64,000 bases of DNA from Auanema rhodensis (Eukaryota > Animalia > Nematoda): contig OZ059900.1 in NCBI GenBank assembly GCA_964057225.1, positions 26,412,001 through 26,476,000 on the forward strand. Direction: 5' to 3'. Position numbers and translations under genes: made by a program. The notes beneath the pieces are model-generated. The model worked only from the letters and a program-made list of their open reading frames with translations, was not told the DNA's origin and ran no database searches. This document shows, piece by piece, positions 1 to 64,000 of this stretch (positions are counted from its first letter, which is position 1; every line of letters starts with the position of its first letter).

Positions 1-3000
1 TCAATGATATACATTTTCCAAATTCTGATGTTTAGGAATTAATTCTACGTGCCTAAATCAAAATACTTCTATCAAAGTTTTGAAAAGTGTTTTTATATTT
101 AGATAGACCACAATTGATTGCAAGCCGTATTTACAAAAAAAGACTAGAATCGCAAGCCCCTACAATTTTTATGTTCAAAAATGTACATTTTTAAATATCT
201 GATGTTCACAGAATATTTCTACGCGCCTAAATCGAAATATTTTCATCAATGTTGAGTGAACAGTATTTATATCCATATACACCACATTTGATTGTAAGTT
301 GTGTGCATAGAACATACCAGAATCGCAAGCCCCTACAATTTTCACGTTCAATGATGTACATTTTCCAAATTCTGATGTTAAGGAATTAATTGTACGTGCC
401 TAAATCAAAATACTTCCATCAAAGTTCTGAAAGGTGTATTTATATTCAGATAGACCACAATTGATTGCTAGCCGTATTTACAAAAGAGACTAGAATCCCA
501 AGTCCCTACAATTTTTATGTTCAATAAAATACATTTTTAAATATCTGATGTTCACAGAATATTTCTACGCGCCTAAATCAAAATTTTTTCATCAATGTTG
601 AGTGAACAGTATTTATATCCATATACACCACATTTGATTGTAAGTTGTGTGCATAGAACATACCAGAATCGCAAGCCCCTACAATTTTCACGTTCAATGA
701 TATACATTTACCAAATTCTGATGTTAAGGAATTAATTGTACGTGCCTAAATCAAAATACTTCCATCAAAGTTCTGAAAGGTGTATTTATATTCAGATACA
801 CCAGATTTGATTGTAAGTTGTGTACATAGAACATACCAGAATCGCAAGCCCCTACAATGTTCACGTTCAATGATATACATTTTCCAAATTCTGATGTTTA
901 GAAATTAATTCTACGTGCCTAAATCAAAATACTTCCATCAAGGTAGTGAAAGATGATTTTATATCCAGATACACCAGATTTGATTGTAAGTTGTGTGCAT
1001 AGAACATACCAGAATCGCAAGCCCCTACAATTTTCACGTTCAATGATGTACATTTTCCAAATTCTGATGTTTAGGAATTAATTGTACGTGCCTAAATCAA
1101 AATATTTCCATCAAAGTTCTGAAAGGTGTATTTATATTCAGATACACCAGATTTGATTGTAAGTTGTGTGCATAGAACATACCAGAATCGCAAGCTTCTA
1201 CAATGTTCACGTTCAATGATATACATTTTCCAAATTCTGATGTTTAGAAATTAATTCTACGTGCCTAAATCAAAATATTTTCATCAATGTTGAGTGAACA
1301 GTATTTATATCCATATACACCAGATTTGATTGTAAGTTGTGTGCATAGAACATACCAGAATCGCAAGCCCCTACAATTTTCACGTTCAATGATATACATT
1401 TACCAAATTCTGATGTTTAGGAATTAATTCTACGTGCCTAAATCAAAATACTTCCATCAAGGTTGTGGAAGATGTTTTTATATCCAGATACACCAGATTT
1501 GATTGTAAGTTGTGTGCATAGAACATACCAGAATCGCAAGCCCCTACAATTTTCACGTTCAATGATGTACATTTTCCAAATTCTGATGTTTAGGAATTAA
1601 TTGTACGTGCCTAAATCAAAATATTTCCATCAAAGTTCTGAAAGGTGTATTTATATTCAGATACACCAGATTTGATTGTAAGTTGTGGGCATAGAACATA
1701 CCAGAATCGCAAGCTTCTACAATGTTCACGTTCAATGATATTCATTTTCCAAATTCTGATGTTTAGAAATTAATTCTACGTGCCTAAATCAAAATATTTT
1801 CATCAATGTTGAGTGAACAGTATTTATATCCATATACACCAGATTTGATTGTAAGTTGTGTGCATAGAACATACCAGAATCGCAAGCCCCTACAATTTTC
1901 ACGTTCAATGATATACATTTACCAAATTCTGATGTTTAGGAATTAATTCTACGTGCCTAAATCAAAATATTTCCATCAAGGTAGTGAAAAATGTTTTTGT
2001 ATCCAGATACACCAGATTTGATTGTAAGTTGTGTGCATAGAACATACCAGAATCGCAAGCCCCTACAATGTTCACGTTCAATGATATACATTTTCCAAAT
2101 TCTGATGTTTAGGAATTAATTCTACGTGCCTAAATCAAAATACTTCCATCAAGGTTGTGAAAGATGTTTTTATATCCAGATACACCAGATTTGATTGTAA
2201 GTTGTGTGCATAGAACATACCAGAATCGCAAGCCCCTACAATTCTCACGTTCAATGATATACATTTACCAAATTCTGATGTTCAGGAATTAATTCTACGC
2301 GCCTAAATCAAAATAATTTCATCAATGTTGAGTGAACAGTATTTATATCCATATACACCAGATTTGATTGTAAGTTGTGTGCATAGAACATACCATAATC
2401 GCAAGCCCCTACAATTTTCACGTTCAATGATATACATTTTCCAAATTCTGATATTTAGGAATTAATTCTACGTGACTAAATCAAAATACTTCCATCAAGG
2501 TAGTGAAAGATGTTTTTATATCCAGATACACCAGATTTGATTGTAAGTTGTGTGCATAGAACATACCAGAATCGCAAGCCCCTACAATGTTCACGTTCAA
2601 TGATATACATTTTCCAAATTCTGTTGTTTAGGAATTAATTCTACGCGCCTAAATCAAAATAATTTCATCAATGTTGAGTGAACAGTATTTATATCCATAT
2701 ACACCAGATTTGATTGTAAGTTGTGTGCATAGAACATACCAGAATCGCAAGCCCCTACAATGTTCACGTTCAATGATATACATTTTCCAAATTCTGTTGT
2801 TTAGAAGTTAATTCTACGTGCCTAAATCAAAATATTTTCATCAATGTTGAGTGAACAGTATTTATATCCATATACACCAGATTTGATTGTAAGTTGTGTG
2901 CATAGAACATACCAGAATCGCAAGCCCCTACAATTTTCACGTTCAATGATATACATTTACCAAATTCTGATGTTTAGAAATTAATTCTACGTGCCTAAAT

Positions 3001-6000
3001 CAAAATACTTCCATCAAGGTTGTGAAAGATGTTTTTATATCCAGATACACCAGATTTGATTGTAAGTTGTGTGCATAGAACATACCAGAATCGCAAGCCC
3101 CTACAATGTTCACGTTCAATGATATACATTTACCAAATTCTGATGTTAAGAAATTAATTCTACGTGCCTAAATCAAAATATTTTCATCAATGTTGAGTGA
3201 ACAGTATTTATATCCATATACACCAGATTTGATTGTAAGTTGTGTGCATAGAACATACCAGAATCGCAAGCCCCTACAATTTTCACGTTCAATGATATAC
3301 ATTTACCAAATTCTGATGTTTAGAAATTAATTCTACGTGCCTAAATCAAAATATTTTCATCAATGTTGAGTGAACAGTATTTATATCCATATACACCAGA
3401 TTTGATTGTAAGTTGTGTGCATAGAACATACCAGAATCGCAAGCCCCTACAATTTTCACGTTCAATGATATACATTTACCAAATTCTGATGTTTAGAAAT
3501 TAATTCTACGTGCCTAAATCAAAATATTTTCATCAATGTTGAGTGAACAGTATTTATATCCATATACACCAGATTTGATTGTAAGTTGTGTGCATAGAAC
3601 ATACCAGAATCGCAAGCCCCTACAATTTTCACGTTCAATGATATACATTTTCCAAATTCTGATGTTTAGGAATTAATTCTACGTGACTAAATCAAAATAT
3701 TTCCATCAAGGTAGTGAAAAATGTTTTTATATCCAGATACACCAGATTTGATTGTAAGTTGTGTGCGTAGAACATACCAGAATCCCAAGTCCCTACAATT
3801 TTTATGTTCAATAAAATACATTTTTAAATATCTGATGTTCACAGAATATTTCTACGCGCCTAAATCAAAATTTTTTCATCAATGTTGAGTGAACAGTATT
3901 TATATCCATATACACCAGATTTGATTGTAAGTTGTGTGCATAGAACATACCAGAATCGCAAGCCCCTACAATTTTCACGTTCAATGATATACATTTACCA
4001 AATTCTGATGTTTAGGAATTGATTCTACGTGCCTAAATCAAAATATTTCCATCAAGGTAGTGAAAGATGTTTTTATATCCAGATACACCAGATTTGATTG
4101 TAAGTTGTGTGCATAGAACATACCAGAATCGCAAGCCCCTACAATGTTCACGTTCAATGATATACATTTTCCAAATTCTGATGTTTAGAAATTAATTCTA
4201 CGTGCCTAAATCAAAATACTTCCATCAAGGTAGTGAAAGATGATTTTATATCCAGATACACCAGATTTGATTGTAAGTTGTGTGCATAGAACATACCAGA
4301 ATCGCAAGCCCCTACAATTTTCACGTTCAATGATATACATTTACCAAATTCTGATGTTTAGGAATTGATTCTACGTGCCTAAATCAAAATATTTCCATCA
4401 AGGTAGTGAAAGATGTTTTTATATCCAGATACACCAGATTTGATTGTAAGTTGTGTGCATAGAACATACCAGAATCGCAAGCCCCTACAATGTTCACGTT
4501 CAATGATATACATTTTCCAAATTCTGATGTTTAGGAATTAATTGTACGTGCCTAAATCAAAATATTTCCATCAAAGTTCTGAAAGGTGTATTTATATTCA
4601 GATACACCAGATTTGATTGTAAGTTGTGGGCATAGAACATACCAGAATCGCAAGCTTCTACAATGTTCACGTTCAATGATATACATTTTCCAAATTCTGA
4701 TGTTTAGAAATTAATTCTACGTGCCTAAATCAAAATATTTTCATCAATGTTGAGTGAACAGTATTTATATCCATATACACCAGATTTGATTGTAAGTTGT
4801 GTGCATAGAACATACCAGAATCGCAAGCCCCTACAATTTTCACGTTCAATGATATACATTTACTAAATTCTGATGTTTAGGAATTAATTCTACGTGCCTA
4901 AATCAAAATACTTCCATCAAGGTTGTGAAAGATGTTTTTATATCCAGATACACCAGATTTGATTGTAAGTTGTGTGCATAGAACATACCAGAATCGCAAG
5001 CCCCTACAATGTTCACGTTCAATGATATACATTTTCCAAATTCTGTTGTTTAGGAATTAATTCTACGCGCCTAAATCAAAATAATTTCATCAATGTTGAG
5101 TGAACAGTATTTATATCCATATACACCAGATTTGATTGTAAGTTGTGTGCATAGAACATACCAGAATCGCAAGCCCCTACAATTTTCACGTTCAATGATA
5201 TACATTTTCCAAATTCTGATGTTTAGAAATTAATTCTACGTGCCTAAATCAAAATATTTCCATCAAAGTTCTGAAAGGTGTATTTATATTCAGATACACC
5301 AGATTTGATTGTAAGTTGTGTGCATAGAACATACCAGAATCGCAAGCTTCTACAATGTTCACGTTCAATGATATACATTTTCCAAATTCTGATGTTTAGA
5401 AATTAATTCTACGTGCCTAAATCAAAATATTTTCATCAATGTTGAGTGAACAGTATTTATATCCATATACACCAGATTTGATTGTAAGTTGTGTGCATAG
5501 AACATACCAGAATCGCAAGCCCCTACAATTTTCACGTTCAATGATATACATTTACCAAATTCTGATGTTTAGGAATTAATTCTACGTGACTAAATCAAAA
5601 TATTTCCATCAAGGTAGTGAAAAATGTTTTTATATCCAGATACACCAGATTTGATTGTAAGTTGTGTGCATAGAACATACCAGAATCGCAAGCCCCTACA
5701 ATGTTCACGTTCAATGATATACATTTTCCAAATTCTGTTGTTTAGGAATTAATTCTACGCGCCTAAATCAAAATAATTTCATCAATGTTGAGTGAACAGT
5801 ATTTATATCCATATACACCAGATTTGATTGTAAGTTGTGTGCATAGAACATACCAGAATCGCAAGCCCCTACAATGTTCACGTTCAATGATATACATTTT
5901 CCAAATTCTGTTGTTTAGGAATTAATTCTACGCGCCTAAATCAAAATAATTTCATCAATGTTGAGTGAACAGTATTTATATCCATATACACCAGATTTGA

Positions 6001-9000
6001 TTGTAAGTTGTGTGCATAGAACATACCAGAATCGCAAGCCCCTACAATTTTCACGTTCAATGATATACATTTTCCAAATTCTGATGTTTAGGAATTAATT
6101 CTACGTGACTAAATCAAAATACTTCCATCAAGGTAGTGAAAGATGTTTTTATATCCAGATACACCAGATTTGATTGTAAGTTGTGTGCATAGAACATACC
6201 AGAATCGCAAGCCCCTACAATTTTCACGTTCAATGATATACATTTTCCAAATTCTGATGTTTAGGAATTAATTCTACGTGACTAAATCAAAATACTTCCA
6301 TCAAGGTAGTGAAAGATGTTTTTATATCCAGATACACCAGATTTGATTGTAAGTTGTGTGCATAGAACATACCAGAATCGCAAGCCCCTACAATTTTCAC
6401 GTTCAATGATATACATTTACCAAATTCTGATGTTTAGGAATTAATTCTACGTGCCTAAATCAAAATACTTCCATCAAAGTTCTGAAAGGTGTATTTATAT
6501 TCAGATACACCAGATTTGATTGTAAGTTGTGTGCATAGAACATACCAGAATCGCAAGCCCCTACAATGTTCACGTTCAATGATATACATTTTCCAAATTC
6601 TGTTGTTTAGGAATTAATTCTACGCGCCTAAATCAAAATAATTTCATCAATGTTGAGTGAACAGTATTTATATCCATATACACCAGATTTGATTGTAAGT
6701 TGTGTGCATAGAACATACCAGAATCGCAAGCCCCTACAATTTTCACGTTCAATGATATACATTTTCCAAATTCTGATGTTTAGGAATTAATTCTACGTGA
6801 CTAAATCAAAATACTTCCATCAAGGTAGTGAAAGATGTTTTTATATCCAGATACACCAGATTTGATTGTAAGTTGTGTGCATAGAACATACCAGAATCGC
6901 AAGCCCCTACAATTTTCACGTTCAATGATATACATTTTCCAAATTCTGATGTTTAGAAATTAATTCTACGTGCCTAAATCAAAATACTTCCATCAAGGTA
7001 GCGAAAGATGTTTTTATATCCAGATACACCAGATTTGATTGTAAGTTGTGTGCATAGAACATACCAGAATCGCAAGCCCCTACAATGTTCACGTTCAATG
7101 ATATACATTTTCCAAATTCTGATGTTTAGAAATTAATTCTACGTGCCTAAATCAAAATACTTCCATCAAGGTAGTGAAAGATGATTTTATATCCAGATAC
7201 ACCAGATTTGATTGTAAGTTGTGTGCATAGAACATGCCAGAATCGCAAGCCCCTACAATTTTCACGTTCAATGATGTACATTTTCCAAATTCTGATGTTT
7301 AGAAATTAATTCTACGTGCCTAAATCAAAATACTTCCATCAAGGTAGTGAAAGATGTTTTTATATCCAAATACACCAGATTTGATTGTAAGTTGTGTGCA
7401 TAGAACATACCAGAATCGCAAGCCCCTACAATTTTCACGTTCAATGATATACATTTTCCAAATTCTGATGTTTAGAAATTAATTCTACGTGCCTAAATCA
7501 AAATACTTCCATCAAGGTAGTGAAAGATGTTTTTATATCCAGATACACCAGATTTGATTGTAAGTTGTGTGCATAGAACATACCAGAATCGCAAGCCCCT
7601 ACAATTTTCACGTTCAATGATATACATTTTCCAAATTCTGATGTTTAGAAATTAATTCTACGTGCCTAAATCAAAATACTTCCATCAAGGTAGTGAAAGA
7701 TGTTTTTATATCCATATACACCACATTTGATTGTAAGTTGTGTGCATAGAACATACCAGAATCGCAAGCCCCTACAATTTTCACGTTCAATGATATACAT
7801 TTTCCAAATTCTGATGTTTAGGAATTAATTCTACGTGCCTAAATCAAAATACTTCCATCAAGGTAGTGAAAGATGTTTTTATATCCAGATACACCAGATT
7901 TGATTGTAAGTTGTGTGCATAGAACATACCAGAATCGCAAGCCCCTACAATTTTCACGTTCAATGATATACATTTTCCAAATTCTGATATTTAGGAATTA
8001 ATTCTACGTGACTAAATCAAAATACTTCCATCAAGGTAGTGAAAGATGTTTTTATATCCAGATACACCAGATTTGATTGTAAGTTGTGTGCATAGAACAT
8101 ACCAGAATCGCAAGCCCCTACAATGTTCACGTTCAATGATATACATTTTCCAAATTCTGTTGTTTAGGAATTAATTCTACGCGCCTAAATCAAAATAATT
8201 TCATCAATGTTGAGTGAACAGTATTTATATCCATATACACCAGATTTGATTGTAAGTTGTGTGCATAGAACATACCAGAATCGCAAGCCCCTACAATGTT
8301 CACGTTCAATGATATACATTTTCCAAATTCTGATGTTTAGAAATTAATTCTACGTGCCTAAATCAAAATACTTCCATCAAGGTAGTGAAAGATGTTTTTA
8401 TATCCAGATACACCAGATTTGATTGTAAGTTGTGTGCATAGAACATACCAGAATCGCAAGCCCCTACAATTTTCACGTTCAATGATATACATTTTCCAAA
8501 TTCTGATGTTTAGAAATTAATTCTACGTGCCTAAATCAAAATACTTCCATCAAGGTAGTGAAAGATGTTTTTATATCCAGATACACCAGGTTTGATTGTA
8601 AGTTGTGTGCATAGAACATACCAGAATCGCAAGCCCCTACAATTTTTATGTTCAATAATGTACATTTTTAGATATCTGATGTTCACAGAATATTTCTACG
8701 CGCCTAAATCAAAATATTTTTATCAATGTTGAGTGAACAGTATTTATATCCATATACACCAGATTTAATTGTAAGTTGTGTGCATAGAACGTACCAGAAT
8801 CGCAAGCCCCTACAATTTTCACGTTCAATGATATACATTTTCCAAATTCTGATGTTTAGGACTTAATTCTACGTGCCTTAATCAAAATACTTCCATCAAG
8901 GTAGTGAAAGGTGTATTTATATTCAGATACACCAGATTTGATTGTAAGTTGTGTGCATAGAACATACCAGAATCGCAAGCCCCTACAATGTTCACGTTCA

Positions 9001-9149
9001 ATGATGTACATTTTCCAAATTCTGATGTTTAGGAATTAATTGTACGTGCCTAAATTAAAATACTTCCATCAAAGTTCTGAAAGGTGTATTTTTATTCAGA
9101 TAGACCACAATTGATTGCTAGCCGTATTAACAAAAGAGACAAGGATCCC
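1..9149. repeat. 173-bp tandem satellite (~53 monomers, several recurring variants)
   Basis: The motif aatc(g/c)caag(c/t)ccctacaa recurs at 321, 494, 667 and 840, a period of 173. Confidence 0.97.
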
Positions 9150-10137
9150 AGTAGAGAGCCGTGCAAAATTTACTAACCACGCCCCCAAACAGCTGTCAAA
9201 AACATACTTTTGGGGGCATCAGCTGCTAAAAACATACTTTCGGGGCGCGTCAGCTGTCAAAAACATATTTTTGAGCGTCAGCTGTTAAAATCATATTTTG
9301 GGATCATGGTTCATGGTTTTTCCTTTTTTAAATATAAAAGTCATGATTTAAAGCATGATTTTTTTTTAAAATCAAATTTAAATATGCTTTTTCAAATGTA
9401 TGTATATATTTTTAATTATTTTCAAATATATTAAGTAAAAATAAAAATCTTAAATTGATTAAAAATTTTAAATATTTAAATTATATTTAAATTTTATATA
9501 TATATATATATATATATATTATATTTAAACTTTAAATATTTAAATTATATTTAAATTTTATATATATAAATTATATTTAAACTCTAAATTTTATATATAA
9601 ATTATATTTAAATTTTAAATATATAAATTTGTTTTTAAATTTTATTTATTTTTTTATTTCTTTATTATATTTATTAATAATGTTTGTTTACTTATTTTGT
9701 TTATTTTTTATTGTATTGTGTTTGTACTATTTTATTTGTATTTTTGAAGATCAATAAAATTTTTGCATGTAGATAAATTTGTTCACCGTACTTGTTATGG
9801 GTAATTCAATGGAACACATATCGAAAGTTAATTCGATATGAAATACCAAAATTTAATGGAACACATATCGAAAGTTAATTCGATAAGAACGATATGAAAT
9901 ACCAAAATTCAATGGAACACATATCGAAGGTTAATTCGATAAGAATGACATTAAATTATTAATTTTTGAAATTACAAATTGTTATTAATTATATTTATTC
10001 TAACAAGTAAAAGTTTCAAATTAAAAGAAAAGACTAGTTTTAAATTTTATTTTACTAATATAACAATACAATAACTAAATAGAGCACACATTGAAGGTGA
10101 ATACAATAAGATTAACAAACAGTTGCGCTGACCTCAA
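9150..10137 (+). repeat. Left terminal inverted repeat of the Maverick
   Basis: Reverse complement of 33624-34658. Contains ccacgccccc, ~30-bp CAGCTG-containing repeats, an AT-rich tract and 3 copies of an aatggaacacatatcgaa...ttcgat repeat. Confidence 0.93.
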
Positions 10138-10771
10138 CGCCACGCATATCGATGGTTGATAAACAGTAATAACTGCACTGTGGGGGTTTAAATATAGTAT
10201 AATCATTTTAACATTTCAAAAGTTTTAATTTCGTAATATAATCATTATTAAATATTCAAGAATGAAATATTTTTCACATATAAAACGTTGGCAGTCATAT
10301 GTTTTGTGCTACAATATGGGTGTAAAAGTATACTATGAATAATATATGAGCTATTAAGCAAAGTTTGAAAAGCCTAAATGTTTTACAGAGATGGCTGTTG
10401 TTTATGGCACAAACGGTAAACAATAATGTTTAAAGAGATGTAAAAACTAATTAATATGCAGATTGTTTACAGGTTCAGAGTGCGCCAACTGCTGGCAACT
10501 GTCGATGAGATGAGTATATCTGCATAAATATGCTGTAAAATCTAATTAATAAAAGAATTTCATCAGCAAACTTGATTGTAACACAATGGGTTGTACTTTA
10601 CAAAAATCTTTGTATAAAAGGTTGGCAATTTTGCTACATTTACATTTCAGCTCTGCCAACTATCCGAGGATCCGACGTTTCACCATCTTCTGCCACTCTT
10701 TGCCAATCGCCATAGACTGCTCCTCTCTGCAAGTTTTTCTTAATTTTTAGAAAGTTGGATCTTTAGCGGAA

Positions 10772-11356
10772 ATGAAGCGTGCTGTACTTGCTGATGTGAC
10801 AAATGTTGTGCGCAAATCGCCTGAACCTGAAGTACCACGACCACCCACACCAGCTCCAAATTTTACAAGTTTTGGTATGAACCTTAACTTGTATTTTTTA
10901 AATCTTTAATTTAGATTCACCAATAAAGCAGATGGAGATTCTGAGAGAGAGCACTCCACCAAGGAGTGTATTAATGAGACCAATTTGTCTCTGCAAAACT
11001 TGTAGGGAATCATTGCAGGTTATAGACGAGTATCACTGTTTCAGCCTCTGTATAAAGTGTAGAGGAAGGAATGATGCGTTGGGTCTTTTGAAGGAATTTC
11101 GTCACTATAAGCCCGAAAATTTCTCTATTAATGTAAGCTTGCATATTTATTTATTTTCAATTTTATCATTTTTTAGATGCGCTCTTATAACACCATGACG
11201 TGCAAGCAGTTGTTGAACAATATGGGCTATATTGTTATATATGCAGATGAGGCTACTGTAAAGACTTTTGGTTATAAGCAGAAGGTATTCTACTTTAAAC
11301 TAAGTCCAGAAGCACTCAACCTGAACATGTTTATCCGCTTTGATCCTTCATTTTGA
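10772..11356 (+). CDS. Spliced 166-aa Maverick protein with N-terminal D-box-like motif and CxxC..CxxC Zn-binding region, copy 1
   Basis: Exons 10772-10874, 10915-11132 and 11177-11356 join in frame across GT-AG introns of 40 and 44 nt. Protein reads MKRAVLADVTN...CKTC...CIKC...FIRFDPSF*. Confidence 0.8.
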
Positions 11357-11653
11357 CTACAACAAGCACAAATAGTACAATTGGCGTTTTATTCTTGTTT
11401 TGTTATGTGGCATTTTTATATTCTCAGCCGTAACATTTTTTTTTCCAGCTCTTGCGAATATCCATCAATGGCTCATAAATTGAGGACGAATGATCAACCA
11501 ACTGGTAAGAATTTGAAAATTTGAATAGTCTACATTTTTTTTTTTGCAGGTTGAATTGTTGTTTTGTATTTTGCTGGTTTTTTTATTGTTACATTATTCG
11601 ATATATCAAATAAATCATTTATTATAATTACAATTGTTTATAACATTGAAAAG

Positions 11654-11903
11654 TTATACATTTAAATTTTCTGCATCTATTCATTCATTAAAGTTGTCGG
11701 GATATCCACTCCATTTTACAAATACTTGACGTTTACCGCTTCGAGTACGCTCTTTTAAACCTTTTTCTATATAGTACTTGTTACTTTTATTAGTAGCCAA
11801 GACAAGTTCAGGTTTATAGAATTTTCCCTTTATACGTTCACCATTATAATCTACAAGTTTATACACGGTTGGGTTTCCGGTTACAACCTCATCAATTGTG
11901 AAT
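11654..11903 (-). pseudogene. Integrase 3' (chromodomain) fragment, repeated at +2417, +4834 and +7251
   Basis: Nearly identical to 19933-20182, with a TGG>TGA stop and truncation at caattgtgaat. Confidence 0.9.
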
Positions 11904-13188
11904 CGCCATAGACTGCTCCTCTCTGCAAGTTTTTCTTAATTTTTAGAAAGTTGGATCTTATATATATTTCATATATCTTATATATAATTATATTTAAACT
12001 TTAAATTTTATATATAAATTATATTTAAATTTTAAATATATAAATTTGTTTTTAAATTTTATTTATTTTTTTATTTCTTTATTATATTTATTAATAATGT
12101 TTGTTTACTTATTTTGTTTATTTTTTATTGTATTGTGTTTGTACTATTTTATTTGTATTTTTGAAGATCAATAAAATTTTTGCATGTAGATAAATTTGTT
12201 CACCGTACTTGTTATGGGTAATTCAATGGAACACATATCGAAAGTTAATTCGATATGAAATACCAAAATTTAATGGAACACATATCGAAAGTTAATTCGA
12301 TAAGAACGATATGAAATACCAAAATTCAATGGAACACATATCGAAGGTTAATTCGATAAGAATGACATTAAATTATTAATTTTTGAAATTACAAATTGTT
12401 ATTAATTATATTTATTCTAACAAGTAAAAGTTTCAAATTAAAAGAAAAGACTAGTTTTAAATTTTATTTTACTAATATAACAATACAATAACTAAATAGA
12501 GCACACATTGAAGGTGAATACAATAAGATTAACAAACAGTTGCGCTGACCTCAACGCCACGCATATCGATGGTTGATAAACAGTAATAACTGCACTGTGG
12601 GGGTTTAAATATAGTATAATCATTTTAACATTTCAAAAGTTTTAATTTCGTAATATAATCATTATTAAATATTCAAGAATGAAATATTTTTCACATATAA
12701 AACGTTGGCAGTCATATGTTTTGTGCTACAATATGGGTGTAAAAGTATACTATGAATAATATATGAGCTATTAAGCAAAGTTTGAAAAGCCTAAATGTTT
12801 TACAGAGATGGCTGTTGTTTATGGCACAAACGGTAAACAATAATGTTTAAAGAGATGTAAAAACTAATTAATATGCAGATTGTTTACAGGTTCAGAGTGC
12901 GCCAACTGCTGGCAACTGTCGATGAGATGAGTATATCTGCATAAATATGCTGTAAAATCTAATTAATAAAAGAATTTCATCAGCAAACTTGATTGTAACA
13001 CAATGGGTTGTACTTTACAAAAATCTTTGTATAAAAGGTTGGCAATTTTGCTACATTTACATTTCAGCTCTGCCAACTATCCGAGGATCCGACGTTTCAC
13101 CATCTTCTGCCACTCTTTGCCAATCGCCATAGACTGCTCCTCTCTGCAAGTTTTTCTTAATTTTTAGAAAGTTGGATCTTTAGCGGAA

Positions 13189-13773
13189 ATGAAGCGTGCT
13201 GTACTTGCTGATGTGACAAATGTTGTGCGCAAATCGCCTGAACCTGAAGTACCACGACCACCCACACCAGCTCCAAATTTTACAAGTTTTGGTATGAACC
13301 TTAACTTGTATTTTTTAAATCTTTAATTTAGATTCACCAATAAAGCAGATGGAGATTCTGAGAGAGAGCACTCCACCAAGGAGTGTATTAATGAGACCAA
13401 TTTGTCTCTGCAAAACTTGTAGGGAATCATTGCAGGTTATAGACGAGTATCACTGTTTCAGCCTCTGTATAAAGTGTAGAGGAAGGAATGATGCGTTGGG
13501 TCTTTTGAAGGAATTTCGTCACTATAAGCCCGAAAATTTCTCTATTAATGTAAGCTTGCATATTTATTTATTTTCAATTTTATCATTTTTTAGATGCGCT
13601 CTTATAACACCATGACGTGCAAGCAGTTGTTGAACAATATGGGCTATATTGTTATATATGCAGATGAGGCTACTGTAAAGACTTTTGGTTATAAGCAGAA
13701 GGTATTCTACTTTAAACTAAGTCCAGAAGCACTCAACCTGAACATGTTTATCCGCTTTGATCCTTCATTTTGA
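13189..13773 (+). CDS. Spliced D-box/Zn-finger protein, copy 2
   Basis: Copy of 10772-11356 shifted by 2417. Confidence 0.78.
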
Positions 13774-15605
13774 CTACAACAAGCACAAATAGTACAATTG
13801 GCGTTTTATTCTTGTTTTGTTATGTGGCATTTTTATATTCTCAGCCGTAACATTTTTTTTTCCAGCTCTTGCGAATATCCATCAATGGCTCATAAATTGA
13901 GGACGAATGATCAACCAACTGGTAAGAATTTGAAAATTTGAATAGTCTACATTTTTTTTTTTGCAGGTTGAATTGTTGTTTTGTATTTTGCTGGTTTTTT
14001 TATTGTTACATTATTCGATATATCAAATAAATCATTTATTATAATTACAATTGTTTATAACATTGAAAAGTTATACATTTAAATTTTCTGCATCTATTCA
14101 TTCATTAAAGTTGTCGGGATATCCACTCCATTTTACAAATACTTGACGTTTACCGCTTCGAGTACGCTCTTTTAAACCTTTTTCTATATAGTACTTGTTA
14201 CTTTTATTAGTAGCCAAGACAAGTTCAGGTTTATAGAATTTTCCCTTTATACGTTCACCATTATAATCTACAAGTTTATACACGGTTGGGTTTCCGGTTA
14301 CAACCTCATCAATTGTGAATCGCCATAGACTGCTCCTCTCTGCAAGTTTTTCTTAATTTTTAGAAAGTTGGATCTTATATATATTTCATATATCTTATAT
14401 ATAATTATATTTAAACTTTAAATTTTATATATAAATTATATTTAAATTTTAAATATATAAATTTGTTTTTAAATTTTATTTATTTTTTTATTTCTTTATT
14501 ATATTTATTAATAATGTTTGTTTACTTATTTTGTTTATTTTTTATTGTATTGTGTTTGTACTATTTTATTTGTATTTTTGAAGATCAATAAAATTTTTGC
14601 ATGTAGATAAATTTGTTCACCGTACTTGTTATGGGTAATTCAATGGAACACATATCGAAAGTTAATTCGATATGAAATACCAAAATTTAATGGAACACAT
14701 ATCGAAAGTTAATTCGATAAGAACGATATGAAATACCAAAATTCAATGGAACACATATCGAAGGTTAATTCGATAAGAATGACATTAAATTATTAATTTT
14801 TGAAATTACAAATTGTTATTAATTATATTTATTCTAACAAGTAAAAGTTTCAAATTAAAAGAAAAGACTAGTTTTAAATTTTATTTTACTAATATAACAA
14901 TACAATAACTAAATAGAGCACACATTGAAGGTGAATACAATAAGATTAACAAACAGTTGCGCTGACCTCAACGCCACGCATATCGATGGTTGATAAACAG
15001 TAATAACTGCACTGTGGGGGTTTAAATATAGTATAATCATTTTAACATTTCAAAAGTTTTAATTTCGTAATATAATCATTATTAAATATTCAAGAATGAA
15101 ATATTTTTCACATATAAAACGTTGGCAGTCATATGTTTTGTGCTACAATATGGGTGTAAAAGTATACTATGAATAATATATGAGCTATTAAGCAAAGTTT
15201 GAAAAGCCTAAATGTTTTACAGAGATGGCTGTTGTTTATGGCACAAACGGTAAACAATAATGTTTAAAGAGATGTAAAAACTAATTAATATGCAGATTGT
15301 TTACAGGTTCAGAGTGCGCCAACTGCTGGCAACTGTCGATGAGATGAGTATATCTGCATAAATATGCTGTAAAATCTAATTAATAAAAGAATTTCATCAG
15401 CAAACTTGATTGTAACACAATGGGTTGTACTTTACAAAAATCTTTGTATAAAAGGTTGGCAATTTTGCTACATTTACATTTCAGCTCTGCCAACTATCCG
15501 AGGATCCGACGTTTCACCATCTTCTGCCACTCTTTGCCAATCGCCATAGACTGCTCCTCTCTGCAAGTTTTTCTTAATTTTTAGAAAGTTGGATCTTTAG
15601 CGGAA

Positions 15606-16190
15606 ATGAAGCGTGCTGTACTTGCTGATGTGACAAATGTTGTGCGCAAATCGCCTGAACCTGAAGTACCACGACCACCCACACCAGCTCCAAATTTTAC
15701 AAGTTTTGGTATGAACCTTAACTTGTATTTTTTAAATCTTTAATTTAGATTCACCAATAAAGCAGATGGAGATTCTGAGAGAGAGCACTCCACCAAGGAG
15801 TGTATTAATGAGACCAATTTGTCTCTGCAAAACTTGTAGGGAATCATTGCAGGTTATAGACGAGTATCACTGTTTCAGCCTCTGTATAAAGTGTAGAGGA
15901 AGGAATGATGCGTTGGGTCTTTTGAAGGAATTTCGTCACTATAAGCCCGAAAATTTCTCTATTAATGTAAGCTTGCATATTTATTTATTTTCAATTTTAT
16001 CATTTTTTAGATGCGCTCTTATAACACCATGACGTGCAAGCAGTTGTTGAACAATATGGGCTATATTGTTATATATGCAGATGAGGCTACTGTAAAGACT
16101 TTTGGTTATAAGCAGAAGGTATTCTACTTTAAACTAAGTCCAGAAGCACTCAACCTGAACATGTTTATCCGCTTTGATCCTTCATTTTGA
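15606..16190 (+). CDS. Spliced D-box/Zn-finger protein, copy 3
   Basis: Copy shifted by 4834. Confidence 0.78.
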
Positions 16191-18022
16191 CTACAACAAG
16201 CACAAATAGTACAATTGGCGTTTTATTCTTGTTTTGTTATGTGGCATTTTTATATTCTCAGCCGTAACATTTTTTTTTCCAGCTCTTGCGAATATCCATT
16301 AATGGCTCATAAATTGAGGACGAATGATCAACCAACTGGTAAGAATTTGAAAATTTGAATAGTCTACATTTTTTTTTTTGCAGGTTGAATTGTTGTTTTG
16401 TATTTTGCTGGTTTTTTTATTGTTACATTATTCGATATATCAAATAAATCATTTATTATAATTACAATTGTTTATAACATTGAAAAGTTATACATTTAAA
16501 TTTTCTGCATCTATTCATTCATTAAAGTTGTCGGGATATCCACTCCATTTTACAAATACTTGACGTTTACCGCTTCGAGTACGCTCTTTTAAACCTTTTT
16601 CTATATAGTACTTGTTACTTTTATTAGTAGCCAAGACAAGTTCAGGTTTATAGAATTTTCCCTTTATACGTTCACCATTATAATCTACAAGTTTATACAC
16701 GGTTGGGTTTCCGGTTACAACCTCATCAATTGTGAATCGCCATAGACTGCTCCTCTCTGCAAGTTTTTCTTAATTTTTAGAAAGTTGGATCTTATATATA
16801 TTTCATATATCTTATATATAATTATATTTAAACTTTAAATTTTATATATAAATTATATTTAAATTTTAAATATATAAATTTGTTTTTAAATTTTATTTAT
16901 TTTTTTATTTCTTTATTATATTTATTAATAATGTTTGTTTACTTATTTTGTTTATTTTTTATTGTATTGTGTTTGTACTATTTTATTTGTATTTTTGAAG
17001 ATCAATAAAATTTTTGCATGTAGATAAATTTGTTCACCGTACTTGTTATGGGTAATTCAATGGAACACATATCGAAAGTTAATTCGATATGAAATACCAA
17101 AATTTAATGGAACACATATCGAAAGTTAATTCGATAAGAACGATATGAAATACCAAAATTCAATGGAACACATATCGAAGGTTAATTCGATAAGAATGAC
17201 ATTAAATTATTAATTTTTGAAATTACAAATTGTTATTAATTATATTTATTCTAACAAGTAAAAGTTTCAAATTAAAAGAAAAGACTAGTTTTAAATTTTA
17301 TTTTACTAATATAACAATACAATAACTAAATAGAGCACACATTGAAGGTGAATACAATAAGATTAACAAACAGTTGCGCTGACCTCAACGCCACGCATAT
17401 CGATGGTTGATAAACAGTAATAACTGCACTGTGGGGGTTTAAATATAGTATAATCATTTTAACATTTCAAAAGTTTTAATTTCGTAATATAATCATTATT
17501 AAATATTCAAGAATGAAATATTTTTCACATATAAAACGTTGGCAGTCATATGTTTTGTGCTACAATATGGGTGTAAAAGTATACTATGAATAATATATGA
17601 GCTATTAAGCAAAGTTTGAAAAGCCTAAATGTTTTACAGAGATGGCTGTTGTTTATGGCACAAACGGTAAACAATAATGTTTAAAGAGATGTAAAAACTA
17701 ATTAATATGCAGATTGTTTACAGGTTCAGAGTGCGCCAACTGCTGGCAACTGTCGATGAGATGAGTATATTTGCATAAATATGCTGTAAAATCTAATTAA
17801 TAAAAGAATTTCATCAGCAAACTTGATTGTAACACAATGGGTTGTACTTTACAAAAATCTTTGTATAAAAGGTTGGCAATTTTGCTACATTTACATTTCA
17901 GCTCTGCCAACTATCCGAAGATCCGACGTTTCACCATCTTCTGCCACTCTTTGCCAATCGCCATAGACTGCTCCTCTCTGCAAGTTTTTCTTAATTTTTA
18001 GAAAGTTGGATCTTTAGCGGAA

Positions 18023-18607
18023 ATGAAGCGTGCTGTACTTGCTGATGTGACAAATGTTGTGCGCAAATCGCCTGAACCTGAAGTACCACGACCACCCACA
18101 CCAGCTCCAAATTTTACAAGTTTTGGTATGAACCTTAACTTGTATTTTTTAAATCTTTAATTTAGATTCACCAATAAAGCAGATGGAGATTCTGAGAGAG
18201 AGCACTCCACCAAGGAGTGTATTAATGAGACCAATTTGTCTCTGCAAAACTTGTAGGGAATCATTGCAGGTTATAGACGAGTATCACTGTTTCAGCCTCT
18301 GTATAAAGTGTAGAGGAAGGAATGATGCGTTGGGTCTTTTGAAGGAATTTCGTCACTATAAGCCCGAAAATTTCTCTATTAATGTAAGCTTGCATATTTA
18401 TTTATTTTCAATTTTATCATTTTTTAGATGCGCTCTTATAACACCATGACGTGCAAGCAGTTGTTGAACAATATGGGCTATATTGTTATATATGCAGATG
18501 AGGCTACTGTAAAGACTTTTGGTTATAAGCAGAAGGTATTCTACTTTAAACTAAGTCCAGAAGCACTCAACCTGAACATGTTTATCCGCTTTGATCCTTC
18601 ATTTTGA
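18023..18607 (+). CDS. Spliced D-box/Zn-finger protein, copy 4
   Basis: Copy shifted by 7251. Confidence 0.78.
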
Positions 18608-19218
18608 CTACAACAAGCACAAATAGTACAATTGGCGTTTTATTCTTGTTTTGTTATGTGGCATTTTTATATTCTCAGCCGTAACATTTTTTTTTCCAGT
18701 TCTTGCGAATATCCATCAATGGCTCATAAATTGAGGACGAATGATCAACCAACTGGTAAGAATTTGAAAATTTGAATAGTCTACATTTTTTTTTTTGCAG
18801 GTTGAATTGTTGTTTTGTATTTTGCTGGTTTTTTTATTGTTATATTATTCGATATATCAAATAAATCATTTATTATAATTACAATTGTTTATAACATTGA
18901 AAAGTTATACATTTAAATTTTCTGCATCTATTCATTCATTAAAGTTGTCGGGATATCCACTCCATTTTACAAATACTTGACGTTTACCGCTTCGAGTACG
19001 CTCTTTTAAACCTTTTTCTATATAGTACTTGTTACTTTTATTAGTAGCCAAGACAAGTTCAGGTTTATAGAATTTTCCCTTTATACGTTCACCATTATAA
19101 TCTACAAGTTTATACACGGTTGGGTTTCCGGTTACAACCTCATCAATTGTGAATCGCCATAGACTGCTCCTCTCTGCAAGTTTTTCTTAATTTTTAGAAA
19201 GTTGGATCTTTAGCGGAA

Positions 19219-19803
19219 ATAAAGCGTGCTGTACTTGCTGATGTGACAAATGTTGTGCGCAAATCGCCTGAACCTGAAGTACCACGACCACCCACACCAG
19301 CTCCAAATTTTACAAGTTTTGGTATGAATCTTAACTTGTATTTTTTGAATCTTTAATTTAGATTCACCAATAAAGCAGATGGAGATTCTGAGAGAGAGCA
19401 CTCCACCAAGGAGTGTATTAATGAGACCAATTTGTCTCTGCAAAACTTGTAGGGAATCATTGCAGGTTATAGACGAGTATCACTGTTTCAGCCTCTGTAT
19501 AAAGTGTAGAGGAAGGAATGATGCGTTGGGTCTTTTGAAGGAATTTTGTCACTATAAGCCCGAAAATTTCTCTATTAATGTAAGCTTGCATATTTATTTA
19601 TTTTCAATTTTATCATTTTTTAGATGCGCTCTTATAACACCATGACGTGCAAGCAGTTGTTGAACAATATGGGCTATATTGTTATATATGCAGATGAGGC
19701 TACTGTAAAGACTTTTGGTTATAAGCAGAATGTATTCTACTTTAAACTAAGTCCAGAAGCACTCAACCTGAACATGTTTATCCGCTTTGATCCTTCATTT
19801 TGA
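19219..19803 (+). pseudogene. Fifth copy of the D-box/Zn-finger gene, start codon lost (ATG>ATA)
   Basis: Reads ggaaATAaagcgt here and ggaaATGaagcgt in the other copies. It also has R>C and K>N changes and lies 1196 bp after copy 4. Confidence 0.75.
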
Positions 19804-19932
19804 CTACAACAAGCACAAATAGTACAATTGGCGTTTTATTCTTGTTTTGTTATGTGGCATTTTTATATTCTCAGCCGTAACATTTTTTTTTCCAGCTCTT
19901 GCGAATATCCATCAGCTTATAACATTGAAAAA

Positions 19933-21000
19933 TCATACATTTAAATTTTCTGCATCTATCCATTCATTAAAGTTGTCGGGATATCCACTCCATTTTACAA
20001 ATACTTGACGTTTACCGCTTCGAGTACGCTCTTTTAAACCTTTTTCTATATAGTACTTGTTACTTTTATTAGTAGCCAAGACAAGTTCAGGTTCGTAGAA
20101 TATTCCCTCTATACGTTCACCATTATAATCTACAAGTTTATACACGGTTGGGTTTCCGGTTACAACCTCATCAATTGTGAATAGCTCCATTGTATATCCA
20201 GACTCGTAGCTTTTTTCAAAGGTACGCCTATTTTTGCTTATGCGAACAGTATCACCAATTTTAAAGCGGCTTTTAACAGCTGGTGCATATTCTTCAATGA
20301 ATATATTTGCTTTAACATCAATGGGCCGCATTTTTATGGAGCGGTTATAAGATTTGTTTGTTCCTTCAACCAAATCATCTAGGATATCAATCCAACGATG
20401 ATTATTCTTGTAATAGAGATATTTCATCATGCGTGTTTTTAAAGTTCTATTTGCTCGCTCCACCATTGCAGCCTTTTGTGGTGAACTTGTAGATCCGTGC
20501 AGTATGGCAAACTTTTTGAATAGTTTTTCACAATGACTATTATAAAACTCTGTGCCATTATCAGTAATCAACTGAATTGGTATAAAATTCTTGAATAAAT
20601 TTTCAAATGCTCTAGCAACCTCTATACCACCTTTAGTTTTCAAAGGCCTAACATATAACATGCGTGTATAAACATCAATCATGGTCAACATGTAAGCATA
20701 GCCGTCGTTTAATTTTTTATATTTTTGCATATCAACCAAATCTGCTTGCACTGTTAGAAATCGACCACAACCTCTAGTCTTTCTAGTCTGCATACGCATT
20801 CTGGTTGGTTTATGCCGTGTAAAAGTTTCAGAATCTTGCAAAAAATCATCAACTTGTACCTTTGAAATGCCATGTTTTCGTGCTTGCGATAATAAATTCT
20901 TGGCTGATGTATATGAAGCTGGGTTTTTTATATCGTAATAAATGCTCGCCAAAATATCATTTCCATAATCTAATGTAGAACCTTTTACGACCTTGGCCAT
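19933..21000 (-). CDS. Maverick retroviral-like DDE integrase with C-terminal chromodomain
   Basis: DDE triad in QADLVDM, TDNGTEF and VERANRTLK. Chromo-like VKWSGYPDNFNEWI. Probable ATG at 21000 (the ORF track extends to 21069). Confidence 0.96.
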   Translation of the reverse strand: MAKVVKGSTLDYGNDILASIYYDIKNPASYTSAKNLLSQARKHGISKVQVDDFLQDSETFTRHKPTRMRMQTRKTRGCGRFLTVQADLVDMQKYKKLNDGYAYMLTMIDVYTRMLYVRPLKTKGGIEVARAFENLFKNFIPIQLITDNGTEFYNSHCEKLFKKFAILHGSTSSPQKAAMVERANRTLKTRMMKYLYYKNNHRWIDILDDLVEGTNKSYNRSIKMRPIDVKANIFIEEYAPAVKSRFKIGDTVRISKNRRTFEKSYESGYTMELFTIDEVVTGNPTVYKLVDYNGERIEGIFYEPELVLATNKSNKYYIEKGLKERTRSGKRQVFVKWSGYPDNFNEWIDAENLNV

Positions 21001-21673
21001 TCTGTGAGTCTCCTTCTTGTGGTGTGTAATATGATTCGGCGGCAGTATCAAAAGTCTTTGACCCTTCACTTTTGAGTGTACGAACCGGTGATGGTGAATA
21101 TCGAATAACAGCTTTACGATGACGAGGCGTTCTAGGTAATATAGTAGAGTCCAAGTCTGTAACAGCCGGTTCAGCTCTAGTTACAACATCAACTGAATCA
21201 TTGTCAGCCGACTCTCTTCTAGTTTGTTTCTTGTTAGAACTAGGTACGCCTTTACTGGCTAAAAACTTTGACAAGACTGAAAATCCATTGGGCTCCGTTT
21301 TTGTTTTATCCATTACAAAATCTAAAATTTTTGTAATATTCGTGTTTGGTACAGCCTCATTATTAATCACAAGTTGATTACTCTTGTTTGTGCGCACCTC
21401 TGGAAATTTCTCCCACAAATTGTTATACTTTCTTGGCAACTTGTATTCTGGCAATAGAGTTGGATCAGCATTTTCCACTTGTACTGATATGGGCGCATCT
21501 ATACTTTCTCTATAGTTTTTGAGACGAGCAATCAAGTCTTCGTATAGTTCAGCCTTTTTATAGTCGGGTATAGCTCTTTTTTCTTGGAAAAGCTTGAGCT
21601 CTGCATCAAACTTGTCTATATTAATTGTTTCCTCGTCGACAGGAATTAGTCGATATTAATGGTTGAGCTTCAT
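20957..21673 (-). pseudogene. Maverick hypothetical (core-type) protein with a premature stop at codon 6
   Basis: ATG at 21673 overlaps the upstream stop (ATGA). Reads MKLNH*YRLIPVD..., in frame with the 192-aa ORF, and ends QNGQGRKRFYIRLWK. Confidence 0.7.
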
Positions 21674-21978
21674 GATTTAAAACCAAAATAGGCAATACCA
21701 CATGTAACTATTGTTTTCAATTGTTTGTGTGAAAGCGTTGCCAATAATGATTTAGCCTTTTCCGGTGTGCGTATCAAAGCTATTTGACGTAATAATGAAG
21801 ATATAGGCAAGAGGGTTTTATATTCCTTGTTAGTTAAAAGAAAATTATTATTTTTCACAATATTAAATACAATTTCAACAATAATTACAATTTGTGCAAA
21901 AGAAAATGAGGAAACAGAACAAGGAGTTTTGGCGCAAGAAGACAAAAAGTTGAAATTTGACAAAATACGACCACTCAT
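21670..21978 (-). CDS. Small Maverick conserved protein (PW-like)
   Basis: 102 aa with an IVEIVFNIVKNN motif, located just downstream of the ATPase. Confidence 0.65.
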   Translation of the reverse strand: MSGRILSNFNFLSSCAKTPCSVSSFSFAQIVIIVEIVFNIVKNNNFLLTNKEYKTLLPISSLLRQIALIRTPEKAKSLLATLSHKQLKTIVTCGIAYFGFKS

Positions 21979-21990
21979 TGAACAAGCACT

Positions 21991-22638
21991 TTAAACACTA
22001 AACACATTTCTGGCAACATAAACAATAGGGTTCTCCGCTGTTATATCAGATAGTATACGCTGCTTCTCACTTGTTAAAGGGTGATTGTCAATCAGTAAAT
22101 GACTATAGGGAGTAGACATTGCATCATCATACGCCTCTAGAGCATTTTTGAAACGTGGCCCAAATAATTGCTGCAGACAATTACGTATTTGTAATATATC
22201 TGAATGACTTTTCATCAGTATTATATATGTACTATTGATTCGACTGGTCCTGTCCAGTTGAAATGCCGCTTGCACAAGATTAAACACTGCCAAATTCCAG
22301 TGATGAGCCCATACTGTAAAAATGTTGTTGAGTAATTCCTTTGCTGCTTTATTCGATGAAAAAAAGTTCATCAAATCATCCAGCACTAGTATAGTATTTA
22401 CTCCCTTTTGTTCTTTTATCAAATCAGGATCAGGAGGCCCTTGAATAATTATTAAACGCTCATCATTTATTGGTACACCTGACGATGACCCACATTGACT
22501 GAACCAGAATATTCTATCAATGGGGACGTTGAAAAACTTTTCAGTATTTTCGCATATGTGCTTTATGAGGGTTGTTTTACCGCATTGGGTTGCCCCTATT
22601 ACAGTTGTCTGACTGGGTAGTTTGAAGCTGAAAACCAT
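21991..22638 (-). CDS. A32/FtsK-type DNA packaging ATPase
   Basis: Walker A GATQCGKT, Walker B ILVLDDL, plus HHWN and RTSRINSTYIIL motifs. Probable start MVFSFK at 22638. Confidence 0.94.
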   Translation of the reverse strand: MVFSFKLPSQTTVIGATQCGKTTLIKHICENTEKFFNVPIDRIFWFSQCGSSSGVPINDERLIIIQGPPDPDLIKEQKGVNTILVLDDLMNFFSSNKAAKELLNNIFTVWAHHWNLAVFNLVQAAFQLDRTSRINSTYIILMKSHSDILQIRNCLQQLFGPRFKNALEAYDDAMSTPYSHLLIDNHPLTSEKQRILSDITAENPIVYVARNVFSV

Positions 22639-22717
22639 AATAAACCACTTGTAAATGTACCTAAAATGCAAATGATTTCATTTGCAATAGTGTACACGTA
22701 TCAAGTGGTGGTTTGTC

Positions 22718-23577
22718 ATGGATGATTTTTACATTACTCTTTCATCATCAGTTGACTCTGAAAAAAGTAATACATCATCAGTGTTTCTTACCAGGTTACC
22801 TGAAACACTAAGGCTACGCAATAATAGATATTGCATTGGGCTGACAGACATCATTTTTCCTTGTTCTATATTAAATGTTCAAAAAGATTTATCTTATACA
22901 CTACGTTTTTCCAATAGAAAATTTATTCTGCACTTGCCTAAAGGCAACTATGCAAATGGTGATGAAATAATACGCGGAATCAATGCTGGAAGAGAATCAT
23001 TTATCGCCAACAATACAAAGCCTCTTGGAGCTGAGGAAGAAGCACGTATAAAAAGTTTAATAGATAAAGATGAAGATGTAAAAAAATGGTATAATAATCG
23101 CCAGGCTGAGGCTAAGCTAGTGGAGGAAATGCTCGCAGACGCCACATTTCAGTTTAACAAAACATTGCAGCGCATAGAGTTTGTAACAAGCAAGCGACTA
23201 TTAATGAATGCAAAGCTTGGTGATGATTTTGCATATTTTCTTGGTTTTGAAAATAAAAACATAAACGATACAATAATAGCCAGGCGTCCCATTGATTTTT
23301 CAAATAACATTAATACAATGTATATATATATTGTGATATTGTAGAATATTCCATTCTTGGTAATGTGAAAGCTAATTTACTTGCATGTTTACCTGTACCA
23401 CCTCCTACTGAATTTGGTAAAATGATTGCCAAAACATTTAATCCTATTCGTTATGTACCAATCACTAGACAAACACTCGATACCATACGTATTGAAATTT
23501 TAGATGAATTTGGTGGTCCTATGCAATTTAATTATGGTTCTACAGTTGTTACATTACATGTTAAAAATATGAAATAA
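22718..23577 (+). pseudogene. Minor capsid (penton-like) protein, frameshifted
   Basis: N-terminus FYITLSS...NTSSVF.TRLP. One extra AT in the (TA)n run at 23321-23330 breaks MYIYCDIVEYSILGNVKANLL. The C-terminus IRIEILDEFG...VVTLH is in the second ORF. Confidence 0.88.
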
Positions 23578-23582
23578 ACGTT

Positions 23583-24047
23583 TTATTCAACAGTTATACA
23601 ATACCACATTTTTATTTTCGAAGGTTTAAAAGATAGTTTAGGGCAGTTTTGTTTGTCGCTCGGCTCGTGTTGTGAATGTTCTCCGTCACTATTGCTGCGG
23701 CATCTTTTTGATTGGGTTGAATGTACAAACTCCTCAGCTTTTTCAAAGGGTTTGCTGGTATCATTTCCATCACCATCTTCACCATTCGTTCCATTATTTT
23801 TATGAATACGCCGAATATGACGCTCACAATTGAATCTTGTTCCAAAAGTTTCACTACAATGAGGGCACAAACGTCTACGAACACCATCCAAATGTCCATA
23901 TTTTTGAATAAAGTCAACATTACTGATATAATTGTTACATATGGGTTGAATCCCTGCATGTCTTTTCAAAACGTGATCACTAAAATGCTTGGTTGAAGAA
24001 AATATTTCCTTGCATGTACCACAATATTTGTTACATAAAAGTTCCAT
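23583..24047 (-). CDS. Protein with two C2H2 zinc fingers
   Basis: Fingers CGTCKEIFSSTKHFSDHVLKRH and CPHCSETFGTRFNCERHIRRIH. Probable start MELLCNK. Confidence 0.8.
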   Translation of the reverse strand: MELLCNKYCGTCKEIFSSTKHFSDHVLKRHAGIQPICNNYISNVDFIQKYGHLDGVRRRLCPHCSETFGTRFNCERHIRRIHKNNGTNGEDGDGNDTSKPFEKAEEFVHSTQSKRCRSNSDGEHSQHEPSDKQNCPKLSFKPSKIKMWYCITVE

Positions 24048-24300
24048 TAGAGGAAAATGAAAAACGACCACACGCAATCAACCCACTTTTATATAATGAG
24101 CAATAATATGACTAGTGTTGTACAAAAGCCCAATCCCAATGCTATACTTTTAATAAATGGCACTGAAATACATTTCAACATTCTCCTGTATAAAGGCGCT
24201 GGTTTAGATTGCTCCAACGTGTATTTGACACATAATTCACAGTGACAAGGAATATTCATAACTGATCACGTAATGTAGCAGGTTATTAATGACAAATTTC

Positions 24301-24756
24301 TTATATAGTAGCCAATTTATAGTCGAATACTTTATGCATAAACGCTTTAATAAAGACATCATCATTTTTCAATAGTTTAAAAAATGAACAAATGCTTTCA
24401 AATGAATTACCAGCCGACAACATTAGTATTACAAATACCACATAGCCACCACAAGTGTATTCAATTAAACGTTGTGGTTTGTAAGTATTAATTTTTACCT
24501 TTTTATATTTGGCCAGATAATTTTGAATGTACTTGTTCATTTTATATCCCAAGCTACAGAAAAAATAGGCTTGCTTGTTACGGACAAAGATGACCTGCCA
24601 ATGTGTGCCTGGCTTATCATGTGTGTCAGTATTTACGACAAGTGCAAAGTTTTTACGACGCGTTTTGGGTAGAGTATTAGCGCTATATACACCGAGGAAT
24701 AGTTTCCGAGTGCTGGGGACAGATTGTAATAGTGATACTATTTCAGACGAATACAT
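24301..24756 (-). CDS. Adenain/Ulp1-like maturation cysteine protease
   Basis: FLGVY, VVNTD..DKPGTHW (catalytic His) and Q...TCGGY (catalytic Cys). Probable start MYSSEI. Confidence 0.92.
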   Translation of the reverse strand: MYSSEIVSLLQSVPSTRKLFLGVYSANTLPKTRRKNFALVVNTDTHDKPGTHWQVIFVRNKQAYFFCSLGYKMNKYIQNYLAKYKKVKINTYKPQRLIEYTCGGYVVFVILMLSAGNSFESICSFFKLLKNDDVFIKAFMHKVFDYKLATI

Positions 24757-24807
24757 TTTAGTAGAATGATCTAGTGTAACTTTTGTATTGCGCGCGTGCG
24801 GTTCGAT

Positions 24808-25260
24808 ATGCCGCACCTCCTTTTGGATGTCAACTCTATTCAATGGACAACACTTTTAAATCAACAAATGGGTGGCGCCCCATTTAGCGGAATGATGTTT
24901 CAACGTGGAATGCAGAGGGGTCATGGTTTGGGTGGTATTTTGGCAACTTTGGCATCATTTCTACCACGCATCATTCAATCACCTATAGCCCAAAATCTCA
25001 TCAATGCCGGAAGAAACGCCTTATCCAGTGCTGTAAGCAATAGTCCAGTTGTAAATTCACCTCTTGGCGGACAGTTGCTGAAAACTGGTAATGAAATTGT
25101 CAATGGGGTGCTGAAAGGCGATAATATCAAGGAAACTCTTAAAACAGCCGGCCGGCAGGCTATACGAGATCTTACCGGTTTGGGTAAGCGGCGACAACGC
25201 AAAACCACAAAACCTCATAAGCGGTTGTGCATCACTCATGAGAGGTCGTTTCACATTTAA
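24808..25260 (+). CDS. Maverick Gly-rich/basic virion core-like protein
   Basis: QRGHGLGGIL motif, amphipathic helices and a basic tail, abutting the MCP start codon. Confidence 0.8.
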   Translation: MPHLLLDVNSIQWTTLLNQQMGGAPFSGMMFQRGMQRGHGLGGILATLASFLPRIIQSPIAQNLINAGRNALSSAVSNSPVVNSPLGGQLLKTGNEIVNGVLKGDNIKETLKTAGRQAIRDLTGLGKRRQRKTTKPHKRLCITHERSFHI

Positions 25261-26595
25261 ATGGCTAAATTGATAGATTAAAAATCAGCACAAGCCCTTT
25301 TACCTAATATTAACTATGGTGATATACCAGCGTCGGCATTAGGTGTTGAATCCACTCGTACTGTACAAGTCCCTTTGAAAAATACTTTTCTTCCTCAAGG
25401 ACCATGGGAATTTGTTATAGCTCAAAATTCCAAATCATTCCTCAATCTGAGAAGATGTTGGTTGAATGTAAAATTTAAAATTGTATTCACAAACGGTGAT
25501 CCAGTACCAGACAACCTTGTTTTTGCACCATGTCAACAATTTGCTGCTAGTTTAATACATTCGTATCATTTGAAAATTGGTGATGTTAGCGTGTATGACT
25601 CTACCGTGAATCATGCCTATAAAACATATATCGAGAATATTTTAATGTATAGCAACGATGTTAAAGAGAGCAAACTTGCCATATCAGGCTATTATGCTGA
25701 TAGATATATAGATAATGCATCCAGTGCTGGATTTAGAACGCGTCAAGCGCTTGTAAAAAATGACATATTGTGTGAGATGACTGCTCCCGTCAGTATCGAC
25801 CTATTTAATCAAGAGCGACTGTTTGTAAACTATTCAAAAATGGAGCTAACTGCATATCCAAACCGTGATAACTTTTCAATTGACACTCTAGGCTGGAATA
25901 ATGAAAGCAAAGATGCTGCAATGAAGGAGGAGTTTCCAAACCTGAAAATAGATATCAACGATGTGCACTTGCTCATTCAAGAGTTTGATCTAAACGCTGG
26001 ATTAGCTATGGCTATAGAAGATAAACTCGCAAAGGATCGAATACACTACCCCATGACATCAGTGAAAATGCGCTCTTATTTCATAGAAGGAGGCCGCTTG
26101 GATTCACCTAATAATATATTATTCACGTCTCATACACCAAAACGTGTTGTAGTAGGTCTTGTCGGCGCACACGCTTATAATGGTACTTTTAAACATTCGC
26201 CATTCAACTTTAAACCGTTTGATTTGAAAAATATATACTTGACGCTCAACAATAGGGTAATACCTACCCGTCCTTATAATTTAGAATGGCGATCTTCCTA
26301 TGCCACAGCATATATTGACATGCTGGAAGGTGTGGGACTTGGTTGTACAGATTCATCCAATGGTATTACACCAGCAATATATAAAGCTGGTTTCACATTT
26401 TTTGTATTTGATATTTCTCTTACTGTGCATTCGTCAGAGTTATTTGATGTTATACGACACGGTAATGTAGCCTTGAAATTGGAATTTGGTCAACAAACGC
26501 CGCAAGAGGGCTTATATGCAATTGTTTATGCAGAGTATGACTCTATTCTTTCAATTGACAACAATCGTGCTCCATATATTGATACCAGTTTGTAA
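25261..26595 (+). pseudogene. Major capsid protein (double jelly-roll) with a TAA at codon 7
   Basis: MAKLID*KSAQ is in frame with the 406-aa ORF. Motifs PKRVVVGLV..AYNG...SPFNF and GFTFFVFD are typical of Polinton MCP. Confidence 0.9.
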
Positions 26596-26733
26596 TGTAT
26601 GTAATAAACTCTTTGAAACATTTGATGAGAAGAATAAAATTTATTAATACAACTATACATAAAAATCTATAAATACAACCATATACAAATATACACGCAA
26701 TAATAAAATTTATAAATTCAAATATATTAAAAC

Positions 26734-27586
26734 TTATTCACAATAACCGTAGGGTAAAGTACTATAACCTTGTAGATAACAAAGTTTATCCATTACGACT
26801 CTAGTACTTTTTGTCATATCCATTGTGGATATGGCACCGAGTTGCCTCTTTAACAAGGTTGTATTGGTTTTTAAAACCAATTTCTCTCCATCCATAACGA
26901 GTCCGCGAACCAGTCGCTCCATACTTTCAAAGTTTACCACTGATGCTGCCGAGTGGTCCAACGTCTGAAAATTATAAAATTTTTTGAAAAGTCAAAGCTC
27001 GTTCTTACCACTCCCTTTGCCTTTGTTACATATTTTACATCACCAGCTGCATTTACAAGTTTATAACTATAAACGTTTGCTGCTGGTGACACAAACTTGG
27101 TCATTGACCAACCATCGGGTATTTCAGAGGTTAGTTTACCTAACCATTCACCCTTCATATCCTCAATTGGATCTGGCTCATCCAGGCACCTTTGATAAAT
27201 TAGTGAATCCGTGTCTAAATAATGTAAGTTTAAATTGAATACAAAGTATAAAATTACCAGTGTACACCAAATTCTTTCCAATTTTCTCCATTGCCTTATA
27301 CAATAGTAGCCTTGCATGAGCGGTTGTATAGGCCGCAATAGCTACATTTGTAAAAGGCGGTGGTGCCAAATGTGAATCCTCTGGTACTGTTGTGCAGTAC
27401 GCAACATTATCCACATATTTGAACCCAGTGAGTTCCCTTGCAGGATCAGTAATGATCCTACCAATTTCTGGGTCCTCAACACCAATAATCTTGGTTTGGG
27501 CTTTATCAGGTCTTTGACCCATTTTACCCCAGACACTATAAGCAAATTTGTAATGTATTGTTTTAAAAAGTTTACAAACCTATTTA
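26734..27586 (-). pseudogene. Protein-primed DNA polymerase B, C-terminal exons
   Basis: Exons 27535-27258, 27214-27009 and 26964-26734 with 43-44 nt introns. Splicing restores NS|VWGKMGQ, YT(D)TDS, KAKGV|TL and TLPYGY. Confidence 0.93.
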
Positions 27587-28062
27587 TTTATTGGTTTAAT
27601 GTTCAATATTACAGGTTTAACGAAATGAGCAAATAGTTGTGTAGTAGGATGTATAAGAACCTTACAATAGGAACAGGAAAAATAGGAAACATTATAAAAC
27701 ATAGTTAGGGAGAGAATGATCTGAGAATGAGTTGCAGTGAGCAGTTTCTTTCAAATTTTTCCAGTGAGAACAGGGGGTTTTGTTCAGCGAATTGCTGACC
27801 TCCGGTTGGTAGTTGTTAGGTACGGAGGTACTCATGATTTGAGCCGAGCCCGTTCTAACAATAGGAGGTAACTTGCATTCAATCCGTATGACTCATGTCT
27901 ATAAGATTTGAAGCGAAGTAACAAGAAGTGTAGAAGGGTTGGAAAAAAAGAAATGAAACTGTTGCACTGAGTCATAATCAGAAAAACATTGAAAGGGAAA
28001 AAAACAAAAACGCGAAGAGTAATATGAAAAAAAAAACAAAGAGATTATAACCAAGAATGAAC

Positions 28063-30951
28063 TTAACTACATAAAAATGTGGAAGGATCATGTTGTGAGC
28101 CTCGTAGGGCATTGTAGAGGTGTTTCTTGAAGCTTCCGATTTTTGTTTGTTGAATTAGGTTCTCAGGTAAGGAATTCCATGCCTTTATAGCTCTGTATTC
28201 GATGCCGTTTCTTGAAGTGTTTTTCCGAAGATTCGGAAAAACAACAGTCCATTGGTGTCTACGTAGAGAGTGAGAAAAAAGTTTAATTTCAAAAATTCTG
28301 AATTCTGCCTCAGCTTTAATATGGTTAAAATAAAATAAAAGATCGGTTACCAGCCTTCTGGTTGATAGATCTTCGGCTTGAAGAGTGGTAAGCTGATCGG
28401 CGTAGATAGAAAAAATTCCTGCCCTACAAAAAACTGCACGCAAAAACTTTTTCTGTACGTTTTCTATACGAGCTTTGTTTTTGTTATCCTGTGGTGACCA
28501 TACGACTGATGCGTACTCAAGAATAGGACGAACATAGCAACAAAAAAGTCTAAACATTAAGACCGGTGATCTAGAATGAAAACAACGTAGGATAATGCGG
28601 CATTTTTGAGCTGCCAAGTTGCTAACATAGTTGATGTGACTACCAAATGATAAGTTTTGGTCTGTTAAAACTCCGAGGTCTTTATAGCTTGATGCTAGAG
28701 ACAAAGGGAACTCACCGAAAGAAAACGTTTTTTCAATGTTTTGAGATGAGCTATCATCAGAAAACACCATTATTTTAGTTTTGCTTGTGTTGACTCTCAT
28801 TCCGTTGTTGTTACACCAATCATTAAAAGAATTGAGTGCATTTTGAAGACTTACCCGGTTAGTGCTGTACAGCTTGAGATCGTCAGCAAATAAAGTGGAA
28901 TGAACGTCATCAGGGAGAAAAGATGTGATGTCGTTGATGTAAAAAAGAAAAAGAAGAGGGCCTAAAACAGTACCTTGGGGAACGCCACACAATAAATTGG
29001 TAGAGTTGGAGAGAGAATTATTGACCAAAACTGAGTAAGATCTGTTTGTGATGAAATTTTTGAGAAATGATAGAAGAGAGCCACGCACACCAATGGAGTG
29101 AAGTTTGTGGATGAGTATAGAGTGATTGATGAGGTCAAATGCTTTTGAGAAATCTATGAATGCAACAAAAACTGGTAAGTTTTTATCAATAGATGATCTC
29201 CAAGCAATATGACTGCTGATAATGGCTGAAACCGTATTACGCTTAGGAAGAAAAGCGTGTTGGTTAGAAGATATTGAACCGGTTGAAATGCCAAAGTTGA
29301 GAAGGGGAGAGCTTATAAGACGCTCAAAAACCTTGGAGAGACTAGGAGTAAGAGATATAGGACGATAATTAGAAGGAGTAGAACGATTGCCGGATTTGAA
29401 GATTGGTCGAATCCAAGCTTTTTTCCAAGCAGGAGGACAGGATGAGGAAACGAGAAGATTGTGAAAAATGAAAGCCAGTGGGAGAGTGAGAGAGAAAGCG
29501 CATTGTTTGAGAAAGTAGTAAGGAATTCCGTCCGGAGAAGTTGAAACTCTAAGAGGAAGATGAGAAAGAACCTTGTAGACTTTGTCCGGAGAAATATCTA
29601 TGAAGTCTATGGTAGAAGAAAAAGCAGGGGAAGGATTTATTTTTTTGAAAGAAGATCCTGGTTTGACAAAAAAAGTATCTGCGAAAACAGATGCTTTATC
29701 GCTGTCGGATGAGTACGTGTTGTTTTTACATTTAATGGTGGGGATATCTGAAGTGCATGCTCCAAGACGAGCTCTGCAAAATTGATAGAAAATTCTAGGG
29801 TTGTTGAGAGCTGCGGTTTTCTCTTCTTCAGAAGCAGATTTAAGTTTCAGAAGTCTATCAAGCTTGATAGTCAGTTTTTTGCGATGAAGTTCGTCTCGGG
29901 GGCAGATAGATGAACTAAGTCTGCTGATAAAACTAGAAAGACTAGCAATTTCTTTATCGATTTTGTTCTTTCGTTTTGGCTGCTTATAGGGAACAAACCT
30001 GTTAATGACAGAGTGAATAATTTTGATAAATTTTGTGTAGGAGTCTAGAGGAGTAAGAACGGAAAGTTCCGTAGCAAAGTCGATGCTGGCAAGGTGGTGG
30101 TTAATTATGTTGTAATCCGCCCGAAGAAAATTGAGTTGAGCAAAATTTGGTAAAGAAGAATTGATAGGTGAAACAACGGGAGGAAGAGACAAATCCGATC
30201 TGACAGAGTTGCTGAGTATAGAAAAAATGACAGAGTAGTGGTCGGAGTTACCTAAAGGGGAGAAACGGACTATGTTACTGACCATAGTAGAATTATTTGT
30301 GATGATGTAGTCGAGAATATATTTTCCCCGGGTAGGAAAATTTACCAGCTGATCCGAACAGCTATCTTTCAAAAATTGAAAAATAGATCCACTGGTGGGA
30401 GACGGGCGGGAAGATTCAGAAAGATCCCAGTTGATGTAGGGAAAATTTAAATCACCTGTGATGAGAAATGAACGGTTTTTTATATGGCCAGTAAGATCTG
30501 AAAGATAATGAGAAAAGTCGGAATGAAGAGAAGAGGGAGAGCGGTAACAAACCGAAAAAACTGTGTTGATAGAAGAGATGAGTATGTTGATGAATTGGAC
30601 GGAAGAAGATTGAGAAGAACAAGAAAGTAAGGTAGAGTTAATTGATTTTTTGATGAAGATAAGAGTGCCGCCGCCACGGGCTGTACACTTGTCGGCTCTG
30701 AATAGATTGTAATAGTTACCGAGCGGAATATGATTAGAGTTGAAATTGGGAAAAAGCCAGGATTCTGATATCGCAATGATATCAGGAGATGAAATATTAT
30801 GGATAGTAGTAAGAAAATGAAATTTGTTGAGAATAGAGCGTGCATTATAACAATGAACAGAAAAATTAACAGGGACACAGGAACTGGACGTAGTTGACGG
30901 TTGTGAAGCCTTAACGAAATAACCTGTTCGTATCAGACTCAGGTTGAGATG
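28063..30951 (-). CDS. LINE ORF2: AP endonuclease plus reverse transcriptase, no upstream ATG
   Basis: Manual translation is open from 30951. APE motifs YNARS, ISESWL, GGG, YRSP, GDLN and SDH. RT motifs NYRPISL, DFSKAFD, GVPQGTVLGP and FADD. Confidence 0.93.
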   Translation of the reverse strand, partial: HLNLSLIRTGYFVKASQPSTTSSSCVPVNFSVHCYNARSILNKFHFLTTIHNISSPDIIAISESWLFPNFNSNHIPLGNYYNLFRADKCTARGGGTLIFIKKSINSTLLSCSSQSSSVQFINILISSINTVFSVCYRSPSSLHSDFSHYLSDLTGHIKNRSFLITGDLNFPYINWDLSESSRPSPTSGSIFQFLKDSCSDQLVNFPTRGKYILDYIITNNSTMVSNIVRFSPLGNSDHYSVIFSILSNSVRSDLSLPPVVSPINSSLPNFAQLNFLRADYNIINHHLASIDFATELSVLTPLDSYTKFIKIIHSVINRFVPYKQPKRKNKIDKEIASLSSFISRLSSSICPRDELHRKKLTIKLDRLLKLKSASEEEKTAALNNPRIFYQFCRARLGACTSDIPTIKCKNNTYSSDSDKASVFADTFFVKPGSSFKKINPSPAFSSTIDFIDISPDKVYKVLSHLPLRVSTSPDGIPYYFLKQCAFSLTLPLAFIFHNLLVSSSCPPAWKKAWIRPIFKSGNRSTPSNYRPISLTPSLSKVFERLISSPLLNFGISTGSISSNQHAFLPKRNTVSAIISSHIAWRSSIDKNLPVFVAFIDFSKAFDLINHSILIHKLHSIGVRGSLLSFLKNFITNRSYSVLVNNSLSNSTNLLCGVPQGTVLGPLLFLFYINDITSFLPDDVHSTLFADDLKLYSTNRVSLQNALNSFNDWCNNNGMRVNTSKTKIMVFSDDSSSQNIEKTFSFGEFPLSLASSYKDLGVLTDQNLSFGSHINYVSNLAAQKCRIILRCFHSRSPVLMFRLFCCYVRPILEYASVVWSPQDNKNKARIENVQKKFLRAVFCRAGIFSIYADQLTTLQAEDLSTRRLVTDLLFYFNHIKAEAEFRIFEIKLFSHSLRRHQWTVVFPNLRKNTSRNGIEYRAIKAWNSLPENLIQQTKIGSFKKHLYNALRGSQHDPSTFLCS

Positions 30952-31829
30952 TTATATTAGAACCGCTTTTAGATCTGGTATGGTACTCGGAATTGGTTTT
31001 AGTACAGCGTGGGGGATTTTTCCTCTTTCTGGGGCTCATTGAAAATCTCTCAACCGTAGAAAGAGGTTTGGATCTACCTGCTGAACGGCTATTTCTACCA
31101 GATTTAGAAGGCGGACTGGATATTACAACAGTGTCGGACACAGACGGACAAGGAACGATAGGGTCATTTTGGACCACAGGACAGAGACTGGAGACATTTT
31201 GAGAAGCATTAATGTTTGAGAGAACATGAATAGAGGGTGAAGTTGATTTACGAAGAACCTTGATAAGTTTAAGGTCGCGTACAAGGTAAATTGATTCATC
31301 ATTGTCCAGATTTTTATTTTTAGCTTCCTCACGTAGTTTTTTTTCTATTTCTACCTCGAAAGGAAGATAGTCGCGGCGAATAAAAGTTTTTGACAAACAA
31401 GCAAAGCATTTCGCTTTGTTGGACTTAATGATATCAATAATTTTGTCACGTAAATCAACTGTTGAACATGAAATTACAAGAGGACCAAGAGATTTAGATT
31501 TTAGAGTTGAACGGGTTATAGTAATTTGGTTGCTGTTAATGAGAGAAGTCAAAGTAGAGTCGTTAGATTTTTCAACGACAAGTTTTAGGAGAGAAGTGGG
31601 GTCCGAGGGTAGTTCGGATGAGTCGTGGGGAACACGAAACCACACCGCTCTATTCAAACGATAGGAAAACTTTGACTCCTCAGATCTAACTTTTTGAACC
31701 TGACACAGAACAGTAGAAGAGGATGATTGAGAGGTAGAAGTAACAATAGATTTTGATACATTGAGAAATTTCTTTTCTAAACCCTCAATACGTAACTTGA
31801 AATCGTCTTCGAGATTTTTAATACGCATT
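30911..31829 (-). CDS. LINE ORF1, 5'-truncated
   Basis: Coiled-coil-like start, FIRRDYL..E..LREE and YLVRDLKLIK, resembling CR1 ORF1 C-terminal regions. Confidence 0.7.
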
Positions 31830-31935
31830 TCACGGCGCGGAATGAGGTCACGGCGCGGAATGAGGTCACGGCGCGGAATGAGGTCACGGCGCGGAATGAG
31901 GTCACGGCGCGGAATGAGGTCACGGCGCGGAATGA
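31830..31935. repeat. 18-bp GC-rich tandem repeat (tcacggcgcggaatgagg, ~6 copies) at the LINE 5' junction
   Basis: Units start at 31830, 31848, 31866, 31884, 31902 and 31920. Confidence 0.95.
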
Positions 31936-33416
31936 TCTTCTGCTGCCTCTTCATCGGCTTTCCACATTCCCACAACTGTTGCTCTAGCCAGGCAATGAGT
32001 GTCAGTGTTTTCAATTGTGCCAGGTATTTTGAGTTCGGCATCAAAATAGAAACCAACTCTACCTTCACCAGGCATCAGGCTTGGCTGCACCGGTCTTTCA
32101 TCAAACACATACATTTCAATATTCATTGCCTAGCTAATTACAGCCTCTCGCTTTGATTGCTGTACCTTGCTGATGGCATTCATGATGGCAACGCCATCCA
32201 AATGCTCCCTTCTACGGAAATCCATAAATATGGATCCCTTTTCAAAGGATGGGTGCTCTATTGATAAACAAAATAGCGCTTTTTGTTTATCTGGCACACC
32301 ACTTTCAGCAAGGCACCGATCAAGAAACTCATTAAATAGCCGCGGCATGACAACATGCATTGGCTCATTAATGGCTTCCAAATGTGGGAACGTGAGCGAT
32401 CTAACGACCACGTTGGTGAACCGACCAGTTCGTTTTATGCGTCGGTGTGACCACTATAATACACACTTTTTATAATGGTTATACGCTTTTAATTTAAATA
32501 TAAATAATTTTTGTTTATAACTTTTAATAAATTTACTTTTCTTTAAATTATTTTTATATGCTTTTATTAAAAATAAATGGCATTTGATTTTTAAATATAA
32601 AGTTTTTTCTTTTATAAACATTTGTTAATGTTTAAAAATAAATGAAAAGGTCAAGATGGTGTTTTATTATTTTACTAGTTCAAAATGTTTGAAATATTTA
32701 TAATTTGTAAGAATTTAAAATTGGTTGAAAGAAAGATATAGTATATAGTGAGATGAAATGTAAAGATTTTAAAATGAATGCTGTTCAAAAGAATGAATAT
32801 ATAAGTTTCAAAATACTTGCAATTTGTTTGATAAAAGATATAGATTGAGATGAAATGTAAAGATGTGAGAGAGAGAATTTTATGAATGCAATTGAAAAAG
32901 AGAAATAAATTTCAAAATGTTTTCAAAATATGCAATTGGAGCAAGAGAAAAGTTCATGTTTCAAAAGATATATTATGAAATAATATGTAAATGAAAGATC
33001 GCACCTCTATTTTACAGACATCGTTGAATGTCGCTCCATATCCGACTTGCCCTCCACTGGTTGATGGGGTAGTAGGATCCCATTCGCTTAAAAAGAAAAA
33101 ACTAAATGTTATAATTTTAAAATCGCTTACTCATCACTGTCATCCAAGGTTATTACTTCAATAACCCTTGATGATGAGGGCCCACTGTTAAAAGTGGGTG
33201 ATGTGGGCTCACAGAGCTCGATCCCACCAGCCTCGGTAAACTTTATACGTTTACTAAAAAACAAAATATATATAAAGATTCAAAATTGTGTTAAATTACC
33301 TGAGCTGATTAATCTCTTCATAATCAAATCCTAGCTCTTCACATAAACGTTTATAACTAAAAAAAGAAAAAGTTTACAAACAAATAATCAAAAAGACACA
33401 ACCTATTAGCAGCCAT
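31936..33416 (-). pseudogene. pPolB gene N-terminal exons
   Basis: Exons 33416-33403, 33356-33300, 33253-33131, 33086-33005 and 32453 onward join in frame. Motifs GGQVGYG, ISKVQQS and IENTDTHCLARATVV. In-frame TAG at 32130-32132. Confidence 0.72.
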
Positions 33417-33623
33417 TGTACCTTGATATAATGAATACATCAGTCTACACATTGCTGTTGGCATTGTAATTTGTTATGTAACATGGATTTGGGTACAGCT
33501 GTCAAAACTAGCAGTTGCGATAAACTTTAAAATAAATAAGCATATTGAATACATCTGTTTTTATTGTCCCCGTCGGATTAATTTTTGTTATTAGTTCTTA
33601 TTAAATTAACTTTATGCGTTTCA

Positions 33624-34658
33624 TTGAGGTCAGCGCAACTGTTTGTTAATCCCGTCGTATTTACCTTCAATGTGTGTTCTATTTAGTTATTGTATTGTTA
33701 TATTAGTAAAATAAAGTTTAAAACTAATCTTTTATTATAATTTGAAACCTTTACTTGTTACAATAAATATAATTAATAACAATTTGTAATTTCAAAAATT
33801 AATAATTTAATGTCGTTCTTATCGAATTAACCTTCGATATGGGTTCCATTAAATTTTGGTATTTCATATCGTTCTTATCGAATTAACCTTCGATATGTGT
33901 TCCATTAAATTTTGTATTTCATATCGTTCTTATCGAATTAACCTTCGATATGTGTTCCATTAAATTTTGTATTTCATATCGTTCTTATCGAATTAACCTT
34001 CGATATGTGTTCCATTGAATTACCCATAACAAGTACGGTGAACAAAACGATATACAAAACGATAAAAATTTTATTGATCTTCAAAAATACAAATAAAATA
34101 GTACAAACACAATACAATAAAAAATAAACAAAATAAGTAAACAAACATTATTAATAAATATAATAAAGAAATAGAGAAATAAATAAAATTTAAAAACAAA
34201 TTTATATATTTAAAATTTAAATATAATTTATATATAAAATTTAAAGTTTAAATATAATTTATATATATAAAATTTAAATATAATTTAAATATTTAAAGTT
34301 TAAATATAATATATATATATATATGAAATTTAAATATAATTTAAATATTTAAAATTAAGATTTTTATTTTTACTTAATATATTTAAAAATAATTAAAAAT
34401 ATATACATACATTTGAAAAAGCATATTTAAATTTGATTTTAAAAAAAAAACATGCTTTAAATCATGACTTTTATATTTAAAAAAGGAAAATCCATGAACC
34501 ATGATCCCAAAATATGATTTTAACAGCTGACGCTCAAAAATATATTTTTGACAGCTGACGCGCCCCAAAAGTATGTTTTTAGCAGCTGACGCCCCCAAAA
34601 GTATGTTTTTGACAGCTGTTTGGGGGCGTGGTTAGTAAATTTTGCACGGCTCTCTACT
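33624..34658 (-). repeat. Right terminal inverted repeat of the Maverick
   Basis: Matches the left TIR from ttgaggtcagcgcaactg to tctctact, with 4 rather than 3 internal ~55-bp repeats. Confidence 0.93.
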
Positions 34659-37151
34659 AATCCCAAGCCCCTACAATTTTTATGTTCAATAAAGTACATT
34701 TTTGAATATCTGATGTTCACAGAATATTTCCTAAATCAAAAAACTTTCATCAATGTTGAGTGAACAGTATTTATATCCAGATACATCAGATTTGAATGTA
34801 AGCTGTGTGCATAGAACATACCAGAATCGCAAGCCCCTACAATTTTCACGTTCAATGATATACATTTTCCAAATTCTGATGTTAAGGAATTAATTCTACG
34901 TGACTAAATCAAAATATTTCCATCAAGGTAGTGAAAGATGTTTTTATATCCAGATACACCAGATTTGATTGTAAGTTGTGTGCATAGAACATACCAGAAT
35001 CGCAAGCCCCTACAATTTTCACGTTCAATGATATACATTTTCCAAATTCTGATGTTAAGGAATTAATTCTACGTGCCTAAATCAAAATACTTCCAACAAA
35101 GTTGTGAAAGATGTTTTTATATCCAGATACACCAGATTTGATTGTAAGTTGTGTGCATAGAACATACCAGAATCGCAAGCCCCTACAATTTTCACGTTCA
35201 ATGATGTACATTTTCCAAGTTCTGATGTTTAGGAATTAATTCTACGTGCCTAAATTAAAATACTTTCATCAAAGTTCTGAAAGGTGTATTTATATTTAGA
35301 TAGACCACAATTGATTGCTAGCCGTATTTACAAAAGAGACTAGAATCGCAAGCCCCTACAATTTTTATGTTCAATAATGTACATTTTTAAAATTCTGATG
35401 TTCACAGTATAGTTCTACGCGCCTAAATCAAAATATTATCATCAATGTTGAGTAAACAGTATTTATATCCAGATACATCAGATTTGATTGTAAACAGTGT
35501 GCATAGAACATACCAGAATCGCAAGCCCCTACAATTTTCACGTTCAATGATGTATATTTTCAAATTTCTGATGTTTAGGATTTAATTCTACGTGGCTAAA
35601 TTAAAATACTTCCATCAAGGTTGTGAAAGATGTTTTTATATCCAGGTACACCAGATTTGATTGTAAGTTGTGTGCATAGAACATACCAGAATCGCAAGCC
35701 CCTTCAATTCTCACGTTCAATGATATACATTTTCCAAATTCTGATGTTTAGGAATTAATTCTACGTGCCTAAATCAAAATACTTCCAACAAAGTTGTGAA
35801 AGATGTTTTTATATCCAGATACACCAGATTTGATTGTAAGTTGTGTGCATAGAACATACCAGAATCGCAAGCCCCTACAATTTTCACGTTCAATGATGTA
35901 CATTTTCCAAGTTCTGATGTTTAGGATTTAATTCTACGTGCCTAAATTAAAATACTTTCATCAAAGTTCTGAAAGGTGTATTTATATTCAGATAGACCAC
36001 AATTGATTGTAAGCTGTGTGCATAGAACACACCAGAATCGCAAGCCCCTACAATTTTCACGTTCAATGATGTACATTTTCCAAATTCTGATGTTTAGGAA
36101 TTAATTGTACGTGCCTAAATCAAAATACTTCCATCAAAGTTCTGAAAGGTGTATTTATATTCAGATAGACCACAATTGATTGCTAGCCGTATTTACAAAA
36201 GAGACTAGAATCCCAAGCCCCTACAATTTTTATGTTCAATAAAGTACATTTTCAAATATCTGATGTTCACAGAATATTTCTACGCGCCTAAATCAAAATA
36301 TTTTCATCAATGTTGAGTGAACAGTATTTATATCCAGATACATCAGATTTGATTGTAAGTTGTGTGCATAGAACATACCAGAATCGCAAGCCCCTACAAT
36401 TTTCACGTTCAATGATGTACATTTTCTAAATTTTGATGTTTAGGAATTAATTCTACGTGCCTAAATCAAAATACTTCCATCAAGATTCTGAAAGGTGTAT
36501 TCATATTTAGATAGACCACAATTGAATGCTAGCCGTATTTACAAAAGAAACTAGAATCCCAAGCCCCTACAATGTTTATAACTTAAATCAGAATACTTCA
36601 ATCAAAGTTTTGAAAGGTGTATTTATATTTAGATAGACCACAATTGATTGCTAGCCGTATTTACAAAAGAGACTAGAATCGCAAGCCCCTACAATTTTTA
36701 TGTTCAATAATGTACATTTTTAAAATTCTGATGTTCACAGTATAGTTCTACGCGCCTAAATCAAAATATTATCATCAATGTTGAGTAAACAGTATTTATA
36801 TCCAGATACATCAGATTTGATTGTAAACAGTGTGCATAGAACATACCAGAATCGCAAGCCCCTACAATTTTCACGTTCAATGATGTATATTTTCAAATTT
36901 CTGATGTTTAGGATTTAATTCTACGTGCCTAAATCAGAATACTTCCATCAAGGTTTTGAAAAGAGTATTTATATTCAAATACACCACAATTGATTGCTAG
37001 CCGTATTTACAAAAGATACTAGAATCGAAAGCCCCTCCAATTTTTCTGTTAAATGATGTACATTTTTTAAATTCTGATGTCCACAAAATAGTTCTACGTG
37101 CCTAAATCAAAATGTTTCTATCAATGTTAGGTGAAGTGTATTTATATCCAT
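34659..37151. repeat. 173-bp satellite
   Basis: Same monomer as 1-9149, resuming in phase after the Maverick. Confidence 0.96.
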
Positions 37152-37159
37152 TAATATTA

Positions 37160-37263
37160 GGTACCGGAAAAAGTAATCGACGTTTCAAATTCAAATAGTT
37201 ATTTTTTATATATTTGGCGGGATATAATAAGGTTCAAAAACGTCGATTACTTTTTCCGGTACC
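37160..37263. mobile_element. 104-bp MITE-like element, 26-bp TIRs, 8-bp TSD (Merlin-like)
   Basis: taatatta|ggtaccggaaaaagtaatcgacgttt...aaacgtcgattactttttccggtacc|taatatta. Empty site at 57547-57554. Confidence 0.8.
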
Positions 37264-37472
37264 TAATATTACTCTTCATTGCGAGTGGTAATATATTTTT
37301 TGGAAAAAAGTTTTCAAAAAACTTCATTAAAATTTATGTTTTTATTTCAAGTTATCGCTCATTTCTCATGAATTTTGTTTGTGTTCAATTTTTCCGGAAA
37401 AAAAAATAAAACAATTTTGGTTCAATATGATGGTTTATTGAAACAAAAAAGTAACAAATAAGAAAAATTAAA

Positions 37473-38325
37473 TTATGTTTTATTCGTGATGTTGTATGTT
37501 TCACTTATTATTCCTCCGACTCTGCTATTGATCAGATCTTTAATGAGTTTGAAGCTTCTTCCGTGTTGAAGTAAGAATTTTCGGATTCTGGTAACATTGC
37601 ATATTTTGAAACTCGTATATATGGATCATTTCATGAAGCAGGACACTAATCAACAATTTTCTGTCGTTAGAAAATTTATGTTCACCTTTTTTCGTTTGTG
37701 GTTGAGAACTTTCGAAAAAATGATTGCAGAACAAAGTTAAGAGAATGTGATTATTGTTTCGCACTGTTTCTGCTAGTTTCGTTGAACATCTGTGCATAAC
37801 ATTGCAATAAATCTTGATAGGGAAGCCAAATATTGATCCAGCAAAAAAGTGGAAGTCCAAGTATTTGCACATTTCTCTTATTTTGTCTTTGTCTGTGGCA
37901 TAAGTAGGGCACAGCTGTTTCTCCATGATATTAGTCATTATATCAGCAAAAGAATCGGTTGTTAGAACAGGCAATTCCAGATGTAACGAGGAATAATCGT
38001 ATACCGCAGCTCCTTCTGCCTTTTCCAACTTTTCATATTCTTCTTGCGGTAATTCTTGGAATGTTCTTTTTATCCCTGACTGACATGAAAGGACAAAGCA
38101 GATTTCGAAGACGTAAGTGCTTCTCACTTTTTTCTCCTTTGATAATTTGAAAAGAGTATTCATTCTCAATAAAAAAAACATATATTATTTGACATTAAAA
38201 TCTTACTTTTGGAATTGAGTGAGGAATGTTGTTTTTTCACTTTGATTCGACCGAGTCTCCAAGCTCTTCAAGTTGAAAATGACAAATAAGTTGAAAGCGC
38301 TACACGTATCACGCTTAATTTTCAT
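37473..38325 (-). pseudogene. SprT-like metalloprotease, frameshifted by a 26-bp deletion
   Basis: VLLHEMIH is present but the downstream QHGRSF is out of frame. The 5' exons are tentative. Confidence 0.75.
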
Positions 38326-39392
38326 TTATCATTTTGAGTAGCGGTTGTTCACGAGTTGAATGAATTTGATTTTTTTCTTCTCAGTTTGCAATTTATTATT
38401 TATATCGCATGTTTTAGGAAATGTAGCACATTATTCTAGGACCAAAAATGAAAATTTTAGAATATTTAATTTTTCATAAAAATCGAACAAAATAAATAAG
38501 TTGAGCCCGCCGCAAAACATGATAATTTTTTTTTATCTTTTTCGGGAAAACTGAATATAGTATATGATGAAACAAGAATCATGGAAATTATGGAAGAATT
38601 TTTCCAATATTTATAAATTCTGCTTTCTTTAGTTTTCAAATAATTTTCTTGAAATAATCACAAAGTTCTGCTGCACAACAGTTTTTTTAATCTACATTTT
38701 CAGATGGAAGAATTTCTTCCGCGATGAAACATGAAATATGGCCGTGATAATCAACGTCAGATCTCAGGTGTCTTCTCTCCAATTTGATATATTCAATTAT
38801 TTATAAAGTATTTATTTTCAATCAATTGTCTTAACTGCTAAAAAAGAATTATGTGATATATTCAATGGTTTATACATAACCGTGGAAAAAATTCTTTCAT
38901 TGTATTTATCTTCAAGTAATTGTTTTAACTTCCAAAAAAAAGTTTGAGATTGAATTAATTGTTCATACATAACGGTGGAAGAATTTCTTCCATAGTATTC
39001 ATTTTTAATTAATTGTTATTGCTCTAGAAAAAATTAGGTAATTTATTTAATTGTTCATATATATCATTGTTTGTTTACCTATATCGTGATGAGAACAAAA
39101 AATAATTATGGAAGAAACTTTCACGTTTTTTTTGTAAATGGAAGAAATTCTTCTACTTTTGATACAACCAAACAATTTTTCATCTAAATTAGTTCAAAAT
39201 ATACTTTTTTTTATAAATTCAATTGTTTTCATACTAGGTGTGTACAGCTCGAAAGCGAATATGAAAAAAATTTATTCAACAAATTTGCGAGAAAAATTTG
39301 AACCTGAATGATTATATTGAGATCATTTTTGTGAAAAGAATGAAATGTTAATAACTGATCATTGTAAGAAAAAAAATAAAATAATTCTAATC

Positions 39393-41420
39393 TCAGTTTA
39401 ATTCCACAAAAGGGACATCTATTATATAATTAGGATTAATTTTCAACACTGTTTCAAATGCTTTTCCTCTCCTCCATTTCGGTTGAGATTTCAATTCGGT
39501 TGCTTTGCCAATCCAATGTATTCGTCTCATGAACGCTGTCAACTGAAACCAAATGTAATTTTTAACCTTTTTGGGAACTCACTGTTATATGATCATTCCC
39601 AAACCATTGCGAAGGTTCTATGTTCGAAATAAGAAAGATATGATGGGCTTTTATGACACAACTTGAAAATTTAACGTTCAATCTGAAAAAATGGGTTTAG
39701 TAATACTATTTTTGTATTCAACACTTACCTGCAGGTACCATCATTACACATCATTAAGAGCTGTTTTCCTGTCATGTACCCACGTTGTTCGAACTGTTCA
39801 ACTTCATCAATTATAATTCCATTTTGCTTGTTATATTCTATAAATTATTTTTTTTATCGGAACAAAGTTGAAACTCACTTTCAAAATAACTAGTACAATC
39901 AGCAGATGTTGTATACACAGATCCGGCAACTTTTTCTGAAATAGTTCTTTCAAATTTGAAAATTAATTAAAAAATTTATACCGAGATACTTCTTAGCAAA
40001 ATAAGATTTGTCTGCTCCAGAATCTCCGTAGAGTATATATACTCGTACATCCTTTCTATCACATTCAGCATCGTCAACAAGGGATATTAAGTGTTTTAAT
40101 TGTGATTGATGCCGCATAGCTACATCATAACGCAATTCCATGCAGTTCTGAAAAAAATAATATTGCTCGAAAAACTTATTACTTACCGTCAACTTCCAGC
40201 TGTTTTTTTGTATTTCGGTTTCCATTATATAGAGATAATGAAGAGATATGTCGTTTATCACAGTTCCTAAAATGTTTCATATTTTTGTTAATCAGTAATA
40301 TTTTTGAAATTAAAAAACCTTGATAGCTGATGACATCTTCCGCCATTAATTTTCTCATTCTTTGAAGTTCTCTTTAACATTGAATGGGTGTCAGTTTGAT
40401 CATTGTTTCTTCTTCATTTTTGTTCACATTCACGAGATGATTGAAAAACGAGGATATCACTTTTCTTTTTGTGATAGATTCAAAATGCAAAATTATCTGA
40501 AAATAGAAAAATGGATAAGCATTCAGGAAAAGATTGTGATAACTTACATGTACTGTATTATCGCAATTTTTGGGAAAACCGCATTCAATTGCCCGTATTT
40601 TGAACGAATTGACGTTCACAACATGGTCACATTGTTGTTCTGAAAAACAGAATTTTAACCATTTTCCAAACCTGTTCATTTGTAGTGTTGTTGTGAACTG
40701 AATTAAACAGAAAACACTTATCATCACATCGAAATTTGACGGTTCCTTCGTAGCGTTTATCTACAGAAAAAGTTTTAAATATCAAGCCTAAATGTTTCAC
40801 CTCTTTAATAATTGTTTTGATTGGTGCGTTTAACCAGTCGACATTGTTCGAATTGTCAAAATCCATAAATTGTTCGTTTCCGATTAGTTTCTCCAAATAA
40901 TCTTCTTCCTCTACAACTTCTACAATATTATAGTTGTTGATTCCTGAGTGGGTTGGTGCCGATTCGCCATTTGCTGAAATTCTATCAGCGAAAAAGCTGG
41001 TAATTGCATTTCTGCAAACAATTTTCATTTCATCAATCCTATAACTACTGTCTTGATTTTGCAACATAAGTTTTTCTGAAATATTTTTATTTTTCTGTTC
41101 GTGATATAATGCGATTTCATTCATCTGAAAACAAAATTTTTACATTTTAAATTTCTTGAACACAATGCTTACTTTTTGGTTTGATGGGTTTTCCTCTAAT
41201 TCCTCTGCAACATTTTCCTCAATTGAAGTTTCGAAAAATTGTTCAGTACCAACTATTGTATTATTGAATTCAGTCTGAAATTGTAGAAACCTATGCGTAA
41301 AAATGTTTTAAAACTCACAGAATGTGATACATATTCAGCATCTTTGTCCGCTGCCCGATCTAGAAAATTATATTGAGCAGCTTGAGAAACTCCATTTATG
41401 AAGCGTCCTGTATATTCCAT
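39393..41420 (-). pseudogene. Multi-exon CRESS-Rep-like SF3 helicase gene A
   Basis: Spliced C-terminus reads VRVYILYGDSGADKSYFA...YNKQNGIIIDE...LLMMCNDGTCRLNVK...IFLISN..PSQWF...AFMRRIHW. Walker A has G>D, and the best splice model has an in-frame TAA at 40374-40376. Confidence 0.8.
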
Positions 41421-42435
41421 GTTGTGGAAAAAATGAGAGCAATGTGGTTTGTTTTAATTTTTTTTTCTTTGGCTTTCGAATTTTCTCTTTTATACCATTT
41501 ATTGAACTGTCTGTTAAGATAATGATTTATGGAAAATTGTAAATAGATTGTAAAATTGTCAAGTTTATTAATTCATAATGCATGTACGCAAACGCTTCAA
41601 AAGAATCAATTGCACCCCAAGTGTATCATGCATTTGTTTCTGACACATGTCTCATTTTAGTATGAGAGTATTTGATGTATGCCGCCACAACTCTGCTTAT
41701 AGCAATCTTTTTTGGTTTCGAGAATATTTTCTGTTTGTAGATTTTGTTGATTGAAGATGAAAACAACTGGATATTTATAAATTTTTAATATTTGCTTTTC
41801 CATAATTTATGTTTTATATTCGCTACAACAATTTCTGTTTTCATATTTGCATTTCATTTATTATTTAAAACTTTACGAATGGATATTTTTCACGAATGTA
41901 TACAAGCAAAATTCCAGTTATGAATATTTGGTTTTCCTAAATGAGAAAGACCATTTTTGAAAAAAGGCTTTTCATGGAAGAAACTCTTCCATCAATTAAT
42001 GTAATTAAATGAACTTTCGATTGGGAAAAATCTTCCATTAATTGATTGCACTGCTGTTTTGAATCATAAATAATTTTAAATAATTATCGATCTATTAGCT
42101 TTTGAGAAAATTGTTCAGATCGAAAAGTCACTTACATAAAAATTCTATGACAATCAACAAGTTTTGCCGATAAGTGACATGATATTCATTTATTATTATT
42201 GCGTTTAGCATAATCAAAAAAAGATTAAAAAATTTTGAGTTGTTCAAACTCTCTTACTGTTCATATAAGAATTTTGTTATTTGAAAAACTTTGTTTTATT
42301 ATTTTATCACGTGTTGTTAAGATGACAATGTATTCTGTTTTGTTCAGCTCTTATTTGGTATCCGTAACTTAAAATCTGTGAGTTAATTTGTATTGTTCAG
42401 TTTCAGCTTTTGACAGATTTTGTTACCGCTGCCAG

Positions 42436-44407
42436 ATGATGTCTGCTGTTTGTCCTACTTTGAGAGTATTTGAAAACATGGAAGATCGATATGTGGGTTC
42501 TGTTCAAATTATATTCAGAAATTTTTTTTCAAAATTAGGCATTAACACAGAAAAATAGCTTCGACAGAATAAGCAAGTTATTGCAATGGAATGATGGAGA
42601 CAATTTAGCTATTGTTCTTTGTAGCTCTATACTTTTAAAATACGGCAGTATACATAAAGAAGTTCTTCAAAACTTTAAAGAACTACCTGATATTTTGATG
42701 AAAATGTACATAGTGAAGGTGAGAAAAAAATTTAATTCAGAACTTAATTCTACTATTCATTCTGGAATCATTTGCAGAAAGACATTGTTTGTAACCCATT
42801 TCTCTCCAATGAAGAAAAAATCAATCTTCTCACATTTTATCTTCTCACCCTACAATTTTCACGTTCAATGATATACATTTTCCAAATTCTGATGTTTAGA
42901 AATTAATTCTACGTGCCTAAATCTAAAGATTGAAACGTTGAAAAAACTTCCAATTGATATAAGAGAAATTTTATTGTTGTGGGTGAGTGTATCTCAAACG
43001 ATTGAAAAATAATTGAAATTTTTACAGATTGTTTTGGAAACTATATGCGATTGTCCTTGTTTTAAAAAAAACAACAACATAATATTTGCTTTCTTAGAAG
43101 ACGAGCTGTTCCATTCAGAAACCATAGATAAAACGGTATAAACTAACTTAAGTCATAAAGACAGGTTTATATTTATTCCAGAATAAGCTAAATGACTTCA
43201 TTCTGCTTTTTTTCCAGCAATTGGTCGTAAGAATGTCTGAACAGAAGGTAAACATTTTTTCAAAAAATCTTATTGATGAAAACAAGACATCTTGTGTATG
43301 TGGATTACAATGGACGAAATTTGAAGACAGTTTCGCTAAATGGAAACTAGCAAGTCAACAGGAAGTCAATAATTTGAGGTCGAACTAACTTTTTTCTTTG
43401 ATAATTTTTTGCTTTTCAGAAATGGAAGATTAGTTTATGCTTGTGTCAAAACAAGATATAAATTTATGAGATGGAAAAAAGTTTTTATTCATAGTAAAAA
43501 TCGAAATAAGTCGTTCTATAAAGTGACAACCGAAAGGCATGGAATTCCAAGCAGAGACTGTATTCCTCTATGCGAATCTTGTTTGATTTATAGAATTCAT
43601 TCAGAGACCAACCTGCGGTTTGAATTTTTTTCACAAAAAATTCAAACCGCAGGTTGGTCTCTGAATGAATGTATGCAATTAAACTATCAGAATGCTACAA
43701 AACATATAAAAGAGTTCACAAAAATGATGAACGAAGCAATAAACCCGTCGAGTGATCGAGAAAAGGTTAGAGTCTATGTATTAATTGGACCTTCGAGGAC
43801 TGGAAAGAGCTACTTCGCGAAGAAATTTCTAGGAACTGAAAACACATACTTCTGCTCTGCTGATTGCACTAACTACTTCCAAGGTTTGCCAGATGTTATT
43901 TCATATTGAGCACAAAATTCAGATTATAAAAGTCAAAGGAATATAATAATCGATGAAGTTGACCAGTTTGGAAAAAAAGGATACATGTCTGGCAAACAAC
44001 TATTATTGCTCTGCAATGACGGACCTTGTCGACTCAATGTGAAATTTAGCAGTGTTCAGATCATAGCTACAAAAATATTCTTGATTTCTAACAGACCTAT
44101 CGACGAATGGTTTCCGAATGATACCATAACAGTTAAGCTAAATTACGAAACAGTTGTATTTTATTAATTGTTTTACTAACAGGAGGAAGCTTTTACAAAT
44201 CGTATACACTGGAAGGGAAAAGCCACACGACAAAGAGAACAACCACATTGGAGCCATGGAGCAGCGATGGCCGAGGTATTGCGCTATAATGAGCAGGATA
44301 TTGAAGAAGAGCCTCACGTTTTTTTTAATGTAACATACTCATGGAAAAAATATGTTCTTAGTTTAATGTTTCTGTTTGTCAATGAAAAAAATCTTGTCTG
44401 TTTCTAA
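42436..44407 (+). pseudogene. Multi-exon CRESS-Rep-like SF3 helicase gene B (5' end unresolved, one exon interrupted by a satellite fragment)
   Basis: VRVYVLIGPSRTGKSYFA (Walker A), YKSQRNIIIDE (Walker B), RLNVK (B'), IFLISN (C), PIDEWF and AFTNRIHW, joined by GT-AG introns. Confidence 0.8.
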
Positions 44408-44679
44408 ATTTATGACATAGAAAAAATTTAAAATCTTGTCTGCTCCTAAATTTATGAGATGGAAAAAAGTTTTTATTCATAGTAAAAATTGAAATAAGTC
44501 GTTCTATAAAACTGAAAGTGACAACCGAAAGGCATGGAATTCCAAGCAGAGACTGTATTTCTCTAGTTGTGTAGTCTAGTTTTATTTTTCAGTTTAAATA
44601 GTTCACCGGTAAAATGTGTACCTTCCTGAGACTTGTTCGATGTACATTTCACCTGTGAAATGTGACTACGAATGAAAAT

Positions 44680-44806
44680 CAGGTAGTTGTTTTTTTAAAA
44701 TCAAAATAAGGTAGTTGTTTTTTTAAAATCAAAATAAGGTAGTTGTTTTTTTTAAATCAAAATAAGGTAGTTGTTTTTTTTAAATCAAAATAAGGTAGCT
44801 GTTCTT
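44680..44806. repeat. ~28-bp tandem repeat (aggtagttgttttttt(a)aaatcaaaata), 4+ copies, also at +9419
   Basis: Directly visible, flanked by caccggtaaaatgtgtacct-type repeats. Confidence 0.9.
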
Positions 44807-44959
44807 TAAAGTTTAACTAATGAAATAAAGTGTTAAATAACAACATAAGTCTATTCACACTCATGAATAATAAACCTCAGTTTTAACAGTTGACCGGTAA
44901 AATGTGTACCTTTTTCATACTTGTTCGATGCACGTTTCACCGGTAAAATGTGCACCTTC

Positions 44960-46570
44960 CGCGCCTAAATCAAATATTTTCATCAAGGTTAGGTGAACAG
45001 TATTTATATCCAGATACACCAGATTTGATTGTAAGTTGTGTGCATAGAACATACCAGAATCGCAAGCCCCTACAATGTTCACGTTCAATGTTATACATTT
45101 TCCAAATTCTGATGTTTAGGAATTAATTCTACGTGCCTAAATCAAAATACTTCTATCAAAGTTTTGAAAAGTGTTTTTATATTTAGATAGACCACAATTG
45201 ATTGCTAGCCGTATTTACAAAAAAGACTAGAATCCCAAGCCCCTACAATTTTTATGTTCAATAAAGTACATTTTTAAATATCTGATGTTCACAGAATATT
45301 TCTACGCGCCTAAATCAAAATACTTCCATCAAGGTAGTGAAAGATGTTTTTATATCCAGATACACCAGATTTGATTGTAAGTTGTGTGCATAGAACATAC
45401 CAGAATCGCAAGCCTCTACAATTTTCACGTTCAATGATGTACATTTTTCAAATTCTGATGTTTAGGAATTAATTGTACGTGCCTAAATCAAAATACTTCC
45501 ATCAAAGTTCTGAAAGGTGTATTTATATTCAGATACAACAGATTTGATTGTAAGTTGTGTGCATAGAACATACCAGAATCGCAAGCCCCTACAATGTTCA
45601 CGTTCAATGATGTACACTTTCCAAATTCTGATGTTTAGGAATTAATTCTATGTGCCTAAATCAAAATACTTTCATCAAGGTTGTGAAAGATGTTTTTATA
45701 TCCAGATACACCAGATTTGATTGTAAGCTGTGCGCACAGAACATACCAGAATCGCAAGCCCCTACAATTTGCACGTTCAATGATGTACGTTTTCCAAATT
45801 CTGATGTTTAGGAATTAATTGTACGTGCCTAAATCAAAATACTTCCATCAAAGTTCTGAAAGGTGTATTTATATTCAGATAGACCACAATTGATTGCTAG
45901 CCGTATTCACAAAAGAGACTAGAATCCCAAGCCCCTACAATTTTTATGTTCAATAAAGTACATTTTTAAATATCTGATGATCACAGAATATTTCTAAGCG
46001 CCTAAATTAAAATATTTTCATCAATGTTGAGTGAACAGTATTTATATCCATATACACCAGATTTGATTATAAGTTGTGTGCATAGAACATAACAGAATCG
46101 CAAGCCCCTACAATTTTTATGTTCAATAATGTACATTTTTAAAATTCTGATGTTCACAGTATAGTTCTACGCGCCTAAATCAAAATATTATCATCAATGT
46201 TGAGTAAACAGTATTTATATCCAGATACATCAGATTTGATTGTAAACAGTGTGCATAGAACATACCAGAATCGCAAGCCCCTACAATTTTCACGTTCAAT
46301 GATATACATTTTCCAAATTCTGATGTTTAGAAATTAATTCTACGTGCCTAAATCAAAATACTTCCATCAAGGTAGTGAAAAGAGTATTTATATTCAAATA
46401 CACCACAATTGATTGCTAGCCGTATTTACAAAAGATACTAGAATCGAAAGCCCCTCCAATTTTTCTGTTAAATGATGTACATTTTTTAAATTCTGATGTC
46501 CACAAAATAGTTCTACGTGCCTAAATCAAAATGTTTCTATCAATGTTAGGTGAAGTGTATTTATATCCAT
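44960..46570. repeat. 173-bp satellite spacer
   Basis: Same monomer. Confidence 0.95.
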
Positions 46571-46578
46571 TAATATTA

Positions 46579-46682
46579 GGTACCGGAAAAAGTAATCGAC
46601 GTTTCAAATTCAAATAGTTATTTTTTATATATTTGGCGGGATATAATAAGGTTCAAAAACGTCGATTACTTTTTCCGGTACC
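46579..46682. mobile_element. 104-bp MITE-like element, duplicated with the cassette
   Basis: Copy of 37160-37263. Confidence 0.8.
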
Positions 46683-46891
46683 TAATATTACTCTTCATTG
46701 CGAGTGGTAATATATTTTTTGGAAAAAAGTTTTCAAAAAACTTCATTAAAATTTATGTTTTTATTTCAAGTTATCGCTCATTTCTCATGAATTTTGTTTG
46801 TGTTCAATTTTTCCGGAAAAAAAAATAAAACAATTTTGGTTCAATATGATGGTTTATTGAAACAAAAAAGTAACAAATAAGAAAAATTAAA

Positions 46892-47744
46892 TTATGTTTT
46901 ATTCGTGATGTTGTATGTTTCACTTATTATTCCTCCGACTCTGCTATTGATCAGATCTTTAATGAGTTTGAAGCTTCTTCCGTGTTGAAGTAAGAATTTT
47001 CGGATTCTGGTAACATTGCATATTTTGAAACTCGTATATATGGATCATTTCATGAAGCAGGACACTAATCAACAATTTTCTGTCGTTAGAAAATTTATGT
47101 TCACCTTTTTTCGTTTGTGGTTGAGAACTTTCGAAAAAATGATTGCAGAACAAAGTTAAGAGAATGTGATTATTGTTTCGCACTGTTTCTGCTAGTTTCG
47201 TTGAACATCTGTGCATAACATTGCAATAAATCTTGATAGGGAAGCCAAATATTGATCCAGCAAAAAAGTGGAAGTCCAAGTATTTGCACATTTCTCTTAT
47301 TTTGTCTTTGTCTGTGGCATAAGTAGGGCACAGCTGTTTCTCCATGATATTAGTCATTATATCAGCAAAAGAATCGGTTGTTAGAACAGGCAATTCCAGA
47401 TGTAACGAGGAATAATCGTATACCGCAGCTCCTTCTGCGTTTTCCAACTTTTCATATTCTTCTTGCGGTAATTCTTGGAATGTTCTTTTTATCCCTGACT
47501 GACATGAAAGGACAAAGCAGATTTCGAAGACGTAAGTGCTTCTCACTTTTTTCTCCTTTGATAATTTGAAAAGAGTATTCATTCTCAATAAAAAAAACAT
47601 ATATTATTTGACATTAAAATCTTACTTTTGGAATTGAGTGAGGAATGTTGTTTTTTCACTTTGATTCGACCGAGTCTCCAAGCTCTTCAAGTTGAAAATG
47701 ACAAATAAGTTGAAAGCGCTACACGTATCACGCTTAATTTTCAT
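46892..47744 (-). pseudogene. SprT-like metalloprotease, frameshifted (copy 2)
   Basis: Same deletion as copy 1. Confidence 0.75.
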
Positions 47745-48811
47745 TTATCATTTTGAGTAGCGGTTGTTCACGAGTTGAATGAATTTGATTTTTTTCTTCT
47801 CAGTTTGCAATTTATTATTTATATCGCATGTTTTAGGAAATGTAGCACATTATTCTAGGACCAAAAATGAAAATTTTAGAATATTTAATTTTTCATAAAA
47901 ATCGAACAAAATAAATAAGTTGAGCCCGCCGCAAAACATGATAATTTTTTTTTATCTTTTTCGGGAAAACTGAATATAGTATATGATGAAACAAGAATCA
48001 TGGAAATTATGGAAGAATTTTTCCAATATTTATAAATTCTGCTTTCTTTAGTTTTCAAATAATTTTCTTGAAATAATCACAAAGTTCTGCTGCACAACAG
48101 TTTTTTTAATCTACATTTTCAGATGGAAGAATTTCTTCCGCGATGAAACATGAAATATGGCCGTGATAATCAACGTCAGATCTCAGGTGTCTTCTCTCCA
48201 ATTTGATATATTCAATTATTTATAAAGTATTTATTTTCAATCAATTGTCTTAACTGCTAAAAAAGAATTATGTGATATATTCAATGGTTTATACATAACC
48301 GTGGAAAAAATTCTTTCATTGTATTTATCTTCAAGTAATTGTTTTAACTTCCAAAAAAAAGTTTGAGATTGAATTAATTGTTCATACATAACGGTGGAAG
48401 AATTTCTTCCATAGTATTCATTTTTAATTAATTGTTATTGCTCTAGAAAAAATTAGGTAATTTATTTAATTGTTCATATATATCATTGTTTGTTTACCTA
48501 TATCGTGATGAGAACAAAAAATAATTATGGAAGAAACTTTCACGTTTTTTTTGTAAATGGAAGAAATTCTTCTACTTTTGATACAACCAAACAATTTTTC
48601 ATCTAAATTAGTTCAAAATATACTTTTTTTTATAAATTCAATTGTTTTCATACTAGGTGTGTACAGCTCGAAAGCGAATATGAAAAAAATTTATTCAACA
48701 AATTTGCGAGAAAAATTTGAACCTGAATGATTATATTGAGATCATTTTTGTGAAAAGAATGAAATGTTAATAACTGATCATTGTAAGAAAAAAAATAAAA
48801 TAATTCTAATC

Positions 48812-50839
48812 TCAGTTTAATTCCACAAAAGGGACATCTATTATATAATTAGGATTAATTTTCAACACTGTTTCAAATGCTTTTCCTCTCCTCCATTTCG
48901 GTTGAGATTTCAATTCGGTTGCTTTGCCAATCCAATGTATTCGTCTCATGAACGCTGTCAACTGAAACCAAATGTAATTTTTAACCTTTTTGGGAACTCA
49001 CTGTTATATGATCATTCCCAAACCATTGCGAAGGTTCTATGTTCGAAATAAGAAAGATATGATGGGCTTTTATGACACAACTTGAAAATTTAACGTTCAA
49101 TCTGAAAAAATGGGTTTAGTAATACTATTTTTGTATTCAACACTTACCTGCAGGTACCATCATTACACATCATTAAGAGCTGTTTTCCTGTCATGTACCC
49201 ACGTTGTTCGAACTGTTCAACTTCATCAATTATAATTCCATTTTGCTTGTTATATTCTATAAATTATTTTTTTTATCGGAACAAAGTTGAAACTCACTTT
49301 CAAAATAACTAGTACAATCAGCAGATGTTGTATACACAGATCCGGCAACTTTTTCTGAAATAGTTCTTTCAAATTTGAAAATTAATTAAAAAATTTATAC
49401 CGAGATACTTCTTAGCAAAATAAGATTTGTCTGCTCCAGAATCTCCGTAGAGTATATATACTCGTACATCCTTTCTATCACATTCAGCATCGTCAACAAG
49501 GGATATTAAGTGTTTTAATTGTGATTGATGCCGCATAGCTACATCATAACGCAATTCCATGCAGTTCTGAAAAAAATAATATTGCTCGAAAAACTTATTA
49601 CTTACCGTCAACTTCCAGCTGTTTTTTTGTATTTCGGTTTCCATTATATAGAGATAATGAAGAGATATGTCGTTTATCACAGTTCCTAAAATGTTTCATA
49701 TTTTTGTTAATCAGTAATATTTTTGAAATTAAAAAACCTTGATAGCTGATGACATCTTCCGCCATTAATTTTCTCATTCTTTGAAGTTCTCTTTAACATT
49801 GAATGGGTGTCAGTTTGATCATTGTTTCTTCTTCATTTTTGTTCACATTCACGAGATGATTGAAAAACGAGGATATCACTTTTCTTTTTGTGATAGATTC
49901 AAAATGCAAAATTATCTGAAAATAGAAAAATGGATAAGCATTCAGGAAAAGATTGTGATAACTTACATGTACTGTATTATCGCAATTTTTGGGAAAACCG
50001 CATTCAATTGCCCGTATTTTGAACGAATTGACGTTCACAACATGGTCACATTGTTGTTCTGAAAAACAGAATTTTAACCATTTTCCAAACCTGTTCATTT
50101 GTAGTGTTGTTGTGAACTGAATTAAACAGAAAACACTTATCATCACATCGAAATTTGACGGTTCCTTCGTAGCGTTTATCTACAGAAAAAGTTTTAAATA
50201 TCAAGCCTAAATGTTTCACCTCTTTAATAATTGTTTTGATTGGTGCGTTTAACCAGTCGACATTGTTCGAATTGTCAAAATCCATAAATTGTTCGTTTCC
50301 GATTAGTTTCTCCAAATAATCTTCTTCCTCTACAACTTCTACAATATTATAGTTGTTGATTCCTGAGTGGGTTGGTGCCGATTCGCCATTTGCTGAAATT
50401 CTATCAGCGAAAAAGCTGGTAATTGCATTTCTGCAAACAATTTTCATTTCATCAATCCTATAACTACTGTCTTGATTTTGCAACATAAGTTTTTCTGAAA
50501 TATTTTTATTTTTCTGTTCGTGATATAATGCGATTTCATTCATCTGAAAACAAAATTTTTACATTTTAAATTTCTTGAACACAATGCTTACTTTTTGGTT
50601 TGATGGGTTTTCCTCTAATTCCTCTGCAACATTTTCCTCAATTGAAGTTTCGAAAAATTGTTCAGTACCAACTATTGTATTATTGAATTCAGTCTGAAAT
50701 TGTAGAAACCTATGCGTAAAAATGTTTTAAAACTCACAGAATGTGATACATATTCAGCATCTTTGTCCGCTGCCCGATCTAGAAAATTATATTGAGCAGC
50801 TTGAGAAACTCCATTTATGAAGCGTCCTGTATATTCCAT
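48812..50839 (-). pseudogene. CRESS-Rep-like gene A, copy 2
   Basis: Copy of 39393-41420. Confidence 0.8.
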
Positions 50840-51854
50840 GTTGTGGAAAAAATGAGAGCAATGTGGTTTGTTTTAATTTTTTTTTCTTTGGCTTTCGAAT
50901 TTTCTCTTTTATACCATTTATTGAACTGTCTGTTAAGATAATGATTTATGGAAAATTGTAAATAGATTGTAAAATTGTCAAGTTTATTAATTCATAATGC
51001 ATGTACGCAAACGCTTCAAAAGAATCAATTGCACCCCAAGTGTATCATGCATTTGTTTCTGACACATGTCTCATTTTAGTATGAGAGTATTTGATGTATG
51101 CCGCCACAACTCTGCTTATAGCAATCTTTTTTGGTTTCGAGAATATTTTCTGTTTGTAGATTTTGTTGATTGAAGATGAAAACAACTGGATATTTATAAA
51201 TTTTTAATATTTGCTTTTCCATAATTTATGTTTTATATTCGCTACAACAATTTCTGTTTTCATATTTGCATTTCATTTATTATTTAAAACTTTACGAATG
51301 GATATTTTTCACGAATGTATACAAGCAAAATTCCAGTTATGAATATTTGGTTTTCCTAAATGAGAAAGACCATTTTTGAAAAAAGGCTTTTCATGGAAGA
51401 AACTCTTCCATCAATTAATGTAATTAAATGAACTTTCGATTGGGAAAAATCTTCCATTAATTGATTGCACTGCTGTTTTGAATCATAAATAATTTTAAAT
51501 AATTATCGATCTATTAGCTTTTGAGAAAATTGTTCAGATCGAAAAGTCACTTACATAAAAATTCTATGACAATCAACAAGTTTTGCCGATAAGTGACATG
51601 ATATTCATTTATTATTATTGCGTTTAGCATAATCAAAAAAAGATTAAAAAATTTTGAGTTGTTCAAACTCTCTTACTGTTCATATAAGAATTTTGTTATT
51701 TGAAAAACTTTGTTTTATTATTTTATCACGTGTTGTTAAGATGACAATGTATTCTGTTTTGTTCAGCTCTTATTTGGTATCCGTAACTTAAAATCTGTGA
51801 GTTAATTTGTATTGTTCAGTTTCAGCTTTTGACAGATTTTGTTACCGCTGCCAG

Positions 51855-53826
51855 ATGATGTCTGCTGTTTGTCCTACTTTGAGAGTATTTGAAAACATGG
51901 AAGATCGATATGTGGGTTCTGTTCAAATTATATTCAGAAATTTTTTTTCAAAATTAGGCATTAACACAGAAAAATAGCTTCGACAGAATAAGCAAGTTAT
52001 TGCAATGGAATGATGGAGACAATTTAGCTATTGTTCTTTGTAGCTCTATACTTTTAAAATACGGCAGTATACATAAAGAAGTTCTTCAAAACTTTAAAGA
52101 ACTACCTGATATTTTGATGAAAATGTACATAGTGAAGGTGAGAAAAAAATTTAATTCAGAACTTAATTCTACTATTCATTCTGGAATCATTTGCAGAAAG
52201 ACATTGTTTGTAACCCATTTCTCTCCAATGAAGAAAAAATCAATCTTCTCACATTTTATCTTCTCACCCTACAATTTTCACGTTCAATGATATACATTTT
52301 CCAAATTCTGATGTTTAGAAATTAATTCTACGTGCCTAAATCTAAAGATTGAAACGTTGAAAAAACTTCCAATTGATATAAGAGAAATTTTATTGTTGTG
52401 GGTGAGTGTATCTCAAACGATTGAAAAATAATTGAAATTTTTACAGATTGTTTTGGAAACTATATGCGATTGTCCTTGTTTTAAAAAAAACAACAACATA
52501 ATATTTGCTTTCTTAGAAGACGAGCTGTTCCATTCAGAAACCATAGATAAAACGGTATAAACTAACTTAAGTCATAAAGACAGGTTTATATTTATTCCAG
52601 AATAAGCTAAATGACTTCATTCTGCTTTTTTTCCAGCAATTGGTCGTAAGAATGTCTGAACAGAAGGTAAACATTTTTTCAAAAAATCTTATTGATGAAA
52701 ACAAGACATCTTGTGTATGTGGATTACAATGGACGAAATTTGAAGACAGTTTCGCTAAATGGAAACTAGCAAGTCAACAGGAAGTCAATAATTTGAGGTC
52801 GAACTAACTTTTTTCTTTGATAATTTTTTGCTTTTCAGAAATGGAAGATTAGTTTATGCTTGTGTCAAAACAAGATATAAATTTATGAGATGGAAAAAAG
52901 TTTTTATTCATAGTAAAAATCGAAATAAGTCGTTCTATAAAGTGACAACCGAAAGGCATGGAATTCCAAGCAGAGACTGTATTCCTCTATGCGAATCTTG
53001 TTTGATTTATAGAATTCATTCAGAGACCAACCTGCGGTTTGAATTTTTTTCACAAAAAATTCAAACCGCAGGTTGGTCTCTGAATGAATGTATGCAATTA
53101 AACTATCAGAATGCTACAAAACATATAAAAGAGTTCACAAAAATGATGAACGAAGCAATAAACCCGTCGAGTGATCGAGAAAAGGTTAGAGTCTATGTAT
53201 TAATTGGACCTTCGAGGACTGGAAAGAGCTACTTCGCGAAGAAATTTCTAGGAACTGAAAACACATACTTCTGCTCTGCTGATTGCACTAACTACTTCCA
53301 AGGTTTGCCAGATGTTATTTCATATTGAGCACAAAATTCAGATTATAAAAGTCAAAGGAATATAATAATCGATGAAGTTGACCAGTTTGGAAAAAAAGGA
53401 TACATGTCTGGCAAACAACTATTATTGCTCTGCAATGACGGACCTTGTCGACTCAATGTGAAATTTAGCAGTGTTCAGATCATAGCTACAAAAATATTCT
53501 TGATTTCTAACAGACCTATCGACGAATGGTTTCCGAATGATACCATAACAGTTAAGCTAAATTACGAAACAGTTGTATTTTATTAATTGTTTTACTAACA
53601 GGAGGAAGCTTTTACAAATCGTATACACTGGAAGGGAAAAGCCACACGACAAAGAGAACAACCACATTGGAGCCATGGAGCAGCGATGGCCGAGGTATTG
53701 CGCTATAATGAGCAGGATATTGAAGAAGAGCCTCACGTTTTTTTTAATGTAACATACTCATGGAAAAAATATGTTCTTAGTTTAATGTTTCTGTTTGTCA
53801 ATGACAAAAATCTTGTCTGTTTCTAA
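51855..53826 (+). pseudogene. CRESS-Rep-like gene B, copy 2
   Basis: Copy of 42436-44407. Confidence 0.8.
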
Positions 53827-54378
53827 ATTTATGACATAGAAAAAATTTAAAATCTTGTCTGCTCCTAAATTTATGAGATGGAAAAAAGTTTTTATTCATA
53901 GTAAAAATTGAAATAAGTCGTTCTATAAAACTGAAAGTGACAACCGAAAGGCATGGAATTCCAAGCAGAGACTGTATTTCTCTAGTTGTGTAGTCTAGTT
54001 TTATTTTTCAGTTTAAATAGTTCACCGGTAAAATGTGTACCTTCCTGAGACTTGTTCGATGTACATTTCACCTGTGAAATGTGACTACGAATGAAAATCA
54101 GGTAGTTGTTTTTTTAAAATCAAAATAAGGTAGTTGTTTTTTTAAAATCAAAATAAGGTAGTTGTTTTTTTTAAATCAAAATAAGGTAGTTGTTTTTTTT
54201 AAATCAAAATAAGGTAGCTGTTCTTTAAAGTTTAACTAATGAAATAAAGTGTTAAATAACAACATAAGTCTATTCACACTCATGAATAATAAACCTCAGT
54301 TTTAACAGTTGACCGGTAAAATGTGTACCTTTTTCATACTTGTTCGATGCACGTTTCACCGGTAAAATGTGCACCTTC

Positions 54379-57300
54379 CGCGCCTAAATCAAATATTTTC
54401 ATCAAGGTTAGGTGAACAGTATTTATATCCAGATACACCAGATTTGATTGTAAGTTGTGTGCATAGAACATACCAGAATCGCAAGCCCCTACAATGTTCA
54501 CGTTCAATGTTATACATTTTCCAAATTCTGATGTTTAGGAATTAATTCTACGTGCCTAAATCAAAATACTTCTATCAAAGTTTTGAAAAGTGTTTTTATA
54601 TTTAGATAGACCACAATTGATTGCTAGCCGTATTTACAAAAAAGACTAGAATCCCAAGCCCCTACAATTTTTATGTTCAATAAAGTACATTTTTAAATAT
54701 CTGATGTTCACAGAATATTTCTACGCGCCTAAATCAAAATACTTCCATCAAGGTAGTGAAAGATGTTTTTATATCCAGATACACCAGATTTGATTGTAAG
54801 TTGTGTGCATAGAACATACCAGAATCGCAAGCCTCTACAATTTTCACGTTCAATGATGTACATTTTTCAAATTCTGATGTTTAGGAATTAATTGTACGTG
54901 CCTAAATCAAAATACTTCCATCAAAGTTCTGAAAGGTGTATTTATATTCAGATACAACAGATTTGATTGTAAGTTGTGTGCATAGAACATACCAGAATCG
55001 CAAGCCCCTACAATGTTCACGTTCAATGATGTACATTTTCCAAATTCTGATGTTTAGGAATTAATTCTATGTGCCTAAATCAAAATACTTTCATCAAGGT
55101 TGTGAAAGATGTTTTTATATCCAGATACACCAGATTTGATTGTAAGCTGTGCGCACAGAACATACCAGAATCGCAAGCCCCTACAATTTGCACGTTCAAT
55201 GATGTACGTTTTCCAAATTCTGATGTTTAGGAATTAATTGTACGTGCCTAAATCAAAATACTTCCATCAAAGTTCTGAAAGGTGTATTTATATTCAGATA
55301 GACCACAATTGATTGCTAGCCGTATTCACAAAAGAGACTAGAATCCCAAGCCCCTACAATTTTTATGTTCAATAAAGTACATTTTTAAATATCTGATGTT
55401 CACAGAATATTTCTACGCGCCTAAATTAAAATATTTTCATCAATGTTGAGTGAACAGTATTTATATCCATATACACCAGATTTGATTATAAGTTGTGTGC
55501 ATAGAACATAACAGAATCGCAAGCCCCTACAATTTTCACGTTCAATGATGTTCATTTTCAAATTTCTGATGTTCACAGAATATTTCTACGCGCCTAAATC
55601 AAAATACTTCCATCAAGGTAGTGAAAGATGTTTTTATATCCAGATACACCAGATTTGATTGTAAGTTGTGTGCATAGAACATACCAGAATCGCAAGCCCC
55701 TACAATTTTCACGTTCAATGATATACATTTTCCAAATTCTGATGTTTAGAAATTAATTCTACGTGCCTAAATCAAAATACTTCCATCAAGGTAGTGAAAG
55801 ATGTTTTTATATCCAGATACACCAGATTTGATTGTAAGTTGTGTGCATAGAACATACCAGAATCGCAAGCCTCTACAATTTTCACGTTCAATGATCTACA
55901 TTTTCCAAATTCTGATGTTTAGGAATTAATTGTACGTGCCTAAATCAAAATACTTCCATCAAAGTTCTGAAAGGTGTATTTATATTCAGATAGACCACAA
56001 TTGATTGCTAGCCGTATTTACAAAAGAGACTAGAATCCCAAGCCCCTACAATTTTTATGTTCAATAAAGTACATTTTTAAATATCTGATGTTCACAGAAT
56101 ATTTCTACGCGCCTAAATCAAAATATTTTCAACAATGTTGAGTGAACAGTATTTATATCCATATACACCAGATTTGATTGTAAGTTGTGTGCATAGAACA
56201 TACCAGAATCGCAAGTTCCTACAATTTTCACGTTCAATGATATACATTTTCCAAATTCTGATGTTTAGAAATTAAATCTACGTGCCTAAATCAAAATACT
56301 TCCATCAAGGTAGTGAAAGATGTTTTTATATCCAGATACACCAGATTTGATTGTAAGTTGTGTGCATAGAACATACCAGAATCGCAAGCCTCTACTATTT
56401 TCACGTTCAATGATCTACATTTTCCACATTCTGATGTTTAGGAATTAATTGTACAAGCCTAAATCAAAATACTTCCATCAAAGTTCTGAAAGGTGTATTT
56501 ATATTCAGATAGACCACAATTGATTGCTAGCCGTATTTACAAAAGAGACTAGAATCCCAAGCCCCTACAATTTTTATGTTCAATAAAGTACATTTTTAAA
56601 TATCTGATGTTCACAGAATATTTCTACGCGCCTAAATCAAAATATTTTCATCAATGTTGAGTGAACAGTATTTATATCCATATACACCAGATTTGATTGT
56701 AAGTTGTGTGCATAGAACATACCAGAATCGCAAGCCCCTACAATTTTCACGTTCAATGATATACATTTTCCAAATTCTGATGTTTAGGAATTAATTCTAC
56801 GTGCCTAAATCAAAATACTTCCATCAAGGTAGTGAAAGATGTTTTTATATCCAGATACACCAGATTTGATTAAAAGTTGTGTGCATAGAACATACCAGAA
56901 TCGCAAGCCCCTACAATTTTCACGTTCAATGATATACATTTTCCAAATTCTGATGTTTAGGAATTAATTCTACGTGCCTAAATCAAAATACTTCCATCAA
57001 GGTTGTGAAAGATGTTTTTATATCCAGATACACCAGATTTGATTGTAAGCTGTGCGCACAGAACATACCAGAATCGCAAGCCCCTACAATTTGCACGTTC
57101 AATGATGTACGTTTTCCAAATTCTGATGTTTAGGAATTAATTGTACGTGCCTAAATCAAAATACTTCCATCAAAGTTCTGAAAGGTGTATTTATATTCAG
57201 ATAGACCACAATTGATTGCTAGCCGTATTCACAAAAGAGACTAGAATCCCAAGCCCCTACAATTTTTATGTTCAATAAAGTACATTTTTAAATATCTGAT

Positions 57301-57546
57301 GTTCACAGAATATTTCTACGCGCCTAAATCAAAATATTTTCATCAATGTTGAGTGAACAGTATTTATATCCAGATACACCAGATTTGATTGTAAGTTGTG
57401 TGCACAAAAGGTACTAGAATCGAAAGCCCCTCCAATTTTTTTGTTCAATGATGTACATTTTTTAAATTCTGATGTCCACAAAATAGTTCTACGTGCCTAA
57501 ATCAAAATGTTTCTATCAATGTTAGGTGAAGTGTATATATATCCAT
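54379..57546. repeat. 173-bp satellite spacer
   Basis: Same monomer. Confidence 0.95.
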
Positions 57547-58830
57547 TAATATTACTCTTCATTGCGAGTGGTAATATATTTTTTGGAAAAAAGTTTTCAA
57601 AAACCTTCATTAAAATTTATGTTTTTGTTTCAAGTTATCGCTCATTTCTCATGAATTTTGTTTGTGTTCAATTTTTCCGGAAAAAAAATAAAACAATTTT
57701 GGTTCAATATGATGGTTTATTAAAACAAAAAAGTAACAAATAAGAAAAATTAAATTATGTTTTTTTCGTGATGTTGTATGTTTCACTTATTATTCCTCCG
57801 ACTCTGCTATTGATCAGATCTTTAATGAGTTTGAAGCTTCTTCCGTGTTGAAGTAAGAAGTTGGATGGTATTGAAATTGGTAGAATTTTCGGATTCTGGT
57901 AACATTGCATATTTTGAAACTCGTATATATGGATCATTTCATGAAGCAGGACACTAATCAACAATTTTCTGTCGTTAGAAAATTTATGTTCACCTTTTTT
58001 CGTTTGTGGTTGAGAACTTTCGAAAAAATGATTGCAGAACAAAGTTAAGAGAATGTGATTATTGTTTCGCACTGTTTCTGCTAGTTTCGTTGAACATCTG
58101 TGCATAACATTGCAATAAATCTTGATAGGGAAGCCAAATATTGATCCAGCAAAAAAGTGGAAGTCCAAGTATTTGCACATTTCTCTTATTTTGTCTTTGT
58201 CTGTGGCATAAGTAGGGCACAGCTGTTTCTCCATGATATTAGTCATTATATCAGCAAAAGAATCGGTTGTTAGAACAGGCAATTCCAGATGTAACGAGGA
58301 ATAATCGTATACCGCAGCTCCTTCTGCCTTTTCCAACTTTTCATATTCTTCTTGCGGTAATTCTTGGAATGTTCTTTTTATCCCTGACTGACATGAAAGG
58401 ACAAAGCAGATTTCGAAAACGTAAGTGCTTCTCACTTTTTTCTCCTTTGATAATTTGAAAAGAGTATTCATTCTCAATAAAAAAAACATATATTATTTGA
58501 CATTAAAATCTTACTTTTGGAATTGAGTGAGGAATGTTGTTTTTTCACTTTGATTCGACCGAGTCTCCAAGCTCTTCAAGTTGAAAATGACAAATAAGTT
58601 GAAAGCGCTACACGTATCACGCTTAATTTTCATTTATCAAACTTGAGTAGCGGTTGTTCACGAGTTGAATGAATTTGATTTTTTTCTTCTCAGTTTGCAA
58701 TTTATTATTTATATCGCATGTTTTAGGAAATGTAGCACATTATTCTAGGAAAAAAATGAAGATTTTAGAATATTTAATTTTTCATAAAAATCGAACGAAA
58801 TAGCAAGTTGAGCCCGCCGCAAAACATGAT
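57547..58830. mobile_element. Cassette copy 3, partial and more diverged, running into the 168-bp satellite
   Basis: Same left junction and SprT gene. It lacks both the 104-bp insert and the 26-bp deletion. Confidence 0.55.
57755..58633 (-). CDS. SprT-like (Spartan/GCNA-type) HEXXH zinc metalloprotease, intact
   Basis: YLDFHFFAGSI...LISVLLHEMIH...QHGRSFK..IN fits the SprT pattern. The main exon is secure, while the ATG at 58633 and two 5' introns are tentative. Confidence 0.8.
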
Positions 58831-61800
58831 AAATGTGTTTCTGTGCTGACGAATTTTGTTTCATTGTTTTAATTGACTAATTCTGAGTTGAATGAAATGT
58901 AGCACATTATTCTAGGACCAAAAATGAAAATTTTAGAATATTCAATTTTTCATAAAAATCGAACGAAATAGCAAGTTGAGCCCGCCGCAAAACATGATAA
59001 ATGTGTTTCTGTGCTAACGAATTTTGTTTCATTGTTTTAATTGACTAATTCTGAGTTGAATGAAATGTAGCACATTATACTAGGACCAAAAATGAAAATT
59101 TTAGAATATTTAATTTTTCATAAAAATCGAACGAAATAGCAAGTTGAGCACGCCGCAAAACATGATAAATGTGTTTCTATGCTAACGAATTTTGTTTCAT
59201 TGTTTTAATTGGCTAATTCTGAGTTGAATGAAGTGTAGCACATTATTCTAGGACCAAAAATGAAAATTTTAGAATATTCAATTTTTCATAAAAATCGAAC
59301 GAAATAGCAAGTTGAGCCCGCCGCAAAACATGATAAATGTGTTTCTGTGCTAACGAATTTTGTTTCATTGTTTTAATTGGCTAATTCTGAGTTGAATGAA
59401 ATGTAGCACATTATTCTAGGACCAAAAATGAAAATTTTAGAATATTTAATTTTTCATAAAAATCGAACGAAATAGCAAGTTGAGCCCGCCGCAAAACATG
59501 ATAAATGTGTTTCTATGCTAACGAATTTTGTTTCATTGTTTTAATTGGCTAATTCTGAGTTGAATGAATTGTAGCACATTATTCTAGGACCAAAAATGAA
59601 AATTTTAGAATATTTAATTTTTCATAAAAATCGAACGAAATAGCAAGTTGAGCCTGCCGCAAAACATGATAAATGTGTTTCTGTGCTAACGAATTTTGTT
59701 TCATTGTTTTAATTGACTAATTCTGAGTTGAATGAAATGTAGCACATTATACTAGGACCAAAAATGAAAATTTTAGAATATTTAATTTTTCATAAAAATC
59801 GAACGAAATAGCAAGTTGAGCACGCCGCAAAACATGATAAATGTGTTTCTATGCTAACGAATTTTGTTTCATTGTTTTAATTGGCTAATTCTGAGTTGAA
59901 TGAAGTGTAGCACATTATTCTAGGACCAAAAATGAAAATTTTAGAATATTCAATTTTTCATAAAAATCGAACAAAATAGCAAGTTGAGCCCGCCGCAAAA
60001 CATGATAAATGTGTTTCTGTGCTAACGAATTTTGTTCCATTGTTTCAATTGGCTAATTCTGAGTTGAATGAAATGTAGCACATTATTCTAGGACCAAAAA
60101 TGAAAATTTTAGAATATTTAATTTTTCATAAAAATCGAACGAAACAGCAAGTTGAGCCCGCCGCAAAACATGATAAATGTGTTTCTGTGCTAACGAATTT
60201 TGTTTATTGTTTTAATTGGCTAATTCTGAGTTGAATGAAATGTAGCACATTATTCTAGGACCAAAAATGAAAATTTTAGAATATTTAATTTTTCATAAAA
60301 ATCGAACGAAACAGCAAGTTGAGCCCGCCGCAAAACATGATAAATGTGTTTCTGTGCTAACGAATTTTGTTTCATTGTTTTAATTGACTAATTCTGAGTT
60401 GAATGAAATGTAGCACATTATACTAGGACCAAAAATGAAAATTTTAGAATATTTAATTTTTCATAAAAATCGAACGAAATAGCAAGTTGAGCACGCCGCA
60501 AAACATGATAAATGTGTTTCTATGCCAACGAATTTTGTTTCATTGTTTTAATTGGCTAATTCTGAGTTGAATGAAGTGTAGCACATTATTCTAGGACCAA
60601 AAATGAAAATTTTAGAATATTCAATTTTTCATAAAAATCGAACGAAATAGCAAGTTGAGCCCGCCGCAAAACATGATAAATGTGTTTCTGTGCTAACGAA
60701 TTTTGTTTCATTGTTTTAATTGGCTAATTCTGAGTTGAATGAAATGTAGCACATTATTCTAGGACCAAAAATGAAAATTTTAGAATATTCAATTTTTCAT
60801 AAAAATCGAACGAAATAGCAAGTTGAGCCCGCCGCAAAACATGATAAATGTATTTCTGTGCTAACGAAATTTGTTTCATTGTTTTAATTGACTAATTCTG
60901 AGTTGAATGAAATGTAGCACATTATACTAGGACCAAAAATGAAAATTTTAGAATATTTAATTTTTCATAAAAATCGAACGAAACAGCAAGTTGAGCCCGC
61001 CGCAAAACATGATAAATGTGTTTCTGTGCTAACGAATTTTGTTTCATTGTTTTAATTGGCTAATTCTGAGTTGAATGAAAAGTAGCACATTATTCTAGGA
61101 CCAGAAATGAAAATTTTAGAATATTTAATTTTTCATAAAAATCGAACGAAATAGCAAGTTGAGCCCGCCGCAAAACATGATAAATGTGTTTCTGTGCTAA
61201 CGAATTTTGTTTCATTGTTTTAATTGGCTAATTCTGAGTTGAATGAAATGTAGCACATTATTCTAGGACCAAAAATGAAAATTTTAGAATATTTAATTTT
61301 TCATAAAAATCGAACGAAACAGCAAGTTGAGCCCGCCGCAAAACATGATAAATGTGTTTCTGTGCTAACGAATTTTGTTCCATTGTTTAAATTGGCTAAT
61401 TCTGAGTTGAATGAAATGTAGCACATTATTCTAGGACCAAAAATGAAAATTTTAGAATATTTAATTTTTCATAAAAATCGAACGAAACAGCAAGTTGAGC
61501 CCGCCGCAAAACATGATAAATGTGTTTCTGTGCTAACGAATTTTGTTTCATTGTTTTAATTGACTAATTCTGAGTTGAATGAAATGTAGCACATTATTCT
61601 AGGACCAAAAATGAAAATTTTAGAATATTTAATTTTTCATAAAAATCGAACGAAACAGCAAGTTGAGCCCGCCGCAAAACATGATAAATGTGTTTCTGTG
61701 CTAACGAATTTTGTTCCATTGTTTAAATTGGCTAATTCTGAGTTGAATGAAATGTAGCACATTATTCTAGGACCAAAAATGAAAATTTTAGAATATTTAA

Positions 61801-64000
61801 TTTTTCATAAAAATCGAACGAAACAGCAAGTTGAGCCCGCCGCAAAACATGATAAATGTGTTTCTGTGCTAACGAATTTTGTTCCATTGTTTGAATTGGC
61901 TAATTCTGAGTTGAATGAAATGTAGCACATTATTCTAGGACCAAAAATGAAAATTTTAGAATATTTAATTTTTCATAAAAATCGAACGAAATAGCAAGTT
62001 GAGCCCGCCGCAAAACATGATAAATGTGTTTCTGTGCTAACGAATTTTGTTCCATTGTTTAAATTGGCTAATTCTGAGTTGAATGAAATGTAGCACATTA
62101 TTCTAGGACCAAAAATGAAAATTTTAGAATATTTAATTTTTCATAAAAATCGAACGAAATAGCAAGTTGAGCCCGCCGCAAAACATGATAAATGTGTTTC
62201 TATGCTAACGAATTTTGTTTCATTGTTTTAATTGACTAATTCTGAGTTGAATGAAATGTAGCACATTATACTAGGACCAAAAATGAAAATTTTAGAATAT
62301 TTAATTTTTCATAAAAATCGAACGAAATAGCAAGTTGAGCCCGCCGCAAAACATGATAAATGTGTTTCTATGCTAACGAATTTTGTTTCATTGTTTTAAT
62401 TGACTAATTCTGAGTTGAATGAAATGTAGCACATTATTCTAGGACCAAAAATGAAAATTTTAGAATATTTAATTTTTCATAAAAATCGAACGAAACAGCA
62501 AGTTGAGCCCGCCGCAAAACATGATAAATGTGTTTCTGTGCTAACGAATTTTGTTCCATTGTTTAAATTGGCTAATTCTGAGTTGAATGAAATGTAGCAC
62601 ATTATTCTAGGACCAAAAATGAAAATTTTAGAATATTTAATTTTTCATAAAAATCGAACGAAACAGCAAGTTGAGCCCGCCGCAAAACATGATAAATGTG
62701 TTTCTGTGCTAACGAATTTTGTTCCATTGTTTGAATTGGCTAATTCTGAGTTGAATGAAATGTAGCACATTATTCTAGGACCAAAAATGAAAATTTTAGA
62801 ATATTTAATTTTTCATAAAAATCGAACGAAATAGCAAGTTGAGCCCGCCGCAAAACATGATAAATGTGTTTCTGTGCTAACGAATTTTGTTCCATTGTTT
62901 AAATTGGCTAATTCTGAGTTGAATGAAATGTAGCACATTATTCTAGGACCAAAAATGAAAATTTTAGAATATTTAATTTTTCATAAAAATCGAACGAAAT
63001 AGCAAGTTGAGCCCGCCGCAAAACATGATAAATGTGTTTCTATGCTAACGAATTTTGTTTCATTGTTTTAATTGACTAATTCTGAGTTGAATGAAATGTA
63101 GCACATTATACTAGGACCAAAAATGAAAATTTTAGAATATTTAATTTTTCATAAAAATCGAACGAAATAGCAAGTTGAGCCCGCCGCAAAACATGATAAA
63201 TGTGTTTCTATGCTAACGAATTCTGTTCCATTGTTTAAATTGGCTAATTCTGAGTTGAATGAAATGTAGCACATTATTCTAGGACCAAAAATGAAAATTT
63301 TAGAATATTTAATTTTTCATAAAAATCGAACGAAATAGCAAGTTGAGCCCGCCGCAAAACATGATAAATGTGTTTCTATGCTAACGAATTTTGTTTCATT
63401 GTTTTAATTGACTAATTCTGAGTTGAATGAAATGTAGCACATTATTCTAGGACCAAAAATGAAAATTTTAGAATATTTAATTTTTCATAAAAATCGAACG
63501 AAACAGCAAGTTGAGCCCGCCGCAAAACATGATAAATGTGTTTCTGTGCTAACGAATTTTGTTCCATTGTTTAAATTGGCTAATTCTGAGTTGAATGAAA
63601 TGTAGCACATTATTCTAGGACCAAAAATGAAAATTTTAGAATATTTAATTTTTCATAAAAATCGAACGAAATAGCAAGTTGAGCCCGCCGCAAAACATGA
63701 TAAATGTGTTTCTGTGCTAACGAATTTTGTTCCATTGTTTAAATTGGCTAATTCTGAGTTGAATGAAATGTAGCACATTATTCTAGGACCAAAAATGAAA
63801 ATTTTAGAATATTTAATTTTTCATAAAAATCGAACGAAATAGCAAGTTGAGCCCGCCGCAAAACATGATAAATGTGTTTCTATGCTAACGAATTTTGTTT
63901 CATTGTTTTAATTGACTAATTCTGAGTTGAATGAAATGTAGCACATTATACTAGGACCAAAAATGAAAATTTTAGAATATTTAATTTTTCATAAAAATCG
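58728..64000. repeat. 168-bp tandem satellite (~31 monomers, runs off the window)
   Basis: gcccgccgcaaaacatg occurs at 58812 and 58980 and onward, a period of 168. Confidence 0.97.

Follow-up and report, generated by a model that had tools for sequence, protein, structure and literature searches.

The capture by eukaryotes of Rep genes from small circular DNA viruses is known, in most cases in the form of complete or degraded copies. Circovirus-like sequences were reported from some nematodes by Liu et al. (2011, PMC3198968), together with a number of conserved and expressed copies elsewhere. Replitrons, known from plants, algae and protists, encode a Y1 HUH Rep transposase without a fused helicase, carry short direct repeats at or near their termini and occur as many dispersed copies (Craig 2023, PMC10288648), while the RepHel protein of Helitrons joins a two-tyrosine HUH domain to a superfamily 1B helicase (PMC10288648).

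The locus described here lies in a stretch of 64,000 nucleotides, analysed as a whole and referred to below as the window. It shares with endogenous CRESS Rep genes (PMC3198968) an apparently virus-derived Rep-type sequence fixed in a eukaryotic chromosome, but differs in that only the helicase half is detectable, in two old, intron-rich paralogs with unrelated N-terminal exons. Judged from sequence, the known kind would be that of endogenous CRESS Rep genes, and what appears new is the helicase half alone, the many introns and the new N-terminal exons. The order of SF3 motifs is that of the CRESS-DNA virus Rep (PF02407 + PF00910), and two exons are collinear with Rep positions 155–193 and 197–258; in contrast to these viruses, the locus showed no HUH nuclease, capsid gene, origin stem-loop or small circular genome, and its genes are spliced and chromosomal. 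Replitrons, too, are a genomic lineage of eukaryotes with a distant connection to CRESS Reps and with introns in their genes; the locus is their mirror image, since it has the helicase but no detectable nuclease, and its copies within the window are all local. Membership of the Replitrons was rejected because a helicase was present and HUH was not detected. Helitrons share with the locus the eukaryotic rolling-circle type that the first-pass annotation had proposed, but their RepHel HUH domain and SF1B helicase are missing; with no RepHel-type family in any open piece and a helicase of SF3 type, Helitron membership was rejected as well.

Tandem copies and satellite context

The repeated region was resolved into the following features.

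37151..44959, unstranded: non-satellite block copy 1, 7.8 kb, with 173-bp satellite at both edges
44960..46569, unstranded: 173-bp satellite spacer, duplicated along with the block; 72 positions differ from its counterpart at 54379-55988
46570..54378, unstranded: non-satellite block copy 2, offset from copy 1 by exactly 9,419 bp
57546..58840, unstranded: older partial copy 3, with the same left junction and an end continuous with a 168-bp satellite array
42848..42931, plus strand: 84 nt of 173-bp satellite sequence in the interval that separates genes A and B, found by alignment to the monomer
38418..38533, unstranded: 116 bp corresponding to two-thirds of a 168-bp satellite monomer, 92-94% identical to array monomers

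Window positions 37100–46569 and 46519–55988 aligned without a gap at 99.2% identity, which fixes the period at exactly 9,419 bp. Within this alignment the non-satellite part (37151–44962 against 46570–54381) differed at 2 of 7,812 columns. The partial third copy (57547–58840 against 37264–38533) was 96.5% identical with 5 gap openings. The 7.8-kb block with a 9419-bp period and an older partial third copy, as described by the first-pass annotation, was therefore borne out by the gapless alignment and the 96.5% match of copy 3. All copies within the 64-kb window were local duplicates.

The blocks are surrounded by the 173-bp satellite, in arrays of different lengths on either side (1.6, 2.5 and 3.2 kb), and the 168-bp satellite array occupies 58727–64000. 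The left junction was identical in all three copies, and the last satellite monomer before copy 3 was 97% identical to that before copy 2, compared with a usual monomer identity of about 80–85%. Satellite phase stopped at 40 on the left of the block and resumed at 160 on the right, a discontinuity that ruled out a clean insertion into the satellite. The satellite fragment between the two genes had an alignment score of 142 against a shuffle maximum of 32, covered monomer phases 96 to 6 and was oriented like the flanking arrays. A single common junction, with flanking satellite included in the copies, indicates local segmental duplicates rather than insertions. The locus illustrates how genes on an island, a pair of satellites and small mobile elements reshape one another inside heterochromatin.

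Structure of genes A and B

Two spliced genes, A and B, lie head-to-head in the block.

39393..41307, minus strand: gene A, extent open at the 5' end; N-terminal exons without a family match, followed by a C-terminal SF3 helicase, with canonical introns
39983-40147, 39879-39935, 39729-39837, 39583-39682 and 39393-39542, minus strand: gene A helicase exons
48812-50726: gene A, copy 2
43013..44407, plus strand: gene B, extent likewise open at the 5' end; short exons upstream, then a C-terminal SF3 helicase
about 43653-43883, 43923-44131 and 44183-44407, plus strand: gene B helicase exons
52432-53826: gene B, copy 2
43595..43670, unstranded: hairpin with a perfect 36-nt stem, immediately upstream of the Walker-A exon in gene B; folded as DNA it has -43 kcal/mol and z -15.5
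43459..43570, with a second copy at 44447-44565, plus strand: direct repeat of about 112 nt, 98% identity, flanking the gene B helicase exons

Introns of both genes are canonical GT..AG introns of 39–52 nt with ttttcag-type acceptors; two intron positions are common to A and B, and the additional introns are private to gene A. The shortness of the introns and their acceptor type, like the named relatives of the neighbouring retrotransposon given below, point to a nematode as the probable host. The helicase parts have Walker A, Walker B, motif C and an arginine-containing C-terminal motif in this order. Walker A is canonical in gene B, whereas in gene A the glycine directly before the lysine is replaced. 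The intron boundaries and the motifs, read directly, agree with the earlier description of two divergent spliced genes with the full SF3 motif order.

The helicase exons of A and B are paralogous, with 38–66% amino-acid identity. Differences per codon position were 0.34, 0.30 and 0.59, and 41 of 78 identical residues were encoded by different codons. On this codon-level pattern, A and B look constrained at the protein level and would be old paralogs rather than recent element copies.

Relationship of the helicase exons to CRESS Reps

All protein searches were run exon by exon rather than on joined-exon proteins, which limits their sensitivity. A profile of the central helicase exon searched against 1.84 billion proteins gave two real matches (E 3.5e-4 and 7.9e-4), both of about 295 aa and both with the Viral_Rep and RNA_helicase domains of the CRESS Rep architecture. 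In the reverse direction, tblastn with these two Reps recovered a helicase exon at 40% identity over 65 aa. Profile comparison with hhalign placed the central exon on Rep positions 197–258 with 98% probability and the Walker-A exon on positions 155–193, collinear with and directly upstream of the central-exon match. A single-sequence search of the PDB matched solely circovirus-type Rep helicase domains (E 0.03–0.08), and the best match of a profile search of the PDB had an E-value of only 1.7. Pfam RNA_helicase was not reached on single helicase exons because Walker A and Walker B sit in separate exons. None of the helicase-exon searches matched a primase-helicase or other SF3 family.

The ordered Walker A, Walker B and motif C reproduce the C-terminal SF3 helicase of a CRESS Rep. 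The spliceosomal introns, together with flanks of satellite, MITE, Maverick-type and non-LTR sequence, place this Rep-homologous coding sequence in host chromosomal DNA. Descent of the A and B helicase halves from a CRESS-DNA virus Rep is supported at the sequence level, with an affinity that rests on two library matches just past threshold. The CRESS Rep-type SF3 helicase named by the first-pass annotation is upheld by the two Viral_Rep and RNA_helicase relatives, the 98% hhalign match and the collinear exons.

Apart from the two Reps matching the helicase exons, the searches recovered no relative of A, B or the SprT-like gene elsewhere, and a catalogue of about 15 billion proteins contained no close relative of A or B. 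There was likewise no match in metagenomes scanned with the non-viral genes, nor in exact-product look-ups for three window ORFs.

Search for a nuclease in the N-terminal exons

An N-terminal HUH domain, with motifs I, II and III and a catalytic tyrosine, is expected of a CRESS Rep and was not found in four tests. In tblastn with the two Reps, the helicase exons alone matched; Pfam detected no HUH nuclease or Rep family on 64 upstream pieces or on all 84 open pieces of the unit; and hhalign of five upstream pieces gave probabilities below 1%. No relatives of the N-terminal parts of A and B were found, including in a protein collection search with a 170-aa upstream exon of gene A, and an AlphaFold2 single-exon model of the N-terminal part was poor (pLDDT 45). 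The N-terminal exons of A and B may hold a nuclease diverged beyond recognition.

SprT-like protease gene

The third gene of the block is present in all three copies.

37473..38181, minus strand: SprT-like metalloprotease gene, copy 1; Pfam SprT-like E 0.0013, 19 bits, below cutoff
46892-47600: SprT-like gene, copy 2, with the same frameshift as copy 1
57755..58489, minus strand: SprT-like gene, copy 3; its 244-aa ORF is open throughout, and HExxH and HG..F share the frame

Relative to copy 3, copies 1 and 2 carry one frameshifting indel, and HExxH and HG..F fall into separate frames in these two copies and share a frame only in copy 3. The copy-3 ORF matched Pfam SprT-like (PF10263) at E 1.4e-4 and 22.2 bits against a cutoff of 25.6, aligning to profile positions 56–99 of 108, a segment that spans both motifs. 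It has the same HExxH followed by HG..F as the SprT/Spartan/Wss1-type DNA-protein crosslink proteases, but the protein here is small, falls below the PF10263 cutoff and has no other recognizable domain. No sequence relative of the SprT-like piece was found in the PDB or protein collections, and a single-sequence AlphaFold2 model of the exon (pLDDT 36) was too poor for a fold search.

Of the HEXXH...HG..F protease noted earlier, the motifs are thus present, while the PF10263 match is sub-threshold and the motifs are split by the frameshift in copies 1 and 2. The profile check that had been recommended for the Rep, helicase and SprT families was similarly divided: the helicase exons were of Rep type (hhalign 98% for the central exon), no Viral_Rep domain was found and the SprT-like match remained below cutoff. 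Without HUH there would be no covalent adduct for a protease to remove, and the link of the SprT-like gene to the helicases is mere adjacency.

Block edges and origin candidates

One small mobile element lies at the left edge of the block.

37160..37263, unstranded: small TIR element (MITE) with perfect 34-nt inverted arms, at the left edge of copies 1 and 2

Its 8-bp target is duplicated at 37152–37159 and 37264–37271, and copy 3 has the empty site; the filled and empty sites were read directly. The 34-nt perfect inverted repeat, considered as an origin or terminal hairpin, was rejected on this basis.

The block begins exactly with the nonamer TAATATTAC, a form used at CRESS origins and here its sole independent occurrence in 64 kb. 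Gene A is 2 kb and gene B 5 kb away from it. The nonamer is not part of a significant stem-loop, and the right block end has no counterpart of it. No element termini or origin-like structure were seen in the block. The unit has 84 open pieces with a length of 38 aa or more, none of which matched a capsid, integrase, transposase, polymerase or packaging family, in line with the earlier remark that no capsid or DDE transposase gene was visible. The block thus showed no transposase, integrase, capsid or polymerase of its own, one of which an autonomous DNA transposon or virus would be expected to carry.

Origin of the locus

We favour, at a probability of roughly 0.55, a reading of the locus as captured, nuclease-less, intron-bearing genes for Rep-derived helicases, on an island in satellite heterochromatin amplified by unequal exchange. 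The helicase half of a CRESS-DNA virus Rep would have given rise to two anciently diverged chromosomal sister genes, which would then have gained spliceosomal introns and been kept under protein-level constraint. From their domain content, the likeliest products would be ATPases or helicases that form rings, bind DNA and translocate along it; unable to nick DNA, they could not initiate rolling-circle replication on their own. Unequal exchange between flanking 173-bp satellite arrays would have produced the tandem copies, carrying along the island and 1.6 kb of satellite, and neither transposition nor the activity of the genes themselves would have been involved. The segmental origin is indicated by the gapless period that includes satellite, the common junction, the phase jump and the internal satellite fragment. 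A tandem pattern identical to that of unequal exchange would also result if a circle were excised, amplified by rolling-circle replication and inserted again, and the left-edge nonamer of CRESS-origin form is unexplained by a purely host-gene reading. If right, the favoured reading would make the locus a clear example of how a viral motor domain can be turned into genes of host style.

The interpretation as a new mobile element is not supported. It is unlikely that the block is a new genome-resident selfish element of Rep type, with a nuclease hidden in the N-terminal exons and a SprT-like protease that clears adducts: the HUH domain was missing in all four tests, one junction is common to all copies with satellite carried along, the satellite is out of phase across the block, and one fragment of it is found inside. 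Such an element would nevertheless account for virus-derived helicases on an island without an ordinary host gene, amid mobile elements and satellites and present in three copies, and for the perfect 36-nt hairpin and 112-nt direct repeats that flank the helicase part of gene B; a lack of relatives in large databases is what would be expected of something undescribed. The nonamer at the start of the block, occurring independently only there in 64 kb, also points this way, but no significant stem-loop contains it and nothing comparable stands at the right end. Against such an element, too, both young copies of the protease gene carry a frameshift and its family match stays below cutoff, and A and B appear to be old paralogs rather than recent element copies. 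We consider it distinctly unlikely that the locus represents an undescribed class of selfish DNA around a CRESS-Rep-derived SF3 helicase, in which the N-terminal exons cut or bind DNA, the nonamer is the relic of an origin and the SprT-like protein is an accessory. The Rep-based rolling-circle element with its own adduct-clearing protease, as proposed by the first-pass annotation, was not sustained, given the absence of HUH in four tests, the segmental nature of the copies and the sub-threshold, frameshifted SprT-like gene.

An origin of the block as an internal fragment of a larger dsDNA element with an SF3 helicase (e.g. polinton-like), stranded in satellite and then duplicated, is improbable. 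The adjoining Maverick/Polinton-type element shows that such elements do target the region, and the block has no recognizable ends of its own, but the helicase relatives are CRESS-type Reps only, with no primase-helicase or other SF3 match, no capsid, polymerase, integrase or packaging gene is present, and the genes are old paralogs with many spliceosomal introns. It is highly improbable that the near-perfect tandem repeat arose in assembly, with a single copy entered twice in a satellite-rich region. Merely 2 of 7,812 columns differ between the copies and satellite regions are difficult to assemble; against this, the co-duplicated satellite stretches differ at 72 positions, the arrays measure 1.6, 2.5 and 3.2 kb, and the diverged copy 3, with its empty MITE site and its own indels, shows that a real duplication took place at the locus earlier.

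Neighbouring elements

Scanning the window against Rfam and for tRNA genes gave no match. The adjoining Maverick/Polinton-type element has an integrase with a chromodomain, an adenovirus-type protease, a packaging-ATPase-like ORF and 1-kb inverted ends. For the reverse transcriptase of a neighbouring non-LTR retrotransposon, the named relatives were mostly from Caenorhabditis and Meloidogyne.

Gene content of the island

The window is AT-rich (G+C about 30%) and nearly the whole of it consists of repeats; Rfam and tRNA scans returned no matches. Among the repeats lies an island of about 7.8 kb of non-satellite DNA in two full copies and one partial copy. The features, with strand where it applies, are as follows.

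1-9117: 173-bp satellite
9118-34658: Maverick/Polinton-type element, about 25 kb in length, an insertion into the 173-bp satellite
9150-10148 and 33613-34658: inverted ends of this element, about 1 kb, 88% identical
9546-19210: 2,417-bp tandem repeat, four-fold
28063-32068: non-LTR retrotransposon, breaking the Maverick-type element in its polymerase region
between the Maverick-type element and the island: further 173-bp satellite
37151-44959, 46570-54378 and 57546-58840: island copies 1, 2 and 3 (partial)
37152-37271 and 46571-46690: 104-bp MITE whose inverted ends are perfect, plus its 8-bp target duplication (included in the coordinates)
37473-38181, 46892-47600 and 57755-58489, minus strand: SprT-like gene in copies 1, 2 and 3
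39393-41307, minus strand: helicase gene A (5' end provisional)
43013-44407, plus strand: helicase gene B (5' end provisional)
43459-43670: perfect 36-nt-stem hairpin (z -15.5) and 112-nt direct repeat; second repeat at 44447-44565
58727-64000: 168-bp satellite array, from the end of copy 3 to the end of the window

Genes A and B are arranged head to head, and their interruptions are canonical GT..AG introns of 39-52 nt with ttttcag-type acceptors. Paralogy between them is confined to the helicase part (A 39396-40177, B 43622-44329; 38-66% identity per exon), where two intron positions are common to both and additional introns occur in A alone; upstream of it no likeness between the two was found. 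Upstream, gene A continues through more canonical introns and a 170-codon exon and then further, and for gene B several short exons are candidates, located between a satellite fragment and the Walker-A exon. The Walker A motif is canonical in gene B; gene A has another residue in place of the glycine that immediately precedes the lysine. At third codon positions the two differ at a rate of 0.59, roughly double that at first (0.34) and second (0.30) positions, and 41 of the 78 identical residues are encoded by different codons, so both genes have remained coding since they split long ago.

The affinity of the helicase exons was assessed with a central-exon profile, in which the A and B exons formed separate rows, scored against 1.84 billion proteins. 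Three matches had an E of 0.001 or less; in none was it below 1e-10. One is a repeat artefact and was set aside; the remaining two are proteins of 293-298 aa with Pfam Viral_Rep and RNA_helicase domains, the architecture of CRESS Reps (the replication proteins of small circular DNA viruses), encoded on contigs of 1.1-1.6 kb. When these two Reps were compared with the island by tblastn, the gene B exon was recovered at 40% identity over 65 residues. Comparison by hhalign gave 98% probability at Rep positions 197-258 and a collinear match of the Walker-A exon to positions 155-193 (E 2.6e-4); the last helicase exon had no significant match. Support from PDB was marginal: a single B exon matched circovirus-type Rep helicase domains only, at E 0.03-0.08, and the helicase profile reached E 1.7 at best. 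No close relative of the helicase genes was found in about 15 billion proteins. With few library matches and marginal PDB support, the Rep affinity is real but thin, and the family stands very isolated. The two divergent spliced genes with CRESS-Rep-like helicases proposed in the first-pass annotation are thus borne out.

The nuclease that defines a Rep was not found. Residues 1-100 of the two Reps had no tblastn match in the island, Pfam Rep/HUH families matched 0 of the 64 open pieces upstream and 0 of the 84 in the unit as a whole, and the five main upstream pieces, compared as profiles with a Rep alignment, gave probabilities below 1%, every search being made exon by exon, which lowers sensitivity for N-terminal parts. 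The longest exon upstream yielded no usable structure model. As no nuclease was found, the earlier rationale for the protease, that it clears Rep-DNA adducts, falls.

Of the SprT-like gene, copy 3 has a version in which a single unbroken frame of 244 codons carries both HExxH and HG..F; its Pfam SprT-like score (22.2 bits, E 1.4e-4) lies just below the cutoff of 25.6, and copies 1 and 2 carry one frameshifting indel relative to it (one such break; no stops counted). No relatives were found in PDB, the protein collection or metagenome contigs, and the single-sequence structure model was not usable.

Origin of the copies

As first described, the island recurs at a period of 9,419 bp with an older partial copy: 37100-46569 and 46519-55988 align without gaps, and the non-satellite part differs in 2 columns of 7,812 bp, both of them amino-acid changes, one affecting the SprT-like piece and the other the final exon of gene B. 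Partial copy 3 (57547-58840) is 96.5% identical to 37264-38533. The satellite junction falls at the same base in all three copies, and the final satellite monomers before copies 2 and 3 are 97% identical, compared with 80-85% typical of array monomers. Independent insertion of the three copies is ruled out by this common junction and by the 1.6 kb of satellite duplicated along with the island (72 differing positions). Nor is the block a simple insertion into a satellite monomer, because the monomer phase is 40 where the satellite ends on its left and 160 where it resumes on its right. Within the block, an 84-nt piece of the 173-bp satellite lies between genes A and B in the same orientation as that satellite. 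A 116-bp stretch (38418-38533), single-copy in the island, makes up two-thirds of the 168-bp monomer of the array after copy 3; this suggests that the 168-bp satellite may derive from island sequence, or the reverse.

The left edge of copies 1 and 2 carries a perfect inverted repeat of 34 nt, which is the small TIR element listed as a MITE. Its site is filled in copies 1 and 2 and empty in copy 3 (57547-57554), and therefore copy 3 split off first, the MITE then inserted, and duplication gave copies 1 and 2. The period, common junction, phase jump, internal satellite pieces and MITE site together identify the copies as local segmental duplicates of island plus satellite, such as unequal exchange between satellite arrays would generate.

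The co-copied satellite (44960-46569 and 54379-55988) is 4.5% divergent compared with 0.03% for the island, reflecting either fast satellite turnover or islands kept alike by gene conversion.

Comparison with known systems

Endogenous circovirus-like Rep sequences occur in many eukaryotes, including some nematodes, and some are conserved and expressed (PMC3198968). Replitrons, found in plants, algae and protists, have an HUH domain without a helicase, and Helitrons have a helicase of another superfamily (PMC10288648). Replitrons are therefore the mirror case of this locus, where a helicase occurs without a detected HUH domain, and the Helitron helicase differs in superfamily from that found here. 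With local segmental copies and no nuclease found, a new rolling-circle-type element is not upheld; the locus is best filed among endogenous Rep-derived genes, as a variant new in form. Unlike those genes, it is helicase-only and intron-rich, with two old paralogs and new N-terminal exons.

Other repeats and the island edge

The nonamer TAATATTAC forms the exact start of the block at the satellite/island junction (57547-57555; 37264 and 46683 in the other copies). It occurs independently nowhere else in the window; by chance, 1.7 occurrences would be expected across 64 kb. A looser form showed no enrichment, the surrounding DNA folded no better than about 5% of shuffles with no significant stem-loop, and the right junction had no counterpart. 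The nonamer is an unexplained, post-hoc observation. The hairpin and the 112-nt direct repeat pair, spaced about 990 bp apart, flank the helicase exons of gene B and look like small inserted repeats.

The Maverick/Polinton-type element encodes an integrase with chromodomain, an adenovirus-type protease, an ATPase and capsid-like ORFs (19.9-27.5 kb), together with polymerase pieces. The retrotransposon within it has ORFs for a 769-aa RT and a 385-aa ORF1 containing an 18-bp tandem repeat; most named relatives of the RT come from Caenorhabditis and Meloidogyne, with identities of only 30-37%. These relatives and the length and acceptor type of the introns in genes A and B suggest that the host is probably a nematode; the DNA is certainly not human. 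The four copies of the 2,417-bp unit are 99.5-99.8% identical, and their array, a second recent local amplification within the window, starts inside the Maverick-type element's left inverted end.
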